IMG/VR virus record: IMGVR_UViG_3300025875_000003
Span: 60,314 to 124,313 of that record
DNA: 64,000 bases
Source of the DNA: a virus
Direction: 5' to 3' (one strand)
In this document: piece by piece, positions 1-64,000 of the stretch
How positions within the stretch are numbered: position 1 is the stretch's first letter
Layout of the letters: each line of letters starts with the position of its first letter
Program-made: the position numbers and the translations under genes
Notes under the pieces: generated by a model
The model's database searches: none
Seen by the model: the letters and a program-made list of their open reading frames with translations, nothing else
What the model was told of the DNA's origin: nothing

Positions 1-3
1 TGA

Positions 4-3000
4 GTGGGGTGTGTAACTATGACTGAGGTCATCAATAGGTTTGCGGGCGCCCCGGGTACTAACATTACGGCGGCGAATTCAGACGATGCTGCTGAAGCAG
101 GTAACGCACTGAGTGTGGTCAACCCTTCAGGTACTGCTGCCATCACTTACTCGGATGCCGTGATTAATCCGCTCACGGGCGGAACTGTCATGAAGATCTC
201 AGCCGATGCTGCGGGAAGCACCCTTGGCGAGGTGCGATTTACGCGCCCAAGCAACACCAAGGGAGCAAGTCAATACTGTTTGAGACTGACAGGATTTCCT
301 GATGCACTGTCGGTATTTTCGCAAACACGTGGCACTATGCAAAACGCTGACCTTCGTCTTGGGACGGACGGCAGTGCGTCTGGCGTTACGGCAGGTGCTA
401 CGGGAGCGGGAGGCCCCTCTGGTGCCCTCACTGCAGGCAAGTGGTGGCTCTTCGATGAGTGGATAGAAGAAGGCACTACTACGTCAAACGGTAAGAGATC
501 TTGGCGTGTTCGAGAAGTTATCGAAAACAACGGTTCTTTCTCTATCGGGAATGTGCTCTATGAATACACCTCTTCTGCTAGAAATACGGGTGTGGTTGGC
601 ACTCACGTAATCACAGACTTTCGTATTGGTGACTTCACCACCACGGGAAGTGTCCTACCCACTACGTATTGGGCCTTTTTCCGCGCTGATGATGGTGCAT
701 CTGGTTACCTGTCTGACCCCACATTGTTCACCAGCACGGCCAACACCGCTCCCGTAGCCAATGCTGGCGTAGATCAGTTGAACCTAAATCCGTGGGCTAA
801 GAATCCTGTTGTTCTGACGGGTTCTTACACAGATGCAGAAGGCGGCACAGTAAACCATAACTGGACTCAACTAACTGGACCCGCAGTTACTCTCTCCGGT
901 GTGGGATCAACAGTCACCTTCTCTAGACCCATGATGCTTGATGGTTCGTCCATGACTTTTCAGTACGCGGTCACTGATTCCAACGGAGCAACAGGCACAG
1001 ATACGGTCACAGTCTCTGTACAGGCTATTGCAGAGCGTGCTGTGGTCAACGGCATTGAAGTTCCCATGAAACTCATGGATGTCAAGAAGACACTTCTGGT
1101 GCCTGGGTCTGAAATTTTTGCTGACGACTTCAACCGAGCCGACACGGCTGCCGGGATCTTGGGTACTACGTCCACGGGTGGACTTCCCTGGAGTGGTACA
1201 GGTGAGTTGAGTATTAGAAACAATACGGCGAGCGCCGCACTCGCTACCGCAGCGAAGCCTAACTTTATCGATATCGGGCTGTCGGTAGACTATCGGGTTG
1301 AAACGACCCTCGCTACTGTAGGTGCCTCGGTAGCAGAAATGTGGGGCGGCATTGCTGTACACATTTCTGGTGACGACATGATTTGTCTAGTTACTCGGAG
1401 ATCTTCGTCCTCGGGCGGGTTGCGCTTTTGGAAGAGAGAGGGCGGCAACGAAAGTGCACTTACGGCAGGTACTGATACAGCACCAGTTGCTGGTGACAAG
1501 ATTGCTGTTGAAGTCTTTCGAGATGTAGTTTTTGAAACTGGAGAAGAGATTGAAACAATTGTCGGCTACCACAAGCCCGTAGGGAGCGACACGTGGCTAG
1601 AAGTGGGTCGAGTCATAAATGAGCAGTTCAATCAAAACTCTACCCTCGTAGGGCTTCTTGGTTCCAGTTCTGGTACTGGAATGTCCTACGACAACTTCAT
1701 TGGTCACGAACTGGTAGTCCTGGAGCCTCCTGAGCCAGTTATTGAAGTGCAACAACTTGCAAGCATGGTGCTCGATTCACTTGCTGAGTCGGCCCCCGTG
1801 AGTTCTGTGCCTTTTGGTGTGTCTAGTCTCACACTAAACCAATCGACAGTAACTAGGCAGCCACTTTTCGAAACAATCGAAGGGCGCAGAGGCCTAACTT
1901 TTTCGGGTGGTCAGTGGTTGATCGCTGGAAACAACTCTTTCATGTCCAACCGCATTGGACTAACAGCCTATATCGTAACGAATGTGGCCGTGGATAATAC
2001 GGGTACGAGACAACTTCTATCGCTGTCTAACGCAGACTCTCCCGGTAATATCTGGCTGGGCATTCGTTTGATTGACGGCCTTGTATCTGTAACGGGTCGT
2101 CGTGCAAATAACGATAGTCTCCAGACTGTCTCTGGCACAATTGATGTACGCGGCGGCTACCATCACATTGTTGTTGTAATGGATTATGCTGCGGGCCGCT
2201 GCCGCAGTTTCGTTGACGGCACAGCAGATCTAGATGTCGCTTTTCAGACACCTGGAGTCACTTCTACGGCCACGAGTCGCGCTGTGGCTATTGGTGCACA
2301 CAGTTCAGATAGCGGTGGTGGTGCGTTCACAGGACGCATTCTGGCCTGTGACCTCTACAACGGAGCGCACACAAACATTCAGCGTAACTACGTAGTTGAG
2401 CAACTGATGTCTACGGCCCCGCCGCCCCCAGTAGAACCCGAACCTGATCCCGAGCCTGATCCAGAGCCTGATCCCGAGCCTGATCCAGAGCCTGATCCCG
2501 AGCCTGATCCGGGAACTACTCCCATTTTCACTATCCCGGTGGGTCTGTCAAACGGGCAAGAAGACATTGACACCTACGTACGCTATGCTCGGGAACACTT
2601 CTATCCGGACGGTACTGGCGAGTATTCGCACTTGCCGCCATGGTGGGAATGGAAGACGGGCTGGTGGCTGCCTTCTGGTGCAGGTACACCTGCTTACATC
2701 CCCTCTGGGGACCTAATCATTAGAGGTTCGCGTGCTCGCGGTGACACGTCTGCCGTAGATTCCTATACTAGCGGTACTCGTTGCATTAGACTCCGTTGTC
2801 CCATTCCTTTCAAGAATGCGGAGTCTGGACGTTGGAATGAACTTGACCTGTGGCGTGGTGCCATTCTCCAGGGAATGCAGATGGAAAATGACTCACTTCT
2901 AGGAGACCGCACACAGTATGTCTCTTATAGGTCTCTGGCAGACCTACAAGCAGGAACTGCTGCAAATAACTACCAAGACGGACGAAACCCAATTTCTTGG

Positions 3001-3744
3001 CCGCATCGCGTGGGTAAGATGTACTACTGGCCGTGGGGTCAAGGTCTTACGGGCGACCAAGACACCATTGACTACCGGGGAACTTCTATTACTAGTATTC
3101 CTCGCACTGGTCGATTGCATGAGCGATCTATGCTTATTCGTACTACTACTAGCACTACGGGTAAGACCTTCTATGCCGCCGAAGGTATGTACTTGAAGGG
3201 CGACAACATTGTCGAAGGTCTTAATGTCACAGGATATGAGAACAGCCGTCTAGTCGTCGTTGGATATCGACACGACCGCGCTTCAGTGTTCTTTCGTCCG
3301 ACTGAATCAAATATCAACAACTGGGGAAATAAGTGGCCCGGAGGTGATTCAATTCATCTCTTCAACTACTTGAAGGACATTATCCTAATCGGCGGATCGT
3401 CCGGTACACACTATCAAGGCATCTTCAAGCAGCACGGTGGAGAGTTCTTCTTCGCCCACAACTGGAACATCTTCGATCCTAAGAGTACCGATCCAAACAA
3501 TCCGGATGATCTATCTTACAACGGTGGATCAACCGGACAACAAATTACGATTGGGTCTCGTACCAATTATTACAGCAAGGGCGTTTATCTGAAGAACGTA
3601 AACACTCGACGCCACGGAGGAGCATCTGTTAACGATCATGGATCATATCCTGAAATCACTGGTCTCGATCTAGGATTCGATTACGTACCCTCGACAGCCA
3701 AGATCGGTACGACATACGCGCTTAACCCCACTCCCATCAACTGA
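4..3744 (+). CDS. Large multi-domain protein (concanavalin/LamG-like, PKD, second LamG-like, Glu-Pro-Asp-Pro linker, probable C-terminal beta-helix); candidate tail fibre, receptor-binding or virion surface protein
   Basis: 1246-aa ORF; PKD signature NTAPVANAGVDQ; IFADDFNRAD..LG motif seen in actinophage minor tail proteins; LamG-like YHHIVVVMD...FVDG...LAIG; likely start ATG 19. Confidence 0.6.
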   Translation: MGCVTMTEVINRFAGAPGTNITAANSDDAAEAGNALSVVNPSGTAAITYSDAVINPLTGGTVMKISADAAGSTLGEVRFTRPSNTKGASQYCLRLTGFPDALSVFSQTRGTMQNADLRLGTDGSASGVTAGATGAGGPSGALTAGKWWLFDEWIEEGTTTSNGKRSWRVREVIENNGSFSIGNVLYEYTSSARNTGVVGTHVITDFRIGDFTTTGSVLPTTYWAFFRADDGASGYLSDPTLFTSTANTAPVANAGVDQLNLNPWAKNPVVLTGSYTDAEGGTVNHNWTQLTGPAVTLSGVGSTVTFSRPMMLDGSSMTFQYAVTDSNGATGTDTVTVSVQAIAERAVVNGIEVPMKLMDVKKTLLVPGSEIFADDFNRADTAAGILGTTSTGGLPWSGTGELSIRNNTASAALATAAKPNFIDIGLSVDYRVETTLATVGASVAEMWGGIAVHISGDDMICLVTRRSSSSGGLRFWKREGGNESALTAGTDTAPVAGDKIAVEVFRDVVFETGEEIETIVGYHKPVGSDTWLEVGRVINEQFNQNSTLVGLLGSSSGTGMSYDNFIGHELVVLEPPEPVIEVQQLASMVLDSLAESAPVSSVPFGVSSLTLNQSTVTRQPLFETIEGRRGLTFSGGQWLIAGNNSFMSNRIGLTAYIVTNVAVDNTGTRQLLSLSNADSPGNIWLGIRLIDGLVSVTGRRANNDSLQTVSGTIDVRGGYHHIVVVMDYAAGRCRSFVDGTADLDVAFQTPGVTSTATSRAVAIGAHSSDSGGGAFTGRILACDLYNGAHTNIQRNYVVEQLMSTAPPPPVEPEPDPEPDPEPDPEPDPEPDPEPDPGTTPIFTIPVGLSNGQEDIDTYVRYAREHFYPDGTGEYSHLPPWWEWKTGWWLPSGAGTPAYIPSGDLIIRGSRARGDTSAVDSYTSGTRCIRLRCPIPFKNAESGRWNELDLWRGAILQGMQMENDSLLGDRTQYVSYRSLADLQAGTAANNYQDGRNPISWPHRVGKMYYWPWGQGLTGDQDTIDYRGTSITSIPRTGRLHERSMLIRTTTSTTGKTFYAAEGMYLKGDNIVEGLNVTGYENSRLVVVGYRHDRASVFFRPTESNINNWGNKWPGGDSIHLFNYLKDIILIGGSSGTHYQGIFKQHGGEFFFAHNWNIFDPKSTDPNNPDDLSYNGGSTGQQITIGSRTNYYSKGVYLKNVNTRRHGGASVNDHGSYPEITGLDLGFDYVPSTAKIGTTYALNPTPIN
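2440..2511 (+). repeat. Six tandem 12-bp units (GA[A/G]CCTGATCC[C/A/G]) encoding an (EPDP)6 linker
   Basis: Read directly from the sequence. Confidence 0.95.
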
Positions 3745-3749
3745 GAGAA

Positions 3750-4994
3750 TCAGGTGAGGTAGCCAGTCCTCACCTGATTCACCAGTCCGGTGAACCCGGT
3801 GACCTTGTTCTCCACGAACAGGCCTCTCTTGTCCGTCTTGGTGTCGTCTCCGATCCGTAGCACAATATCGTCATCAGAGACGACACCAAGTAGATCCATC
3901 AAATTCTTGTGATTGGTGGTAAGAGCCTTATTGCCCTTAGGGCCGGACCAAGCCACGGGCAATGTCTCCCTGGCGGAATTACCTATGCGGTCTCGGGCAC
4001 TCACTGTCAGATTCCACGACGTACCGTCAGAGGTTGTCTTACCAGGCATCAAAGTCAAGAACAGAGTCTGATATTCGGGATCAGCATTGATCCGAATTCT
4101 CTTGACAGACTCCAAGAGATCTTGGCGATTAACCGCGAGAGTGTGCTGGTTGGTCAGAGAGGGACCAAGAATGTAATTGGTGATGTCCGGAAATGGTGTA
4201 GTTGTTCTCTGAGCAATCAACTCATCCTCATCCACCTTGAAGTACAGGTGAGAAGAATTGCCGCCCAGGGTTACGGTTTCCGTCACCGAGAGTCGCAGCA
4301 GTCGGATCACTTCATCGGCTACCCGCAGCGGGATCGTCAGATCCAGGTCGTAAGGCAAATTCTCTACAGTCTGACGGTGCATGCGTTGTCCGTCCATGGC
4401 AGCGACAGCCCCATGGCGCAAAAGCAACTGACTCAGGGCAGCCCGTCCAGCAGAGACTGGAGCAGCCTTTCTAGCGATGCTCAGAGCCGCCAGGAGCGGC
4501 GTAACTAGCAGGGTGTGGGTCTTGATACCACTTACGTCTGCACAGGGCGGCAGAGAGTCACCTACGGGTGTTGCTACGGACCACTGTGCACGACCAGAGC
4601 GCACAGTCGCTGTGTTTCCCAAGACCTCTAGGGCAGCAGTTCCGGTGGGAGCCAATTTTAGGATGCCCACGATCTTCTTGGGCGGGACCAGAGCAGCGCC
4701 TGGCATCTGAACCGTAATGCCATCAGCCACAGCAGAGACAGTCAGGTCTCCGTCTGTAGCGGTCACTTTGATGTACGCGGCAGACGAAGTGCTCGCTGCA
4801 AAGGCTTCGATCAGTGCATGCCCCGTACCGGCGATGATTTCCTTGTCCGGCGTTACGGAAGCGGCCCGCTCGAAAAGGCTCAGAATAGATGCTACGGGAC
4901 CACGCAAGGCTAGGCGCGCATCTACAAGCAAAATCTCTGGAACGAGTTCTTCATCCTCGTTGGTTGACTCAGCCAAGTCAAGAATTGTGGTCAA
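3750..4994 (-). CDS. dnaN: DNA polymerase III beta sliding clamp
   Basis: 414 aa, three-domain clamp pattern: VTATDGDLTV, VAAMDGQRM, LIAQRTTTPFPD, VNRQDLLESVKR, TNHKNLMDLL. Confidence 0.85.
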   Translation of the reverse strand: MTTILDLAESTNEDEELVPEILLVDARLALRGPVASILSLFERAASVTPDKEIIAGTGHALIEAFAASTSSAAYIKVTATDGDLTVSAVADGITVQMPGAALVPPKKIVGILKLAPTGTAALEVLGNTATVRSGRAQWSVATPVGDSLPPCADVSGIKTHTLLVTPLLAALSIARKAAPVSAGRAALSQLLLRHGAVAAMDGQRMHRQTVENLPYDLDLTIPLRVADEVIRLLRLSVTETVTLGGNSSHLYFKVDEDELIAQRTTTPFPDITNYILGPSLTNQHTLAVNRQDLLESVKRIRINADPEYQTLFLTLMPGKTTSDGTSWNLTVSARDRIGNSARETLPVAWSGPKGNKALTTNHKNLMDLLGVVSDDDIVLRIGDDTKTDKRGLFVENKVTGFTGLVNQVRTGYLT

Positions 4995-5233
4995 GACGAC
5001 TCCTCCAGTGCGGTCTCGACAGCCGCAAGTTCCTGAGCCAGTTCTTCTTCGAGTTCCTTCAACTTGGCGGCAGCCTCTTCAGGCGTGCTCACGCCAAATT
5101 CCTTCAGGGCGCTAAGTGCCGCATCACGCTCACGTACTGCGTTATCATGTTCTACCTCTGCGCGGGCGCGTGCAGAGGTAGCAGCAGTGATTCGAGTTCG
5201 CAGAGATGTCAGGGTTTCTTCAGTGGAGGTCAT
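4991..5233 (-). CDS. Small coiled-coil protein
   Basis: 80-aa heptad-rich ORF with 4-bp overlaps on both neighbours. Confidence 0.75.
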   Translation of the reverse strand: MTSTEETLTSLRTRITAATSARARAEVEHDNAVRERDAALSALKEFGVSTPEEAAAKLKELEEELAQELAAVETALEESS

Positions 5234-6111
5234 AGTAGTGGTACGCCTGTCTCTCCTCCGAAGGAAACCCTTCTGCGGCCCTTAGAATCGAGCACGGGCT
5301 GGAACTTAGAACAAGCGTGCTTAACCTCGCAAAAGTGACATTCCTTGAAATCTCTGCGAGGAGGATGTTCATCATTCCAGATATCGCGCGCCATGCCAGA
5401 AACTCGCTGCATCATCTCAGCGCTCTTCTGCTCAGTGATGATGAAGGGCTTGACCTGCTGTTGACACAGAGGCTGAAGAAGACCGGTACGAACAGTGCCC
5501 TCGCCAAAAAGCAGCCGAACCGCAAGATCATAGAAAGTTAACTGACCTTCCGTCTTTCGCCAGTAATCATTGTCTCGGGTATGCTTTACGTCCCACACCC
5601 ACCAACGTTCCTTGTCATCTCGCACAAGAATGTCCATGAAGCCTCTAAGAATGACCGTCTCGGTCCCTCCTGCGGGATGAGGAACTTCGACGGGAGCCTT
5701 GAAAGAGAAATCGGGCTGATACTCATAGGGAATGACGTACTTCCAAAGAGCAGGCTCAATCTTCGTAACAGCCTCAATGCAGTCGCGAATTACCTGTTCG
5801 CGGTCGCCCGGATTCTTCCACGCAATGGAACCACCCTCTTCCTGAATGGTGGCCCACTCTCGATCTATGACAGATTCCACCATCTGTGCCATCACGCCGC
5901 GCCGAGGATCTCCCGAATCTAATAGGTCACGGACCACTCTGTCCGTGACAGTCCCAGGGAAGAAGCCACGAGAATCCTGAATGGCAGCCTTGCGGCCCTC
6001 TCTAACGTGAAAACTTCTTTCCTTGCAGGTGTCGTGGGTCCGCAACGCTGACCAACTCAGATACAACGTCACATTACCGCACTCTCTGCAAGGCTTGGAA
6101 ATAAGGGACAT
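5230..6111 (-). CDS. Cas4/RecB-like PD-(D/E)xK exonuclease
   Basis: LSWSALRTHDTC; LRGFMDIL...VWDVKHT; QLTFYDLA; C-terminal CHFCEVKHAC Fe-S cysteines. Confidence 0.85.
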   Translation of the reverse strand: MSLISKPCRECGNVTLYLSWSALRTHDTCKERSFHVREGRKAAIQDSRGFFPGTVTDRVVRDLLDSGDPRRGVMAQMVESVIDREWATIQEEGGSIAWKNPGDREQVIRDCIEAVTKIEPALWKYVIPYEYQPDFSFKAPVEVPHPAGGTETVILRGFMDILVRDDKERWWVWDVKHTRDNDYWRKTEGQLTFYDLAVRLLFGEGTVRTGLLQPLCQQQVKPFIITEQKSAEMMQRVSGMARDIWNDEHPPRRDFKECHFCEVKHACSKFQPVLDSKGRRRVSFGGETGVPLL

Positions 6112-6127
6112 CAGACCATTCTACAGG

Positions 6128-6490
6128 TCAGAGGATCTCGTACTGAGAAGCCAGTTCATGAATCTGTGCTTGCACAGACAGCGGAAGCGCGTAATTCTTC
6201 TGCACGAACTGCATCTGCCCGTCCTTGATCACGTCGTCGTGGACAGCGATGACAACAGCAGCCAGGTCTTCCTCTTCCTTAGCCGGAACAGCGGCCACAG
6301 GCTCGACGTAGTACTCCACTCCCGTATCGAAACTCGTGAACACGCTGAAGTTACCAAGAGTGCCAGTAGGGATCAGGCTGGAGTCGTCTGCCGCAAACAC
6401 TGCGGCTTCATGCGCGTTCACTGCGGTAACGTAGGCGTCATCTCGACCATTAGTCACTACGCACCACTCGGGCAGATTCGGGTCAGTCAT
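6128..6490 (-). CDS. Hypothetical protein
   Basis: ATG 6490 follows a GGAGG RBS and overlaps the upstream stop; phage-like codon use. Confidence 0.7.
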   Translation of the reverse strand: MTDPNLPEWCVVTNGRDDAYVTAVNAHEAAVFAADDSSLIPTGTLGNFSVFTSFDTGVEYYVEPVAAVPAKEEEDLAAVVIAVHDDVIKDGQMQFVQKNYALPLSVQAQIHELASQYEIL

Positions 6491-7101
6491 GGTGTCCTCC
6501 AATACTCGCTGTACGGATTGTCGAAGTCGAGCATAGCGTCGAGGGGTGACATTTGCAATCCTGCCAGTTCGTAGATTCCCCACGGGATGTGAGGCTCTAC
6601 CGGCTTAGCCTGCCTCAGCATCTCAGTGAGACGGCCGATGGCCGAGGCTTTTATCATCCGGCGCAGACGCGAGACAGTCGATGGGGAGCAGCCGATGGCT
6701 TCAGCAGCCTTCTTGATACTCAGGTGAGCATGCTTGGCCAGGTCAGCGACGTGGAAGCGACGAGACTTCAAACCTCGCGTACGCTGGATCTGTGAGAACT
6801 CAGCCGGATCATAGTTGTTGAGCACGAACTGGACTACACTCTCGATGATGTTGGTCGCCTGAGACTCCGTAACACGAGAGCCAAGACCCTTGTTAATGCC
6901 GCCACCAGTGAAGTGGTCGTAGTCACTGACCACATAGCGTGCTACCTTGTTCCAGCAATACTCCTCCAGCACATCGTGCGTCAGAGGCAACCCAGAACGC
7001 AGAGCACGGTAGGACCACTTGATGAGCCATACGTTGACTTGCTGGGCAAAGGTACGCTTAGCGTACGGAACTGCCTTGGGAGTGGGGATACTTCGAGCCA
7101 T
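6487..7101 (-). CDS. PriCT + HTH protein resembling the C-terminal half of ColE2/pAL5000-type Rep
   Basis: KWSYRALRSG resembles Rep KWAYRAIRQG; IIESVVQF..FSQIQRTRGLKS resembles IAKSI.KW..S..Q..RG.KS; HTH LSIKKAAEAIGCSPSTVSRLRR; leaderless start. Confidence 0.6.
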   Translation of the reverse strand: MARSIPTPKAVPYAKRTFAQQVNVWLIKWSYRALRSGLPLTHDVLEEYCWNKVARYVVSDYDHFTGGGINKGLGSRVTESQATNIIESVVQFVLNNYDPAEFSQIQRTRGLKSRRFHVADLAKHAHLSIKKAAEAIGCSPSTVSRLRRMIKASAIGRLTEMLRQAKPVEPHIPWGIYELAGLQMSPLDAMLDFDNPYSEYWRTP

Positions 7102-7137
7102 GCTAGTGATACGCCGATGTGCTTTGAGAGAGAAAGT
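7102..7137 (-). promoter_or_regulatory. Phage-specific bipartite promoter ACTTTCT-N17-CGTATCACTAG directly before the ATG (copy 1)
   Basis: Same spacing as copies at 10417 and 53403; no Shine-Dalgarno. Confidence 0.75.
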
Positions 7138-7193
7138 TAGACCCTATGTCAAAGCCATACTGAGTCCCGAAGGGACGAAGAGGACGCCATAGT

Positions 7194-7210
7194 GTGCTAT
7201 TATCAAAGGC
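7194..7210 (+). promoter_or_regulatory. Extended -10 (GTGCTATTAT) 7 nt before the HNH ATG; leaderless promoter
   Basis: Same GTGCTATTAT-N7-ATG geometry at 50544-50563. Confidence 0.6.
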
Positions 7211-7765
7211 ATGAAAAGAGTTACGTTGATAGACCTCATTAGAGTAGGTGTAGTGGGGCAGAAGAGCGCTGATGCCTTGTGGGATAGGTTTTACAGCAAT
7301 GTTGATGTTCGTGAAGAGCAGGAGTGTTGGGAGTGGAAGGGACCGCGCACGAAGGACGGCTACGGTTACACCACTCTAGGTTCCGGTTGGAAACTAGGTA
7401 CACATCGAGTCTCGTTTCTTCTAACGCAGGGTTGGTTGCCTACTGTAGACGATGATGAACAGATATTGGTAGTCCGCCACATTTGTGATAATCCTCCTTG
7501 TGTTAATCCCCACCACCTTACCTATGGTACACATTTTGATAACTATGAGGACGCAGTGGCTAGAGGCAGACACAGAGGTTTCGGTGTTCTCACTCCAGAA
7601 GACAGATCTAGAAATGGTAAAGAATACGGGGTGCTTGGTCGGAAGTACACTGTGGAAGACTTAAATCGCTGCGAGGGGCTGAGTCTACGGCAGAGTGCGA
7701 AACTTTTGGGATGTGGCACCGCTACTGTGTCAAGGCTTAGAAGAGAAGCCCGTGCGGCAACTTAG
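7211..7765 (+). CDS. HNH endonuclease with C-terminal HTH
   Basis: CWEWKG...GYG; THRVSFLL; VRHICDNPPCVNPHHL..GTHFDN; HTH LSLRQSAKLLGCGTATVSRLRR. Confidence 0.9.
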   Translation: MKRVTLIDLIRVGVVGQKSADALWDRFYSNVDVREEQECWEWKGPRTKDGYGYTTLGSGWKLGTHRVSFLLTQGWLPTVDDDEQILVVRHICDNPPCVNPHHLTYGTHFDNYEDAVARGRHRGFGVLTPEDRSRNGKEYGVLGRKYTVEDLNRCEGLSLRQSAKLLGCGTATVSRLRREARAAT

Positions 7766-7786
7766 AACGACCTTCGATCTCAGGGC

Positions 7787-7815
7787 TTGCACATCGAGCA
7801 GCACTGCACTATGAT
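7787..7815 (+). promoter_or_regulatory. Host SigA-type promoter for the tRNA array: TTGCAC-N17-TATGAT
   Basis: Consensus-like hexamers with 17-bp spacer upstream of the first tRNA. Confidence 0.8.
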
Positions 7816-7893
7816 GGAACCATCCACTTCACGAGAGTGGACAGAGATCTTGCTACCGCCGCACACCACGGAGCATGGCGCGGGGTTCTCTGA

Positions 7894-7966
7894 TCGGTGG
7901 TGGCGCAATTGGTAGCGCAACGGTCTCCAAAACCGTCGGTTACAGGTTCGAGTCCTGTCCACCGGG
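7894..7966 (+). tRNA. tRNA-Trp(CCA)
   Basis: Cloverleaf, anticodon loop CTCCAAA, GTTCGAGTCC T-arm. Confidence 0.9.
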
Positions 7967-8064
7967 CGTCTGAAGGTCTAAGACTAGTGCACGAGTCTGG
8001 GCCACCTTGTTGGGCAGGTTCACAGACCCAACCCCGTGTACCCGACACTGGTCTAAAAATGGGT

Positions 8065-8136
8065 AGGCTGGTGCGGCTAAGGGTATGCCGTCACATCATA
8101 CGATGTGAGATGCGGGTTCGACTCCCGTCCAGCCGC
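8065..8136 (+). tRNA. Atypical tRNA-like gene with contracted anticodon loop (CATACG); identity uncertain (Met/Ile CAT or Val TAC)
   Basis: Acceptor GGCTGG/CCAGCC, D-stem CGGC/GCCG and T-arm GCGGG-TTCGACT-CCCGT intact; anticodon stem CACAT/ATGTG closes only 6 nt. Confidence 0.6.
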
Positions 8137-8199
8137 TGGTCCGGCCTCTGGCCTGAGGTTCACAGCCTCATGCTAAGGTCATGCCGGACTACTGTTCGA

Positions 8200-8272
8200 T
8201 GCCCGCTAGTTTAACTGGCAAAACGCCTGCCTCTGGAGTAGGATAGTCGAGGTTCGAATCCTCGGTGGGCAG
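8200..8272 (+). tRNA. tRNA-Gln(CTG)
   Basis: Cloverleaf, loop CTCTGGA. Confidence 0.9.
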
Positions 8273-8290
8273 CGTGTGGTATGGTTTTGA

Positions 8291-8361
8291 TCCCCGGTAG
8301 TTTAACGGCAAAACGGCGGTTTTTGGGGCCGCTTTTCGGAGTTCGAATCTTCGCTGGGGAG
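8291..8361 (+). tRNA. tRNA-Gln(TTG)
   Basis: Cloverleaf, loop TTTTGGG. Confidence 0.9.
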
Positions 8362-8475
8362 CGCTAGACGACAACACGTAGGAGAAGAAATAGAAGCGGT
8401 GTCCGTCCCGGTTCTTGCTTGACTCCTTCCTACGGGAACTGCATGAGCAGTACGTCCACTGTCCAGACGGACCAA

Positions 8476-8550
8476 AGCGGTGTAGAGCAGTTCGGAGTGC
8501 TCGCCTGGCTCATATCCAGGAGGCCGTGGGTTCAAATCCCACCACCGCCA
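8476..8550 (+). tRNA. tRNA-Met(CAT), probably initiator-type
   Basis: Loop CTCATAT; 1:72 mismatch (A:C); TTCAAAT T-loop. Confidence 0.85.
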
Positions 8551-8630
8551 CGTGGAGTGCTGGCTTAGGTAGCCCTGAGCCTCGTGCAGACCGGCTAGCA
8601 ACCGAGAAGTCGAAACGACACTCCGCACAA

Positions 8631-8702
8631 GGGCTGCTGGTGTAACGGTAACATGCCTCTTTTGCACGGAGGTGATCAGGGTTCGATTCCCTGGCTGGTC
8701 CA
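8631..8702 (+). tRNA. tRNA-Ala(TGC) with a bulged U in the acceptor stem
   Basis: Loop TTTGCAC; GGGCTGC pairs with GC(T)GGTCC giving G3:U70 and A73. Confidence 0.8.
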
Positions 8703-8713
8703 CGTACTATCAA

Positions 8714-8794
8714 GCGTCGAACGTGCCGGGTGGCACAGCGGGACTGTAAATTCCGCCTCTTCAGGGATGCCTAGTTCGAGTCTAGGTCGGCGCA
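8714..8794 (+). tRNA. tRNA-Tyr(GTA)
   Basis: Loop CTGTAAA, long variable arm, acceptor GCGTCGA/TCGGCGC. Confidence 0.85.
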
Positions 8795-8795
8795 C

Positions 8796-8868
8796 GCGCT
8801 TCTGGCTCAATGGATAGAGCAACGGTCTTCTAAGCCGAGGGTTCCGAGTTCGAGTCTCGGGAAGCGCA
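8796..8868 (+). tRNA. tRNA-Arg(TCT)
   Basis: Cloverleaf, loop CTTCTAA. Confidence 0.9.
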
Positions 8869-8892
8869 CGCATGGTGTATGATGTAGGTCTA

Positions 8893-8964
8893 GCGCCTCT
8901 GGCTCAATGGTAGAGCAGCGGACTCTTACTCCGCGGGTTGCAGGTTCGAATCCTGCGGGGCGTA
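8893..8964 (+). tRNA. tRNA-Lys(CTT)
   Basis: Cloverleaf, loop CTCTTAC. Confidence 0.9.
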
Positions 8965-8965
8965 C

Positions 8966-9042
8966 GGCGGGTGTAGTTCAATTGGCAGAGCGTCGGATTG
9001 TGTCTCCGAATGTTGCGGGTTCGAGTCCCGTCGCCCACCCCA
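8966..9042 (+). tRNA. tRNA-His(GTG)
   Basis: G-1:C73, encoded CCA, loop TTGTGTC. Confidence 0.85.
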
Positions 9043-9043
9043 A

Positions 9044-9116
9044 GCCCCCTTAGCCCAACGGCAGAGGCATCGGGTTTAGGTCCCGACCAGTGCGAGTTCG
9101 AATCTCGTGGGGGGCA
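9044..9116 (+). tRNA. tRNA-Leu(TAG) with short variable loop
   Basis: Loop TTTAGGT; 5-nt variable region, like actinobacterial short-armed Leu tRNAs. Confidence 0.85.
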
Positions 9117-9156
9117 CCCTGTTGTGGTTGGTACTAACACGTGCGATAATCAAAGT

Positions 9157-9636
9157 GTGGCTACCAAGTACACCAGAGAAGTCTTGCAAGAGGCTGTAGA
9201 CAATAGTACATCTGTGATGGGTGTAATTCGGTATCTCGGTCTTCAGCAGGCTGGGGGTACGCATACCCACATAAAGTCCAAATTACGAAGTCTAGGGGTA
9301 GATACCTCCCATTTTACGGGAGGCTCGCACAACAGAGGTAAGACTTCTCCACGCAGAAAGACTGCCAGCGCCATTTTGGTGGTGCGTCCTCCAGGTTCCG
9401 CACGTCTACCTGCTGCTCAACTTAGAAGGGCGCTGGAGGAGTCTGGTGTTGTCCCTGTTTGCTCCTGCGGAGTTGGAAGAGTTTGGAATGGTATTCCTAT
9501 TCAGTTGGAGGTTGATCACATTGATGGTGATTGGCTAAACAACTTAAAGGAAAATCTAAGATTTATGTGTCCAAACTGTCATTCTCAGCAGTCTACTAAC
9601 AAGAGTTGGAAGACTAAACGAAGTGGTGTAGAATAG
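9157..9636 (+). CDS. HNH endonuclease embedded in the tRNA array
   Basis: GTG start after GTGCGATAAT -10; CSC...LEVDHIDGDWLNNLKENLRFMCPNCHSQ. Confidence 0.9.
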   Translation: MATKYTREVLQEAVDNSTSVMGVIRYLGLQQAGGTHTHIKSKLRSLGVDTSHFTGGSHNRGKTSPRRKTASAILVVRPPGSARLPAAQLRRALEESGVVPVCSCGVGRVWNGIPIQLEVDHIDGDWLNNLKENLRFMCPNCHSQQSTNKSWKTKRSGVE

Positions 9637-9646
9637 CCACTTTCTA

Positions 9647-9720
9647 GCCCTCATCGTCTAGCGGTCTAAGACCCCGCCCTTTCAAGGCGGTAATCACCGG
9701 TTCGAATCCGGTTGGGGGTA
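9647..9720 (+). tRNA. tRNA-Glu(TTC)
   Basis: Cloverleaf, loop CTTTCAA. Confidence 0.9.
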
Positions 9721-9731
9721 CGCAGTACAAT

Positions 9732-9819
9732 GGAGAGGCCAACCGATAGGTGGCGGCGGTAACTGTCTTGAAAACAGTTTGCTCGAAAGGGCGTATGGGT
9801 TCGACCCCCATCCTCTCCG
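9732..9819 (+). tRNA. tRNA-Ser(TGA)
   Basis: Loop CTTGAAA, long variable arm with GAAA loop, G73. Confidence 0.9.
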
Positions 9820-9831
9820 CGTAGTAATCTC

Positions 9832-9907
9832 GGCCTCATCGTCTAGTTTGGTCTAAGACATCAGATTCTCAATCTGAAGATCGCGGGTTCAAATCCCGCT
9901 GAGGCTA
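9832..9907 (+). tRNA. tRNA-Glu(CTC)
   Basis: Cloverleaf, loop TTCTCAA. Confidence 0.9.
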
Positions 9908-10003
9908 CTCTCGTGGGTGCGGTGGACACCGTTCAAGTCGAGATGCAGACCGCAGGCTGTTGATAGTTGAGTCGGCCACCAGGATGAGACTCCTGCGGAT
10001 CAA

Positions 10004-10076
10004 TGGGGTATAACTCAGTTGGCAGAGTGGGAGATTGTTAATCTCTAAGTCGCAGGTTCGAGCCCTGCTACCCCAG
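10004..10076 (+). tRNA. tRNA-Asn(GTT)
   Basis: Cloverleaf, loop TTGTTAA. Confidence 0.9.
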
Positions 10077-10080
10077 CGCG

Positions 10081-10162
10081 GTGGTTGTCGTTTAATCGGC
10101 AGGACGTGTGCCGTTTCTAGAACGGGTAGTCGCATATGCGGGTTCGAATCCCGTCAACTACT
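10081..10162 (+). tRNA. tRNA with CTA anticodon (putative amber suppressor; this class is often auto-called Pyl)
   Basis: Acceptor GTGGTTG/CAACTAC, T-arm GCGGG-TTCGAAT-CCCGT, stem CCGT/ACGG around TTCTAGA; enlarged D-anticodon junction and variable region. Confidence 0.7.
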
Positions 10163-10170
10163 GGCTTTAA

Positions 10171-10243
10171 GCGCCGCTAACTCAATTGGCAGAGTTCTTG
10201 GTCTACACCCAAGCGGTTCGGGGTTCGAGTCCCCGGTGGCGCA
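10171..10243 (+). tRNA. tRNA-Val(TAC)
   Basis: Cloverleaf, loop TCTACAC (C33 instead of U33). Confidence 0.85.
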
Positions 10244-10252
10244 CGTTTTCTT

Positions 10253-10336
10253 GGAGAGTTCGACACGTGGTATGTCAACCCGGTTGCTATCCGGCTAAGC
10301 CGAAAGGCAGTCTCGGTTCGACTCCGAGGCTCTCCG
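10253..10336 (+). tRNA. tRNA-Ser(GCT)
   Basis: Loop TTGCTAT, variable arm GCC-GAAA-GGC, G73. Confidence 0.85.
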
Positions 10337-10344
10337 CTTTTTGA

Positions 10345-10417
10345 GCGCCTCTAGTTTAATGGCAAAACCCCTGACTTTTAATCAGTGAGATTCTGGGTTC
10401 GAATCCCAGGGGGCGCA
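10345..10417 (+). tRNA. tRNA-Lys(TTT)
   Basis: Cloverleaf, loop CTTTTAA. Confidence 0.9.
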
Positions 10418-10452
10418 CTTTCTTTTCATGGGTACAACGACGTATCACTAGT
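10417..10452 (+). promoter_or_regulatory. Bipartite phage promoter ACTTTCT-N17-CGTATCACTAGT directly before the ATG (copy 2)
   Basis: Same architecture as 7102-7137 and 53403-53438. Confidence 0.75.
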
Positions 10453-11097
10453 ATGACCATTGAGACACTTTCCCAGCGTGTGGCTGCCAATCGCCGTGTT
10501 CTGGACGCACAGGCTGGCGAGGCCCGAGCAATCCTAGCCAGAGCCAAGGAATTAGAAACAGAAGTAGATTTCCTTGCCTCTGAGATGGACACCCTTAATC
10601 GAGTGGCAGTGTTGCTGAATTCGCTAGGGGAAGAGCGACAGGCTCAGGCTCAGGGCACCATTGAGTCTTTGGTGACTGAGGGCCTTCAGACTATCTTCGA
10701 TGAGACTCTGACCTTCCACATCGTGGCTACTCAGCGTGCCAAGACTTCCGGCATCGAGTTCGTCGTGCGTACCAATCTTGGTGGTGAGTCCGTAGAGACT
10801 TCAGTCATGGACGCGCGCGGGGGAGGGCTGGCTGCGACTGTGGGCTTCCTTCTCCGTGTGGTGGTCATGCTTCTTTCGGCCTCAAAGAACCAAGAGAATC
10901 TTCTAGTGCTTGACGAGACGTTTGCCCATGTCTCTGACGAGTATTTGGAGCCCTTGGGTCAGTTTTTGCGGCAGATCGTTGACCGCTCAGGTATTCAGAT
11001 TTTGATGGTTACTCACCAGCCAGAATTTTTAGATTTTGCTGACACTGCGTACCGTTTTTCGCAGAAGGACGGAAGGACGGTAGTTCACAGTGTCTGA
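10453..11097 (+). CDS. C-terminal half of an SbcC/Rad50-like ABC ATPase (split gene)
   Basis: Coiled coil, then signature-like ARGGGL, Walker B LLVLDETFAHV and H-loop MVTHQ; no Walker A. Confidence 0.8.
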   Translation: MTIETLSQRVAANRRVLDAQAGEARAILARAKELETEVDFLASEMDTLNRVAVLLNSLGEERQAQAQGTIESLVTEGLQTIFDETLTFHIVATQRAKTSGIEFVVRTNLGGESVETSVMDARGGGLAATVGFLLRVVVMLLSASKNQENLLVLDETFAHVSDEYLEPLGQFLRQIVDRSGIQILMVTHQPEFLDFADTAYRFSQKDGRTVVHSV

Positions 11098-11284
11098 GGA
11101 TCTTGCTAGGCGTGTTTATATGGAGGCCATGAAGATTGGTGCCCACAATGATTGCCTGGTGAATTCCAAGGGAGCCTGCGAGGGGTGCAAGGCTATTGTG
11201 TTCGTCATTCTGGATAAGATTGTTTCTCAGATCATTAGAGACAACGCACTGCTTCGCGCAGTGGGGATTCCGGAGCAGTCATGA
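11090..11284 (+). CDS. Hypothetical protein
   Basis: 64-aa ORF overlapping both neighbours. Confidence 0.65.
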   Translation: MSEDLARRVYMEAMKIGAHNDCLVNSKGACEGCKAIVFVILDKIVSQIIRDNALLRAVGIPEQS

Positions 11285-12408
11285 CTGAATCCCTGGCAGT
11301 TAAGTACCGCCCCACTGATTTTTCCGAGATGGTAGGCCAGCGTCTTACGGAGGTAGTTCTGTCTCAGATGGTTGAGCAGCAGAAGGTTCCCCCCGCCATG
11401 CTCTTCTCTGGCCCCTCGGGGACAGGCAAGACTACTGCTGCTCGTCTCTTGGCCTACGCGCTTGACCCTGACATCGACCCGGCACTGTCTGTGATCGAGA
11501 TCGACGCAGCGTCCAACAATGGTGTGGCGGACGTGCGCAGTCTCACCGAAGCGCTTCGCTACTCAACGGGAAGCAAGTGGAGAGTAGTCATCCTTGACGA
11601 AGCGCACTCCCTCACGCGGGACGCCTTCAACGCTCTTTTGAAGGCTCTGGAGGAACCTCCTCCGGGGACTGTTTTCGTGCTGGTGACGACTGAGCCACAC
11701 AAGATTCCAGAGACGGTGCTGACCCGACTTACTGAGTTCGAATTTCGCAGTGTCTCTCCGTCTGATATTTTTGACCGCTTGGTGGCCATCTCTGCTGCGG
11801 AGAAGTTCTCTGTGGCTTCTGACTTGCTTCAGCGCCTGGCGGCCGATGCGGGAGGCTCGGTGCGCCGTGCCGTCATGAATCTGGAGAAGGCGGTCCTGGC
11901 TGGTCTGCACGATGCTGAGGCGTGGACCAGGGCAGTCTCCGTCAAGGACTACTCGGTTCCCGTGCTGACCGCGCTGGCGCTGGGTCATACGGCTGATGCC
12001 TTCGCACAGGTTGACGATGCACTATCTCAGGTAGGACATCCGCACGTACTGGTGGAGCAAATCACCCGAACCCTTCGTGATCTCATGGTGTTGAGTGTAG
12101 GCGGCTCAGTGCCATACGTGGCCGATGCTCTGGACTCTCGCAAGACTTTGATCGCCCGGTTGGGCACAGAACGCGTGATTGCTGCCGCCAAGGTGCTGTG
12201 GGACATGAAGACGCGCATTCGTCCCACCGATGATCCTCGCGGTTCTCTGGACCTGGCCTTGGTGCTACTTGTCGAGATGTTTGCCAGAGGACGCACAGCG
12301 CCTTCTGCGGCACCGGCAGTGCCTGCTGCTCCGGTTGTACCCCCCACTCCCCCAGAGGCCGCTCCTGCTCCGCGTAGGTTGTCTCTGGCTGACATGACGA
12401 AGGGCTGA
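11281..12408 (+). CDS. dnaX: DNA polymerase III gamma/tau-like clamp loader
   Basis: LAVKYRPTDF; GPSGTGKTT; EIDAASNNGV; ILDEAHSL; NALLKALEEPP. Confidence 0.92.
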   Translation: MTESLAVKYRPTDFSEMVGQRLTEVVLSQMVEQQKVPPAMLFSGPSGTGKTTAARLLAYALDPDIDPALSVIEIDAASNNGVADVRSLTEALRYSTGSKWRVVILDEAHSLTRDAFNALLKALEEPPPGTVFVLVTTEPHKIPETVLTRLTEFEFRSVSPSDIFDRLVAISAAEKFSVASDLLQRLAADAGGSVRRAVMNLEKAVLAGLHDAEAWTRAVSVKDYSVPVLTALALGHTADAFAQVDDALSQVGHPHVLVEQITRTLRDLMVLSVGGSVPYVADALDSRKTLIARLGTERVIAAAKVLWDMKTRIRPTDDPRGSLDLALVLLVEMFARGRTAPSAAPAVPAAPVVPPTPPEAAPAPRRLSLADMTKG

Positions 12409-12413
12409 CTCAC

Positions 12414-13040
12414 ATGGAGTCCGACTTGTATCCAGCGTCCTATTACCTAGGTGGCGGCGCGTCCAATTACGCAAACTACGGAGACGATCCCGGCTGGTCT
12501 GTTACGGCCAGAACGCTGCAAGAACTTCTGCGCCTCGGTCCGGCTCAGCGCATCCTAGAAGTGGGGTGCGCGACCGGTTGGTTCGTCCTGCACGCGCTCT
12601 CTCACGGACTCAACGTAGAGGGCATTGATATTTCACAGTGGGCCATCGACCATCCTGCTCCTGGAGTTAGACAATTTATTCGCCAAGGGTCCGTAGTCGA
12701 CTTGGAGTTGTATTACCCCCATGCCGACTTCGATGTGGTGTGTTCCTGGGAGATGTTAGAGCACGTGCCCGAGGATCAGGTAGACGCTGCTCTTGATTCT
12801 ATGCTGATGGTTACGGCCCCCGATGGGCTATGGATTCATCGAATTGCTTTGGATGATGCACACCATGATCACAATGCTCACGATGATGAGACTCACTTCA
12901 CGATCAAGTCACGCGAATGGTGGGATTCTAAGATAAGAGAAGATATTGGTGGGGTTAGAGTTCCTTACATAGAGGAAGCACTTGACTCAGCATTTGAGGG
13001 ACGTGATTGGGCAGGTAGGTTCTTCGCTTATCGTGTGTGA
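12414..13040 (+). CDS. Class I SAM-dependent methyltransferase
   Basis: ILEVGCATG; GIDISQWAI; FDVVCSWEMLEHV. Confidence 0.85.
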   Translation: MESDLYPASYYLGGGASNYANYGDDPGWSVTARTLQELLRLGPAQRILEVGCATGWFVLHALSHGLNVEGIDISQWAIDHPAPGVRQFIRQGSVVDLELYYPHADFDVVCSWEMLEHVPEDQVDAALDSMLMVTAPDGLWIHRIALDDAHHDHNAHDDETHFTIKSREWWDSKIREDIGGVRVPYIEEALDSAFEGRDWAGRFFAYRV

Positions 13041-13090
13041 AATCTTGTTCGGACAATGAGGTCCAACAAGAGTTTCGGCTAGTCTGCGCT

Positions 13091-13106
13091 GGTCGATAGT
13101 ACGAGT
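13091..13106 (+). promoter_or_regulatory. Putative late promoter GGTCGATAGTACGAGT directly before the ATG (motif copy 1 of 6)
   Basis: GGTCGATAGT recurs at six gene boundaries of the virion/lysis module, all on the + strand. Confidence 0.8.
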
Positions 13107-13553
13107 ATGACCAGCCCTCTTGATGAAGCGCCCCCGGACGATCTTGCGCGCGCTTTTCGCTTGCCTGAGTGGGTGCTAGAAGATCCAGAATTGGAAGCCC
13201 TTCACGGAGCCATCGTGAATCGCCTGCGCACTGAGGCGCGGGGTATGCCGATGAATACTGTTCAGCAGTTGTTGCTGGAGCGGATTGCGTACAACTACAT
13301 CGTCTTGAAGTACAAGGAAGAGACGAATGGGTTTAGTACGCCTACTCAGCAGAAGGATTTCAATACTTGGTGGCTAGCCATGACGCAGGAGTTCAACAAG
13401 TTGCTGCTGGCTAATCAGGACCGTATGCGGGACGCAATGCTTGCACAGGTTCAGGACATCGTTAAGGGTGTCATTGGCACGGTAGCAGATGTAGAAGAGC
13501 GCAAGCGTCTTCGTCGTGAACTTTCCGAGCAGTTCGCACAAGCAGACCTCTGA
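13107..13553 (+). CDS. Helical protein, first gene of the late operon; candidate terminase small subunit
   Basis: Position two genes upstream of terL; helical composition; function not shown by motif. Confidence 0.4.
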   Translation: MTSPLDEAPPDDLARAFRLPEWVLEDPELEALHGAIVNRLRTEARGMPMNTVQQLLLERIAYNYIVLKYKEETNGFSTPTQQKDFNTWWLAMTQEFNKLLLANQDRMRDAMLAQVQDIVKGVIGTVADVEERKRLRRELSEQFAQADL

Positions 13554-13569
13554 TCTAGGAGTTACAGCA

Positions 13570-14352
13570 ATGAATCCCACCGCAGAAGAGTTCCTGGATC
13601 AGGACGACTACAGCCTCACCATCATGCTGGCGTCTAGTTCGGCCAGTCTTGACCGCTCGCCTAAGAAGAACTGGGTTGAAAACACAGGCTCGGGCCTTCC
13701 CCCGTACGTGCGAAAGATCGCGCGCGGGGTAGAGAAGTCTGGGCGTCCCCTTTCTCAGGCTATCGCTATTGCTATCGGCCGCATCAAGAAGTGGGCTGCG
13801 GGCGGTGATGGTGTTGACGCCGATACTCAGGCTAAGGCAGCCAAGGCTCTGGCGCAGTGGAATGCCCTGAAGGCCAAGAACAAGTCCAAGAAGGTAGTCA
13901 AGGCTTCCCATGTTGATGGGGGCTTCTATCTTGCCTTGGCCGCATCGGATTTCAATGGTTCTTTTGAGGTAGACCGTGTGAGTCGCGCATGGAGTTCTCT
14001 TCAGTCAGCCGCTCGGGAGGCGTATTATGATGCCCGCCGAGCCAAGTCCGAGAGCGATGGTAGTTTGTATGAGGTAGAGAAGCCTCCGTACTTGTATATC
14101 CGGTCTTTGTGGACGGATTTTATTATTGTGGAACACGAGCAGCCGGGTGGTCCTCTGCTGTTGAAGATTCCCTACACGGTCACGGATACTGCCGTGGACT
14201 TTGGACAGCCTGTCGCTGTCAAGCAGTCTTTCGAAGAGGTTGCCCTAAGTAATGTCGATGATGAGTGGTCTGAGACTGTGCGCTTTTCGGCAGAGGGTGC
14301 TAACGAAGCACTGACCGATAATGAGATTCGTCTTTTGAAGGTCGAGGACTGA
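13570..14352 (+). CDS. Conserved actinophage head-region protein of unknown function
   Basis: ATG 13570 after AGGAG; GLPPYVRKIA...SQAIAIA...KKWAAG...KAAKALAQW motif recalled from actinophage packaging regions. Confidence 0.6.
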   Translation: MNPTAEEFLDQDDYSLTIMLASSSASLDRSPKKNWVENTGSGLPPYVRKIARGVEKSGRPLSQAIAIAIGRIKKWAAGGDGVDADTQAKAAKALAQWNALKAKNKSKKVVKASHVDGGFYLALAASDFNGSFEVDRVSRAWSSLQSAAREAYYDARRAKSESDGSLYEVEKPPYLYIRSLWTDFIIVEHEQPGGPLLLKIPYTVTDTAVDFGQPVAVKQSFEEVALSNVDDEWSETVRFSAEGANEALTDNEIRLLKVED

Positions 14353-14356
14353 TCTA

Positions 14357-17300
14357 GTGCTGCGGCTGGCTGATGCGTTCGCTGAGGAGGAGGTGGAGAC
14401 CTCTTCCCTGAGCGACATTTTTGAAGAAGAGCCCGTCCCTCTGAACGTGTTCGTTGAGGACGGCAAGTTTTTGCGCAACCCTCCACTGTCACCTGTTCAG
14501 TTCGAGGCAGTTAAGCACATCGAGCGGGTCTATCTGCCTGAGATCTATCCACTCATGGCGGAAGAATTTGGCGGCTACTGGTCCGATCCGGTTCGGATGA
14601 CCAATCTCATCACCCTCCAGTGGGGCAAGGGGTGTATTTCTAAAAACGAAGATATCTATGATGCGCGTACGGGGCGTTGGAGCAAGATTTCTTCGGTTAA
14701 TGCGCCCCCGACTGTTGAGGGCACTTACGAGGTTAATTCGGACGGAGATACCACCCACCTTCCCGGACAGGCCGTGTTCACCAAGGGCACGAATCGCGTC
14801 CTTTCTGAGGGTTCTGTTCCTTTTTTTAGAGGCCGAGGCCAGATGGTAAAGGTCACCACGGCTCTAGGGGCCTCTATTGAGGTGTACGCTGGGCACTTGT
14901 TTGCTTCGTGGGCGGATCACAATCTGCCCTACAAGAATAGGTATCTTCGGGCCGAACCCGTCTGGCAGCAGGCTGCTTCGCTTCAGGCGGGTGACCGCAT
15001 TGCCACTTTGAGCAAGATTGACTGCTTGGAGCCTGTGTCTCAGGACGAGCGGGAAGTTGCGCTCGTAGGGTATTGGATTGGAGACGGGTCCATGCCTGTG
15101 GACGGTTCTACGTCGTGGGGTTTCTATATTGATGCTCAGGCAACCGAACTTCTGGAAACCTACATCGACTTGGTAGAATCTTATCCCGGCATCACCGCTA
15201 AGACCTCAATCATGGACTCGGGTGCTTTGCGCGTGCGAGCGACTACGACGGGTTCGGGGCGTAAGTTCTCTACTCCCCTGATCGACGTGATCCGCAAGTG
15301 GGGACTCTACGGCTCTCGGGCGTGGGATAAGCGGGTTCCAGATGAGTTTTTCTCGTTGCCTGACGATCAGTTGGCTATCTTTCTCTCTGCGCTATGGGAT
15401 ACGGACGGTTCCATTTATTTGAAGAAGGCAGGCACTAAGTCTCTGTCTCCGTGTTTTGAGTATGTCTCTGTCTCTGAGGGTCTTGCCAGGGACATCCAAC
15501 GCCTTTTGTTGCGGTTCGGTGTAATTTCTCGCCTTTCGTCTAAGACACCGACCTACACATACAGGGGAGAGAAGAAGACGGGGCGTACTGCGTGGCGTGT
15601 GACTGTTACGTCGGGTAAGTTTGCTGTTCGGCTCGCTTCAGTGCTTCGTCTTCACGGGCCTAAGGAAGCCCTGCGTCTCGTCTCCCTGGATTGGAATTAC
15701 GCTAATGAGCAGCAGAAGACGGACGGGGACGTGTATTGGGATACAGTCAAAAGTGTGGAGTTTTTGGGCGAGGACGAGTATTGGGACATTAATGTTCCTG
15801 AAGGCGGTTCTTACGTAGCAGGGTCCACAGCGCTTATTTCAAGTAACTCGGGGAAGGACCATGTGTGCCGCGTGGCTTCTCTGCGCGTGGCTTATATGTT
15901 GCTGTGCTTGAAGTCTCCGCAGAAGTACTATTCTATGCCCGAGCAGGACTCGATTCATCTACTTAACATTGCGTCCAACTCTCAGCAGGCGATGCGTGCT
16001 TTCTTCAAGCCAATGTCCCAAGCGGTTAAGAGGGGCTGGTTTTCAGACAAAGCAGATCCGACTCAGAACGCGATTCAGTACGCCAAGAACATTGAAGCCG
16101 TGTCTGGGCACTCCGAGGCAGAGGGCCAGGAGGGGCTGAACATCATGCTCGGGGTTGCTGACGAAATCGACGCCTTCAAGTCCAAGGGCGAGATGGTGGG
16201 CCAGGGCAAGAAGATGCGCGAGGCATCTACTTCTGCAGAGTCTATTCTTGACATGCTGAAAACTTCTGCTTCCACTCGTTTTCCGATGTGTTATAAGCGC
16301 GTGGCTATTTCCTTCCCTCGTTACCTAGGCTCTACCATTCAGAATCTGACTGAAGAGGCCAAGGAAGACTATCGCTCGCAGGGTCCATCTTCGATCTATT
16401 ATGTGTCTGGTCCTCTCGCTACGTGGGACGTGAATCCTCGTGTTGAGGGCAAGCATCAGTTTGCTACCGATTATCGCAAGGCTCCGGATGAGGCGGCTGC
16501 AAAGTACGAATGCAAGCCTACTCGTGCTACCGATGCCTATTTCCGTAACCCTGAAATCTTCCGTATCGCTGTGGATAGTCCGACTCAGCCTATCTCGGTT
16601 GACTATCGTCTAGAGGAGCATCTGTCGGAGCAGACCGGCTCTCTGGTCAAGTCGTGGGAGCCGGTGTTTACCTTCGCTCCGGACTTTGTACCTAAGGATG
16701 GTGCGCTGTATGCCATTCACGGTGACCTAGCCATTCGCGGGGACCGTGCTGGGGTGGCCATGTCTCACGTTGTGCGAACCGAGGAGCGCACTGAGAAGGT
16801 CATTGAAGAGGATGGAGAAGTTACTGAGCGCTCGCAGATGGTAGAAGTTCTGCGCAACGATTTCACCATCTCTCTGGAAGCAGACTTGGGTGAGTCTCCC
16901 CCGCGCGAGATTCAGATTCGCTGGCTGCGTCGTCTAGTGTTTGATCTCATCAAGCGAGGATTTTCTGTACGTCTGGTGACTTTGGACGGGTTTCAGTCTG
17001 TAGATACTATGCAAACGCTGACCAACCACGGCATTGAGACTGCGTTGGTTTCTACTGACCGCGACTCCAACATCTGGAAGACCGTCAAGGACGTAGCCTC
17101 TGAGGGTCGCCTTTCTATGCCTCATTCTGCTCTTCTCCAAAAGGAACTAGAAGCCCTTTCCCGAGTGGGTAATGGGAAGATCGATCACCCAGTAGGTGGT
17201 TCAAAAGATTTGGCAGATGCCTTCGCCTGTTCTCTTGTGGACGCCATTCAAATTGGTGGTTCGGAAGGCGGCGGCGTTGAAATTCTCTTGGGTGAGAATA

Positions 17301-17395
17301 TCTTTGAGACTGGCGGCGAAGTGAGTCTTTATGGCATGGACGATGAATTGCTCGATCTGTCGGGCCTAATGACCGGAGGATGGATCGATGGCTAA
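14357..17395 (+). CDS. terL: Terminase large subunit, intein-containing
   Basis: Walker A GKG|SGKD split by an intein; GVADEIDAF; nuclease YAIHGDLA, VTLDGFQS, IDHPVGGSKDLADA. Confidence 0.92.
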   Translation: MLRLADAFAEEEVETSSLSDIFEEEPVPLNVFVEDGKFLRNPPLSPVQFEAVKHIERVYLPEIYPLMAEEFGGYWSDPVRMTNLITLQWGKGCISKNEDIYDARTGRWSKISSVNAPPTVEGTYEVNSDGDTTHLPGQAVFTKGTNRVLSEGSVPFFRGRGQMVKVTTALGASIEVYAGHLFASWADHNLPYKNRYLRAEPVWQQAASLQAGDRIATLSKIDCLEPVSQDEREVALVGYWIGDGSMPVDGSTSWGFYIDAQATELLETYIDLVESYPGITAKTSIMDSGALRVRATTTGSGRKFSTPLIDVIRKWGLYGSRAWDKRVPDEFFSLPDDQLAIFLSALWDTDGSIYLKKAGTKSLSPCFEYVSVSEGLARDIQRLLLRFGVISRLSSKTPTYTYRGEKKTGRTAWRVTVTSGKFAVRLASVLRLHGPKEALRLVSLDWNYANEQQKTDGDVYWDTVKSVEFLGEDEYWDINVPEGGSYVAGSTALISSNSGKDHVCRVASLRVAYMLLCLKSPQKYYSMPEQDSIHLLNIASNSQQAMRAFFKPMSQAVKRGWFSDKADPTQNAIQYAKNIEAVSGHSEAEGQEGLNIMLGVADEIDAFKSKGEMVGQGKKMREASTSAESILDMLKTSASTRFPMCYKRVAISFPRYLGSTIQNLTEEAKEDYRSQGPSSIYYVSGPLATWDVNPRVEGKHQFATDYRKAPDEAAAKYECKPTRATDAYFRNPEIFRIAVDSPTQPISVDYRLEEHLSEQTGSLVKSWEPVFTFAPDFVPKDGALYAIHGDLAIRGDRAGVAMSHVVRTEERTEKVIEEDGEVTERSQMVEVLRNDFTISLEADLGESPPREIQIRWLRRLVFDLIKRGFSVRLVTLDGFQSVDTMQTLTNHGIETALVSTDRDSNIWKTVKDVASEGRLSMPHSALLQKELEALSRVGNGKIDHPVGGSKDLADAFACSLVDAIQIGGSEGGGVEILLGENIFETGGEVSLYGMDDELLDLSGLMTGGWIDG
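14633..15847 (+). mobile_element. Intein with LAGLIDADG endonuclease in terminase (405 aa, Cys1...Ser-Asn, +1 Ser)
   Basis: CISKNEDIYD start; VYAGHLF block B; LVGYWIGDGS and LSALWDTDGS; YWDINV...ISSN|SGKD. Confidence 0.92.
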
Positions 17396-18962
17396 TGAAT
17401 TGGTTGAAGAGGGTACGACGACCACCAAGGCACAGACAGAGGACGGCACGCCGCTGGCTTTGGAGTTTGAGGTCGGGGTAGATCAGAATCTTCCCTTCTC
17501 GATGCCGTACCAGCCCTCTAAGGATGGCACTAAGCGCTCGGCGGATGAAGACCTACAAGAAATTGGCCGTGAGGGTTTCGAAGACTATGGTCCCTCTGTG
17601 CGTCAGTTGGTCACCATGCGCAAGATGGATGGTCAGGCGCGCGCTCTGTACCGGCTGCTGACGCTGCCCATTCGTTCTGCTCTCAACACGGCTACCTTTG
17701 TCCCGGCTGAGGGCGGGGAGGCCGAGGCTGAGTATATCGATGCGGTTTTTAATACCCCTGTAGAGGCTGGGGGTATGTCAGTCACCTTTCAGCGCACCAT
17801 GGGTCAGTTGCTTCAGGGCATCTTTGACGGATTTGCTGCGTTCGAGAAGGTATTCTATATTCCAGAGGACGGCCCGCTGAAGGGTAAGATCACTCTGAAG
17901 AAGTTGGCGTACCGACCCGCAGAGACGGTCACCTTCTTGACAGACAAGACTGGTGGCTTCAAGGGTATTCGCCAGCAGGCAACTGTCTCTGGTAAGACCG
18001 TGGATGCTTACATTCCACGAGACTACTGCTTTTATTGGGCAGCACAGGAGGAAGAGCGTAAGTTCTACGGTATCTCATTTTTCCAGAGCGCCTTCTATCA
18101 TTATGACAAGAAGGTGAAGTTGTACTACACGGCTCACCTTGCAGCGCAGCGCGCAGCCGTGGGTACTCGTGTAGGTACTGTGCCTCAACAGGCTTCTAAG
18201 CCTGATCGACTTGCTTTTTCCAAGGCTCTGTCTAATATGTCCGTGGCTCAGTGGATGACCATGCCAGACGGGTTCAAGGTTGAAACACTGAAAGAGGGCG
18301 GTGGTTTCGATTTCTTGAACCTGATCAACCACCACAACAGTCAGATGTCCAAGTCTGTGCTGGCGTCCTTCTTCGATCAGGCCCAGGGCGGAGGCTCTAA
18401 CGACACCTCTTTGGTGAACTTCGCTCAGCCTGGCGATGATATGTTCGTGCTCATGCTGCGCGCTATCATGGACGACATCGCTAACCAGATCAACAACTAT
18501 GTCATCCCTCAGTTGGTGGACTTCAACTTCAAGGGCGGTAAGTACCCTAAGTTTGTTTGGGGCAAGTTGACTGATGAGCAGCGTGCTGCCATTTCTGCTG
18601 TGTTCAACCAGTTGGTTTCTTCGGCGGCGCACGGTGTTCTTCCCAAGGAACTGGTCCGTGCCATTGAGATGCAGCAGGCTGACGACATGGGCTTGGAGAT
18701 TGATTGGGATGCCGTGGAAGCCCGCGAGGAGGAAGAGGCTGCTGCGCTGGCCGCTCAGGAAGCCGCAGCAGGCGCTCTGCCGGGCCAGGAGGGTCCAGTA
18801 GACCCCGAGTCCGCACCTACCTCTGAGAGTTCCCCAGAGGATGCTTTGGCTGCCTTCGAGGAGCAGGCTTCTCGGGTGGGGCTGACGGCAGACGATCTGT
18901 CTACGGCGAATCTTCTTTCTCTGGCACGCGAGATGCTGGGCGAGTCGTCTGAGCGGGCCTGA
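17388..18962 (+). CDS. Portal protein (Mu gp29/DUF935-like)
   Basis: Follows terL; GFAAFEKVF, FYGISFFQSAFYHY, NHHNSQMSKSVL, INNYVIPQLVDFNF. Confidence 0.8.
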   Translation: MANELVEEGTTTTKAQTEDGTPLALEFEVGVDQNLPFSMPYQPSKDGTKRSADEDLQEIGREGFEDYGPSVRQLVTMRKMDGQARALYRLLTLPIRSALNTATFVPAEGGEAEAEYIDAVFNTPVEAGGMSVTFQRTMGQLLQGIFDGFAAFEKVFYIPEDGPLKGKITLKKLAYRPAETVTFLTDKTGGFKGIRQQATVSGKTVDAYIPRDYCFYWAAQEEERKFYGISFFQSAFYHYDKKVKLYYTAHLAAQRAAVGTRVGTVPQQASKPDRLAFSKALSNMSVAQWMTMPDGFKVETLKEGGGFDFLNLINHHNSQMSKSVLASFFDQAQGGGSNDTSLVNFAQPGDDMFVLMLRAIMDDIANQINNYVIPQLVDFNFKGGKYPKFVWGKLTDEQRAAISAVFNQLVSSAAHGVLPKELVRAIEMQQADDMGLEIDWDAVEAREEEEAAALAAQEAAAGALPGQEGPVDPESAPTSESSPEDALAAFEEQASRVGLTADDLSTANLLSLAREMLGESSERA

Positions 18963-18964
18963 CC

Positions 18965-19765
18965 GTGGCACGGTTCGCTGAGCAAGTTCGACGTGCGCGG
19001 ACGGCTCATCTGACTGTCAACGCTCTGGAGGACACAGCGCGCGCTCAGATCAACCAGGCCTTTGATGTTTGGGACGCAGGCGAACTGGACGCACAGACGG
19101 TCAGGCATCGTCTGGAACGCATCATCAGGGACGCTTACAGAGGCTCTGTAGCGCTTGCTGTGGCTCAGGTGGCGCAGGCAGCCGAGATCCCCGATTGGAA
19201 GCCTCGTGAGCGCGTTTTCTTGACTCCGTATCTGAAGTCTTTGCTGGAGGACGTACGCCGGAATCTTCGTGAGTACAAGTCAGCGGGCAAGACTGACGAA
19301 GCGCGTCGTCGTGCGCTCTTGCGCATGCGCCACAGCGCTGGGGTAGCAGCACAGCGGGGATGCACGGACGCCTTGGTTGCTGCGTACTCTGAGATGGAAG
19401 AGTTCGGTCTTTCCGTGCGCAAGGTGTGGATGGCCAACCTCACCGCTGGGACTCCTCCGTGTGATCAGTGCCGAGCCCTTCACGGGTCTGAGGTGGGCAT
19501 CTCGGAGGAATTCCCTCACGTAGGCTCTTACGTCCCCTACATCGACCTTGTGGGGCCTCCAGCGCATCCTCAGTGCCGTTGCTGGCTGGCCTTCCTGATC
19601 GTGTCGCTGGAGAACGCCTTCGACTCTCTGGACTTGGATACTCCTGCCGAATCTGTCGAGTCTTCCATGACTTCGGCTCAGGTCCGCTCTATGCCTGCCA
19701 AGTTGTTTTCTAGTTTCGTGACTTTCGTGTCCAGGGTGGTCAAGAAGTTAAGGAGTACGAAATGA
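18965..19765 (+). CDS. MuF-like (Mu gpF) minor head protein
   Basis: RKVW...CDQCRALHG...GPPAHPQCRCWL. Confidence 0.75.
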   Translation: MARFAEQVRRARTAHLTVNALEDTARAQINQAFDVWDAGELDAQTVRHRLERIIRDAYRGSVALAVAQVAQAAEIPDWKPRERVFLTPYLKSLLEDVRRNLREYKSAGKTDEARRRALLRMRHSAGVAAQRGCTDALVAAYSEMEEFGLSVRKVWMANLTAGTPPCDQCRALHGSEVGISEEFPHVGSYVPYIDLVGPPAHPQCRCWLAFLIVSLENAFDSLDLDTPAESVESSMTSAQVRSMPAKLFSSFVTFVSRVVKKLRSTK

Positions 19766-19980
19766 TTCGCTATCTCTTTGATTCAACTGAATCCGCAGCA
19801 GCCGCGCTGGGAGTTGTTCTAGTTCACGCACGAGGCTCTAAGGACGATTACACCTTTGGCAGTCTTTCCTTGTCTCAATTGACTGACTCAGGTATGTGGC
19901 TTACAGGTAACACGGAGTCAGTAGCAAAGTTGTTGGACGCAGTACCTGGGGCGGTACGTCAGGAGAGTTTTGGTCGATAG
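19762..19980 (+). CDS. Hypothetical protein
   Basis: 72-aa ORF with AGGAG RBS and 4-bp overlap. Confidence 0.6.
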   Translation: MIRYLFDSTESAAAALGVVLVHARGSKDDYTFGSLSLSQLTDSGMWLTGNTESVAKLLDAVPGAVRQESFGR

Positions 19981-19981
19981 T
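19972..19981 (+). promoter_or_regulatory. Putative late promoter motif GGTCGATAGT (copy 2)
   Basis: About 60 bp upstream of the 2806-aa gene. Confidence 0.7.
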
Positions 19982-20041
19982 GATGGGTAGAAAGAATCTT
20001 GTTCGTGACAAGATTTGTGAATCCCGGAGGATCGGCTGTAG

Positions 20042-23000
20042 ATGTTTGAGTTGGAGCAGTTTGAGGAAGTAGTCGCGCTTGCTGGCGTTCGTAAGGTTCG
20101 CACACAAGAAGGCGTTAAGTTCTATGGATTGCCGCTTGGTTCCCCAATCACGGCTGACCTCATTGCTCTGAAGGATAAGCAAGCCGCAGCCAAGGGCGTC
20201 AAGGCTCCCAAGGACGCCCTTACTTCCTCGTCTTCACGGGTAACTCCTAAGGCCCCCGGCTCGTCTTCTGTTGAGTCCGATTCCGGATCTGTTTCTGACG
20301 CTATCAAGGTCAAGAAGTCTACGATCTCTGGACCTGCCAAGTTCTCTGTGGGCGCTAAGGAATACGGGGCTCCCTCAGGATCTAAGTTTATTACTCCCCA
20401 GAATAACCCGAAGATTGCTTACGTTCGTACACCAGACGGCAAGATCCGAGCCTTCAATGAGCAGGGTGAGATTGAAGTCCCGGCGACTCTTTCCAACCTG
20501 TTGGCCAAGAAGTTCACGGCTGAGTACGCAGGCGACGATGCCTACGAAGTTGTCGATCTAGTTTCTGCTGCCGACGACCCGGACTCCCCCGTCCTTGGTT
20601 CTGCTGCCGACGCTCCCGCAGAGACTGTCGCTGTCTCTACTGAGGGAGATCCGGTATTCACCAAGAACGACCAGGGCGGCTGGACTCACGACGCGCTTGG
20701 CGTGGAGTTCTCGGACGAGGATGTTCAGACTCTAGTAGACAACGGCGAGATTCTTCTGTCTCCTCCGGTAGAGGGAGACACTGCCGCTCTGGAAGAGCAG
20801 ACCACGGCAGGTATGCCGAACTTCTCGGACATGACCAAGGCCGAGGCTATTTCTGCTTTCGATGCCATGCCTGCTGGATCTATTTTGGGCATCGCTGGAT
20901 CTGACGCAACCATTTCTAAGCAATCAGATGGAACGTGGATTTCAAAGAGCGGCATGCAGCCTTCGGGTAATCCTGTTACTACTGAAGATCTGGCTCTGGT
21001 TAAGAGCATTTTGGTTTCTGCGGATAAGGAGTATGCTCCGGATGTCGAAGGGCCGTCCTCAGAAGTTTCGGAAGTCAAGGAAGCCGAATCGCCTTCCGCC
21101 CCGGACAATAAGGGGAAGGTAAACGAGCCCAAGGGTCTTGACGCCGCACGTTCTGCTATTTCGTCTTATACGAACAAGGCAGCTTTTCCGTCTTCGGAAG
21201 TCTCTAATGTAGCCAAGATGCTTTCTATGGACGAGGCTATTGGAGTATTCGACGGAACCTATCCTCTCAATGTCAGTAAGATGATCGCCGGTATTGACAT
21301 TGACGGCCATGATCTGAAGTCTGCAATTAAGGCTGCACGTAAGACTAATGCGCAGAAGACCGTTGAATTGGGTCAAAATAAGTGGCATAACGAAGACGCA
21401 GTTCTTCGTGAGGTTGCTATTCAAGCAATCGGGGATAACTCCACAGATGTAGAAGACTTCAAGGCGAACTTGAAGAAGATCTCTACAGTGGACCCCCTGA
21501 GCAAGACCAAGGAAGACTCAGTAACCAAGGAGAACAAGGCTCCTAAGGCTAAGAGCGCGGGCGGGTCTGCTCCGGTCACTAAGCCGACCCCTGCCTCTGA
21601 GAAGGCTATTGGTTCTGAAAGCCTGAAGGTTGTTAGGGAGAACGAGAAGCAGTCGAAGCAGACTGTCTCCGAGGCGGTCGTTGACACTAAGAAGCCTGCC
21701 GGTCCTCCTCGCCTGCCTGAGTCCGGCAAGCCGCTTGCGAACCTTAATGAGGTGAGCGAGGTCAAGGCCGCTTTGGACCTGCTGCCCGAAGGCGCAATTC
21801 TGCGGCATGAAAGCCTGTTTTTCAAGTACACCAAGGATGCTTCTGGCTGGTGGGTGGCACCTTCTGGTTCTAAGAGGACTGCGGCGAGTTTCTTTACGGC
21901 AAAGGATCAAATGGTCCTTGAACTGCCGCGCAAGGAAGCAGACAAGCCCAAGGCTGCGCTGACTCCTGAGAAGACTGGCCCGGACTTCAAGGTAGGCGAG
22001 CAGTTCACCTTTACCTCGTACGAGGACTTGGATGCTCTACCCGCTGGAGCGGTTCTGGGTAAGTGGAACGTTTCGTGGACAAAGGTCTCTGACAACGCTT
22101 ACCTGACCGAGAATGGTACTACCGTTCCGAATTCTAACTTGCTTATTCGGGGCAATAGTATGCAGTATAAGATCGTTTCTCTTCCTGAGCCTGCCGCAAC
22201 CAAGTTTTCCACGGAGTATGCCAAGGGTGACAAGATCAAGAAGTACGGTCACCTTCGTGAGATGCCCGTAGGCACTAAGATCAAGTCTTCTGCCCTGGGA
22301 GCCTCTTATCTGTTGACAAAGGGTGAAGATGGTAAGTGGCACGAAAACGAGAATGGCGTTCCATGGAGTCCCGATACCCTTGCGGATGACATCATTGATG
22401 GCAATCTCACCATGGAAGCATCGGGTTCTGTAGGTGAGCAGTCGGACGATCTTGACGTGCAGTTGCTGCCCAACGGCATTGTCTACTCCAAGAAGCAGAT
22501 CGCTGACGCGGTAGACGCTCTGGAGGGACACAGCGGCTTCCAGATCGCCTATGGGTTCAAGACGATCCCGGATCACCCGCTTGCTCAAAAGGATGCTCAG
22601 AATGCCGTCAAGGAAGCCGCTATGGCAGCCTTCCCGGACCTGAAGCCCAAGCAGGCTTTCGTCGCCTTCCTGAAGGACAAGGGAGGCATCTCTGATGTGC
22701 CTGCATCTGTGGATGCAGCCGTTGGTGCGCCTGGACTCGCAGGCAACAAGATTCATCTCGGTGCGGACAACCCCCAGGCCAAGACTATTCAGGGCTATGA
22801 CGGCGGCGACTTTACGCCTGCCGATGTCGAGTCTGCTATTTCGATTCTTGAAGCGTTCGGCGGCAAGGCGTTCAAGGCTGAGTTGAACAAGAAGGGCAAT
22901 CCGCTTGGTATTCTGAACCCCAATGACCTTGTGGGCTTCAACAAGGACAAGACTGTCACCAAGCAGAAGTTCATCGACCTTCTGAAGTCGAGCCTTGCTG

Positions 23001-26000
23001 ACTACCAGGAGAATGCTCCCGAGCCTGAGCCGGTGGAGTTGGAGCAGTCTGATCCGGTTGAGGCCAGCAAGACTCTTTCTGAAAGTGACCTTCAGAACCT
23101 CCCAAGCGGGTCAATTATAGTTTCAGACGAGGGCTGGACCTTTACTAAGCATGGTCCAGATTACTGGATCGACTCAGAGGGTGAAGACTTCTTCATCGGT
23201 GATCTTGTTAGCATTTCTTCTGGGTACACGCTGAATTCCAAGCCTGCCGAGCCTGAGCCTAATGTTCCGGATTACGCCAAGGCACCCGAGGCTGTTGCAG
23301 CCAAGACGCCTCAGCCCAACAACGGCAAGGTTTATTGGGACGGCAAGAAGGCGTCTGAGGCTCCAGAGGGTGCCCAGGTTCAGTTTGCCGATAAGAGCGT
23401 GCTTTACAAGACTGCAAATGGAAAGTGGTCTCCTTATAACAATGGCTCATCAGGCGCAATTTCAGATTCTGTCATTCAGAGTAGCCTAGACGATGGGGGC
23501 CTGACGCCTTCTAACAACGAAGAACCTCTTGCCGAGTGGGAGAAGGAACTTCTTGCGGGTGTAACTGACCTCGACGCGCCCATTGGTGGAGACCCCTGGG
23601 ATGGCAAGAATGCTGCTGACGCTCCTGTTGGTGCGAAGGTGCACTCCGCTTCCCCCATGGGGTCATATTGGCAGAAGAGGGAAGATGGCGAGTGGCAGGC
23701 GTACTGGAAGGATTCTGGTGAGCCTAAGTCGTATTCTTGGTCGGAGGCCCATGTCCAGGGCTATCTAGAGAGCGGTATGCTGCTTCCCTACACCGAAAAC
23801 AAGGAGAACGAACAGAAGGAAGACTTTGATTCTCCGGAAGACGCTGAGACGGGCCCGCAGACCAATCCTTCTGGCCTGACTCCCGGTAAGTACTCCACCG
23901 GCAAGGGCAAAGCCTACATGGTAGTTGCTGCGGACGGTACTGCCATCTACGTGCAGGGCAACGGTGTAGCCAAGTACATCGACACCGATAAGGTGAAGAA
24001 GAATTACGACGCGGGCATGAGCACCTATGGTGGTCTGGTAGACGCGCCTGAGCCTTCCGACCCCGCAGACAAGAAGCCGGTAGCCAAGGCCGTCAAGAAG
24101 GGTCCGGTGGAACTTCCTTCGGGCACCTACTACTTGGGTGATTCGACCAAGAGCAAGACGACCGTCTACGTCGTTGACGGCGATAAGGTCAAGATCTACA
24201 AGGGCAAGGAAACGTGGTCCTTTAACGAGGTCGTGCAGCCGGACGACAGTGTTTCTGTTGAGGCTGTGCCTCTAGACAAGATCAAGACCGCGTACCACCA
24301 GGGCAAGATTGTTGACGCTGATGGCAACTCGGTAGTGCCCAAGGGTTACTCTGGTCCCATCACCATGTTCAACGTGCCTACGTCTACGCAGGCTCTGGTC
24401 ATGGCTCGCAAGTCGATTCAGGATGATCCTGAGTTCAAGGCTATTGGTACTAATTTTGTTCAGGCTAAGTTGAAGGCCCTGGGGTTCACCACCAACCTGA
24501 GCAAGGTTGTAGACAAGATCAAGACAGAGCAGCCCGATTGGGGTGAGACCCTGGGCTCTACATATGGTCTTACTTACAGTGCGGATAACTCCTGGCACGA
24601 GCCCATTCGTGAGAAGATTCTTGCGCAGATGGATGCTCTGCTGGAGGGTGCAGAGACGACTATTCCTGAGTCAAACGCTTCTGGTCTGTTCGAGTGGGGC
24701 CAGGACGGTTCTGCCCAGATGCCTCTGGAACTTGCTTCTATGAGTTCTTCCTCTGGAAGCACGACGGCCAACAATGCCAAGGCCAAGGCCATTGCGCAAG
24801 CATTTGGTGGCGGGAAGATCCTGTACCCACCTACGGGCAAGTATGAGAAGTACTACTGGCTACAGGCTTTTGAGCAGGGCAACTTCGCTGTGATGTATCA
24901 GTATGAGGTTAACTCGTTTGCCGGGAAGGACAAGTCTCACCCCGCTGGTTATCTGCATCCTGGCTATGAGGGCAACGAAGAGACCAACCACGTTAAGTGG
25001 GGCGCGGTTGTGTCCGGCGAGGTTGCTGCGGGCGTTGAGGTAGAAGGTGACTGGTCGAAGATCTCGGTTAACAACTGGTCGCCCGCTGAGATTGATAACT
25101 ATCTCATTGCTGCCAAGATGCAGAATCCTCAGTATCTTACTCTGGCCCAAAAGCGCAAGTGGGTTCAGTACCATAAGAACGGTGGTAAGGGAGTAGTAGA
25201 CGCCATTTCGGCTTCGGCTGCGCAGGCAAAGAATGAGGGCAAGCCCGCTCTATCTCCTGCACCAGCGTGGACGGACGACATTGTTCCGGCTACTGAGTAT
25301 GACCACATGTTCGATGAAGGTCCGTATCCCAGTGGGGATAAGTGGCAGAATGTTAGTTACGCCGTTGTTCGTGCTTGGGCTAAGGATAACCTGAAGAACG
25401 AAGAATTTTTGGAGATATTGAAGGCTGCCCATGACGAGCAGGGCTACCACCTATACACCGATGGTAACGGCCTTCCAGATATGGACAATCTTTCGTCTTA
25501 TCCTGTACGTGCCGCAGTTTCCAAGTATTGGAACGGTAAGTACGAGGCCTACCAGGAAGAGTTGAACAAGCCGGTCTACACCAAGATCAAGTTGATCGAG
25601 GGCGAAGACGCGGGTACTCACGATGTCTGGATCACTAAGGACCAGTTCGACCGCAAGTACGTCTTCAAGCCGGTAGATTCTCCAGATAAGCGCTGGCGCG
25701 CCGAGATTGAGACTATTGCTAGTCAGATGAGCGTGGCGTGGGGGTTCCGTACTCCTAATGCACAGATCATGGAGTTGGACGGCGAAGAAGGCATATTGAT
25801 GTCTTTCGCTGACCATGTTTCTTCTTTCAAGGGCAAGAACGGTAACTCGATTCAGATGTCTTCTCTGACGGAGAAGCAGGTTGGTCAGGTTGCCGCCGAG
25901 CACGTCCTTGACTGGATTCTAGACAATGATGACACGCATTCATCCAACCTGCTCATGGGTACGGATGGAAATGTTATCGGCATCGACAAGGGTCGCGCGT

Positions 26001-28462
26001 TCTTCGTCTACGGCAACTGGAACGGATTGAGTGCGGATACTCAGGCGCATTCCAACGCCAACTTGGTATACACCAAGTTGTACGATGACATTCGTTCAGG
26101 AAAGGTCACTCAGGAACAGGCACAGGCTGCGTACTTCGCTGCCATGAAGGCCGCCAAGCGCATCCAGAACTCTGATGACGCCGCTGCTGAGGCTCGCATT
26201 CGTGAGGCTACTGCCAATCGTCCGAAGTGGTCCCCGCCTGGCTACATGACACACTTCAGCCATGCGCAGGCTCCGCAGAACCAGGACCAGTTGGTTGCGG
26301 CATTCCTAGAGCGTAAGCAAAATATGGTCGAAGAGATCGGAGAGATGTGGGATCGCATTTTCGCTGCGTCTCCGTATGACAAGCCTGAGGCTCCCGATAA
26401 GGCCTTGGGCGAGGACCACTTCTCGGGTTGGGAAGAGCCGGGCTTGGCTGAGGCTGCTGTGGCCTCCAAGGTCTGGGGTACGTCTGCGCTGCACGCATCT
26501 CCTGGCATCCAGAGTGGTGCGTCCTTGTTGTGGCATGAGAAGACGAAGGATGACAAGGATTTGTTGAAGGGCACGTTGAAGGTAGGCAACCTGACCCAGA
26601 AGAAGATTCTGGGCTTCATGAAGGGCAAGGCAGGTTCGCCTGCAAATAGCGAGTACCAGTCTTCCCAGATCGACGGGTTCCCCCACACCACCGAGTGGAA
26701 GTCAATTACATCTGCTGCGGGCAAGGATGCGTCCAAGCATGTAGAGGACAAGGAGTACACGGCTGAGGTTTGGGACAACTTGGCAACCCTGGACGATACG
26801 CTTGATAAGGACCTAGAGTTCTGGGCTCCCGACTTGGAGCCGGATGAGTACAGCGAATATGTCTTCTTCCCTTCAGGTAAGCAGGTTCCTGTCAAGGGTC
26901 TTTTCCAGTATCGACAGGCCCTGGATCACTACAAGAATCTCATTTCCAAGGCTCGCACTGCTCGTGATGAAGGAAAGACCACAGATAAGTACGAGTTCAC
27001 TGTGTTCTCTCCCACTCCGATCAAGAAGAACGGGCAAACTCTCACAGGGCCAGATGGCGAGTCCTACACGGAGATGTACGGCAGCGGGTGGTTCCACACC
27101 ACCAAGACTGGCGTAGAGGTCGTTCCTGCGCCCCCTGAGGGCGTTCTGAAGGGCACTGCGCCAGGTTGGGAGAACCCCGCTGCGGCCGAGGCTCCCATGT
27201 CTGATCCGGTAATCTACAAGCAGGTCAACGCACACGAGTACGGCGGCGAGTTGCTTACGGACGGAACCAAGAAGAATTCTGGTTCTAGCAGCAGTTCGGG
27301 GCATGATGGGCAGCAGTACGAGGCCACTCTGCCTACCGGAGAGGTGATTACCTTCCGCAATGGTGATGACACACTTACCTCGTTGAGTCAGCAAGGTCGC
27401 ATTACCTACACTCTGTCACAGGATGACCCGGAGGCTTCTCTGCTACGTGTTCAGGCTCAGTTCGACAAGATGGGCCTAGATATGTCGGGCGCTCAGCCCG
27501 AAGACGCCGAAAACGTCTACTGGCGGTCTATGTTCTCTCGCGTTCTTCTCAGCAAGGGCGGTGGGGCCAAGATTGAGGCCGCTCGTAATAAGATCAATGA
27601 GAATAAGCAAGACATTTCAGCCAAGACGGGCGTTTCTTTCTATGACCTCAATGAGTTCTCTGTCGTAGAGGGCATTGGCCTGTCCATGACTTCGGAGCAA
27701 GAACACGAATTTTGGCACAACCTGGCTGTCGAGACGTGGGGCTCAGAAAAGGTAAATGATTGGATTGCAGCAGACAAGCACCTTCCCCAGTACCAGCATT
27801 TGAATCTGGCTGACCCGGAGATGAATACCGGAATGCCCTATTTCAATCGTCTTGATGTTGATGTGGACGAACTGAAGAAGACCAAGACCCTTGTTGCCAT
27901 CGGCAACAACGGTAAGGATGATTCTCTGTTGAAGTACATCACCTCTGGTGGTATGGCTTCTACTGAAGAGCGTCTGCGTCTTCTAGGACACTACAAGACG
28001 GGTGCTTCTTCTAGTGAGGATCAAGATACTGGTGGGGCCACGGGTGTATTTACACGTCTTGCCATTCCGGGCGGCAATGCAGAATACTCGGGCTCGATGT
28101 TCGGGTCTTACGTGGCTTATTGGAGCCCTGAGGTGTTGACCCAGACCGGGACGTATTCGTACACCGACGACAGTTACGGACGATGGTCTTCCCTGTCGAG
28201 CAATAATAAGTATGACCCGGTGGAATCTGCCAGGAAGAACACAGATTCGAGCAACGAGACGCTTGTCCAGAATACGATGAGTATCTTCGACTATCTGGAA
28301 GTGTTCTCCTTCGAGAACGCGACCAAGCGGAACGAGGCTATTCAACGTATGAAGGCCCTGGGGTTTTCTACCCTCCGGGGTATGCCTATTGAGGATCGAT
28401 TCGTTATGCGTGAGAACATTAAGGAAGCAGTGGCTAAGGTGCGTGCATCGTGGAACGTGTGA
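20042..28462 (+). CDS. Giant head-module protein (2806 aa) with internal repeats, a PI3K/PI4K/HipA-like kinase domain and a possible C-terminal ADP-ribosyltransferase-like domain
   Basis: Between MuF and protease genes; GTHDVW..YVFKP, RAEIE..A, DWILDNDDTHSSNLL, IGIDKGRAF; repeated P.G..+...K..DG.W units. Confidence 0.7.
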   Translation: MFELEQFEEVVALAGVRKVRTQEGVKFYGLPLGSPITADLIALKDKQAAAKGVKAPKDALTSSSSRVTPKAPGSSSVESDSGSVSDAIKVKKSTISGPAKFSVGAKEYGAPSGSKFITPQNNPKIAYVRTPDGKIRAFNEQGEIEVPATLSNLLAKKFTAEYAGDDAYEVVDLVSAADDPDSPVLGSAADAPAETVAVSTEGDPVFTKNDQGGWTHDALGVEFSDEDVQTLVDNGEILLSPPVEGDTAALEEQTTAGMPNFSDMTKAEAISAFDAMPAGSILGIAGSDATISKQSDGTWISKSGMQPSGNPVTTEDLALVKSILVSADKEYAPDVEGPSSEVSEVKEAESPSAPDNKGKVNEPKGLDAARSAISSYTNKAAFPSSEVSNVAKMLSMDEAIGVFDGTYPLNVSKMIAGIDIDGHDLKSAIKAARKTNAQKTVELGQNKWHNEDAVLREVAIQAIGDNSTDVEDFKANLKKISTVDPLSKTKEDSVTKENKAPKAKSAGGSAPVTKPTPASEKAIGSESLKVVRENEKQSKQTVSEAVVDTKKPAGPPRLPESGKPLANLNEVSEVKAALDLLPEGAILRHESLFFKYTKDASGWWVAPSGSKRTAASFFTAKDQMVLELPRKEADKPKAALTPEKTGPDFKVGEQFTFTSYEDLDALPAGAVLGKWNVSWTKVSDNAYLTENGTTVPNSNLLIRGNSMQYKIVSLPEPAATKFSTEYAKGDKIKKYGHLREMPVGTKIKSSALGASYLLTKGEDGKWHENENGVPWSPDTLADDIIDGNLTMEASGSVGEQSDDLDVQLLPNGIVYSKKQIADAVDALEGHSGFQIAYGFKTIPDHPLAQKDAQNAVKEAAMAAFPDLKPKQAFVAFLKDKGGISDVPASVDAAVGAPGLAGNKIHLGADNPQAKTIQGYDGGDFTPADVESAISILEAFGGKAFKAELNKKGNPLGILNPNDLVGFNKDKTVTKQKFIDLLKSSLADYQENAPEPEPVELEQSDPVEASKTLSESDLQNLPSGSIIVSDEGWTFTKHGPDYWIDSEGEDFFIGDLVSISSGYTLNSKPAEPEPNVPDYAKAPEAVAAKTPQPNNGKVYWDGKKASEAPEGAQVQFADKSVLYKTANGKWSPYNNGSSGAISDSVIQSSLDDGGLTPSNNEEPLAEWEKELLAGVTDLDAPIGGDPWDGKNAADAPVGAKVHSASPMGSYWQKREDGEWQAYWKDSGEPKSYSWSEAHVQGYLESGMLLPYTENKENEQKEDFDSPEDAETGPQTNPSGLTPGKYSTGKGKAYMVVAADGTAIYVQGNGVAKYIDTDKVKKNYDAGMSTYGGLVDAPEPSDPADKKPVAKAVKKGPVELPSGTYYLGDSTKSKTTVYVVDGDKVKIYKGKETWSFNEVVQPDDSVSVEAVPLDKIKTAYHQGKIVDADGNSVVPKGYSGPITMFNVPTSTQALVMARKSIQDDPEFKAIGTNFVQAKLKALGFTTNLSKVVDKIKTEQPDWGETLGSTYGLTYSADNSWHEPIREKILAQMDALLEGAETTIPESNASGLFEWGQDGSAQMPLELASMSSSSGSTTANNAKAKAIAQAFGGGKILYPPTGKYEKYYWLQAFEQGNFAVMYQYEVNSFAGKDKSHPAGYLHPGYEGNEETNHVKWGAVVSGEVAAGVEVEGDWSKISVNNWSPAEIDNYLIAAKMQNPQYLTLAQKRKWVQYHKNGGKGVVDAISASAAQAKNEGKPALSPAPAWTDDIVPATEYDHMFDEGPYPSGDKWQNVSYAVVRAWAKDNLKNEEFLEILKAAHDEQGYHLYTDGNGLPDMDNLSSYPVRAAVSKYWNGKYEAYQEELNKPVYTKIKLIEGEDAGTHDVWITKDQFDRKYVFKPVDSPDKRWRAEIETIASQMSVAWGFRTPNAQIMELDGEEGILMSFADHVSSFKGKNGNSIQMSSLTEKQVGQVAAEHVLDWILDNDDTHSSNLLMGTDGNVIGIDKGRAFFVYGNWNGLSADTQAHSNANLVYTKLYDDIRSGKVTQEQAQAAYFAAMKAAKRIQNSDDAAAEARIREATANRPKWSPPGYMTHFSHAQAPQNQDQLVAAFLERKQNMVEEIGEMWDRIFAASPYDKPEAPDKALGEDHFSGWEEPGLAEAAVASKVWGTSALHASPGIQSGASLLWHEKTKDDKDLLKGTLKVGNLTQKKILGFMKGKAGSPANSEYQSSQIDGFPHTTEWKSITSAAGKDASKHVEDKEYTAEVWDNLATLDDTLDKDLEFWAPDLEPDEYSEYVFFPSGKQVPVKGLFQYRQALDHYKNLISKARTARDEGKTTDKYEFTVFSPTPIKKNGQTLTGPDGESYTEMYGSGWFHTTKTGVEVVPAPPEGVLKGTAPGWENPAAAEAPMSDPVIYKQVNAHEYGGELLTDGTKKNSGSSSSSGHDGQQYEATLPTGEVITFRNGDDTLTSLSQQGRITYTLSQDDPEASLLRVQAQFDKMGLDMSGAQPEDAENVYWRSMFSRVLLSKGGGAKIEAARNKINENKQDISAKTGVSFYDLNEFSVVEGIGLSMTSEQEHEFWHNLAVETWGSEKVNDWIAADKHLPQYQHLNLADPEMNTGMPYFNRLDVDVDELKKTKTLVAIGNNGKDDSLLKYITSGGMASTEERLRLLGHYKTGASSSEDQDTGGATGVFTRLAIPGGNAEYSGSMFGSYVAYWSPEVLTQTGTYSYTDDSYGRWSSLSSNNKYDPVESARKNTDSSNETLVQNTMSIFDYLEVFSFENATKRNEAIQRMKALGFSTLRGMPIEDRFVMRENIKEAVAKVRASWNV

Positions 28463-28749
28463 CTAAGAAGTTTGTAAGAGAAACCTTTCCCAGCGGAGCA
28501 GCAGCCTTTTTTTCGGCAGACCGGCCGGTGTTTGATTTGGTTGATCTAAGTGTTAAGGACGTAGAAGGAAAGACTTATCTACAGGGATGGACTTCTCCCA
28601 ACAAGGATTTTGTTTTTGACGTCACTCAGCCCATCGAAACGGATAACGGCTGGCGGGTCAAGACCCTGGAAGGCAAGAAGGTTTTTCTCTCGCCTCTGTC
28701 GAAGGACAGAGGAGACCGTATGACGGCACGAGTAAAGGACAGTATCTGA
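28450..28749 (+). CDS. Small hypothetical protein overlapping the end of the giant gene
   Basis: 99-aa ORF; translationally coupled. Confidence 0.65.
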   Translation: MERVTKKFVRETFPSGAAAFFSADRPVFDLVDLSVKDVEGKTYLQGWTSPNKDFVFDVTQPIETDNGWRVKTLEGKKVFLSPLSKDRGDRMTARVKDSI

Positions 28750-29048
28750 TGGCTACTTACTTGATTCACAAGAACCTTGATGGCGAACCCATTGGCTCCT
28801 GGAATGATGCGGGTGAATCCGCATATGCGGCCGGGTTTGACGATCAGAGGGGCAGTGGTCGTCTTACTGTTCAGGACAAGGGCTGGGGCGTTCCCTGGTC
28901 TGTCTTTGCACGTCGATTGGCTGCCACCACTAATTTTCATGAGTGGTGGGGTGTACTAGAACATAATGGCACCCCAGAGGCTGCGTTGGATGATGTCCGG
29001 AACACATTTTTTTCTCGTGCCGCTTCTCGTACTCCCCGAGATCGTTAA
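28749..29048 (+). CDS. Small hypothetical protein
   Basis: 99-aa ORF; TGATG coupling. Confidence 0.65.
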   Translation: MATYLIHKNLDGEPIGSWNDAGESAYAAGFDDQRGSGRLTVQDKGWGVPWSVFARRLAATTNFHEWWGVLEHNGTPEAALDDVRNTFFSRAASRTPRDR

Positions 29049-29068
29049 TGTCAACTACAAGCCTGATT

Positions 29069-29084
29069 GGTCGATAGTATGAGT
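29069..29084 (+). promoter_or_regulatory. Putative late promoter GGTCGATAGTATGAGT directly before ATG 29085 (copy 3)
   Basis: Same spacing to the ATG as copy 1. Confidence 0.8.
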
Positions 29085-30176
29085 ATGGCCGGTTTTGCGA
29101 TTGTTCCTCAGCCTCACGGCAGTGAAGGCTTTGTGAAGTTGTCGCGTACCCCCCAAGGCAAGATTTACGAGAAGCACATTCTTAATTACGGCCCGCTGTT
29201 CTACCCCGGTGTACGCGGCGGCGCGGTAGACATTAATGACGCTTGGGCGGACAGGCTTATTGCCAACTTCAAGGCTCAGGTTTGCGATATTGTTCAGGTG
29301 CCGCTGGCCGGTGCTAATAATGAGCATTCGGAAGATCCTTCCAGAAATATCGGTGAAGTCGTAGGCCTCGTAAAGCGCAACAAGAAGATCTATGCGCAGA
29401 TAGATGCACGAGACGAGGTAGCCGCCTCTCGTCTAGGTAAGACGCTGCTAGGGGCTTCTGCGCTGTTGCACCTTAACTACACGGATACTCGTACAAATCA
29501 AAAGGTTGGTCCTACGCTGCTGCATGTGGCGGTTACGAATCGTCCTTATGTTGTAGGTCTTGAAGATTACAAGGAAGTTATTGCCGCAAGCGCTATTGGT
29601 GCAAATGCGGTCGATGGTATGAGGGAAGCGGTAGTGCTTTCCGCCCCGAACTCGCAGGAGGACAAGATGGAACTCGATGACCTGAAGGCTGAACTGAAGG
29701 CCGATTACGGCATCGACGTTGACGCGCTTGTGCTCAGCGCGGGCGTCGTGGACAACGCTGTTGCGCTCAGCAATTCCGTACAGGAGGCCCTCACCGAGCA
29801 GGGGTTTCTTGCCCTTTCCAACGACGGCGAGCCCTCTACAGAGGACTTGGTCGGTGCCATCAACAAGGCTGGCGAGCAGATTGTGTCTCTGACCGCTGAG
29901 GTTGAGGCTGTTCGTACTGAGAAGGCCAAGACTGATGCTGAGTCACATGTTGACTCTCTGGTTCGTTCGGGTCACATTCTCCCCAAGAATCGAGACGCAC
30001 AGGTAACTCTTCTGCTCTCTAATGCAGAACTGTTCGACCAGTTGCTGCCGGAGCAGCCTCTAGTTCGTCTCTCAAATGAGGGGGGCGAGATCGGTACCCA
30101 TCCCGCCGACGAGAAGCCTGCTGGCGATGTTGCCGCTGAGGTCAATCGCCTCGCAGAACTTGCCAAGAACGCCTGA
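29085..30176 (+). CDS. Capsid maturation protease/scaffold (Mu gpI/Z-like)
   Basis: NNEHSEDPSRNIGEV; VGPTLLHVAVTNRPYV; C-terminal coiled scaffold; start reassigned from 29067. Confidence 0.8.
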   Translation: MAGFAIVPQPHGSEGFVKLSRTPQGKIYEKHILNYGPLFYPGVRGGAVDINDAWADRLIANFKAQVCDIVQVPLAGANNEHSEDPSRNIGEVVGLVKRNKKIYAQIDARDEVAASRLGKTLLGASALLHLNYTDTRTNQKVGPTLLHVAVTNRPYVVGLEDYKEVIAASAIGANAVDGMREAVVLSAPNSQEDKMELDDLKAELKADYGIDVDALVLSAGVVDNAVALSNSVQEALTEQGFLALSNDGEPSTEDLVGAINKAGEQIVSLTAEVEAVRTEKAKTDAESHVDSLVRSGHILPKNRDAQVTLLLSNAELFDQLLPEQPLVRLSNEGGEIGTHPADEKPAGDVAAEVNRLAELAKNA

Positions 30177-30224
30177 TCTTTTTTCAACGTCCCAAAGTAC
30201 TAACTCCTTGAAGGGGAGAAACCG

Positions 30225-30614
30225 ATGGCTACTGAGTACCCCGGCAATGCGATTCCGGCTCCCGGCTTTAAGTCTGGGAACAACACCGAGGATCTTGAAC
30301 TTCTCTACTCGACTGTTGGGTACGTCCAGAAGGGCGTAACTCTGGAGCCGGGTCAGGGCGTTCTTCCTCTGGGCACCTTTATTAAGCAGAATCCGGCAAC
30401 TAAGCGCTATGTCCGAGCCACTTCTGGTGTAGAGGGTGTCCTGCGCAAGACCGTGGACACCGGAACGGACACGGATGCTCAGGTCTGGCTAGGCAACATT
30501 CTCTTCGGAGGCACACTGAAGTTGCCTCTGGTCTCTTCGGCCAACTCTGGTGTGACCTTGACCTCTGTGCTCAACGCTCAGGTCAACACCGTGGCGGGCT
30601 TCTTCCGCTTCTGA
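30225..30614 (+). CDS. Head decoration protein (lambda gpD-like)
   Basis: VTLEPGQGVLPLGTFI motif; sits between scaffold and capsid. Confidence 0.75.
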   Translation: MATEYPGNAIPAPGFKSGNNTEDLELLYSTVGYVQKGVTLEPGQGVLPLGTFIKQNPATKRYVRATSGVEGVLRKTVDTGTDTDAQVWLGNILFGGTLKLPLVSSANSGVTLTSVLNAQVNTVAGFFRF

Positions 30615-30808
30615 TCGGCTCTACCCTTCGGGACGTTGAGGGTGCGGCTCAGGACAAGATTCTGAGCCAATCCCTGAGTGGTCCGCAGGATTACTCTAAA
30701 CAGACCAGCCAAGTGACTCCCTTAGATGGGAGGGCGCAGGTCGGCGGCTTTCTCGGTCGCGCTGCTTCGGATTAAGAGACATACCGACCCCTGAAAGGAA
30801 GCCCTGCG
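30615..30808 (+). ncRNA. Structured intergenic RNA ahead of the major capsid gene
   Basis: Stems 30646-54/30660-68, 30676-84/30688-96 and 30717-21/30728-32 in a 194-nt gap. Confidence 0.45.
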
Positions 30809-31855
30809 ATGACCGAGATCTCGCTGCTTCAGCCGCTCGTCCTCCGTCAGGTGGTCGAGAAGTTCACCGCTCCGGAGACCCTGACCCTCCTTAACCGCGT
30901 TCCGCAGACGCCGTGGCCGTTCCCGACCGCGCAGTGGGAGGTCATTCGTGGCTCCCGTGCCGTGGCCCGACCGAACGTGCCCAACTCTGAGGCACACATC
31001 GTGCCCCGTCTGGGCCGTAGCACTGAGTCTGCTGCGTTCGTCTACCTTCGTGAGAAGAAGGTCTTTGAGCCGACGACTCTGCATTGGCTCCGTCAGGCCG
31101 CGAATAACCTGACCGACCTCAACAAGACCAACGCTGAGGCTGCGGTTCTGCGCGAGGTCCGCGACCTCAACCAGCGCTTCGACAACTTCGCTGAGTACAT
31201 GCTCTGGCAGTCGCTAACCGGCGTTCTGTCCTTCGACTATCCGGACGTTGTTGCGAACGTGGACTACAAGTTCCTCGACTCGCACAAGCCCGTTGTTGGC
31301 ACCTCCTGGGAGACGGCGACCCCGGCGCAGATTGTTGCTGACATCCGTGCCTGGAAGCGCCTTATCACCCGTGATGGCCGCGTTTCGGGCAACGAGGCCT
31401 ACGCCACTGAGGCCACCATTGAGCGCATCTTCCAGGCGTTCGCTGCGAATGGTTCTACCCCGGCTGTTCTTCTCTCTGACCGGATGAAGGACCAGTACTA
31501 CACCACGGGTACGCTGCCCGGCTTCATGGGTCTGGACTGGCGTCCGCAGGAGTCAGTCTATGACGCCACCGGGGCAGGCTACACGGCGGCAGGTTCGACT
31601 CGGGAGACCGAGCAGCAGTTCCTGAAGGACGACGCTATCGTTCTCGGTAACTTCACGGAGAACCGGCCCATCGAGTTGATGATTGGCCCGACCGCTGACG
31701 ATGAGGCCCCTGAGGGCTTCACCGGCAAGTTTGCCAAGACGTGGAAGGACAAGGACCCGAGCGCCCGGCAGTACTTGCTGGAGTGGAACCTGCTTCCCAT
31801 CATCACCCGCCCGGAGCAGTTCGTCTACGTGGACAGCGTTACCACGGCAGGCTGA
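30809..31855 (+). CDS. Major capsid protein (lambda gpE-like)
   Basis: 348 aa; strong GAAAGGAAG RBS; highly biased codons; EYMLWQSLTG; DIRAWK; VLGN...G.FAKTW..KDPS. Confidence 0.9.
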   Translation: MTEISLLQPLVLRQVVEKFTAPETLTLLNRVPQTPWPFPTAQWEVIRGSRAVARPNVPNSEAHIVPRLGRSTESAAFVYLREKKVFEPTTLHWLRQAANNLTDLNKTNAEAAVLREVRDLNQRFDNFAEYMLWQSLTGVLSFDYPDVVANVDYKFLDSHKPVVGTSWETATPAQIVADIRAWKRLITRDGRVSGNEAYATEATIERIFQAFAANGSTPAVLLSDRMKDQYYTTGTLPGFMGLDWRPQESVYDATGAGYTAAGSTRETEQQFLKDDAIVLGNFTENRPIELMIGPTADDEAPEGFTGKFAKTWKDKDPSARQYLLEWNLLPIITRPEQFVYVDSVTTAG

Positions 31856-31872
31856 TCTTCGGACCTTTTCTG

Positions 31873-31905
31873 AGAAGGCCCCTCACTTCGGTGGGGGGCC
31901 TTCTT
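31873..31905 (+). terminator. Intrinsic terminator-like hairpin after the capsid gene
   Basis: AGAAGGCCCCTCAC-TTCG-GTGGGGGGCCTTCT. Confidence 0.85.
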
Positions 31906-32004
31906 GGTAAGTACCTGTGGAGCGTGTAATACTAAGAGTTTTGCGCTATCATAGATATGTCCTAAACACGGTCAACGGCGTAAAGCCGAAGGAGAGTATG
32001 ACTC

Positions 32005-32646
32005 ATGGCCAATAGCCCCCGCACTAAGTCCACTCCCTCTCCTGCCCCCGCAGCCGGGGGTGAGGTCGCGGATTTTGATGCTCTGCTGGAAACCACTCCA
32101 GACACGCCCGTAGAGGAAAGTGAAGAGCAGCGTAAGATCCGAGAGTTGGAAGCAGAACTGGCTCAACCTCTTCCTGAGCCTGAGGAAGATTTCATTCCTA
32201 CGGAGAAGTTGAGTCCCGAGCAGCAGAGAATCAGGGAACTAGAAGACCTTATCGCTCGCAGAAACGCGGAGATCGAGCAGCGCAAGGCGGCTTCTTTCCA
32301 ACAGGTAGATGCAGAGGGCAGAGATACCATCCTCTTCCATGTCCTGAAGGATGGCTTTACTGTCAATGGGACCGTGTTTTATCGAGGCCAAGAAGTGGAG
32401 TTCGTGGTCGGCTCCAAGGCTTACGAGGACACCAAGGACCGTAATGGAAGCACGTTTCTAGATCTAGTCAATGATGTTCGGGGCCAATATCAGCGCTGGG
32501 GAGCGCAGTACGTGGCTCCCGGCCCCTGGCCTTTTGAGCAGTGGGGGTCCACTGCTGGTCTGACAGATGCTGATGAGATCGAGGCGGCACAGAAGGCCGC
32601 TGAGGCAGAACGTCGTCGGGGTCGCGCGGCTCCGGTTATTCGCTGA
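32005..32646 (+). CDS. Hypothetical acidic/coiled-coil protein
   Basis: 213-aa ORF with GAAGGAG RBS; GCGCTATCAT -10 at about 31943. Confidence 0.7.
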   Translation: MANSPRTKSTPSPAPAAGGEVADFDALLETTPDTPVEESEEQRKIRELEAELAQPLPEPEEDFIPTEKLSPEQQRIRELEDLIARRNAEIEQRKAASFQQVDAEGRDTILFHVLKDGFTVNGTVFYRGQEVEFVVGSKAYEDTKDRNGSTFLDLVNDVRGQYQRWGAQYVAPGPWPFEQWGSTAGLTDADEIEAAQKAAEAERRRGRAAPVIR

Positions 32647-32664
32647 GCGTTTTAGGAGAGCAGC

Positions 32665-33192
32665 GTGGCTGAGTATCCCGCATTGAATAAGGGTGACCTG
32701 AGTAGGTTTTCGGGGCGTCCTACTGCTGCGTACGGTAATGCAGGCGCTTTGCGCACTGCTATTACTCAGGCCACGCTGCTCTTCAAGATTGCTACGTGCC
32801 GTTCTGACTTTCCTGATAACGAGCAGGATGCAGAATTGGCTACCATGGCCATTGCCGCATACGCGGACCACATCTATCTGAGGTTGCCCTTTGCCAAGGC
32901 AGAGGCCAGCCCATTCTCGTCCGAGTCTCTTGGTTCTTACTCTTACTCCAAGTCCGCGTCCGCTGCGGCCAAGGGAGACAAGACCGGAATCATGTGGTTC
33001 GATCTGGCTGTGGATAGGCTTAGTCAGTGTGACATTTCAGATGGAGTTCCCACGCACGGCGGCGTTGAGATCTTCGAACACGACGCTCCTATGGTCCGCT
33101 CTGGTGAAAGTGGGCTGAGAATGTTGTCTCCGCAGGATCTTTCGTACCATGAGGCGCACGTGCACGATCCTCTACCCAACGGGGTGTACTGA
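32665..33192 (+). CDS. Head-to-tail adaptor
   Basis: Position; PFSSESLGSYSYSK motif. Confidence 0.7.
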   Translation: MAEYPALNKGDLSRFSGRPTAAYGNAGALRTAITQATLLFKIATCRSDFPDNEQDAELATMAIAAYADHIYLRLPFAKAEASPFSSESLGSYSYSKSASAAAKGDKTGIMWFDLAVDRLSQCDISDGVPTHGGVEIFEHDAPMVRSGESGLRMLSPQDLSYHEAHVHDPLPNGVY

Positions 33193-33614
33193 TGCAGCAC
33201 TTGTACGCCTCGGTGGTGCGCCTAGAGCGCATGAACATGACTCAGGCTAACGGTGTGGCCACCATGTCCTGGAACGTCGTCCCTGGGGGCGAATACGTGC
33301 CTTGTCGGCTGGACCTGAACTTCTTGCGTCCGGGAAAGGACATTGCTCCTGCTCCAGTAGCGGGTAAGGCCCCTGATCGCATCGGGCTTCTCATCTGTGA
33401 TGAGGATGTTCCTGTGAAGGCAGGAGACAGGATCGTATCCATTCCGGGAGATGACGGAGAGGTTGCTGTCCCGGGCACGTTCGAGATTCGTGTCATTCCG
33501 GACAGGGTGGTGGGGTATGCGTCGGCCCATCACTTGGAGATCCAGATTCTAGAAACCAATCAGGCTCTGGAAGATGTCTGGCCCGGCGACGAAGACTTGG
33601 ACGGATTGCTGTGA
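33192..33614 (+). CDS. Head-to-tail stopper
   Basis: Position; VPCRLD, VKAGDRI, HHLEIQI. Confidence 0.7.
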   Translation: MQHLYASVVRLERMNMTQANGVATMSWNVVPGGEYVPCRLDLNFLRPGKDIAPAPVAGKAPDRIGLLICDEDVPVKAGDRIVSIPGDDGEVAVPGTFEIRVIPDRVVGYASAHHLEIQILETNQALEDVWPGDEDLDGLL

Positions 33615-33979
33615 TCAAAATTATCAGTGATTACAGTGAGATAGAGGCTGAGTTGGACAGGCTGGAAGTTCAGCCGTCTTCCAAGGTTATTGCTTTGCTG
33701 GAATCAGTTCTATCCACGGGCTTTGCTGCAACTCTTGCTGCCGTTCACGTAGACACGGGCTCTTTGAAGTCTTCGGCCAAGCGGGACTCCACCGTAGATT
33801 TTTCTCGCAACCGCTGGGAGGGCACCATTAGGTTTGGTGGTCCTTCTGCTGGAGTGAACAACCCAGTAGATTACGCCATTTATGAGAAGGCGCGTGACGG
33901 CGCACACGACTTTATGTCTCCTCTACCCGCACTTGATCCCATGTACGTGGCAAGCATCAAGGAGGGGCTAGGTAGATGA
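33611..33979 (+). CDS. Tail completion protein (HK97 gp10-like)
   Basis: VHVDTGSLKSS; VDYAIYE; HDFM. Confidence 0.65.
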   Translation: MIKIISDYSEIEAELDRLEVQPSSKVIALLESVLSTGFAATLAAVHVDTGSLKSSAKRDSTVDFSRNRWEGTIRFGGPSAGVNNPVDYAIYEKARDGAHDFMSPLPALDPMYVASIKEGLGR

Positions 33980-34536
33980 CGAGATTGACGCTGGCCGCAC
34001 GTAATCTTCTCGTTCAGGTGCCTGAGGTGCAGGCTCTGAGAGAGATGGGCCGCATTGGTCGAGGAGCCACGTGGCCCGATGGCTGGATTTTTGATTCTCG
34101 GCCATATGCCACCATCGAGCAATATTCCCGCAAGGCACTCGTAGTCATCTCGTACGCAGGGACGTGGATGGCTCCTAACGAGCACAATAGTGCACACTTC
34201 CACCGGCTGTACGTGGACATCTGGGCATCTCCGACAAGATTGCCTGACGGCACGCCAGAGCGTGAAGACGCAGACATGCTCATTGAGACGGTATGGGAAG
34301 CCCTGTCTACGCACTTGCACACCGTCAATCGAGACGTGCCCTCTGATGGCTCTGTGAGCCCTCTCCTGGGGCTTCCGGGCCATCCCCGGGTGTGGGGTAC
34401 TGCTGAGGAGATCGAAGCCCGTACAGGCGTTGTGGTGTTGGGCTCTCAGCAGTTGGGAGAGCCTGATCTATCCGATGTTCGTGATGGTAACGGTGCTCGC
34501 ATGGGTCGATACGTCATTGGTGTCCAAACTATCTAA
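33976..34536 (+). CDS. Tail terminator
   Basis: Position; RLYVDIWA motif. Confidence 0.6.
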   Translation: MTRLTLAARNLLVQVPEVQALREMGRIGRGATWPDGWIFDSRPYATIEQYSRKALVVISYAGTWMAPNEHNSAHFHRLYVDIWASPTRLPDGTPEREDADMLIETVWEALSTHLHTVNRDVPSDGSVSPLLGLPGHPRVWGTAEEIEARTGVVVLGSQQLGEPDLSDVRDGNGARMGRYVIGVQTI

Positions 34537-34572
34537 TTTCTAAATCAATCGCTAGAGACCCTGGAGGTCCGT

Positions 34573-35676
34573 ATGCGTGTTCTGGTCCAGATTCCTCTTA
34601 GTACATTTTCGGGTTACGGCCAAGATGGGTTGGGTCTTACACGTGCCCTGATGCGTAGAGGTGTAGATGTTTACCTACTGCCTACGGCGGTGCAAGCCCC
34701 GTTGCCGCCTGATGTGGCAATGTTGCTCACCAAGGAGACCAAGGGGCCTTTCGATCTTGGAATTGTTCATGTGGACCCCATTAGTATGAAGGTGACCCAG
34801 GAGTTTAAGGATTCCTGTGACATGCTCATCGGGTGGTCTATGTGGGAGTATTCAAATCTTCGTAATGCTCCGGGGCGCTCTACGCTTCGCAAGCGTTTGA
34901 AGTATCTGGATGCCATGGTGGGATATGACCGGGTGTCATCTGAAGGATTTCGTGAGTTCTTCAAGGGGCCAGTACTTACTCAGCAGGGTGGCTATGAGCC
35001 CTCTGATTGGAAGTTCATGGAACGTGACTGGCATTCAGATGAATTTTACTTTTGCCAGATTGGCGTACTCTCTGACCGCAAGAATCCATTCGCTTCCGTG
35101 CAAGCCTTCGGTGCAGCCAAGAACGAGGACGCTGAGTTCGACAAGCACGCACGTCTGATGATGAAGACTTCAGTACCGGGTCTGCACTCCAAGATGGAGG
35201 ATTTGTATCCTGGGTTGCGTATTTTTTATGATGCGTGGCCCGTAGAGACCGTCCGGGAGTTCTACCGATCCAGCCATGTTCTTCTAGCCCCATCGCGCGG
35301 GGAAGGCAAGAACATGCCTGCCCTTGAAATGATGAGTACGGGAGGGACGGTCATCGCAACGAATTGGGGGGGCCACCAGGAATGGCTTCATCCAGACTAT
35401 GCTTACCCTCTGGATTATACATTGACTCCAGTGGCAGGGTTTCCAGAGACTTACAATGCTAGTGCCGATGTGGATCATTTGAAGAATCTCATGCTCCATG
35501 CGTTCCACAATCGTGGCGAGGTTCAGCGCAAGGGTGAGGTGGCGTCCCAGATTATCCCGGCTATTTCTTCTTGGGACACTGTGGTCTCTAGGTTGTTTGA
35601 GAAGTTGCAGGACGTTCCAGGTGGCACTGAACTGAAGATCAAGGCCGATATGGCTCTCAGAGGAGCACAGCAATGA
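34573..35676 (+). CDS. GT-B (GT4-like) glycosyltransferase inside the virion operon
   Basis: FSGYGQDG; DRKNPF; LLAPSRGEGKNMPALEMMSTGGTVIATNWGGHQEW. Confidence 0.88.
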   Translation: MRVLVQIPLSTFSGYGQDGLGLTRALMRRGVDVYLLPTAVQAPLPPDVAMLLTKETKGPFDLGIVHVDPISMKVTQEFKDSCDMLIGWSMWEYSNLRNAPGRSTLRKRLKYLDAMVGYDRVSSEGFREFFKGPVLTQQGGYEPSDWKFMERDWHSDEFYFCQIGVLSDRKNPFASVQAFGAAKNEDAEFDKHARLMMKTSVPGLHSKMEDLYPGLRIFYDAWPVETVREFYRSSHVLLAPSRGEGKNMPALEMMSTGGTVIATNWGGHQEWLHPDYAYPLDYTLTPVAGFPETYNASADVDHLKNLMLHAFHNRGEVQRKGEVASQIIPAISSWDTVVSRLFEKLQDVPGGTELKIKADMALRGAQQ

Positions 35677-35912
35677 AGACCATAGAAATCCGCTGTCCCG
35701 TGGGGCCACGACGGCTTCTGTCCAAGGTCATTTCAACAGGTGGCCAGCCATATGTGCAGGACAACCTCATTGAATTTGCCTGTAATGATTGCAAAAGAAC
35801 ACTGAGGCAGGCGGGCGAGATGTCAGATGTTTTGAGAGTTCTGCACAGATTTGATCTAGTTGGAACGCTAGTTGAAAGCCGCGTGGTGTACTTTGGCGAT
35901 GAAGAGGCTTAG
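35673..35912 (+). CDS. Small Zn-ribbon-like protein
   Basis: EIRCP...FACNDC. Confidence 0.6.
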   Translation: MKTIEIRCPVGPRRLLSKVISTGGQPYVQDNLIEFACNDCKRTLRQAGEMSDVLRVLHRFDLVGTLVESRVVYFGDEEA

Positions 35913-35922
35913 CAGTCCTTTT

Positions 35923-35932
35923 GGTCGATAGT
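35923..35932 (+). promoter_or_regulatory. Putative late promoter motif GGTCGATAGT (copy 4)
   Basis: Intergenic, upstream of the major tail gene. Confidence 0.75.
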
Positions 35933-35991
35933 ACGAAAGACCGTTGATGCCACCCTCGTCTGGCGTCCGAAGAAAGAAAGGCAGGCCCAAA

Positions 35992-36570
35992 GTGGCAAAT
36001 TCAACCGTGGAGGGATTCAGCCTCTCGCACGCCGCCATCCTAAACGGGACCACCGGAGCAGAGGAAGCATTCGGTGACATTTACGGCATCCGTTCTGGAT
36101 CGCTAGAACTAGACCAGGACTCCTATGACAATACTGGTGACGATGCTATTCTGTCGTCCTGGTTCTGGGCCAACAGAGTTAATGTAACTGTTCAGTCTGG
36201 TTATGTTCCCTTCTCTACCATTGCGCTTCTTTCGGGTTCTAGAATTGACTCTTCGGGCACCGGCGCTGCGCAGACCTTCTCCCTTCCCCTGTGGGAAGAG
36301 CGGCAGATGAACACGCAGCCCCGGCCGATGTTGATTCGTGTTCCCTCCAAGGACAAGGATGGCCTTATCCGCACCTTGGACTTCATCCTCTTTAAGGTGC
36401 AGTTCCAGCCGTTCTCATTCGATGGTCCTTCGTACAAGGAAGGTCTGCTGCTTAACTACAGTGGCACCGCTTTGTTCTCGGAGACTGATGAGAAGGGTCA
36501 GCCGGTCAAGGACTCGGTTACCGGCAATAACACCAAGGCTATTGGGCGTCTGCTTTCAAAGCCTGCCTGA
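35992..36570 (+). CDS. Major tail protein
   Basis: GTG after AGAAAGG; about 190 aa; immediately upstream of the chaperone and tape measure genes. Confidence 0.8.
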   Translation: MANSTVEGFSLSHAAILNGTTGAEEAFGDIYGIRSGSLELDQDSYDNTGDDAILSSWFWANRVNVTVQSGYVPFSTIALLSGSRIDSSGTGAAQTFSLPLWEERQMNTQPRPMLIRVPSKDKDGLIRTLDFILFKVQFQPFSFDGPSYKEGLLLNYSGTALFSETDEKGQPVKDSVTGNNTKAIGRLLSKPA

Positions 36571-36611
36571 TTCCAGTAAGTCCTCGCAGTAACTAAACAA
36601 GGAGAGTCGCT

Positions 36612-37157
36612 ATGACGACCGACACCGAACTGATTACGTCCGACCCGGAGCCTCTGGTCCTATCTACAGGGACCGAGGTTCTGGTCGAGCGCTTGAAGAC
36701 CCGCCAGTTGATGCGCCTCATGAAGATTCTGACGCGCGGCGCGGGCGCTGCTCTGACAGATCTCAACTTTGATGACAGTACGTCTCGGGATGACTTTGTG
36801 GCGCAGTTGGTCATGACTGTGGTTTTCTCTATTCCTGAGGCTGAAGACGAAACTATCGACTTTGTTCGATCTATGGTTTCTCCTGCAGGGTTGATTCAGG
36901 GCCGGGGCCTGAGTAAGCCCGAGAACGAGATCAATGCCAGCAAGTACGCTGAGGTCGATGCTGAGTTTATGAACCCGGAACTAGAGGATCTGGTCTCGGT
37001 AATTGAGCGCGTAGCGAATAACGAGAGAGATCACCTCACGAGCCTGGGAAAGCGCCTGGCGGTACTTCTGAAGACGCAGCAGAAGAGCCAGGCCGCATCG
37101 CAGCGCAAGGCGTCCTCGAAGAGAACCTCCGCGCGTTCGACCCCCACGGAATCGTAG
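36612..37157 (+). CDS. Tail assembly chaperone (G form)
   Basis: Between major tail and tape measure; contains the slippery site. Confidence 0.85.
   Translation: MTTDTELITSDPEPLVLSTGTEVLVERLKTRQLMRLMKILTRGAGAALTDLNFDDSTSRDDFVAQLVMTVVFSIPEAEDETIDFVRSMVSPAGLIQGRGLSKPENEINASKYAEVDAEFMNPELEDLVSVIERVANNERDHLTSLGKRLAVLLKTQQKSQAASQRKASSKRTSARSTPTES
37046..37052 (+). promoter_or_regulatory. -1 programmed frameshift site G GGA AAG giving a G-T fusion that ends at 37540
   Basis: Lambda-type heptamer in frame (SLGK); -1 frame open from here to TAG 37538-37540 (..GKAPGG..AYDLISAEYGW..). Confidence 0.9.
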
Positions 37158-37552
37158 GAGGTTTCGCAGCCGCGTACGACCTAATTTCGGCGGAATACGG
37201 CTGGGATGACGACAAGATCGGAGATCTGCCTTTTGGAAGATTTAGGCAGATCCTGGCAGCGATTCAGATTCGCAAGTACCACCAGAAGCGCGAGGAAGAC
37301 GTTAGATTTTCGTGGATGACTAGACATATTGCAGGCTTTATTGCGGGTGGTTATCAGATTGACACCTCCAAGGGTCCGAATACAGCATTGGAGGCCGCAG
37401 GAAAGTTGACTTTGGACCCGGTGGAAAGTGCCTTCTTGGGTGCAGATACACCGGCTCAGCCAAAAGAAAACGCACCTGGGTCGTTTGAGAGGTTCATGGG
37501 AGCACTGGGTGCTTCTGGCGGTAAGAGACCAGGACAGTAGGAAGGGTTGGCA

Positions 37553-40500
37553 ATGGCTGAGGCAGAGGAAACTCGGGTACTCTATAAGGCCATTGCCGAC
37601 TTTTCTGAACTTGCACGTAAGACTCGTGAGGCGCGCAAGGAACTTCGTGAACTAAAGGCAGAGGAAGCCGCGCTTAATGCTTCCTCTGCTCGTGGTTCAG
37701 ATACTGCTACGCGGGCTTCTCGCAGACGAGTAGCCGCAGCACACGAAGAAGCAGATGCGGTTCAAGATGTAGCGGAAGCCGCTGAGGAAGCAGCAGATGC
37801 CACCGAAGACCACGCTCGTGCCAGTGAGCATGCTGCTGATGCTACGAGACGCTCTGTAAGAGCGTCTCGTGCTCAGGGCGATTCTATTTCTTTTTTGAAT
37901 CGACTTTTGTCTCAGGCTCGTACGCGCTGTGACGCCTTTAACAGTACTCTTGATCGAACCTCTTCTAGCCAGCGCAGAAATCGCAATGAGTCTAATGCGC
38001 TTGGACGTACTTTTGATCAGGTTCAGCGTCAGGCTACTTCTCTAAACCGTTCTCTGAATAGGCTCGGTAACTGGCGTCCGCGTCTTCGTCCTCCCTTCAT
38101 TGCTCTGATTCCCATCATTGCTGCCGTCCTGGCACTGATTAATCCTCTGGTGGCGGGGTTGGGCGCGGTTGGCGCTGCCGCGTTTGGCATGGGTTCTAGT
38201 ATCGCCTCCATTGCAGGTGCTGCGCTTTCTGTTGTGCCTGCTCTGATGACGTTGCTTTCTGTAGTAGGCGCGTTGAAGATGGCCTTCGGTGGAATTGGCA
38301 AGGTCTTCAAGGCCAACACTGCCATGAAGGACGCTCAACAGAATGCAGGCGTGAGCGCCGGGGATGATAACAGAGTAGAACTTACTCGTGCTGAGCAGTT
38401 GGAACGAGCATGGGAACGTTATCGTCGCACCATTCAGGATGTGCAGTACGCTCAGGAAGACCTTTCTGAGGCTCGTGAGGGCTACACCAAGCGCATCGAA
38501 GAGATGCGTAGGGCAGTAGAGCGTGCAGCGCTTTCTGAGGCCCGCGCGGCGGCAGATGCTCAGTTGGCTCGTGAGAACTACGCCAACATTCTTGCTGACC
38601 CTGGCTCGACTAAGGGTCAGAAGATGGAGGCAGCGGCCAGCCTTGAAGAGGCTAAGGCCGCCATCGTGGACGTGCGGGAAGAAAACCGCACCAACGCTAA
38701 GGAACTGGCCAAGGCACAGGCTACCGGCGTTGATGGCGACCGCGATGTAATCTTGGCCAAGCGCCGGGTTACTGACGCTATTAATGCTCAGCGTGATGCG
38801 TACATCGACATTCAGAATGTAGGCAGAGAAACCGAGACGGGCACTCTTGCCGCAGCCAGAGCAGTTAATGAGTATCAAGATGCTCTCAACGAGTTGTCGC
38901 CTTCAGCACGGGCAACAGTGCTCGCGCTCTTGGGGATGTCGGATGCCTGGAAGACGGTACGCCGTAACGTTCAGGAAGCATTTTTCCGCGAGGTAGTTGA
39001 CGACATTCAGTTGTTGCGGCGTCTGTTTCCGTCGCTGGAGTCCATGCTTACCGCTACGGCCACTGCTATGGGTAAGGTTGCGGATGCAGGGCTCCGCCTG
39101 GTCACCAGCGACGAGTGGCTGAAAGATATTGAGGCTCTTGGCCCGCAGAACGCAGAGATCATCGCGTCCTTGGGCGCGGCCTTTTTGTATGTGCTAGACA
39201 TCATTCGGGATCTCACCATTGCTGTAGGTCCCTTTGCGCAAGGTCTTGCAGATGGTATGAGAGACGGCGCTGCCAATATGGCGGAGTTGGTATCTACATC
39301 GCGGGATACTGGCAGGCTGGCTAATTGGCTCGAAACAGTCAATGAGCGAATGGGTCAGTGGTGGCGCATTGTTAAGAACATTGGCGCTACGCTCTTTAAT
39401 TTTGGCGCAGCGGCGGGTGATTTCGGTCAGTGGATTACAGATGCCTTTGAGAATGTAACGGAAGGATGGTTGGAGGCTTCCAGGTCTTCTCGTGAAGAGG
39501 GATCTACTTTTAAGAAGTATCTGGAAGATATCAAGCCCTTGCTGTCAGAAGTCGGCGGCTTGATGGGGGACTTTTTCCAGTGGTTTGGGGAAGAGTCTGC
39601 AGACGAGACCAACATCAATACGATGACGGATCTTGTTAAGATTCTTCGTGAAGATCTTGGTCCCGCTTTTTCGGGCATCTTGGAGACTCTGACAGACTCG
39701 GGTATTGCTCAACAATTCTTCGACGCCCTTGCTTCTGTTTTGGAGGCTGTACAAACATTCCTAGATAACGGGGGTGCAGAAGGTATTGGAGCCTTCTGGA
39801 AGGTTGCTGAGGTCTTTTTCGAGGCCATTTCTGACTTGATTGCCAGTACCCCTGCTCCTGTGATTCAGGCCATTGCTACGGCATTCGGTGTTCTGGCTGC
39901 TTTGAAGTTCTTTGGCCTTCTGAAGGTATTGGGGCTGATGCTGGCCCTGGTTAACCACCGAAACCTCAGGGGCCTTCTAGGCGGCATTGCGCGCGCTGCG
40001 GGGGGTGCCCTGGGTGTAGGTGCTGGTGCGGCTGCCGCAGGCGGCGCAGGGGTAGGCGCTGGTGCAGCGGCTGCTGGTGCGGCTGCGGGCGCTACCCGGC
40101 GTTCTATTCGTGACGCAGAGCGTCGTGCTGCCCGAGGTAGTCGAATTGTCGGCGGGGCCAAGGGTGGTATTGCTGGGTTGGCTGCCGCTATTGCTGCGGA
40201 GTTGCTGAAGGATGAGCAGGGTGGCACGAGAGACACTGCGGGCTCTTTGCTGGGTGGTGCCGCGACTGGAGCAGGTGTTGGAGCGCTGGTAGGTTCTGTC
40301 GTCCCCGGGGTGGGGACGGCTGCAGGGGCTGTCGTGGGCGGTGTAGTCGGCACTGGTGCTGCGGCTGCTGGAGTAGATACTTCGCAGTGGCGCACTACCG
40401 CCGAGGAGATGGGCCGGTCCTGGGACAGGGATGTAATTAAGCCCTTCAACGAGGCTAATGACAACGTTGAGAATTGGTGGACAGAGAACGTCACTAAGCC

Positions 40501-41953
40501 CTTCAAGGCAAAGGCAGGTGAGATCGGTGATTGGTGGCGTCGTGAAGTAATTCAGCCCTTCAATCAGGCTAATGACAATATTGAGCGCTGGTGGCGGGAG
40601 AACGTTGTAACTCCCTTCAGTGCTTTTGGCTCGGCCATGGGGCGAGGATGGGATCAACTAGTCGTCCAGCCCCTCAGCCAAGCAGGAGAAAACATCTCCA
40701 GATGGTGGAACGAGAGTGTTGTTAGAACCTTCACCGATGCTGGAGACAGAGTATCTCGTTGGTGGAATGAAAGTGTTGTCACTAACTGGCAAATTGCCGC
40801 CAACAACGTTTCTACGTGGTGGAATGAAAGTGTAGTCAAGACTTTTACGGACGCCGGGAATAGAGTATCGCGTTGGTGGAATGAGAACGTTGTCACTAAC
40901 TGGCAAATTGCTGCGGACAATGTATCTCGTTGGTGGAATGATAACGTTGTGCGTACCTTCACAGACGCGGGGGAGAGAGTATCGCGTTGGTGGAATGAGA
41001 ACGTTGTCACTAACTGGCAAATTGCCGCCAACAACGTTTCTACGTGGTGGAATGACAATGTTGTTCGTACCTTCACCGATGCCGGAGACAGAGTATCTCG
41101 TTGGTGGAATGAAAGTGTTATCACAACTTTCCAAATCGCAGGCAATAACATTTCCACGTGGTGGAATGAAAGTGTTGTGGCTCGCTGGGTCAGCATTGCA
41201 GACGGGATCGGAACTTGGTGGCAGAATAATGTAACGGACAAGTGGGAAAGTGCCACTACTGGTATTTCTGAATTTGTTGCTAAGATGAAGAAGATTGACT
41301 TTTCAGATGCCCTCACCGACTTCTTCAGCGGAATGTTCCGGGGTGACGGACCTGGCGCGAACGCACCAGGAGCGAAGGGCGGTAGCACTCTAGAGAAAGT
41401 CAAGAACGTTCTGCCCCGTGGCGCAACGGTTACTTCGACGTACAGAACTCCTGCGCAGAACCGCGCGGTGGGCGGCGTGCCGGGCTCTTACCACACAGAC
41501 AAGAAGAACCCAGCGGTGGACATCGCAGGCTCGGTTCCTGTGATGGACGCTGTTTATGCCCGACTTCGTGCCATTGGAGGATGGCGGGAACTTCTCTACA
41601 AGGTGCGCGGCCATTACGACCACGTACACGTAGCCCACCAGGGTGGCATTGTCTCCCCCTCGTGGCATCGTTCGCCGGGTGACAAGCCAGATGAGCGCAC
41701 GACTCGGTTGCAGGTAGGAGAGGCTGTTGTTTCTAAGCAATTGGTCCCTCAGTTCTTGGCTGGTCGCAATGTCAACCGCCCTAAGAATTCTTCGTTTGCA
41801 AACAATTCTGGTGTTGCGCCTACGGTAATTGATCAGAGTGTTACCGTGCAGCAGTTGATTGTGCAGAATCCGGAACGCGAGACCGCAAGTGATTCGCTGC
41901 CGCGTACGATTCGCAAGGTGGCGCACATGGGAGCAGGTAAGACAAATGGCTGA
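37553..41953 (+). CDS. Tape measure protein with Trp repeats and a C-terminal M15-type peptidase domain
   Basis: About 1466 aa, Ala/Gly-rich helical; WWNE..V repeats; TSTYRTPAQNRAVGG..SYH..AVDI..HYDHVHV. Confidence 0.92.
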   Translation: MAEAEETRVLYKAIADFSELARKTREARKELRELKAEEAALNASSARGSDTATRASRRRVAAAHEEADAVQDVAEAAEEAADATEDHARASEHAADATRRSVRASRAQGDSISFLNRLLSQARTRCDAFNSTLDRTSSSQRRNRNESNALGRTFDQVQRQATSLNRSLNRLGNWRPRLRPPFIALIPIIAAVLALINPLVAGLGAVGAAAFGMGSSIASIAGAALSVVPALMTLLSVVGALKMAFGGIGKVFKANTAMKDAQQNAGVSAGDDNRVELTRAEQLERAWERYRRTIQDVQYAQEDLSEAREGYTKRIEEMRRAVERAALSEARAAADAQLARENYANILADPGSTKGQKMEAAASLEEAKAAIVDVREENRTNAKELAKAQATGVDGDRDVILAKRRVTDAINAQRDAYIDIQNVGRETETGTLAAARAVNEYQDALNELSPSARATVLALLGMSDAWKTVRRNVQEAFFREVVDDIQLLRRLFPSLESMLTATATAMGKVADAGLRLVTSDEWLKDIEALGPQNAEIIASLGAAFLYVLDIIRDLTIAVGPFAQGLADGMRDGAANMAELVSTSRDTGRLANWLETVNERMGQWWRIVKNIGATLFNFGAAAGDFGQWITDAFENVTEGWLEASRSSREEGSTFKKYLEDIKPLLSEVGGLMGDFFQWFGEESADETNINTMTDLVKILREDLGPAFSGILETLTDSGIAQQFFDALASVLEAVQTFLDNGGAEGIGAFWKVAEVFFEAISDLIASTPAPVIQAIATAFGVLAALKFFGLLKVLGLMLALVNHRNLRGLLGGIARAAGGALGVGAGAAAAGGAGVGAGAAAAGAAAGATRRSIRDAERRAARGSRIVGGAKGGIAGLAAAIAAELLKDEQGGTRDTAGSLLGGAATGAGVGALVGSVVPGVGTAAGAVVGGVVGTGAAAAGVDTSQWRTTAEEMGRSWDRDVIKPFNEANDNVENWWTENVTKPFKAKAGEIGDWWRREVIQPFNQANDNIERWWRENVVTPFSAFGSAMGRGWDQLVVQPLSQAGENISRWWNESVVRTFTDAGDRVSRWWNESVVTNWQIAANNVSTWWNESVVKTFTDAGNRVSRWWNENVVTNWQIAADNVSRWWNDNVVRTFTDAGERVSRWWNENVVTNWQIAANNVSTWWNDNVVRTFTDAGDRVSRWWNESVITTFQIAGNNISTWWNESVVARWVSIADGIGTWWQNNVTDKWESATTGISEFVAKMKKIDFSDALTDFFSGMFRGDGPGANAPGAKGGSTLEKVKNVLPRGATVTSTYRTPAQNRAVGGVPGSYHTDKKNPAVDIAGSVPVMDAVYARLRAIGGWRELLYKVRGHYDHVHVAHQGGIVSPSWHRSPGDKPDERTTRLQVGEAVVSKQLVPQFLAGRNVNRPKNSSFANNSGVAPTVIDQSVTVQQLIVQNPERETASDSLPRTIRKVAHMGAGKTNG
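40440..41250 (+). repeat. 33/66-bp periodic repeats encoding 11/22-aa Trp-Trp units in the tape measure
   Basis: Recurring GTGGAATGA; near-identical blocks at about 40747-40830 and 40975-41055. Confidence 0.9.
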
Positions 41954-42842
41954 TTCGACAGAGACGTTCTGGTCCGTTGACGGTGTTTCTCTCCAGACTA
42001 TGGCGTGGAATATCACTTCCCTGGGCGGGGATCGCATGGCTCCGCCCAAGGTGCGTGGTGACGATGTTGTTATTCCTTATCAGCCGGGTGCTACGTTTCA
42101 GCCTAAGGTTCCCGACGTTAGAACCATTTCTTTGGGCATGTGGGTTATTGGCGCTGACGAGAATGGCCTGATTCCGCAAAATGAGAATGCTCGTCGCACG
42201 TTTGACCGTAATTGGCAGAAGTTGCGCAAGTTGTTGTGGCGATATCGTCAAGAGTTTACGTTGGGTAAGCGGTTCTGGGTGCCTTCTGCCGACTTGGTTT
42301 CGGCAGGTGCGCAGAGCCAGGCCATTAGGACCGAAGGCGGGTGGTCTTTGATCTATGCGGAGACCAAGGCTTACTTTGTGGATGGTTTGGCCCCACAAAT
42401 GGCCGGTCCTGCCCGCGCGTCTTTTACTGTAGATTTGAGACTCTGTGATCCCTACTTTTACAGTGCGCCTATTTCTAAGTCTTTTACTGTAGCATCTCCG
42501 ACTCAGAGTCTCAGCGTACTGGGAGACGATAGAACTCATAATATCTCTATCTCTTTTGGTGGGCCGCTAACTAATCCACGTATGACTGCTACCAATTATT
42601 CAGGTACGCCGTATTTCGAGTACGGCGCTGCCTTGGTTTCGGGAGCAGTGGCTGAAGCAGATGTTAAGAATTTCAAGATCCAGAAGACACAAAGTGGAGT
42701 GGTATCTCCTGTATCTGGGTATGCCAAGAATTCTGGAAGCAAGTTCTGGTTTTATCTTGATCCAGGTTCTGCGAATCTTCATCTTTCCGTGACTAGTGGT
42801 ACTGGATCTGCTAATCTGTCATATAGACCAGCATGGCTGTAA
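41946..42842 (+). CDS. Distal tail protein (Dit)
   Basis: Follows the tape measure; RTISLGMWV, FTVDLRLCDPYFY, GDDRT..GPLTNP. Confidence 0.8.
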   Translation: MADSTETFWSVDGVSLQTMAWNITSLGGDRMAPPKVRGDDVVIPYQPGATFQPKVPDVRTISLGMWVIGADENGLIPQNENARRTFDRNWQKLRKLLWRYRQEFTLGKRFWVPSADLVSAGAQSQAIRTEGGWSLIYAETKAYFVDGLAPQMAGPARASFTVDLRLCDPYFYSAPISKSFTVASPTQSLSVLGDDRTHNISISFGGPLTNPRMTATNYSGTPYFEYGAALVSGAVAEADVKNFKIQKTQSGVVSPVSGYAKNSGSKFWFYLDPGSANLHLSVTSGTGSANLSYRPAWL

Positions 42843-42873
42843 AGGTCAAGAATAAAGCCCTTGGAGGCTCGCA

Positions 42874-45800
42874 GTGACTGCTCCTACTCCCGGTACTGGA
42901 TTTCAGGCCGAGGTTTACTCCTTCGCTGACCCCAAGACATTGCTTGATTTCCTGCCTAGGCGTACGCAGTTTACAAGTCTAGAAGAGATTAAGAATGTGG
43001 GCGGTGGCTCAGTAGCAGTTCTAGCCAATGATCCTAGTATCGTAGAGAACCCTGCTCTTCTGGAGTACCAGAATGTAGTTAAGGTTAAGCATGATGGTAA
43101 GGTCACAGGAGCCTTCTTGATCCAAAATCAGGAGTCTGTGACGGTAAGTGCGGGAGAGCATGCAGATGAGGCTTACCTGCTCTCTGGAGAGGGTTTGCGA
43201 GCCTGGTTCCGCATGGCCCAGGTTTATCCTCTGGGTGGCCTAGAAGTTGATTCGCCGGATTCTCGTAGGTTTTCATATACCACGCCAAGAGGAACGTGGT
43301 ATGACGTAGCGCGTTGGGTTACTCCGAGCGCTATTCAGCAGTACAACATGGACCCCAATGATGGTCCCTTCGGTACCGCTCCTGCTCAGTGGCCCGATAT
43401 CCCCAGCGCTAAGTGGATCTGGGGCCAAGCGGGTACGGGCAATGCTGCGGCGGGCATGAACTATTTCCGGTATGAGTTTTCAACGCAGGCCGGACAATCC
43501 AGCAAGCATTCCCTGTTTGCTGCTGCCCGCAGCAGTATGACCGTGTATCTTGACGGTGAGCAGATTATGCAGACCGAAGCAGATGACTGGTTCTCCACCA
43601 TGCGCTCTGACTTTACTCTTAAGCCGGGAGCACACGTACTGGCAGTGGCCGCGAAGGCGGATGACGGGCACCCCGCAGGTTTGATTGCGGCGCTGTTTAG
43701 AGACAACATTCTTCTAACTGCCACGGGAGCCGAGGACGCGACTAACTGGAAGGTTAACGCCTATCCTACCCAAGCGCCTGGCTGGACCGTTGGAGAGATC
43801 ATTCTGACGCTCCTGGACGAGGCCCAAGATCGAGGCGTGTTGTTCCCGGGTTGGCTTACGCCTACGTTCACTGAGAAAGAAGATTCTTACGGCAACGCCT
43901 GGGGAACTTCTCTCGATTGGGTGTTTGACACGGGTACGGAGTTGATTGATGTCATTGCTCAAATGGAGGAAGTGGGCGTAGATCTTTGGATTGACCCGGA
44001 CACTTATGAGTTGCACATGGCGGGTACTCGTGGTGCGGATAAGTCAGTGCAGTCAAACACGGCCGAGCCTGTGGCTTTGCGTATCGGTAAGAACCTGTCT
44101 CGTGCCGAGCAGCGCGGGAAGTCTGAACTGAAGAACACTCTTTCGGTCAAGACGGACTCAGGGTGGTTTGTTCAGCAGGATTCTGCCACAGCCTCCGTCT
44201 CCAAGTACGGTCGCGTAGAGGGTCTTCTTTCCACCAACCTTAATCCTGAACTGTCTCGTCAGGTATCAAAGGTTGTATTTGAGCAGAAAGCGCTGCCGTG
44301 GACGGCGAGTACATACTCTCTGGTACCCGTGGCGGGCGCTGTGCCGTACGAAGATTTTGAGGTCGGGGACTGGGTACTAGCGCCCAACAAGAGTGGTGTG
44401 CTGGAGCGAGTTCGTGTGCTCTCCTTGTCCATCTCGGAGTCTAGCCCCACGGGCTCTGCTTCTTATGCTATCGAGTTCGGCACCATCGCTGAGGACATGG
44501 AAGACCGTTTCAACCGTTGGCTGCGCGGCCTGAACAAGGGTTCGTTGTCTGGGTCTGTGATGAACTCCAGTCCTATCACTTCCCGCCCTCCCAGCACAGG
44601 TTCTCCGGTTGATACTGGCGACGTAATGAGAATTCCTGCCGCGCCTACAGGGTTGTCTGTGTCATCTTCCGCGTATATCAGTGATACGGGCTTTCCTAAC
44701 GGCCGTCTCACTGTTTCTTGGAATGCGGTAATTCTTGCTACGAACAATACGGCCATGTCTATTTTTGGGTATGACGTTGCTGTTAGACGCAATGAGGGCG
44801 GTGCTCCATGGATTATTGTCCTTAGTACCAATGGTACTCAGGCAGTGCACGCTCCTGTGGAAACAGGAATTTCAGTGCAGGTCATGGTGCGCGCACGCGG
44901 TGAGCACTCTACACGACCCGGGTTGTGGTCAGATGTGGTTACGCTTACTGTGGAGAAGGACACTGTTCCACCTGCTGTGCCCTCTGTGCCTATTCTGACC
45001 ACACGGTTGGGTACCATTCGCGTTGATTGGGATGGTAAGACCGCCTCGTCTGGTACTATGCCATCTGATTTTGCTAATGTCGAAGTAGCCATGGGTACTA
45101 CAAATATGCCCACCGAGGTCATTGATACACTCTTTGGTCGAGGGTTTACAGTAGTCACCGATCAGCCGTATGATGCGCTGCGGTATTTTAGATTTCGCGC
45201 CAAGGATCATTCTGGAAATTATTCTCAGTGGTCGCCTGTGGCATCTATTGCGACAAAGTCTTTGGTCGATGCTGATTTGGTAGACACTACCATCAGCGAG
45301 CAGTTCGATCAGATTCAAGAAGATATTGCTACGGTTAACCAAACTGCAGGCGCGGGTCGCATCACCACCTCTCCCAACGCGCCTGTTGTGGCAGATGCTG
45401 AAGGTAAGGTTGATGGTGCTCTTTGGTATCGGTACGCCAACAACGAGTTGATTGGTATTTGGCGTCTTCAAGGAGATGAGGGCTTTTGGGTGACCATGCC
45501 TCTGTCTCGAACGTTCATTCCTCAGTTGGATATTGGTTCAGGCACCTTTGGTGACCTGGATGGTGTGCGTATCAAGGCTCACACTATTTCTACCAATTCT
45601 CTTGCAATCGGCGTGGCTGAGAACTATATCGTAGATCCCACATTTGCCGACGCAGAGTTGCGGGCAACTAGACTGCAACGGTTTCCAGATGATCCTGTCA
45701 ATTTTATTGATTTTGTGGATCAATCTTCTTCGGCTAATTCTCTTAGACTGTCTTACTCAGATGAGGGTAAGACCGTAAACGGATACTTTGGAGCCACTGG

Positions 45801-47025
45801 AGAACTTGACGGAGAGATTCCCGTTACGCCGGGCCAGGTTCTTTCTGTAGGAGTTTGGGTACGGGGCCATAGTACTGTAAGGTGGTGGTTCAGTGGTTAC
45901 GTTCGTCATGCTTCTGGTGCCATCACCCATGCTAATCTGGGCATGCCTTATCGAGCCCCTAACTCTATTTCTTCATGGGTGAGCCACGAATGGGTTGCTC
46001 CGTCTACGGCGGTGGGGTTTACCCTCCTGGTACAGCGGGCAGTGCCGGGGACTAATGGAGACACTTCTGTCGCTGGAACCTGGGTACAGTTCGAGCAACC
46101 TTCTGTCCGTAATGTTGTGCCCGGAGTACTTATCGCAGGTGGCGCTGTTACGGCAGATAAGATTGCGTCAAATGCCGTTACGGCACTAAAGATTGCCGCT
46201 AATGCTGTAACGGCTGACAGCATCGATGCGGGTGCGGTAACTACCGTCAAGTTGGCAGCAGATGCGGTTACCGCATCGAAGATAGATGCGGACGCAATTA
46301 CTGCTAAGCACACTCTGACAGGTGCTACGATACAGACCTCTGCTACCAGTGCCCGTGGTATCAAGATCAACAACTCTACTGGTTTTACGGCCTACGATTC
46401 CCTGGGCCGCACAGCGATGTCCATCTCCACCACCGGCTCCATTGTGATGATTGGTACTATCCAAACAGGAGTCGGAGATAACCAGGTTGTGATCTCGGAT
46501 GGTATCTTTAGAGGCCGTCCAGGGGTTCGGTTTGATACGGGGTCTACTGATGCGGTACAGCCTACTGCGCAGTCATTGGGCGTCAACTCGTGGGGATTCC
46601 CTACAGGGTCTTTTGTTATCAATGGCAGAGAACAGGTACTTAACTCATCTGGTCGAGCAGACCTCGTACTGCATCATGGCGGGGATTTTACGCTTACTCA
46701 GAATTGGGGTACCAATTCTGACATTGGTATCTCTAAGGTCGGACAGAACCTCTTCCTTAGGGGAGCAATGACCGCAGGTCAGGTGGCGACATCTTTGTTC
46801 GTGCGCGGCTCTTCGCCGCAGACACAAGCACCTGATGGGTTTTTTACCTTCACTTATGGAGCACCCGCAAAGAATGGTTACCGCCGAGCAATGATTACGG
46901 CAGACGGAAATAGCGGCATCCAGTTGTCTACTAGGAATTTGTCTCCTTCGGGGTTCGTCGCTAATTTTGCGGGTCCGGCCAATAACAACACGTCCGTGGG
47001 CTATCTGGCTTACTGGGAGGGATGA
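42874..47025 (+). CDS. Minor tail / Tal-central fibre protein with FN3 domains
   Basis: 1383 aa; PAAPTGLSV..LTVSWN; DTVPPAVPS..RVDWDG; AVTADKIAANA repeats. Confidence 0.8.
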   Translation: MTAPTPGTGFQAEVYSFADPKTLLDFLPRRTQFTSLEEIKNVGGGSVAVLANDPSIVENPALLEYQNVVKVKHDGKVTGAFLIQNQESVTVSAGEHADEAYLLSGEGLRAWFRMAQVYPLGGLEVDSPDSRRFSYTTPRGTWYDVARWVTPSAIQQYNMDPNDGPFGTAPAQWPDIPSAKWIWGQAGTGNAAAGMNYFRYEFSTQAGQSSKHSLFAAARSSMTVYLDGEQIMQTEADDWFSTMRSDFTLKPGAHVLAVAAKADDGHPAGLIAALFRDNILLTATGAEDATNWKVNAYPTQAPGWTVGEIILTLLDEAQDRGVLFPGWLTPTFTEKEDSYGNAWGTSLDWVFDTGTELIDVIAQMEEVGVDLWIDPDTYELHMAGTRGADKSVQSNTAEPVALRIGKNLSRAEQRGKSELKNTLSVKTDSGWFVQQDSATASVSKYGRVEGLLSTNLNPELSRQVSKVVFEQKALPWTASTYSLVPVAGAVPYEDFEVGDWVLAPNKSGVLERVRVLSLSISESSPTGSASYAIEFGTIAEDMEDRFNRWLRGLNKGSLSGSVMNSSPITSRPPSTGSPVDTGDVMRIPAAPTGLSVSSSAYISDTGFPNGRLTVSWNAVILATNNTAMSIFGYDVAVRRNEGGAPWIIVLSTNGTQAVHAPVETGISVQVMVRARGEHSTRPGLWSDVVTLTVEKDTVPPAVPSVPILTTRLGTIRVDWDGKTASSGTMPSDFANVEVAMGTTNMPTEVIDTLFGRGFTVVTDQPYDALRYFRFRAKDHSGNYSQWSPVASIATKSLVDADLVDTTISEQFDQIQEDIATVNQTAGAGRITTSPNAPVVADAEGKVDGALWYRYANNELIGIWRLQGDEGFWVTMPLSRTFIPQLDIGSGTFGDLDGVRIKAHTISTNSLAIGVAENYIVDPTFADAELRATRLQRFPDDPVNFIDFVDQSSSANSLRLSYSDEGKTVNGYFGATGELDGEIPVTPGQVLSVGVWVRGHSTVRWWFSGYVRHASGAITHANLGMPYRAPNSISSWVSHEWVAPSTAVGFTLLVQRAVPGTNGDTSVAGTWVQFEQPSVRNVVPGVLIAGGAVTADKIASNAVTALKIAANAVTADSIDAGAVTTVKLAADAVTASKIDADAITAKHTLTGATIQTSATSARGIKINNSTGFTAYDSLGRTAMSISTTGSIVMIGTIQTGVGDNQVVISDGIFRGRPGVRFDTGSTDAVQPTAQSLGVNSWGFPTGSFVINGREQVLNSSGRADLVLHHGGDFTLTQNWGTNSDIGISKVGQNLFLRGAMTAGQVATSLFVRGSSPQTQAPDGFFTFTYGAPAKNGYRRAMITADGNSGIQLSTRNLSPSGFVANFAGPANNNTSVGYLAYWEG

Positions 47026-47612
47026 TGGAAGGCAGAATTGAAATTCTTTATGGCTCTGAGTGTCTTATTCTTGAAGAAGAAACGACACGAGGCCTACATC
47101 AGCGGATCATTCCCTTGGATGCCGTGGCGTCTTGGTCTGAACTTCTTGGGTACGAAGATCCGGGCGATGCTCTGGATGCCATTTTGCAGGTACAGGATTT
47201 GGGCGAGCCCGCACCTGATCCGGAAACGGGCGAGAATGCATGGACGGAGCCTTATAGGTTGCTCATTGAAAAGCAGCAGGCGGTGACCAGAGTGCGCACA
47301 GTAGCCTCCGTAGAGCGCGCGCAGGGCCTAGACCCGCGCAGTTCTAATCTACGTGTTGCGTATGTGGCTTCTGAGGCCACTCCTGGCCTGGAAGAGGCTC
47401 GCAAGGGGGCTCGGGCACGGTTGGGTGTTAGGGAGCCGGGAAGTCCCAGCGCGCAGACTAGGGCTGTGTCCGATGCCGCTTTGACGGCCCTAGCAGAGTC
47501 CCCGGGGCTGACGCGAATTCGAGAGAGGCTGCGGACTGACCTTGCTGGTATTATTGAACAGAAGCGTGCGCGATTCCTGGCGCAAATTTCCCCAAGCGTA
47601 GAGGAGATCTAA
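47022..47612 (+). CDS. Hypothetical protein (tail region)
   Basis: 196-aa ORF coupled to the upstream gene. Confidence 0.7.
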   Translation: MMEGRIEILYGSECLILEEETTRGLHQRIIPLDAVASWSELLGYEDPGDALDAILQVQDLGEPAPDPETGENAWTEPYRLLIEKQQAVTRVRTVASVERAQGLDPRSSNLRVAYVASEATPGLEEARKGARARLGVREPGSPSAQTRAVSDAALTALAESPGLTRIRERLRTDLAGIIEQKRARFLAQISPSVEEI

Positions 47613-47738
47613 GTGGAAATCGAATCGTCTGATCTTATTCTTTCTCTGAGAGAACAACTGAGCAGTGCTCATTACCAGATTGCTCTTTTGAGTGCACAAC
47701 TTGCAAAGGTTCAGCGCGATTCTGGTGATAACGTATAG
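47613..47738 (+). CDS. Small coiled-coil protein (41 aa, absent from the ORF track)
   Basis: GAGGAG RBS, GTG start, VEIESSDLILSLREQLSSAHYQIALLSAQL. Confidence 0.6.
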   Translation: MEIESSDLILSLREQLSSAHYQIALLSAQLAKVQRDSGDNV

Positions 47739-47764
47739 TCATTAGGGTCTTCTGCTCATTGGCT

Positions 47765-47774
47765 GGTCGATAGT
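47765..47774 (+). promoter_or_regulatory. Putative late promoter motif GGTCGATAGT (copy 5)
   Basis: Intergenic, ahead of the lysis cassette; continues ACGAGT as in copy 1. Confidence 0.75.
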
Positions 47775-47822
47775 ACGAGTGAGGATAATCGATCCTCCGC
47801 ACTTGGGGAGGGGGCCACAAGC

Positions 47823-48284
47823 GTGTTGTACGCCGCTGTTGCTCCTGTCTTCCCGTGGTTGGATTCTTTGCCTGTAACGGGTATCACTGGTGTGGGCCTG
47901 GTTGTTCTACTGTACATTGGTCAAACTCGTGGTTGGTGGTATGTCAAGCCACAGGTAGACGATATGCGCAAGGCATGGGAAGCCCGTATTGAAGAGGCTC
48001 GTCATGACCGTGACGTTCGTGTAGAAGAGGTTCGCAGAGACCTTGAATCTCGACTTGCTGAAGTCCGTCAGGACAGAGATGCAAGAATCGCAGAAATTCA
48101 GCGTGCTTATGAAAAGCGACTTGAAGAAGCCGCACTAGAGCGAGATCACTACCGCGAGGCGGTTTCGGTGGGACAGGAAGCCCAAAGAGTCATGTTGGCT
48201 CAGATGGAAGACCTGATCGACGCCAACCGCACTTCGCACGCTGCTTTGGAGTCCATTGCACGTGCGGGAGGTGCGCAGACCTGA
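47823..48284 (+). CDS. Membrane-anchored coiled-coil protein (lysis cassette)
   Basis: N-terminal TM GITGVGLVVLLYIG followed by a charged coiled coil. Confidence 0.65.
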   Translation: MLYAAVAPVFPWLDSLPVTGITGVGLVVLLYIGQTRGWWYVKPQVDDMRKAWEARIEEARHDRDVRVEEVRRDLESRLAEVRQDRDARIAEIQRAYEKRLEEAALERDHYREAVSVGQEAQRVMLAQMEDLIDANRTSHAALESIARAGGAQT

Positions 48285-48481
48285 TGAACGAGGTTAAGCC
48301 CCCCTCTGTCTCTACTCCTGAAACAAGAGAAGAAGCGGTTCACGCAGTTGTCGATGCATACGCGACACTGGAAGCCGCTAATCGTAGATGGCCAGAGATT
48401 CTTCAGTTGAAGCAGAATGGACGAAGAGCCCGGGAAGAAAACAACTTTGGCCCCAAGGTGATTAGGATGTTTGAAGCATGA
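48284..48481 (+). CDS. Small hypothetical protein (lysis cassette)
   Basis: Coupled 65-aa ORF. Confidence 0.65.
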   Translation: MNEVKPPSVSTPETREEAVHAVVDAYATLEAANRRWPEILQLKQNGRRAREENNFGPKVIRMFEA

Positions 48482-48855
48482 GTGAGACTCTACTCCATTA
48501 CATCGGAGACGCCGGGCTAGTGGTTGCCCTGCTCGCTATTTTGGTTTTTGTGGTTAGATACGCACAGACTAAGTGGACTACCTTCAGTGAGGGTATTCAC
48601 ATGATGGTTTTCTCTCTGGTTGTCGCCATCGCGCTAGGGTGGGGCACGTATACGGTATTTTTTGTAGAAAGTGAAACAGCCGCTCTTGTAGTGCGTATCT
48701 TCATCTGGTGGTCTATAGCCGCTGTTCTGATCTGGCGTGATCGAATTCTCTTCAAGGCACAGAAGAGAAAGAAGAAGCGTAGAGACGATTATTATGCAGC
48801 GTTCGCAGAGAACGAAGATCGGAATCGTATTTCAGCGGTCGATAGTGTAGATTGA
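48478..48855 (+). CDS. Three-TM membrane protein, holin-like
   Basis: Three hydrophobic segments and a basic C-terminal tail (KRKKKRR). Confidence 0.6.
   Translation: MSETLLHYIGDAGLVVALLAILVFVVRYAQTKWTTFSEGIHMMVFSLVVAIALGWGTYTVFFVESETAALVVRIFIWWSIAAVLIWRDRILFKAQKRKKKRRDDYYAAFAENEDRNRISAVDSVD
48837..48846 (+). promoter_or_regulatory. Putative late promoter motif GGTCGATAGT (copy 6), upstream of the endolysin
   Basis: At the 3' end of the preceding gene. Confidence 0.6.
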
Positions 48856-49008
48856 TCAGAAAAGAGAGCGAGACTTCAGATGTCTGAGAGCGAAAGCACC
48901 CCGAGAGTCTCTGGGTCTGTGCAGGATAAGCCCGAAGCCACGCGCTCTGGGTCTGCGGAAACTAGTACTCCCGATAAGGAAGCGCGCAGGAAGGAACAAG
49001 GTTAAGAT

Positions 49009-50112
49009 ATGCCTTCCCTTTTGTACGCTAATGGTCAGATTCCTGAATCTGTGCTAGATCCGGTGCCCGCAGCGAACGGTCAGACCGCGTGGCTCTTGCC
49101 TCTGGTTGCTGCGTCATTTCTGCGGGCTCGGGCGAAGTGCGCGGACATCGGGTTCAACCTGCTCATCACCTCCGCAGGGGACGGGTTCCGTTCTTACTCG
49201 CGGCAAGTCAACGTCTTCCTAGAGCGGTACGAGCGCAGCGACAACGTGCACTTCCGTGGACCCTACGGTGACGTGCGTTGGTGGCAGGGTAAGCGGTACG
49301 TCCGCATGCGCGGGGCGGCTGCGGCTGTGCCCGGTACCTCGAACCACGGAAAGGCCATCACCAGTGACCTGACTGGATTGGGCGGGTACGGCGGCTACTG
49401 GTTCCGCAAGGTCGCGCCCATTCTGATCTCCGAAGGCTGGTCCAACGCTGAGGGTGCTCGGATCAACGAGTCATGGCACTGGAACCAGATGCGTACGGCG
49501 TATCACGTCATTGACACAAACATCATTCCGGGGGTCAGTCTCCCTTGGCACGGCGGGGTGCTTCCCGCACCTCTTACGAAGGAGTTCACTCTCATGGACG
49601 ACGATTCTCTCCACCAACTCAATGGCTCCCTGGAACAGACCCGCAGAGAGGTGCTGGAAGGCGTGAGGGTTCTCCTAGGGACCGCACGAGGGGACCGACA
49701 GGCTGACTTGCAACAGACCCGCGAAGAGGTCATTGAGGGAGTTCTGAGAGCCGTGCAGGGGGCGTCCAGCCCTGAGGTGGTCACCACGGTTTATCGTGTT
49801 GAAGGAACTTATGGGTGCTGGCAGGATCTTGGAGTAGCCCGACGTTACCTCTCTGAGGTCTTGCTGTCAGCCATTCCCAATCATCGTATTGAGGACATCA
49901 AGGCCAACGACATCTTTTGGCGTCTCCCCATTCATGGCGGCGTAGGTGAACTAATTCGCAAGACAGGCACTGAGGCAGCGTGGTTGCTTGAAGAGGGCTC
50001 ACTGCGCTGGGTGGATTCCGAGAGGTATGCCCTTATGGGCTATCCTGTAATCACAGACGTGGCAGAAGAATCTCCTGTTTGGTCTTTGCCTACCGTAGGC
50101 ACCACTCCCTGA
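49009..50112 (+). CDS. Endolysin, M15 (VanY-like) Zn peptidase
   Basis: NGQIPES.L; GFRSYSRQ; AAVPGTSNHGKAITSD; ESWHW. Confidence 0.9.
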   Translation: MPSLLYANGQIPESVLDPVPAANGQTAWLLPLVAASFLRARAKCADIGFNLLITSAGDGFRSYSRQVNVFLERYERSDNVHFRGPYGDVRWWQGKRYVRMRGAAAAVPGTSNHGKAITSDLTGLGGYGGYWFRKVAPILISEGWSNAEGARINESWHWNQMRTAYHVIDTNIIPGVSLPWHGGVLPAPLTKEFTLMDDDSLHQLNGSLEQTRREVLEGVRVLLGTARGDRQADLQQTREEVIEGVLRAVQGASSPEVVTTVYRVEGTYGCWQDLGVARRYLSEVLLSAIPNHRIEDIKANDIFWRLPIHGGVGELIRKTGTEAAWLLEEGSLRWVDSERYALMGYPVITDVAEESPVWSLPTVGTTP

Positions 50113-50134
50113 AATCAGAGAAAGAGGCACTAAG

Positions 50135-50476
50135 ATGGATCTAGTATTTGAAGGCGTGACTGGCTGGCTTGTTCTTCAGCAGTTTGTCCTGCCGTTTTTT
50201 CTTCCGGCTATCGTCGGATATGTTTCTACGCGCGTGACGAGCGCACGTGTGCAGGCGCTGTCTCTCCTAGGGCTCAGCGCTGTAACCAGCCTGCTGACCA
50301 ACATGCTCAACGCCTACTCCAGCGGGGACGCCACCTTTGATCTAGGGCTTGCTCTAGTCATGACGGCTACCACGTTCTTCGCGGGCGTGGCCGCCCATTA
50401 CGGGTTCCTGAAGCCTACCGGCATTACTGCCAAGGCTCTGGACTCGGGCCGCACTGATGGGCGTCACGAGGCCTGA
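50135..50476 (+). CDS. Holin-like membrane protein
   Basis: Three TM segments, directly after the endolysin. Confidence 0.7.
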   Translation: MDLVFEGVTGWLVLQQFVLPFFLPAIVGYVSTRVTSARVQALSLLGLSAVTSLLTNMLNAYSSGDATFDLGLALVMTATTFFAGVAAHYGFLKPTGITAKALDSGRTDGRHEA

Positions 50477-50488
50477 CTGTTACTAGGC

Positions 50489-50523
50489 AAAAGCCTCTCC
50501 ACCTCAGGGTGAGAGAGGCTTTT
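50489..50523. terminator. Intrinsic terminator, possibly bidirectional, ending the late operon
   Basis: AAAAGCCTCTC...GAGAGGCTTTT inverted repeat. Confidence 0.85.
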
Positions 50524-50560
50524 GTCGTGCTTAGAGCAATACTGTGCTATTATGCTTAGT

Positions 50561-50722
50561 ATGGATAAGACATCTGTCTTGGTTGCGCCGTATGAAGCGC
50601 TGCTGGTACAGGCGCGTAGCGCTTTTCGTACCGATCCGTCTTACGCCATTGCTATGGCTCAGCAAGCGCAGGCGGCTAGGCAGCGAAGAGCCAATAGATC
50701 CGTTGACAAGGATTCAGAGTGA
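50561..50722 (+). CDS. Small leaderless hypothetical protein
   Basis: GTGCTATTAT-N7-ATG at 50544-50563. Confidence 0.6.
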   Translation: MDKTSVLVAPYEALLVQARSAFRTDPSYAIAMAQQAQAARQRRANRSVDKDSE

Positions 50723-50940
50723 ATTTTTTCGACCGGATTAAGACCACGCAAGAAAGAAAGCCTAATCCTAACTTTTTTGAGTGTCCTATTTCTGGCCAGA
50801 ACGCACCGGTAGGCTCCTATTTTGGAGGAGGCCTTGAACGAGCGCATGTGAGTAACCTCACACTGACTGCCTGGGGTGGACACACGCACATTCTATCGTC
50901 TCCCAGGGGTCAGGGTTACTGGACCGTGGATGGGGTCTGA
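50719..50940 (+). CDS. Hypothetical protein
   Basis: 73-aa coupled ORF. Confidence 0.55.
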   Translation: MNFFDRIKTTQERKPNPNFFECPISGQNAPVGSYFGGGLERAHVSNLTLTAWGGHTHILSSPRGQGYWTVDGV

Positions 50941-52672
50941 CTTTCGAGAGCAGCCCCTCAGGGCGTATCACTGCGGAGACACACCCCCTAGAGGAGGGCT
51001 GCCACTTTTGTTGAACTATGACGTGCGCCGGTTCACAGACGAGCAGCGCGAGAAGTTGGCGTGGAAGGTGCACCAGTCTCGTGACTTCAGGCTTCCACGC
51101 TTGGCCAACTGGAATTACGATCTGTGCCGCCAACACCGCATGGGTTGGACGGAAACCTACTATGACAAGACCACTGGCACAGACAAGCAGCGTACTGTAG
51201 TGGACCGTCCCAAGCCTGGGTGCCGCAAGTGCTGCATTCTTCCAAGAGCACACCAGCGTGTGGGCATTGCCTGGCTCTATCTGAAGAAGCGCGGCCTTCT
51301 CGCAGACGCCATGGGCTCAGGTAAGACTACTCACATCGGTGGTCTTATCGCCATGCTGTTGGAAACCGGTGAGATTCCCAGTGTAGGTCGAGCCGTAGTG
51401 TGCCCGCGTGCGCCTGCATTGGATCAGTGGCGCGATGAACTTTTGCGCATGATGCCCGGTTTGAGAGTCCTCATTGCTACGGGTACCAAGAAGCAGCGCA
51501 TTCAAGATTATCTGGGTGAGTGGGACGTGCTTCTCATTGGCCCCGAAATGCTGCGCAATGACTACGAGATGGTCATGAGATTTCCTCTGGCTCTATTTGT
51601 ATCTGATGACATCGATCAATTGAGAAATCCAGACATTGCCACCTCTCAAATTCTCGATACGGTGGGCGCACACGCAGATCGTTATGTCATCGCTTCTGGT
51701 ACCCCCCTACAGAAGAGGCTAGGCGAACTTCATTCTGTTTTGGACGGCGTGGGCGGAGTTCAGGCGCTGGGTTCTCGTGACTATTTTGATGCTAAGTATA
51801 TCAAAACTGCGTGGGTATCTGAGTTCAATTCCACCACGGGTCAGGAGTATCGGCGCAAGCAAGTAGTCGGCGCTAAAAACACCAGAGAACTGAAGAGCAA
51901 GATTGCGCCTTTGGTGCTTCGTCGTACTCAATTCGCAGATGTAAATCTGCCTACTATCATTCCTGACGACGTAATGCTTGACCTGTACCCGGCGCAGCGT
52001 GCCAAGTACAAGGAATTGCAGAAGGGTGTTCTTCGAATCCTGAAAGAAGAGGGCACTGAGGTCAAGCACACTTCAGCCATGTCTCGCCTTCATTACGGTT
52101 CTGCTATCTGCGCAGGGTTGGCTTCTCTGGGTGAACCGGATGCGCCCAATACATCCATGAAGATGGACTGGATTGTGGAGAAGTTGACGCGCGGTGATCT
52201 CATGGATGAGAAGGTCGTGATCTTCGCTAACCTGAAGAACACCATCAGAGCCCTACAGAATCGTCTTCGAGAAGAGGGCGTGGGCTTCGTCACGGTGTGG
52301 GGCGAGAACAAGAAGCGTGCAGATCGTACGCAGGCTCAGCGCAGGTTTTGGGATGATTCAGGGTGCCAGGTGCTGTTGGGTACGCGGGCAATTGAGCAGT
52401 CTTTGAATCTTCAGGTCTCGCGGCACTTGGTGAATGTGGACATGATTCTTAACCCTGCTCGTATGGAGCAGTTGGCTGGACGTATCCGCCGTGACGGATC
52501 AGCCTTTCAGCATGTGTTCGTTCACAACCTGTTGACGGTGGATACACAAGAGGAAAGGTATCTCCCTATGCTAGAGAGAGAAGCCGCTCTTGCTGGGCAC
52601 ATTTGGGATGAGAATTCTCAACTTTTCCAAGCCCTTTCTCCTATGGCCATGCTTCAGTTGATTTCGGGTTGA
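50876..52672 (+). CDS. SNF2-family helicase (true start probably downstream, e.g. 50930 or 51008)
   Basis: LLADAMGSGKT; SGTPLQKRLGEL; LRR; SLNLQ..LVNVD..LNPARMEQLAGRIRRDG. Confidence 0.9.
   Translation: MDTRTFYRLPGVRVTGPWMGSDFREQPLRAYHCGDTPPRGGLPLLLNYDVRRFTDEQREKLAWKVHQSRDFRLPRLANWNYDLCRQHRMGWTETYYDKTTGTDKQRTVVDRPKPGCRKCCILPRAHQRVGIAWLYLKKRGLLADAMGSGKTTHIGGLIAMLLETGEIPSVGRAVVCPRAPALDQWRDELLRMMPGLRVLIATGTKKQRIQDYLGEWDVLLIGPEMLRNDYEMVMRFPLALFVSDDIDQLRNPDIATSQILDTVGAHADRYVIASGTPLQKRLGELHSVLDGVGGVQALGSRDYFDAKYIKTAWVSEFNSTTGQEYRRKQVVGAKNTRELKSKIAPLVLRRTQFADVNLPTIIPDDVMLDLYPAQRAKYKELQKGVLRILKEEGTEVKHTSAMSRLHYGSAICAGLASLGEPDAPNTSMKMDWIVEKLTRGDLMDEKVVIFANLKNTIRALQNRLREEGVGFVTVWGENKKRADRTQAQRRFWDDSGCQVLLGTRAIEQSLNLQVSRHLVNVDMILNPARMEQLAGRIRRDGSAFQHVFVHNLLTVDTQEERYLPMLEREAALAGHIWDENSQLFQALSPMAMLQLISG
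50940..50972 (+). promoter_or_regulatory. Variant bipartite promoter ACTTTCG-N17-CGTATCACT (copy 4)
   Basis: Same spacing as the three other copies; not followed by an ATG. Confidence 0.5.
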
Positions 52673-53403
52673 TCGCTATGACACAGAGAAAGTTGACAGC
52701 AGACCAACAGATGTTGGTCGAAACTAACATCAATTTGGCCCACCATCTGGCGCTGACTGCGTGGCGCAGAAATACGCATCGCCAGGAAAAAGATGAAGTA
52801 GTGGCCGCAGCGTATGAGGGCCTGGTTAAAGCCGCGTTGATCTTTGATCCTTCTCGCGCTAATGTGATTGATGGAGTTCCAGACACGGCAGGTGCTTTTG
52901 CTGGCTTTGCCCGGCAAAAGATTAATGGCGCTATTTTGGACTGGCAAAAGCGCAATGACCACGTTCCGCGCAGGCATCGATCGACATACAAGGAATTGCA
53001 AAGTTTGGGACATGGACAAGGACGTTCTCCCTCTGAACTATCAGACTTGACGGGGTTGCCGGAAGAACAAGTTCGTATGCTCATTAGAGCAGTCGAGGCA
53101 CCCCCCTTGTCTTTGGCTAGAGATGAGAACACGGCGGAAGAATTTCACGACTCGGAGTGGAGTACGGTCGCTCCAGGCAGTGTAGAAGGCTCCGTGCTAG
53201 AGGGCCAGATCAAAGATGTGGTGGTAGATGTTTTTGATGACCTCCAGCCTCTGCAACAACTAGTTCTTGCGCTGAGGTATTATGAAGGTATGGATCTAAC
53301 CTCTATCTCAGTGCTGCTTGATGTTCGTATTTCCTCTATACGAGCAGCGCATGCCGAGGGCCTGTTGATGATGCACGCCGCCATGGTGGAGGCAGCGTCC
53401 TGA
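52669..53403 (+). CDS. RNA polymerase sigma factor, sigma70 family, FliA/WhiG-like
   Basis: AYEGLVKAALIFDP; FARQKINGAILDWQKRNDHVPR; region 4 LALRYYEGM. Confidence 0.85.
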   Translation: MIAMTQRKLTADQQMLVETNINLAHHLALTAWRRNTHRQEKDEVVAAAYEGLVKAALIFDPSRANVIDGVPDTAGAFAGFARQKINGAILDWQKRNDHVPRRHRSTYKELQSLGHGQGRSPSELSDLTGLPEEQVRMLIRAVEAPPLSLARDENTAEEFHDSEWSTVAPGSVEGSVLEGQIKDVVVDVFDDLQPLQQLVLALRYYEGMDLTSISVLLDVRISSIRAAHAEGLLMMHAAMVEAAS

Positions 53404-53438
53404 CTTTCTCTCGCGGTCGGCTTGGGCGTATCACTAGT
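53403..53438 (+). promoter_or_regulatory. Bipartite phage promoter ACTTTCT-N17-CGTATCACTAGT directly before the ATG (copy 3)
   Basis: Same architecture as 10417-10452 and 7102-7137. Confidence 0.75.
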
Positions 53439-53636
53439 ATGACCAAGCCGAGATATAACCTCAGCGCCGAGCAGGCGGCTGTAGAGATGCGCGAGCAACT
53501 GGCCAAGATGCAGGCCGAAGAGGACCGCGACCAGTTGACAGGCACCGACCCGGATTACGCATTCGAGATGGGCTATCGTGCCGCCATCATCGACCTTGAA
53601 ATCTTTACCGGACCCGACCCCAAGGACAACAAGTGA
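53439..53636 (+). CDS. Small leaderless hypothetical protein
   Basis: 65-aa ORF. Confidence 0.7.
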   Translation: MTKPRYNLSAEQAAVEMREQLAKMQAEEDRDQLTGTDPDYAFEMGYRAAIIDLEIFTGPDPKDNK

Positions 53637-54127
53637 CCCTCCGTCTTAGCGAAATTGATTTTGATGAACTGAGCAGGCTTCAGGCGTATTGTTACGGCAG
53701 CGCTCAGGACCGGGGCTTCCACAAGGCTGCCGAAATTCTGGCCGAGGCTACGGCCACTGCTGATAGTCCCGCGCAAAAGAAGGCCCTGGAAGCGGCATTC
53801 ATTGATCGAGCAGGAAACCGTCTGATGCTCATCGTGGGGGAGGCCAACGAGGCACACGATGAACTTCGTTCGGGGCGCGATCCGAATGAGCGCTACTACT
53901 CGTTCCCCAAGGATGCAGAGCCGCATCCTGGTGAGACTCCTCTGCATTGGCAGAACCGGACGGGACTTCTTGCCAAGCCTGAAGGTGTTCCTTCTGAGTT
54001 GGCAGACATTGTTGTTCGCGTCATGGACTTCGCTGGCGAGCACGGCATTGACCTCGCAGACGCCATTCAGGAAAAGTTGGCATTCAATGAGCAGCGTGCT
54101 GCGATGCATGGGGGGAAGAAGTTCTGA
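53633..54127 (+). CDS. MazG-like nucleotide pyrophosphohydrolase
   Basis: LMLIVGEANEAHDELR; SELADIVVRVMD..GIDL..AI.EKLAFN. Confidence 0.85.
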   Translation: MTLRLSEIDFDELSRLQAYCYGSAQDRGFHKAAEILAEATATADSPAQKKALEAAFIDRAGNRLMLIVGEANEAHDELRSGRDPNERYYSFPKDAEPHPGETPLHWQNRTGLLAKPEGVPSELADIVVRVMDFAGEHGIDLADAIQEKLAFNEQRAAMHGGKKF

Positions 54128-54399
54128 TGAGACCTAATGGACACATTCCCAAGCCATTTAAGCGCACTCGTGTGGCCATTCAGCCACGTACGGTTTATCG
54201 GACATGGCAGACAGTCGATTCCAGCACCCTTGCTGTGGGCGACACAGTTGCCGATCATGGGGCTATTCGGCAGATCGACAGGCACGTGGGCGATGAGTCA
54301 GGCCGCATGATCGTAGAAATCGAGTTTCAGTCAGGTCAGGTCATGATCGCAGGAGAGGGTATCGACGTGTTTGCCTTCACTGAGGCTCAGGGTGGCTGA
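54127..54399 (+). CDS. Hypothetical protein
   Basis: 90-aa coupled ORF. Confidence 0.65.
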   Translation: MRPNGHIPKPFKRTRVAIQPRTVYRTWQTVDSSTLAVGDTVADHGAIRQIDRHVGDESGRMIVEIEFQSGQVMIAGEGIDVFAFTEAQGG

Positions 54400-56935
54400 T
54401 GTCCGCGAGCATGGGGCTACCGTGCTTTCTGGAATCTTGCCTGCCCGTAAGGATTTGCTGGATAAGGCTCTGCTGCGCCTGAACCCTGATCACTTCGAGG
54501 ACAAGGTTCAGAGTAATCTCTTCAAGATCATGGAGAGATACGCGGACAAGACTGGCTCTGTGCTGCCTCTAAAGCACTTGGGTGACACTCTGCGCAGCAA
54601 GTTCGCGCCCGGCCAGGTGGAGTTGTACGAAGAGACTTACACGCTGTACGCGCAGACCGAGGTCACGGATGCGGAGTTCATCTGGTCTGTCGATCAGTTG
54701 AAGGAAATCGCCGCCGAGAAGGCTACCGGTGAGGTCATCACCACAGCGATGGAGATCCTTCGCAACGGACGCGAGGACGAGTCGGGTGAGGTCCACAAGG
54801 GGCACGCAGAGGCACGTAACCACCTCTTGAACGGCCTGATGACCATCGACCGGGAAGTTGTCCAGCAAGAGTCTCCCGAGGGCTCTATGCGCGACGAGAC
54901 GGCTGACATCCTGGCTGATTACGCCGAGCGCAAGCAGGCTCACCTGGACGGCTCTTCGCTGGGTATTCAGACAGGCATCACGTCGGTGGACGCCAAGATC
55001 GGTGGCATGCAGAACGGCGAACTGTGGCTGTTCGCCGGGTACAGTAGTGACGGCAAGGCCGTGGCTGTCTCGCAGCCTATTGTGACTCCAGATGGTCTCC
55101 GTCTTATGGGTGACCTTCAGGTAGGCGATTTGGTGTGCAACACCTATGGAGGCGCTTCTGTGGTTCAGGGGGTGTATCCGCAGGGTGTGCGTAAAATTTA
55201 TCGCCTGGAGTTTTCTGATGGCACTAGTGCTGAGGCTACTGAGGATCATTTGTGGACGGTTAAGCGTCGGATGCCTCAGTGGATTCGACAGTCAGATGGT
55301 ACTAGGAAGAAGGTAAATCAAGAGGTTGATCGTACTTATACCACTTCTGAGTTGATGCCAATGATGAAGTGGAAGAATTCTCGCCCCTACTTGCCGGACA
55401 TTGCACCTGTGAATCTTCGTGGAACCCTGCCCGAGAATTTTATTGATCCATACTTGCTGGGGCTGCTTTTGGGAGACGGGTGTCTGGTTGATTCTACTGT
55501 TACTTTCACCTCCCCAGACCCAGAACTTGCCGAATCTATTAGAGAGCGCCTTCCCGTTGGGTTTGTCGTATCTAACTACACTCCTCGCAATGGAGCAACT
55601 ACTTACTCCATTAATGGGAGGGAGGGGGACGGCACACACTTCCGTGCCGCGTTGGTGAGGTCGGGGGTTTCTCTGGTTAAGTCTCCAGAGAAGCGTATTC
55701 CAGAGCGTTATCTTTGGGCTTCCTCGGAAGTACGACTGGCGGTGCTTCAGGGTCTGATGGATACAGATGGCTGGGTTGAGAAGGGTACTGGAAAGTTTAG
55801 TTCTGCGTCTCGGGGCCTTCGGGACGATGTAGTATTTTTGGCCCGCTCTTTGGGTTTGTGGGCTTCAACACGAACAAAGGAGATTACTAAGTACTCATAC
55901 AAGGGAGAAGATAAGTACGGACTTCCTGCCTATACCGCGTCTATCTCTTATCATCCTGAGTTGTTCCGCCTGAGTAGGCAGAGAGATTTGCTCACGGTTA
56001 ACGTGCGTAAGAGTCGCCGCGTCATAGATTCGATCTCTTATGTTCGGGATGAAGAAGCACAGTGTATTTCGGTTGATTCTAGAGATCACTTGTACCTTCT
56101 TCCCGATTTCATTCCTACCCACAACACGTCACTTGCAATTCAAAGTGCGTGGAGTGCTGCCGTGGAGCAGGGCAAGAATGTGCTCTTCTTGACGACCGAG
56201 ACGCTGCGTCCACAGATCCGCCGTAAGTTGATCGCTCGCCATTCGGTGCTGGAGATGTTCGGCATCACGGATGGACTCAACACCCGAGACCTGAAGTCAG
56301 GTACGCTGACTGCTGCTGACGAGGGCAAGTTGGTGGAGGTGGTGGGTGATCTGACGACCAATCCTGCTTATGGGGAGGTCTATATCGCTCAGGTGCCCCG
56401 TTCGTCTACCATTTCGTCTATCGAGCAGCGCATGTACCGAGTGCAGCGCAAGATGCACATCGATCTGGTGATCATGGATTACCTTGCTCTGCTAGCATCT
56501 GATCGCAAGAGGCAGACCAGCCGAGAAGAATTGGCTGCCATCATGAAGGAAGCCAAGCAGGTCTCTACCACCTTCGACGGCGGGCGCGGCGTTCCGTTCG
56601 CCTCTCCGTGGCAGGTCACCCGAGCCGCACGTGAGAACGCTGAGAAGTTGGGGATGTATACCAGTGCGTCCCTGTCTGAGACGGCTGAGGCGACCAACTC
56701 TGCGGACGGCATCATTTCGCTGCTGGCTCCGACCGACAACACTGATCGGCGTACCGAGGTTACCATGCAGTTGCTGAAGAACCGTGATGGTGAGACGGCT
56801 AACGGACTAGTCGTGTCGGTAGATTATGCAACGTCATGTTTTTCAAGTAGAGTAGGGTTGCAGTTTGCAAATTCGCCAACTGCTCCTTCCACTAGTTCGA
56901 CGGGAGGTTTCGGCCTTGATAGCCTGCTTGACTGA
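54392..56935 (+). CDS. dnaB: DnaB-like replicative helicase, intein-containing
   Basis: GIQTGITSVD..IGG.QNGELWLFAGYSSDGK|TS; FLTTE; LVIMDYLALL; LLKNRDGE; GTG start 54392. Confidence 0.9.
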   Translation: MADVREHGATVLSGILPARKDLLDKALLRLNPDHFEDKVQSNLFKIMERYADKTGSVLPLKHLGDTLRSKFAPGQVELYEETYTLYAQTEVTDAEFIWSVDQLKEIAAEKATGEVITTAMEILRNGREDESGEVHKGHAEARNHLLNGLMTIDREVVQQESPEGSMRDETADILADYAERKQAHLDGSSLGIQTGITSVDAKIGGMQNGELWLFAGYSSDGKAVAVSQPIVTPDGLRLMGDLQVGDLVCNTYGGASVVQGVYPQGVRKIYRLEFSDGTSAEATEDHLWTVKRRMPQWIRQSDGTRKKVNQEVDRTYTTSELMPMMKWKNSRPYLPDIAPVNLRGTLPENFIDPYLLGLLLGDGCLVDSTVTFTSPDPELAESIRERLPVGFVVSNYTPRNGATTYSINGREGDGTHFRAALVRSGVSLVKSPEKRIPERYLWASSEVRLAVLQGLMDTDGWVEKGTGKFSSASRGLRDDVVFLARSLGLWASTRTKEITKYSYKGEDKYGLPAYTASISYHPELFRLSRQRDLLTVNVRKSRRVIDSISYVRDEEAQCISVDSRDHLYLLPDFIPTHNTSLAIQSAWSAAVEQGKNVLFLTTETLRPQIRRKLIARHSVLEMFGITDGLNTRDLKSGTLTAADEGKLVEVVGDLTTNPAYGEVYIAQVPRSSTISSIEQRMYRVQRKMHIDLVIMDYLALLASDRKRQTSREELAAIMKEAKQVSTTFDGGRGVPFASPWQVTRAARENAEKLGMYTSASLSETAEATNSADGIISLLAPTDNTDRRTEVTMQLLKNRDGETANGLVVSVDYATSCFSSRVGLQFANSPTAPSTSSTGGFGLDSLLD
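55058..56125 (+). mobile_element. Class 3 intein with LAGLIDADG endonuclease in DnaB (356 aa, Ala1...His-Asn, +1 Thr)
   Basis: Ala start after GK; WCT triad HLW / QCISV / PTHN; LLGLLLGDG and LQGLMDTDG. Confidence 0.92.
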
Positions 56936-56948
56936 GAGGACACTACGC

Positions 56949-57878
56949 ATGAAGATTCGACGCTTGACTACGGCCCTGCTTGCTGCTTTCCTGGTGCTGT
57001 CTCCGGCTAGCGCTGCTCTGGCTGCGCCTGCTACCACATACTTGTACGTGGGGCCAAACGGCAGTGATGCCAATTATGGCAATCGGGCAGACAAGCCTTT
57101 GGCAACCCTGACAGGCGCTGAGGCACGGCTTCTCTCCAGTGCTCCCACTGGTCCGGTTGAAATTCGTCTGATTGCCGGTGTTTACGACGACTGGGTTCAG
57201 CGGTTTGGCTACTCCAACGGGTATCCCATCACCATCCGGGGGTACGGAGGCACGGCCATTTTCGACGGTGCCGGAAACCTGAACTGGGGTCTTCGTATTC
57301 ATCCCCGAACTGTGGGCACCGACATGAATCTCACTGTGAGCAACGTGGCTGTGCGTAACGCCACCAACGGCTTGCAAGTCCGAGACGCAAAGAATGTTCG
57401 TTTCGTGAACTTCAAGGCCAACAGTATAGGCAATCTGAAGTCCCCGGGTGGCATGGGGTACGCGGCGTTGAGTGTCTACAACTCCGATAACGTGACGGTG
57501 GAGAATCCGACTTTCAGCCTGATTGAGAATGATGCTGCAAGCCTGGCCAACGTGCACGCCATCTACGCGGTGAGTTCTGAGAACCTGGTAGTGCAGGGCG
57601 GCACGTATACCTCTGTCAGCGGTGACCCGATCCGTCTGCGCAATGGTAGCCACCACAGCCGAGTTTATGGCGGTGTCTTCAAGGAAGCGGGTCGGTACGC
57701 GCTGCTTTCTGACTGGCGTAACCCTGCCACGAACGAGATTTGGAGTCAGGACGGTCTGTTGTCTTCCCCGATGTTCGTCTCCGCTTATAAGGCGTCCAGT
57801 CTGCGTGTCGGTCTGGTTGCTTGCTTCGATGGTGCCAGCAATGACGTGGAGAACACTACTATCCGCGTGACGTACTAA
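56949..57878 (+). CDS. Secreted right-handed beta-helix protein (pectin-lyase-like)
   Basis: Signal peptide MKIRRLTTALLAAFLVLSPASAALA; YVGPNGSDANYG...PLATL; repeated NVTV/NLVV rungs. Confidence 0.75.
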   Translation: MKIRRLTTALLAAFLVLSPASAALAAPATTYLYVGPNGSDANYGNRADKPLATLTGAEARLLSSAPTGPVEIRLIAGVYDDWVQRFGYSNGYPITIRGYGGTAIFDGAGNLNWGLRIHPRTVGTDMNLTVSNVAVRNATNGLQVRDAKNVRFVNFKANSIGNLKSPGGMGYAALSVYNSDNVTVENPTFSLIENDAASLANVHAIYAVSSENLVVQGGTYTSVSGDPIRLRNGSHHSRVYGGVFKEAGRYALLSDWRNPATNEIWSQDGLLSSPMFVSAYKASSLRVGLVACFDGASNDVENTTIRVTY

Positions 57879-57896
57879 CAAGAATTGGAGATCGCC

Positions 57897-58604
57897 ATGA
57901 GCGACATTACTTACTTTGATCGTCCTGAAGTCAACCTTGTAGACCTGATGGGTGATGATCACTCAGTCACTAGGGCTGCGCGTGTTTCCGTTGTCGGAGA
58001 GAACTACGTCGATGAGGACGACATCAAGGAAGCGGGCCTGATTAATTACCTCATCAAGTCCAAGCACGGTTCTCCCTTTGAGCATGCTACTTTTACTTGG
58101 TACGTAGCGGGACCAATCTTCGTCTTCCGTGAGTTTATGCGTCACAGAATTGCTTCTTATAACGAAATGTCTGGAAGATATACCGTACTTCCTGCCGAGT
58201 TCTACGTTCCGGCTCCTGATCGGCCCTTGGTCAATGTAGGGTCCAGTGCACGACCTGAGTTCACTATGGGCACCGTTGAGCAGTATGACGAGTTCGTGGC
58301 AGACCTGATGGAAGGTTATGAGCAGCAGTGGGCTAGGTATGAGCGTGCGTTGTCCAAGGGTATCGCCAACGAGATGGCCAGGCTGCACCTTCCGGTAGGA
58401 ATCTTCTCTCAGATGTACGTGACCATGAACCTTAGGGCGCTGATGAATTTCCTGAGTCTGCGCATTGATTCTCCGGACTCCGCTGTGCGTTCTCGCCCCC
58501 AGCGTGAAATTCAGATGGTGGCTGAGGAAATGGAGTCAGACTTCCGCGCTCGGTTCCCCATGGTGCATGCGGCGTTCGTGGCAAATGGCCGCGTGGCCCC
58601 CTGA
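57897..58604 (+). CDS. thyX: FAD-dependent thymidylate synthase
   Basis: HGSPFEH; REFMRHRIASYNEMSGRY; NLRALMNFLSLR; AQ/PQREI. Confidence 0.95.
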   Translation: MSDITYFDRPEVNLVDLMGDDHSVTRAARVSVVGENYVDEDDIKEAGLINYLIKSKHGSPFEHATFTWYVAGPIFVFREFMRHRIASYNEMSGRYTVLPAEFYVPAPDRPLVNVGSSARPEFTMGTVEQYDEFVADLMEGYEQQWARYERALSKGIANEMARLHLPVGIFSQMYVTMNLRALMNFLSLRIDSPDSAVRSRPQREIQMVAEEMESDFRARFPMVHAAFVANGRVAP

Positions 58605-58624
58605 AAAACTGATAGGATTGATCC

Positions 58625-58951
58625 ATGCCGATCATTAATCTCACCCCGCACGCTGTCACGGTTATCCCCGGCGAGGATGGCTCTGAGCCAACCACCTATC
58701 CGCCGTCCGGCAAGGTGGCACGTCTGGTAGCCCGTCAGGGTCAGTTCCGGTACGTGTGCGGGGACTTCGTGCCGTCGTTCACCTACGGCATGCTGGAAGA
58801 GCCGGTAGAGCGTGTGAAGGGCACTGCGTACATCGTTAGCCTGGTGACCGCGCTGGCATCCTTCCGTGCCGACTTTCTCTACCCGTATGACGAGGTGCGA
58901 GACGAGGATGGACGCATCATCGGGTGCCGGACGCTGGCGGTCGTGGACTGA
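58625..58951 (+). CDS. Hypothetical protein (NLTPH family)
   Basis: IINLTPHAV..PSG.VAR; YIVS..VRDEDGRIIGC. Confidence 0.75.
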   Translation: MPIINLTPHAVTVIPGEDGSEPTTYPPSGKVARLVARQGQFRYVCGDFVPSFTYGMLEEPVERVKGTAYIVSLVTALASFRADFLYPYDEVRDEDGRIIGCRTLAVVD

Positions 58952-58983
58952 GGGTTGCGCATGTCGCATGACTGCGCTACTGT
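58948..58983 (+). promoter_or_regulatory. SigA-type early promoter TTGCGC-N17-TACTGT inside a 36-bp repeat
   Basis: 33/36 identical to 60262-60297. Confidence 0.8.
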
Positions 58984-59013
58984 GGTCTTACACCGATCCT
59001 GAGGAGGAACACC

Positions 59014-59181
59014 ATGAGCAATCGTCTCCGCAACACCCGCCGCAGCCGTTGGTCTTTCGAGGATAAGGCTTTCGGTGCCGTCATTGCTATCTGGGTAGCA
59101 GCGATTGTGGCCAATCTCGTTTTCTGGGGCGTCGTGATTTGGGCCATCATCAATGTCGTCCAGCACTTCGTGGGGGCCTGA
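59014..59181 (+). CDS. Small membrane protein (55 aa, absent from the ORF track)
   Basis: GAGGAGG RBS; MSNRLRNTRRSRWSFEDKAFGAVIAIWVAAIVANLVFWGVVIWAII. Confidence 0.75.
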   Translation: MSNRLRNTRRSRWSFEDKAFGAVIAIWVAAIVANLVFWGVVIWAIINVVQHFVGA

Positions 59182-59182
59182 G

Positions 59183-59458
59183 ATGGCTACCACACCGCAG
59201 GAACTGCTGGACGAGATGAGCGCTCTCACTCTGTCTGTAGGGAATCAGTACGGCGCTGAGGAAGAGATGGTGCAGTCAGGCGCAAATGCCACTTACCTGG
59301 AGCGTGCGCTGCGCGAGATCCTGGAAGAGGCTGACCGCGCTGAGAACATTCAGGACGAGTGGCGAACCATGGGCAATTCTTCTCTCGGTGTGAGTGAGAT
59401 CCGTGAGATCGTCGCTAAGCATCTTTCTGAGGGCATTGCCACTCTGAAGGAGGTCTGA
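59183..59458 (+). CDS. Hypothetical protein
   Basis: ATG 59183 just after the upstream stop. Confidence 0.7.
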   Translation: MATTPQELLDEMSALTLSVGNQYGAEEEMVQSGANATYLERALREILEEADRAENIQDEWRTMGNSSLGVSEIREIVAKHLSEGIATLKEV

Positions 59459-59459
59459 G

Positions 59460-59852
59460 ATGTACCGAAACGTGAAGCACCGCGTAGTCACGCAGGGCCA
59501 CTGGCATGTCAACTACGTGTCCACGTCTGTCCGTAAGCCCGGCTTCGTGAAGGTGGAGATCGATCTCCACCAGAAGTATCCCGAGGTTACCGCTGATGTA
59601 GGTGACCTCGACATCATGCTGGTCATCCACCGACGTGCTGAGACAGAACCGCGCGGTCTAGAAGAGGGTGAAGACGGCTCTGTGGACACGGTGATGGAGT
59701 TCGTTCTTCCGCGCCCCCTTCCGGGATACGCTTGGAACACTGCACTCGACTACGGACGCTACAGCGTGCAGATCGTGGCCTGGACAGAAAAGCAGTGGCG
59801 ACCGTCTCTGCGTTCTCGTCTCATCCAGTTCAAGCACAAGATGGGAGTCTGA
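59460..59852 (+). CDS. Hypothetical protein
   Basis: GGAGG RBS. Confidence 0.7.
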   Translation: MYRNVKHRVVTQGHWHVNYVSTSVRKPGFVKVEIDLHQKYPEVTADVGDLDIMLVIHRRAETEPRGLEEGEDGSVDTVMEFVLPRPLPGYAWNTALDYGRYSVQIVAWTEKQWRPSLRSRLIQFKHKMGV

Positions 59853-59853
59853 T

Positions 59854-60102
59854 ATGTCTACCGATCGCACACCACTTCAAGAAGTCATCCTGGCCAACTT
59901 CCACCCGCCCAAGTTTTCTGGCGGCTCCTGGACTGTCAACCCTGAGGAGATGTATAAGGCTGTCCGCGCGCACATCGCTGATGAGGTCACTGCCCGTCTC
60001 GCAGAGGCAGAAGATCTCGACCCTGTGCGCGACCAGTGGGATGCAGGCTACGTCACTGGAGTTCAGATGTCCGCACAGTGGATCACAGAGGGGCAGTGGT
60101 GA
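59854..60102 (+). CDS. Hypothetical protein
   Basis: GGGAG RBS. Confidence 0.7.
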   Translation: MSTDRTPLQEVILANFHPPKFSGGSWTVNPEEMYKAVRAHIADEVTARLAEAEDLDPVRDQWDAGYVTGVQMSAQWITEGQW

Positions 60103-60103
60103 C

Positions 60104-60265
60104 ATGAAGATTCTCGCAGATCGAAAGTACCTGTGGGTTACGTGGCGTCCTCTGTCTGCTGCTCCGCGTCCGGATGGTAGGCGTTACCGCTTCCAGCACA
60201 ACAAGCGCCCGAGCAACGTCTACGTGCAGGTTGGTCATCTAGAGGCTGTGGCCTGGTATCGCTGA
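60104..60265 (+). CDS. Small basic hypothetical protein
   Basis: ATG 60104, MKILADRKYLW.. Confidence 0.55.
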   Translation: MKILADRKYLWVTWRPLSAAPRPDGRRYRFQHNKRPSNVYVQVGHLEAVAWYR

Positions 60266-60297
60266 GGGTTGCACTTGTCGCCTGACTGCGCTACTGT
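60262..60297 (+). promoter_or_regulatory. SigA-type early promoter TTGCAC-N17-TACTGT (repeat of 58948-58983)
   Basis: Near-identical 36-mer. Confidence 0.8.
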
Positions 60298-60326
60298 TGT
60301 CTCAACAGCAACCGAGGAGGCATACC

Positions 60327-60791
60327 ATGGCGAACATCAAGTGCGGCAACTGCACCCAGACTCACGAGTCTGTCGCTCAGGTCAAGACCTGCTACGCGGC
60401 CAAGGTCACCAAGCCTGCTCCTGCTTCCGCCTACAAGGCTGCGGCGCTGCTTCCCAAGATGGATGTCCCGGACGCCATCTACGCTATCGATGGTGTGGAC
60501 GGCTCCACGGTCGTCTACTACGCGGTGCGTCATGGCAAGAAGGGCACCAAGTGGGAGACCTTCGCGTTCGTGGAGCGTCTGGTGGGCCACCCCGGCGACT
60601 GGATGCGGCACGCGGTCAAGGGCGAGGCTCGCATGAACGTTCTTGCTCGTATCGCGGTGGACTCCAAGTCCGCTGCCAAGCGTTTCGCTGACACCTTCAC
60701 CTGCTGCGCGCGCTGCCAGTCCCCGCTCTCGGACGCCGTGTCCGTGGCCACGGGGCTGGGATCGACCTGCCGTACCTACTTCGGATTCTGA
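60327..60791 (+). CDS. Zn-binding protein (DUF6011-like C-terminus)
   Basis: GAGGAGG RBS; CGNC; CARCQSPLSDAVSVATGLGSTC. Confidence 0.75.
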   Translation: MANIKCGNCTQTHESVAQVKTCYAAKVTKPAPASAYKAAALLPKMDVPDAIYAIDGVDGSTVVYYAVRHGKKGTKWETFAFVERLVGHPGDWMRHAVKGEARMNVLARIAVDSKSAAKRFADTFTCCARCQSPLSDAVSVATGLGSTCRTYFGF

Positions 60792-60802
60792 GGAGAACTG
60801 AC

Positions 60803-61102
60803 ATGACCACGAAGAAGATTCGACGCTCTGAAGTGGACGGCACCGTTCCCGGTGTTGCGCTCTTGGTAGTGGCCGATCTGGCGAATCCTGACTCCAAGGT
60901 GTTTCAGGACCGCTTCAGTGAGCCAGAGAGCGCCAATCCGCACGCCTATGCCTACGCTCTGTGGAACTCCGTCAAGGAAGATTTTCCGAACCACGACTAT
61001 TCGATCGTCATCAACGAGCGTGCTCGTTACCTTATGGCGGCTAATCGGGTAGAGGCGCTGCTTGGAGAGCCTTACACCATTGAGGAGTACTTGGAGTCAT
61101 GA
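60803..61102 (+). CDS. Hypothetical protein
   Basis: GAGGAG RBS. Confidence 0.7.
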   Translation: MTTKKIRRSEVDGTVPGVALLVVADLANPDSKVFQDRFSEPESANPHAYAYALWNSVKEDFPNHDYSIVINERARYLMAANRVEALLGEPYTIEEYLES

Positions 61103-61371
61103 CAGACAGGGAGTGGCGGGACTTAGCAGAGATGCGGCTGGAGGGCGGCTATCATAGTCGTGACCGCACGTCATTTGGCGCGTTTACGGACGCTTGCCAG
61201 ATCATCTGGTCTCTGGTGGTCCTTGCCTTTCTGTTCTTGAAGTTGACTGTGCAAATCGTCCTGTGGGCGTTTGGAAGAGGCCGTAAGCCTGAGAGTGCTC
61301 CGCGACCAAGTAAGACGCCTGAGGAGGGCAAAGATGAGCAAGGAAGACCCATCTGGCGCTATGGGTACTGA
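61099..61371 (+). CDS. Single-TM hypothetical protein
   Basis: IIWSLVVLAFLFLKL segment. Confidence 0.6.
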   Translation: MTDREWRDLAEMRLEGGYHSRDRTSFGAFTDACQIIWSLVVLAFLFLKLTVQIVLWAFGRGRKPESAPRPSKTPEEGKDEQGRPIWRYGY

Positions 61372-61804
61372 CGATACTGGTCGTACCTACTGGCTGGCTG
61401 AGGATTTGGGCATTGAGAATCGCCCGCTGATCCTCAGCCTCTTGTCGTATCGCCAGAAGAAGAATCGAAGGCAGGTTTGGTCGCCTAACGCCAATCTTAT
61501 TTCTTCGCTGACCGAAGATGGCAGGCAGATGCCGATCATCGATCTGGACTTTGACTTCCATATCGAGCCGTCAAGCACGCCGGGGCACGTACACTTGTTC
61601 TTCGATAGGCCCATTGATAAGCATCGTTGGGTAGTCTTGATGCTTGCTCTGTGGTATTCAGGAGTGGTGGAGATGGGCTACGCTGTGTGGGCTCTTCGTC
61701 GTGGTGCCAACTTTGTGCGCCTCCCACACGTCAAGAAGCAGCCGGGAGCAGAGACTGACAAGCCCGAGTACGGATGGCTGTTCAAGATTAAGGACAACAA
61801 GTGA
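61334..61804 (+). CDS. Conserved phage protein with DxD and S-x-x-G-H-x-H motifs (possibly AEP primase-like fold)
   Basis: PIIDLDF..PSSTPGHVHLFFD..GVVEMGY..FVRLP; GAGGAGG RBS before ATG 61334. Confidence 0.55.
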   Translation: MSKEDPSGAMGTDDTGRTYWLAEDLGIENRPLILSLLSYRQKKNRRQVWSPNANLISSLTEDGRQMPIIDLDFDFHIEPSSTPGHVHLFFDRPIDKHRWVVLMLALWYSGVVEMGYAVWALRRGANFVRLPHVKKQPGAETDKPEYGWLFKIKDNK

Positions 61805-61974
61805 TCTGGCTTTTGGCTTACTTCTTTATCGGCGCTGTCTATGCGGCCTTTGCCACCAATTGGATGCTAAAGAATAGCGAGGCAGGTTCCAGTTTTCTTT
61901 TTGGATTCACGTGCTGCCTGTTGTGGCCTTTTCTTATATTCATGACAATTATCATGACCGGTGATGACGGATGA
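61801..61974 (+). CDS. Small two-TM membrane protein (57 aa, absent from the ORF track)
   Basis: GTGA and ATGA overlaps on both sides; VIWLLAYFFIGAVYAAF...LLWPFLIF. Confidence 0.7.
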   Translation: MIWLLAYFFIGAVYAAFATNWMLKNSEAGSSFLFGFTCCLLWPFLIFMTIIMTGDDG

Positions 61975-62513
61975 CTACCTTCGCAATCGTTAATTCAAGA
62001 ATGTCCATCATCTCCGCACTGCGTCGAGCAGGGGCGGAGATTGGTGATTTCTCCACCGGATCGATCAAGACTCAGTGTCCGTTCGGGTTTCTGCATTCGG
62101 ACGGTGGGTATGCCAAGGCCATGCGCGTCTACCCCGACACTAACTCAGCGTACTGCTTTGCGTGCTCCGAGTCTTTCACGCCGGTGAAGTTGATAGCCCG
62201 CGTCATGGACATCCCTGACCGTGAGGCTGTGGACGTAATCTTGGCTGAGACCGGCTACGTCAAGCCCGACTATCGGTCACAATGGGACGCACTCACAGCC
62301 GCTCCTGTGATGGACTACGACGGGCTGTCTGAGGCTCTGAAGGTGTCATGTGCAATAATGGACCCCATGTGGGACGTTAGACAGTTCGATGAGAACGTGT
62401 CGGCGGCTCTGACCAAGTGTTTGAGTCTGTTGCCCAAGGTAAGCACACCAGAGGAAGCCACGCAATGGCTTTCTACCACCAAGCAGTACATGAAGAAGAT
62501 CCTGAGGAGTTGA
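61971..62513 (+). CDS. CHC2 zinc-finger protein (stand-alone DnaG Zn-binding domain; split primase)
   Basis: CPFGFLHSDG...RVYPDTNSAYCFAC; no TOPRIM domain. Confidence 0.8.
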   Translation: MTTFAIVNSRMSIISALRRAGAEIGDFSTGSIKTQCPFGFLHSDGGYAKAMRVYPDTNSAYCFACSESFTPVKLIARVMDIPDREAVDVILAETGYVKPDYRSQWDALTAAPVMDYDGLSEALKVSCAIMDPMWDVRQFDENVSAALTKCLSLLPKVSTPEEATQWLSTTKQYMKKILRS

Positions 62514-62514
62514 A

Positions 62515-62790
62515 GTGGGTAAGTATCGTAAGAAGCCCGTAGTCATCGAGGCGGTTCAATTTCACGGCAGTACTACGGAGAAGGTCGCTATCGAGAATTG
62601 GATTGCGGGTGGACCCTTTCCGCGGCCCGGAGGTGTCCACACAAGAGACATCACCTCGTTCTCCATTGAAACCCTGGAGGGAGACATGAAGGTCCGTCCA
62701 GGCTGGTGGGTCATTCAGGGTGTCCAGGGAGAATTTTATCCCTGCGACCCGGACATCTTCGAGAAGACGTACGAGGAGGTCTCAGCATGA
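62515..62790 (+). CDS. Conserved phage protein (YRKKPVVIEA family)
   Basis: YRKKPVVIEAVQF; IETLEG.M...G.W.I.G..GEFYPC.PDIFEKTYE. Confidence 0.8.
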   Translation: MGKYRKKPVVIEAVQFHGSTTEKVAIENWIAGGPFPRPGGVHTRDITSFSIETLEGDMKVRPGWWVIQGVQGEFYPCDPDIFEKTYEEVSA

Positions 62791-63086
62791 CGGACAAGAA
62801 TCCGCGTCTGGACCCGGACGGCACTGCGCCCAAGGTGCCAGGCTGGATCTCGATCACCGAGGCAGGGGAGCGTCTGGGCTACACGCGCCAGCACGCCTTC
62901 CGTCTTGCCGGTAACGGCGCTCTGGGCACGCTGCACCGGCTGGGCAACAGCCACACCATGTGCGTGTCTGAGGAAGAGATTCATCGTCTGGTGGTCGCAG
63001 GAGAGAACGGTGCCGTTCGTCGGCGTGTGGCCCCTCACCACGAGCACGTACATGTGAGCCACCCGGGCGAAATTGGTTCGCTCTAG
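62787..63086 (+). CDS. HTH DNA-binding protein (excisionase/MerR-like)
   Basis: ISITEAGERLGYTRQHAFRLAGNG; GAGGAGG RBS. Confidence 0.75.
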   Translation: MTDKNPRLDPDGTAPKVPGWISITEAGERLGYTRQHAFRLAGNGALGTLHRLGNSHTMCVSEEEIHRLVVAGENGAVRRRVAPHHEHVHVSHPGEIGSL

Positions 63087-63089
63087 GAG

Positions 63090-63118
63090 TTGCACACGTC
63101 ACCAGATGTGTGTACTGT
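63090..63118 (+). promoter_or_regulatory. SigA-type promoter TTGCAC-N17-TACTGT
   Basis: Same hexamers as 60269-60297. Confidence 0.8.
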
Positions 63119-63171
63119 AGAACCTGTCAGCGGGACAGATGGTCCCAGCAGTCAAACCAGAGGAGAACGCC

Positions 63172-63417
63172 ATGAGCGTCAAGATCGGTGATGTTGTCGA
63201 GTACGTGTCCACCAGCGGCAAGACGAAGGTTGGTCTGGTCGTCGCTACCGAGGACACCCTGTCGGAGGGCACTTCGCTCTCGGGCAGCCTGTCCAGCGGT
63301 GCGGTCAACCTGACCGTCTTCTCGGCTACGGGCAAGGGCAGTGCGCGTCTGGCTGTCCAGCCCGAGTCGGAGGTCGAGGAGGGCACCGAGGGCGGCTTCT
63401 ACCGCCCGCTCGACTGA
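63172..63417 (+). CDS. Small beta-rich hypothetical protein, probably highly expressed
   Basis: AGAGGAG RBS; biased codons; KIGDVVEYV. Confidence 0.75.
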   Translation: MSVKIGDVVEYVSTSGKTKVGLVVATEDTLSEGTSLSGSLSSGAVNLTVFSATGKGSARLAVQPESEVEEGTEGGFYRPLD

Positions 63418-63421
63418 GCAA

Positions 63422-63625
63422 GGCTAGGCGCTACCAGGGAATGGTACTGGCTGCTGAATCTTCTGTGTCGCGCAGAATAGGTCAGCCCGCCTAGTTATGG
63501 GAACCTAGTGCACTTGAATTGTTTAGGGTTGTGCACCAGTCCGCAGGGTGTGGGGTGTTTAGGCGGACACACAAAGTCTGGGCCAGTAATGGACTGCGGT
63601 GGGGCACCACACCCAGACTTTGTTC
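63422..63625 (+). ncRNA. Structured intergenic RNA(s)
   Basis: 9-bp stem GGCTAGGCG/CGCCTAGTT and 12-bp stem ACAAAGTCTGGG/CCCAGACTTTGT, each enclosing sub-hairpins. Confidence 0.5.
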
Positions 63626-63627
63626 AA

Positions 63628-63763
63628 CGGCTGATAGTTCAATCTGGTGTGGCTCGCGCAAAGCACAGGGGTCTGGTCCTAGGCAACCAGATACCGCTAT
63701 TAATGCCGGGTCTAGAACACCGCTCATGGGAGCGGAGATACGGGTTCGAATCCCGCAAGCCGA
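63628..63763 (+). ncRNA. tRNA-Pro-like element with a 63-nt insertion in the D-loop
   Basis: CGGCTGA-TA-GTTC-AATCTGGT[insert]CTA-GAAC; CCGCT-CATGGG-AGCGG; ACGGG-TTCGAAT-CCCGC; AAGCCG-A. Confidence 0.6.
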
Positions 63764-63810
63764 CAAGTATGGTAGGCTCAGATCAAGAAACCAGACCTGA
63801 GGAGGTTCAC

Positions 63811-64000
63811 ATGAGGCTTACGGCACAACTGCCCCGTACGGTGGCCTTCTTCGACATCGATGGTGTGATCGCCAACGACATGCACCGCCAGCACCACGCC
63901 TTGGCTAAGGAATGGGTCGAGTACTTCAGACCGGACGCTGTTACGGCAGATGGTGTGTGGCCTCAGGGTCGTGCCGCTATCCTGAGTGAACTGCGGCGCG
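63811..64000 (+). CDS. HAD-family phosphatase resembling the 3'-phosphatase domain of polynucleotide kinase (cut off by window end)
   Basis: GGAGG RBS; VAFFDIDGVIAND.HR.H...EW..YF. Confidence 0.7.
   Translation, partial: MRLTAQLPRTVAFFDIDGVIANDMHRQHHALAKEWVEYFRPDAVTADGVWPQGRAAILSELRR

Follow-up and report, generated by a model that had tools for sequence, protein, structure and literature searches.

A giant head-operon protein of a 124-kb phage combines a predicted kinase with a predicted DarT-like ADP-ribosyltransferase and is followed by two co-varying small genes

A 64,000-nucleotide stretch (the window) of a 124-kb phage genome (CheckV completeness, 100%) was analyzed, and its head operon was found to encode a giant protein in which a predicted kinase and a predicted ADP-ribosyltransferase (ART), both with conserved active-site residues, are paired in nearly all relatives. 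Two small genes, ORF A and ORF B, follow directly. The best explanation, to which we assign a probability of roughly 0.6, is a "polyvalent" head-operon effector that is packaged by means of an N-terminal chassis, is delivered with the DNA, and carries a two-enzyme C terminus. The protein is a variant of the known polyvalent protein/MuF-toxin theme.

The genes of the locus lie in the order terminase-portal-MuF-72aa-GIANT-A-B-protease-129aa-capsid, which is kept in 22 IMG/VR loci (Table 1). The initial annotation had placed an 8.4-kb gene between MuF-like and protease genes and had assigned it to the head operon. Both statements hold: the neighbors match PF04233 and PF10123, the portal gene and an intein-bearing terminase gene lie upstream, the major capsid gene lies downstream, and synteny is kept in more than 20 related phages. 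Identity of the protease across related loci is 41 to 58%, and the 72-aa ORF between the MuF and giant genes matched no family. A late promoter of its own had also been proposed for the giant gene, and this proposal was not supported, as the 61-nt gap ahead of the gene holds a perfect 8-bp hairpin (AATCTTGT, TCGTG loop, ACAAGATT) followed by a ribosome binding site (GGAGGA, positions 20026 to 20031), with no sigma-70-like site and no motif recurring in the window beyond chance-level 12-mers.

Table 1. Features of the head-operon locus, in window coordinates
Feature	Position	Strand	Basis
MuF-like minor head protein, 266 aa, separate gene	18965..19765	+	PF04233, 30.9 bits (cutoff 29.6); same position in related loci
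72-aa ORF between MuF and giant gene	19762..19980	+	tblastn, 37-48% identity, same position, 11 related loci
Perfect 8-bp hairpin in 61-nt gap	19995..20015	+	Read from sequence
Giant gene, 2806 aa, polyvalent head-operon effector (proposed)	20042..28462	+	First-start ORF; syntenic in 22 IMG/VR loci
N-terminal conserved region, residues 1-340, chassis start	20042..21061	+	Conserved in every relative, whatever its cargo
Span of eight-copy ~40-aa hPxG...(D/N)GxW repeat	20591..23734	+	Iterated HMM on the protein itself, domain E values 1e-4 to 4e-24
Mid-domain, residues 816-995, final chassis part before cargo boundary	22487..23026	+	50% identity to P0010
Pre-kinase conserved region, residues 1411-1841	24272..25564	+	Collinear in all relatives; helical where modeled
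PI3/PI4-kinase-like (CtkA/HipA-like) kinase (predicted), residues 1842-2116	25565..26389	+	AF2 pLDDT 84, bilobal kinase fold
Inter-enzyme region, residues 2117-2382, beta-sheet and helices	26390..27187	+	AF2 secondary structure; collinear conservation
C-module N-terminal part, residues 2383-2603, small beta plus helical domain before ART core	27188..27850	+	AF2 pLDDT 85.4, pTM 0.84
DarT-like ADP-ribosyltransferase (predicted), residues 2604-2806	27851..28459	+	Predicted fold; VIA, Foldseek
ORF A, 99 aa, pI 9.0, overlaps stop of giant gene	28450..28749	+	Family HMM
ORF B, 99 aa, pI 5.8	28749..29048	+	Family HMM; 1-nt TGATG overlap with ORF A
Mu-like prohead protease (gpI family), downstream edge of cassette	29067..30176	+	PF10123, 29.2 bits (cutoff 25.2)

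The closest isolate, and the sole isolate relative, is Microbacterium phage Magritte (76% nucleotide identity in the capsid gene); a host search in the genome collection returned only metagenome bins, which are probably misbinned phage contigs. No tyrosine or serine recombinase, integrase, or resolvase was found in the complete 124-kb genome, and 18 tRNA genes lie within the window; this gene content suggests that the phage is probably lytic.

The catalytic set of the kinase domain comprises K1876 (ATP binding), E1890 (helix C), D1964 (catalytic), N1969, and D1982 (metal binding). The motifs named in the initial annotation were located exactly where it had put them (K1876 in YVFKP, nucleotide 25667; D1964 in DNDDTHSSN, nucleotide 25931; I1981 in IGIDKG, nucleotide 25982), and RAEIE corresponds to residues 1886 to 1890. 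The five catalytic residues are invariant in a 12-protein alignment and are kept in 141, 134, 142, 136, and 146, respectively, of 152 relatives; these relatives, like the 155 counted for the ART residues below, come from a library in which proteins had been clustered at 50% identity. Foldseek searches with the AF2 model gave at least 500 matches at E ≤ 1e-3, and all 46 of the matches listed were kinases. VIA aligned ∼213 to 226 residues with CtkA (Z 14.8), PI4KIIalpha (Z 14.7), VPS34 (Z 12.8), and mTOR (Z 12.5). The earlier proposal of an intact kinase core is therefore borne out by the predicted fold and by retention of the catalytic residues in ∼90% of the 152 relatives. At the sequence level, PF00454 scored 24.1 bits when run on the whole protein; when 401-aa pieces were scanned separately, it gave 27.3 and 27.7 bits (gathering cutoff, 27.1), covering only the catalytic and activation-loop segment, and a kinase profile run against PDB sequences matched only PI4K-beta, at an E value of ∼0.2.

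The closest kinase fold is that of Helicobacter pylori CtkA (3akl; 213 residues aligned). The domain shares with CtkA/HipA-family kinases the catalytic D-x4-N and the Asp of IDKG, and short members of the giant-protein family gave sub-threshold HipA_C matches (21 to 28 bits; cutoff, 30.5). Sequence identity to CtkA is ∼12%, and, unlike CtkA, this kinase forms a single domain within a giant phage protein. Because PI4KIIalpha scored as high as CtkA, the fold is compatible with either a protein or a lipid substrate.

The C terminus of the giant protein had been described as weakly reminiscent of DarT/PARP-like toxins, on the basis of a string that corresponds to residues ∼2630 to 2672. Structure prediction upheld this description. 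The best VIA match of the ART domain was DarT1 (8baq; Z 10.8, root mean square deviation of 3.3 Å, 153 residues aligned of 208), followed by 7omu (Z 10.2), 7omv (Z 9.7), and 7yk3_C (Z 9.3), with 151 to 162 residues aligned, or nearly the whole of DarT. These four DarT chains, from four species, were the only ones among 48,161 to reach a Z of ≥8; the next neighbors were Tpt1 (Z 7.6) and SopF (Z 7.1 to 7.3). The Foldseek probability was 0.99. Candidate active-site residues are R2644/R2646, S2656, D2660, R2672, Y2705, D2710, and E2739, of which E2739 is kept in 152 of 155 relatives, R2644 in 148, and R2646 in 143. The catalytic Glu of DarT is E152 in DarT1 and E160 in DarT2, and the proton-relay Arg is R52/R51 (PMC11543638). 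E2739 begins the predicted strand just before the last core strand, the probable counterpart of the strand at whose start the catalytic Glu of DarT sits, and the sole, nonsignificant, hhalign local alignment puts it no more than one residue away from the DarT KQAEFL register. By eye, R2644 and R2646 align with DarT KQRRL, placing Arg at the phosphate-binding/proton-relay sites, and a non-His residue occupies the place of the NAD-binding His of H-Y-E.

The ART domain is related to DarT by predicted fold only. Pfam DarT (PF14487) had no match in the whole genome at E ≤ 10 or in 18 ART-module sequences, and hhalign comparison of a 155-row ART alignment with 14 genuine DarTs was not significant (probability, 0.5%; E value, 0.11). 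Neither phmmer nor profile searches of PDB sequences matched the module. PF03496 (ADPrib_exo_Tox, the Alt/VIP2 R-S-E type) matched neither the giant protein nor any ART-module relative, while the same model detected McProf gp54 at an E value of 4.7e-16. No Pfam ART model matched the domain, which is thus uncatalogued: no Pfam ART family covers it. Charge was considered as a substrate clue and rejected, as the median pI was 7.05 for 155 ART domains versus 7.2 for DarTs. The part of the C-module that precedes the ART core carries a near-invariant YWR motif (Y2493 in 154 of 155 relatives), and SopF and CopC/OspC3 alignments reach into its helical part. Unlike DarT, the ART domain stands at the C terminus of a 2,806-aa phage protein behind extra beta/helical subdomains, and, unlike DarTG, it is phage encoded rather than part of a bacterial defense locus and has no adjacent Macro (DarG) or NADAR antitoxin. 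No ADP-ribose eraser of the Macro, NADAR, or ARH type is encoded anywhere in the 124-kb genome.

The same fold could belong to an NAD+ glycohydrolase or to a Tpt1/KptA-like RNA 2'-phosphotransferase working with the kinase, for example, against NAD+-based or tRNA-cleaving defenses. Tpt1 is the next-best neighbor after DarT, NADases exist among ART folds (PMC13285283), the phage invests heavily in tRNA genes, and the His of H-Y-E seems not to be conserved in the by-eye alignment. However, the scores of the four DarT structures are well above that of Tpt1, with alignments that span nearly their full lengths, and the kinase is of the protein/lipid type rather than a P-loop polynucleotide kinase, so that we consider this explanation improbable. 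It is still harder to credit that the kinase, the ART, or both are pseudoenzymes retained for binding or scaffolding, a view in line with the marginal sequence similarity to characterized enzymes and with a Gln that replaces the catalytic-loop Asn in McProf gp54. The kinase catalytic set and the ART Glu/Arg set are nevertheless kept in about 90 to 98% of ∼150 relatives, and such retention across relatives clustered at 50% identity is typical of selection on catalysis.

The N-terminal ∼1,000 to 1,100 residues (about residues 1 to 1080) form a chassis that consists of the N-terminal region, the eight repeats, and the mid-domain and that is shared by syntenic giants bearing different cargo, namely, NUDIX in two sister phages (L019 and L020) and a borderline GNAT in Magritte. 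Residues 1 to 340 are presumed to be the packaging or targeting part; Magritte gp17 is 32% identical to the giant protein over residues 14 to 187 (E value, 2e-16). The repeat copies span residues 184 to 220, 266 to 314, 573 to 611, 657 to 694, 731 to 777, 1010 to 1047, 1097 to 1142, and 1184 to 1231. Between L019, which carries NUDIX, and its sister phage L011, which carries kinase-ART, the mid-domain is 58% identical, and similarity stops after it. In the pre-kinase region, H1639-P-G, Y1687, H1711, and several Trp residues are conserved in ∼121 relatives, and the AF2 model of residues 1607 to 1841 is helical. The mid-domain, the pre-kinase region, and the inter-enzyme region had no matches in Pfam, PHROGs, or NCBIfam, and an atlas search with the pre-kinase region was uninformative (score, 0.80). 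Across all domain-sized chunks, the same three collections gave nothing outside the kinase except two weak matches, an N-terminal PHROG "RNA ligase" (E value, 3e-4) and a sub-threshold SCO1664-family match. The whole protein matched no PDB sequence by phmmer or profile search, and a MuF domain was found neither in it nor in the eight shorter family members scanned.

A search of 1.84 billion representative proteins gave 958 relatives of the giant protein (E ≤ 1e-3). Domain HMMs detected both the kinase and the ART modules in about 152 to 155 of 157 family proteins; the idea that the two are freely separable, derived from "best stretch" coordinates, was therefore rejected. The related loci were found in viral contigs by an alignment-based search, a scan with one sequence having given no match; an N-terminal word-index search was too insensitive for a survey of cargo diversity. 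The kinase-ART cargo was found in no cultured phage, and Magritte, the nearest isolate, is without it. On a capsid-plus-protease tree, cargo-less phages are interspersed among the others, supported branches force at least three changes, and both small ORFs are missing from every cargo-less phage. Kinase-ART and ORFs A and B were gained or lost jointly at least three independent times and therefore behave as one cassette, which suggests, as judged from this tree, that the enzyme half of the giant protein is exchanged between phages together with the two small genes.

Two translationally coupled 99-aa ORFs had been noted after the giant gene, and both exist, each overlapping the preceding stop: ORF A starts at GTG 28450 or GTG 28459 against the giant's TGA at 28460 to 28462, and ORF B starts at ATG 28749 against TGA at 28747 to 28749. 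The ORF A HMM matched 11 kinase-ART loci with 3 further weak matches, and the ORF B HMM matched 12 with 2 further distant matches; neither matched any of five cargo-less loci. Relatives of ORF B form 30 clusters without a name (88 to 99 aa), several of them on contigs that match in length contigs with homologues of the giant protein, and neither ORF had a match in Pfam, PHROG, NCBIfam, or PDB sequences. Their co-variation with kinase-ART is the signature of a toxin-immunity cassette; plain adjacency would give an equal pattern, so that the case for such a cassette is strengthened but not proven.

A resemblance to MuF polymorphic toxin systems had also been suggested. It stands insofar as small ORFs (<150 aa) follow, as they do in MuF toxins (Jamet et al. 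2017, PMC5576092), and a toxin-like enzyme domain is linked to a MuF head gene, with ORFs of unknown fold directly downstream. Strict membership does not stand, because MuF is a separate gene, two genes upstream, and the phage has no integrase and is apparently lytic. The ART is also DarT-fold rather than VIP2/C3-type, and the protein is 2 to 10 times larger, with a repeat-rich chassis. MuF-VIP2 fusions occur in Microbacterium phages (PMC7302621). McProf gp54 and four sister prophages represent an independent kinase-plus-ART pairing, in which a VIP2/C3-type ART is fused to a minor capsid domain of the MuF type (Pfam VG15); a kinase-like module homologous to that of the giant protein (24% identity; E value, 7e-16) lies upstream of the ART of gp54.

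These likenesses raise the alternative that the protein is a polymorphic toxin for bacterial competition, or a Bxa-like fitness factor released at lysis, with ORFs A and B as classical immunity proteins. A constant N terminus, an exchangeable enzymatic C terminus, and co-exchanged small ORFs make up just such an architecture (PMC3482391, PMC5576092), and Bxa has two immunity proteins (PMC11699363). Like the giant protein, Bxa/Bsi/BAH of a Bacteroides prophage (PMC11699363) combine a phage ART, an N-terminal part common to diverse toxins (a trafficking domain in Bxa), and two downstream genes (protective in Bxa). However, one Bxa immunity protein is a recognizable ADP-ribosylhydrolase, whereas ORFs A and B match no family. 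Moreover, a phage with the gene content described above is probably lytic and would leave no surviving producer to protect, and reports of MuF toxins come almost exclusively from temperate phages (PMC5576092). This alternative consequently seems to us unlikely.

The effector reading has closer parallels among polyvalent proteins (Iyer, Burroughs, Anand, de Souza, Aravind 2017, PMC5512222; PMC9503650), whose domains include ART, kinase, GNAT, and Nudix and for which packaging into the virion and injection are predicted. Like these, the giant protein is very large and multidomain, is encoded among head and packaging genes, would be packaged and injected, and has at least two effector domains (kinase and ART; NUDIX and GNAT in sisters). 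The polyvalent kinase in the available text of those papers belongs to a Ser/Thr/Tyr-type clade whose C-lobe has been lost and which occurs in Verrucomicrobia-Chlamydia and Bacteroidetes (pro)phages, whereas the kinase described here resembles PI3/PI4K, CtkA, and HipA and has a helical C-lobe. Among phage ARTs associated with heads, the same text names the families N4-like, PART, ORF28, p0068, Alt/VIP2, and Mod, with no DarT-fold ART among them, and the descriptions given there do not include a fixed kinase-ART pair with two co-exchanged small genes. T4 Alt and P1 DarB provide precedents for head-carried enzymes that are injected with the DNA and act at the onset of infection, Alt being itself an ART (for Alt, PMC9503650). 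Alt is an R-S-E (VIP2-type) ART of ∼76 kDa with one enzymatic domain, unlike the giant protein, for which packaging is a prediction; no homology of the giant protein to Alt or DarB was detected.

Action in the producing cell or head was also weighed, in which the enzymes would modify the capsid, the portal, or the phage's own DNA (an anti-restriction mark), or the protein would be mainly an internal head or scaffold component with the enzymes secondary. The giant gene sits among assembly genes (MuF, protease, and capsid), its large repeat-rich N-terminal half is conserved regardless of cargo, DarT-type enzymes modify DNA bases (PMC11543638), and head-linked ARTs, according to Iyer et al. (PMC9503650), might counter immunity aimed at the packaging apparatus. 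Yet the cargo is dispensable and is replaced by NUDIX or other domains in close phages with the same head genes, which speaks against a central part in assembly; the DNA substrate of DarT1 and DarT2 is single stranded, and both are inactive on double-stranded DNA (PMC11543638); and NAD+ and ATP are not expected in a filled capsid. We regard such action as rather unlikely, though the least so of the alternatives considered.

In the preferred reading, the head-operon effector would be made late, alongside the head proteins, would enter the procapsid probably through the conserved chassis, and would then probably be delivered with the DNA into the next host cell; virion packaging and injection are probable from gene position and precedent. 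The C-terminal ∼1,400 residues hold a conserved pair of predicted enzymes. The kinase, which most resembles bacterial Ser/Thr protein kinases (CtkA and HipA), would be expected to phosphorylate host proteins. The ART would be expected to consume NAD+ and attach ADP-ribose to a host macromolecule, E2739 being the catalytic glutamate. Since DarT and Tpt1 are the fold neighbors, a nucleic acid target is favored, and a protein target is also possible. ORFs A and B, as part of the same exchangeable cassette, would most likely keep the enzymes harmless, or aid loading, in the producing cell. A bolder and doubtful version holds that the kinase and the DarT-fold ART, delivered from the capsid, can function only as a pair and that ORFs A and B are a new nonenzymatic class of inhibitors for nucleic acid ARTs. 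In that case, the ART might mark DNA or RNA of the host, or of a rival phage, at the moment of infection, and the kinase might disable a host response or gate the ART. If this were true, the phage would turn the chemistry of the antiphage toxin DarT against the host, and the presence of the kinase family beside an unrelated VIP2-type ART in mycobacterial prophages would point to a general, undescribed effector logic.

Head-packaged multienzyme effectors are predicted to be widespread, and almost none have been characterized. The family described here comprises 958 representative clusters and lies outside the ART families of Pfam, and it places the DarT fold, known from a bacterial antiphage DNA toxin, on the phage side of the conflict. 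Sister phages that share head genes and carry kinase-ART, NUDIX, or other cargo constitute a natural experiment, and ORFs A and B, which have no recognizable fold, are two candidate inhibitors. Should the enzymes prove active, the family would supply an injected kinase and a system for ADP-ribosylation of nucleic acid or protein, both of them new, and the annotation of proteins such as McProf gp54, in which the kinase-like module is now unannotated, would be corrected.

The giant gene, a plus-strand ORF of 2806 codons, opens with the first start codon to follow a stop, with GGAGGA 10 nt 5' of that start, and ends in TGA. As the initial annotation had it, the gene lies between a MuF gene (PF04233) on its 5' side and a Mu-like protease I gene on its 3' side, and it is followed by two 99-aa ORFs (A and B). 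Each of these overlaps the stop of the preceding gene (GTGA and TGATG), an arrangement that fits translational coupling. The late promoter previously assigned to the giant gene was not borne out: the 61-nt gap ahead of it has no sigma-70-like site, and none of its 12-mers recurs across the window except as scattered one-mismatch matches. Some 25 nt before the start, immediately 5' of the ribosome binding site, is a hairpin with a perfect 8-bp stem, a 5-nt loop, and no U-tract, which could serve in processing or in the control of translation. An internal LAGLIDADG-type intein, which also gave a weak Intein_splicing match, brings the terminase large subunit to 1012 aa; Microbacterium phage Magritte and similar relatives have a ∼630-aa terminase.

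Positions of the giant gene, its neighbors, and the regions of its product
Feature	Position	Detail
tRNA cluster	window 7894-10418
Terminase large subunit, LAGLIDADG intein	window 14357-17395, upstream of giant gene	PF14528, E 8e-16
Mu-type portal	upstream of giant gene
MuF	upstream of giant gene	PF04233, 30.9 bits versus cutoff of 29.6
72-aa ORF	between MuF and giant gene
Hairpin	window 19995-20015
Giant gene	window 20042..28462
ORF A	window 28450..28749
ORF B	window 28749..29048
Mu-like protease I, 129-aa ORF, E-family major capsid protein	after ORF B, in this order 5' to 3'
Chassis	residues 1 to ∼1080
Conserved N-terminal region of chassis	residues 1-340
Repeat 'hPxG...(D/N)GxW'	between residues 184 and 1231	eight copies, ∼40 aa
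Mid-domain of chassis	residues 816-995	well conserved
Pre-kinase region	start of cargo, from ∼residue 1411	conserved, helical
Kinase	residues 1842-2116
Linker	residues 2117-2382	beta/helical
C-module	residues 2383-2806	small beta domain, helical domain, ADP-ribosyltransferase core

The window spans positions 60314-124313, the second half, of an IMG/VR virus record of 124,313 bp, to which CheckV assigned 100% completeness. The phage is probably lytic, judging from the lack of any integrase or resolvase in its genome and the 18 tRNA genes in the window. One tRNA with anticodon CUA (window 10080-10163), labeled tRNA-Pyl by ARAGORN, is a possible amber suppressor. A host search in the genome collection returned only metagenome bins.

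The kinase proposed in the initial annotation was upheld by a predicted kinase fold and conserved catalytic residues, and its motifs are exactly placed: K1876 (YVFKP) at nucleotide 25667, D1964 (DNDDTHSSN) at 25931, and I1981 (IGIDKG) at 25982, with RAEIE at residues 1886-1890. The only Pfam match in the kinase, PI3_PI4_kinase, spans the catalytic and activation loops and scored 24.1 bits with the whole protein and 27.3 to 27.7 bits with isolated chunks (cutoff, 27.1). Residues 1607-2260 were modeled with AlphaFold2 from an alignment of 17 sequences from domain cuts (pLDDT 84); the model had at least 500 Foldseek matches at E<=1e-3, and 46 of 46 among the matches listed were kinases. Structural alignment with VIA-align (213 to 226 aligned residues) ranked the Helicobacter pylori secreted Ser/Thr kinase CtkA (Z 14.8) and PI4KIIalpha (Z 14.7) ahead of VPS34 (Z 12.8) and mTOR (Z 12.5). 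K1876, E1890, D1964, N1969, and D1982 were invariant among 12 aligned proteins, and each was retained in 134 to 146 of 152 relatives. Of eight shorter family members scanned, five had sub-threshold HipA_C matches to the N-lobe. Because the nearest bacterial neighbors, CtkA and HipA, are protein kinases, the substrate is more likely to be a protein; a lipid substrate would also be compatible with the predicted fold alone.

The C-module matched nothing in any sequence library searched. Its AlphaFold2 model (residues 2380-2806, 18-sequence alignment; pLDDT 85.4, pTM 0.84) gave as top Foldseek matches in the PDB SopF (E 2.6e-3, probability 0.99) and, with a TM on target of 0.39 to 0.52, DarT proteins of several species. 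A second look with VIA-align agreed with a scan that did not depend on Foldseek: of 48,161 representative chains, only four reached Z>=8. Every one was DarT, the ADP-ribosyltransferase (ART) toxin of DarTG: Escherichia coli C7 DarT1 (Z 10.8, rmsd 3.3 Å, 153/208 aligned) and the Thermosipho (10.2), Thermus (9.7), and Mycobacterium tuberculosis (9.3) proteins. Next came Tpt1 (7.6), SopF (7.1), CopC (6.0), OspC3 (5.9), and CteC (5.1), all of the ART superfamily; unrelated folds began at a Z of ∼4.9. Independently, a language-model atlas gave the OspC family as a near neighbor of the domain (0.92), which is no more than a lead.

The initial annotation had weakly likened a C-terminal string, found as quoted at residues ∼2630-2672, to DarT/PARP-like toxins, and the ART call held, with a predicted DarT-like fold and conserved Glu/Arg residues. 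Among 155 relatives, E2739 was retained in 152, R2644 in 148, R2646 in 143, S2656 in 143, D2660 in 144, R2672 in 144, Y2705 in 139, D2710 in 153, and G2713 in all 155, which supports a putative ART active site. For comparison, the essential residues of DarT1 are E152, R52, D54, N104, and M71, with Ser in place of the H-Y-E 'Y' (PMC11543638). Pfam DarT had no match at E<=10 anywhere in the phage genome, and hhalign of the 155-row ART-domain alignment against 14 genuine DarT genes gave a probability of 0.5% (E 0.11). The sole local alignment spans the strand and helix past the catalytic glutamate and puts E2739 at most one residue out of register with the Glu of DarT 'KQAEFL'. By eye, 'SLLKYITSGG' may pair with DarT 'LPSIIxxGxL', 'EERLRLL' with 'IKQRRLxEL', and 'NETLVQN' with 'QAEFLVEN'. 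The comparisons thus point to an ART with a predicted fold like that of DarT and a plausible Glu/Arg catalytic set of its own. By sequence it falls outside the DarT family, and it has no partner of the type of DarG, the DarT antitoxin: the genome contains no Macro, NADAR, or ARH domain. A nucleic acid substrate is favored because of the DarT and Tpt1 neighbors, but the substrate is left open because SopF, CopC, and CteC modify proteins. Two other readings, that the ART domain carries out NADase or RNA-phosphotransferase chemistry and that one or both enzyme domains are pseudoenzymes, fit the conservation of these residues and the cargo exchange described below less well than modification of host macromolecules.

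Domain HMMs were used to scan 157 family proteins, members of 1050 to 1350 aa included; the ART module was found in 155 and the kinase in ∼152. The kinase-ART pairing is obligate. Independent shuffling of the two domains, a first reading of 'best stretch' columns, was ruled out by the same HMMs. At 24% identity (E 7e-16), the same kinase family is also represented in gp54 of Mycobacterium phage McProf (4567-8124 of locus L001) and in four sister proteins from Mycobacteroides prophages. In all five, the kinase-like module (residues ∼479-645 of gp54) lies between a minor capsid domain of the VG15/MuF type and an ART of the VIP2/C3 type (PF03496); two unrelated types of ART thus accompany this kinase. 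These proteins are labeled only 'minor capsid and ADP-ribosyltransferase fusion', with the kinase-like module unannotated; that of gp54 has Gln at the catalytic-loop Asn position. The fusion of the kinase to a head protein in one of its two pairings is the best architectural argument that the giant protein would be packaged in the head.

A word-indexed search returned 11 giants (2300 to 3700 aa, 24 to 47% identity), and exhaustive phmmer of the C-terminal 1200 residues against a set of 1.84 billion representative proteins returned 958 relatives at E<=1e-3, 189 of them at E<=1e-30. The order terminase-portal-MuF-72aa-giant-small ORFs-protease-129aa-capsid is kept in the 22 IMG/VR loci compared, several of which are on contigs of 120 to 136 kb. 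Magritte (133 kb) is the sole isolate relative among GenBank phages, with 76% nucleotide identity in the capsid gene; no phage in culture has the kinase-ART cargo. The largest relative seen is an ORF of 4245 aa in locus L018 (941-13675) that likewise has a kinase-ART C terminus; in L013 and L015, the kinase-ART is a separate ∼1300-aa ORF after an ORF with N-terminus-like and MuF-like matches. An extra homologous ORF of 411 to 512 aa lies between ORF B and the protease in L003 (21015-22250) and L009 (20678-22216). Together, these data show a conserved head-operon gene with two predicted enzyme folds whose active-site residues are conserved.

Pairwise comparisons of the giant proteins divide them into an N-terminal chassis and a C-terminal cargo, which is collinear from ∼residue 1411 to the C terminus in all kinase-bearing relatives. 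Residues 10-121 (window 20042-20404) weakly match positions 125-226 of the 891-position PHROG profile phrog_2659, 'RNA ligase' (E 3e-4), an indication that other large phage proteins, with different cargo, may also begin with this N-terminal module. Five distinct loci (Magritte, L017, L019/L020, L023, and L024) have a syntenic giant with the chassis and no kinase or ART. The L019/L020 giant (10001-17854) instead carries a NUDIX domain (residues 1370-1486, 34.9 bits), and Magritte gp17 (9923-15898 of L002; 1991 aa, 'hypothetical') has a borderline GNAT match (19.6 bits versus a cutoff of 20.7) and has in common with the giant protein only residues 14-187 and some repeats.

ORF A belongs to a family found in 11 loci, with 3 further weak matches, and ORF B to one found in 12, with 2 further distant matches. 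Jointly they occur in 13 to 14 of 15 kinase-ART loci and in none of the five cargo-less loci (HMM; HMM-HMM comparison probability, <1.5%). Neither matches any family or solved structure; ORF B has 30 unnamed homologous clusters (88 to 99 aa), several on contigs equal in size to those with giant-protein homologues. In an IQ-TREE phylogeny of capsid plus protease, cargo-less phages are scattered among cargo-bearing ones, with four changes in cargo presence by parsimony and at least three forced by strongly supported branches. In that tree, L002 plus L023 is the sister of L003 plus L026, and L019 is the sister of L011, L004, and L007. The giants of sister pairs are alike over the first ∼425 aa and over the mid-domain (58% identity, L019 versus L011) and have no similarity thereafter. 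From these comparisons and the distribution of A and B, what is exchanged is the 3' portion of the giant gene together with A and B: a common chassis bears swappable cargo, and the two small genes are co-exchanged. This unit follows the pattern of the toxin-tip/immunity cassettes of polymorphic toxin systems (PMC3482391, PMC5576092) and calls to mind Bxa, an ART toxin that has two immunity proteins (PMC11699363). Co-exchange is not proof of such a cassette, because hitch-hiking of adjoining genes gives an identical pattern. Action of the kinase-ART during assembly or on phage DNA, or release of the giant protein at lysis as a competition toxin, would fit the cargo exchange and the conservation less well than delivery into the host.

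The general kind of protein is already known. Polyvalent proteins, as defined by Iyer et al. (PMC5512222), include ART, kinase, GNAT, and Nudix domains, and MuF-ART fusions are known from Microbacterium and Mycobacterium phages. The DarT-fold ART clade of the giant proteins is absent among Pfam ART families. In the portions of the literature consulted, we found no description of such a clade in phage head effectors, of its constant association with a kinase of CtkA/HipA/PI4K-like type, of the parallel VIP2-type pairing, or of a two-gene companion set exchanged with the kinase-ART.

From the position of the gene and from the precedents of T4 Alt, MuF toxins, and polyvalent proteins (PMC9503650, PMC5576092, PMC5512222), we infer packaging, ejection, host modification, and a role for A and B. 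The giant protein would be loaded into the procapsid via its chassis, and in the producing cell A and B would hold back or chaperone the enzymes. The protein would then leave the capsid together with the DNA, and at the onset of infection its kinase and ART would alter host macromolecules.
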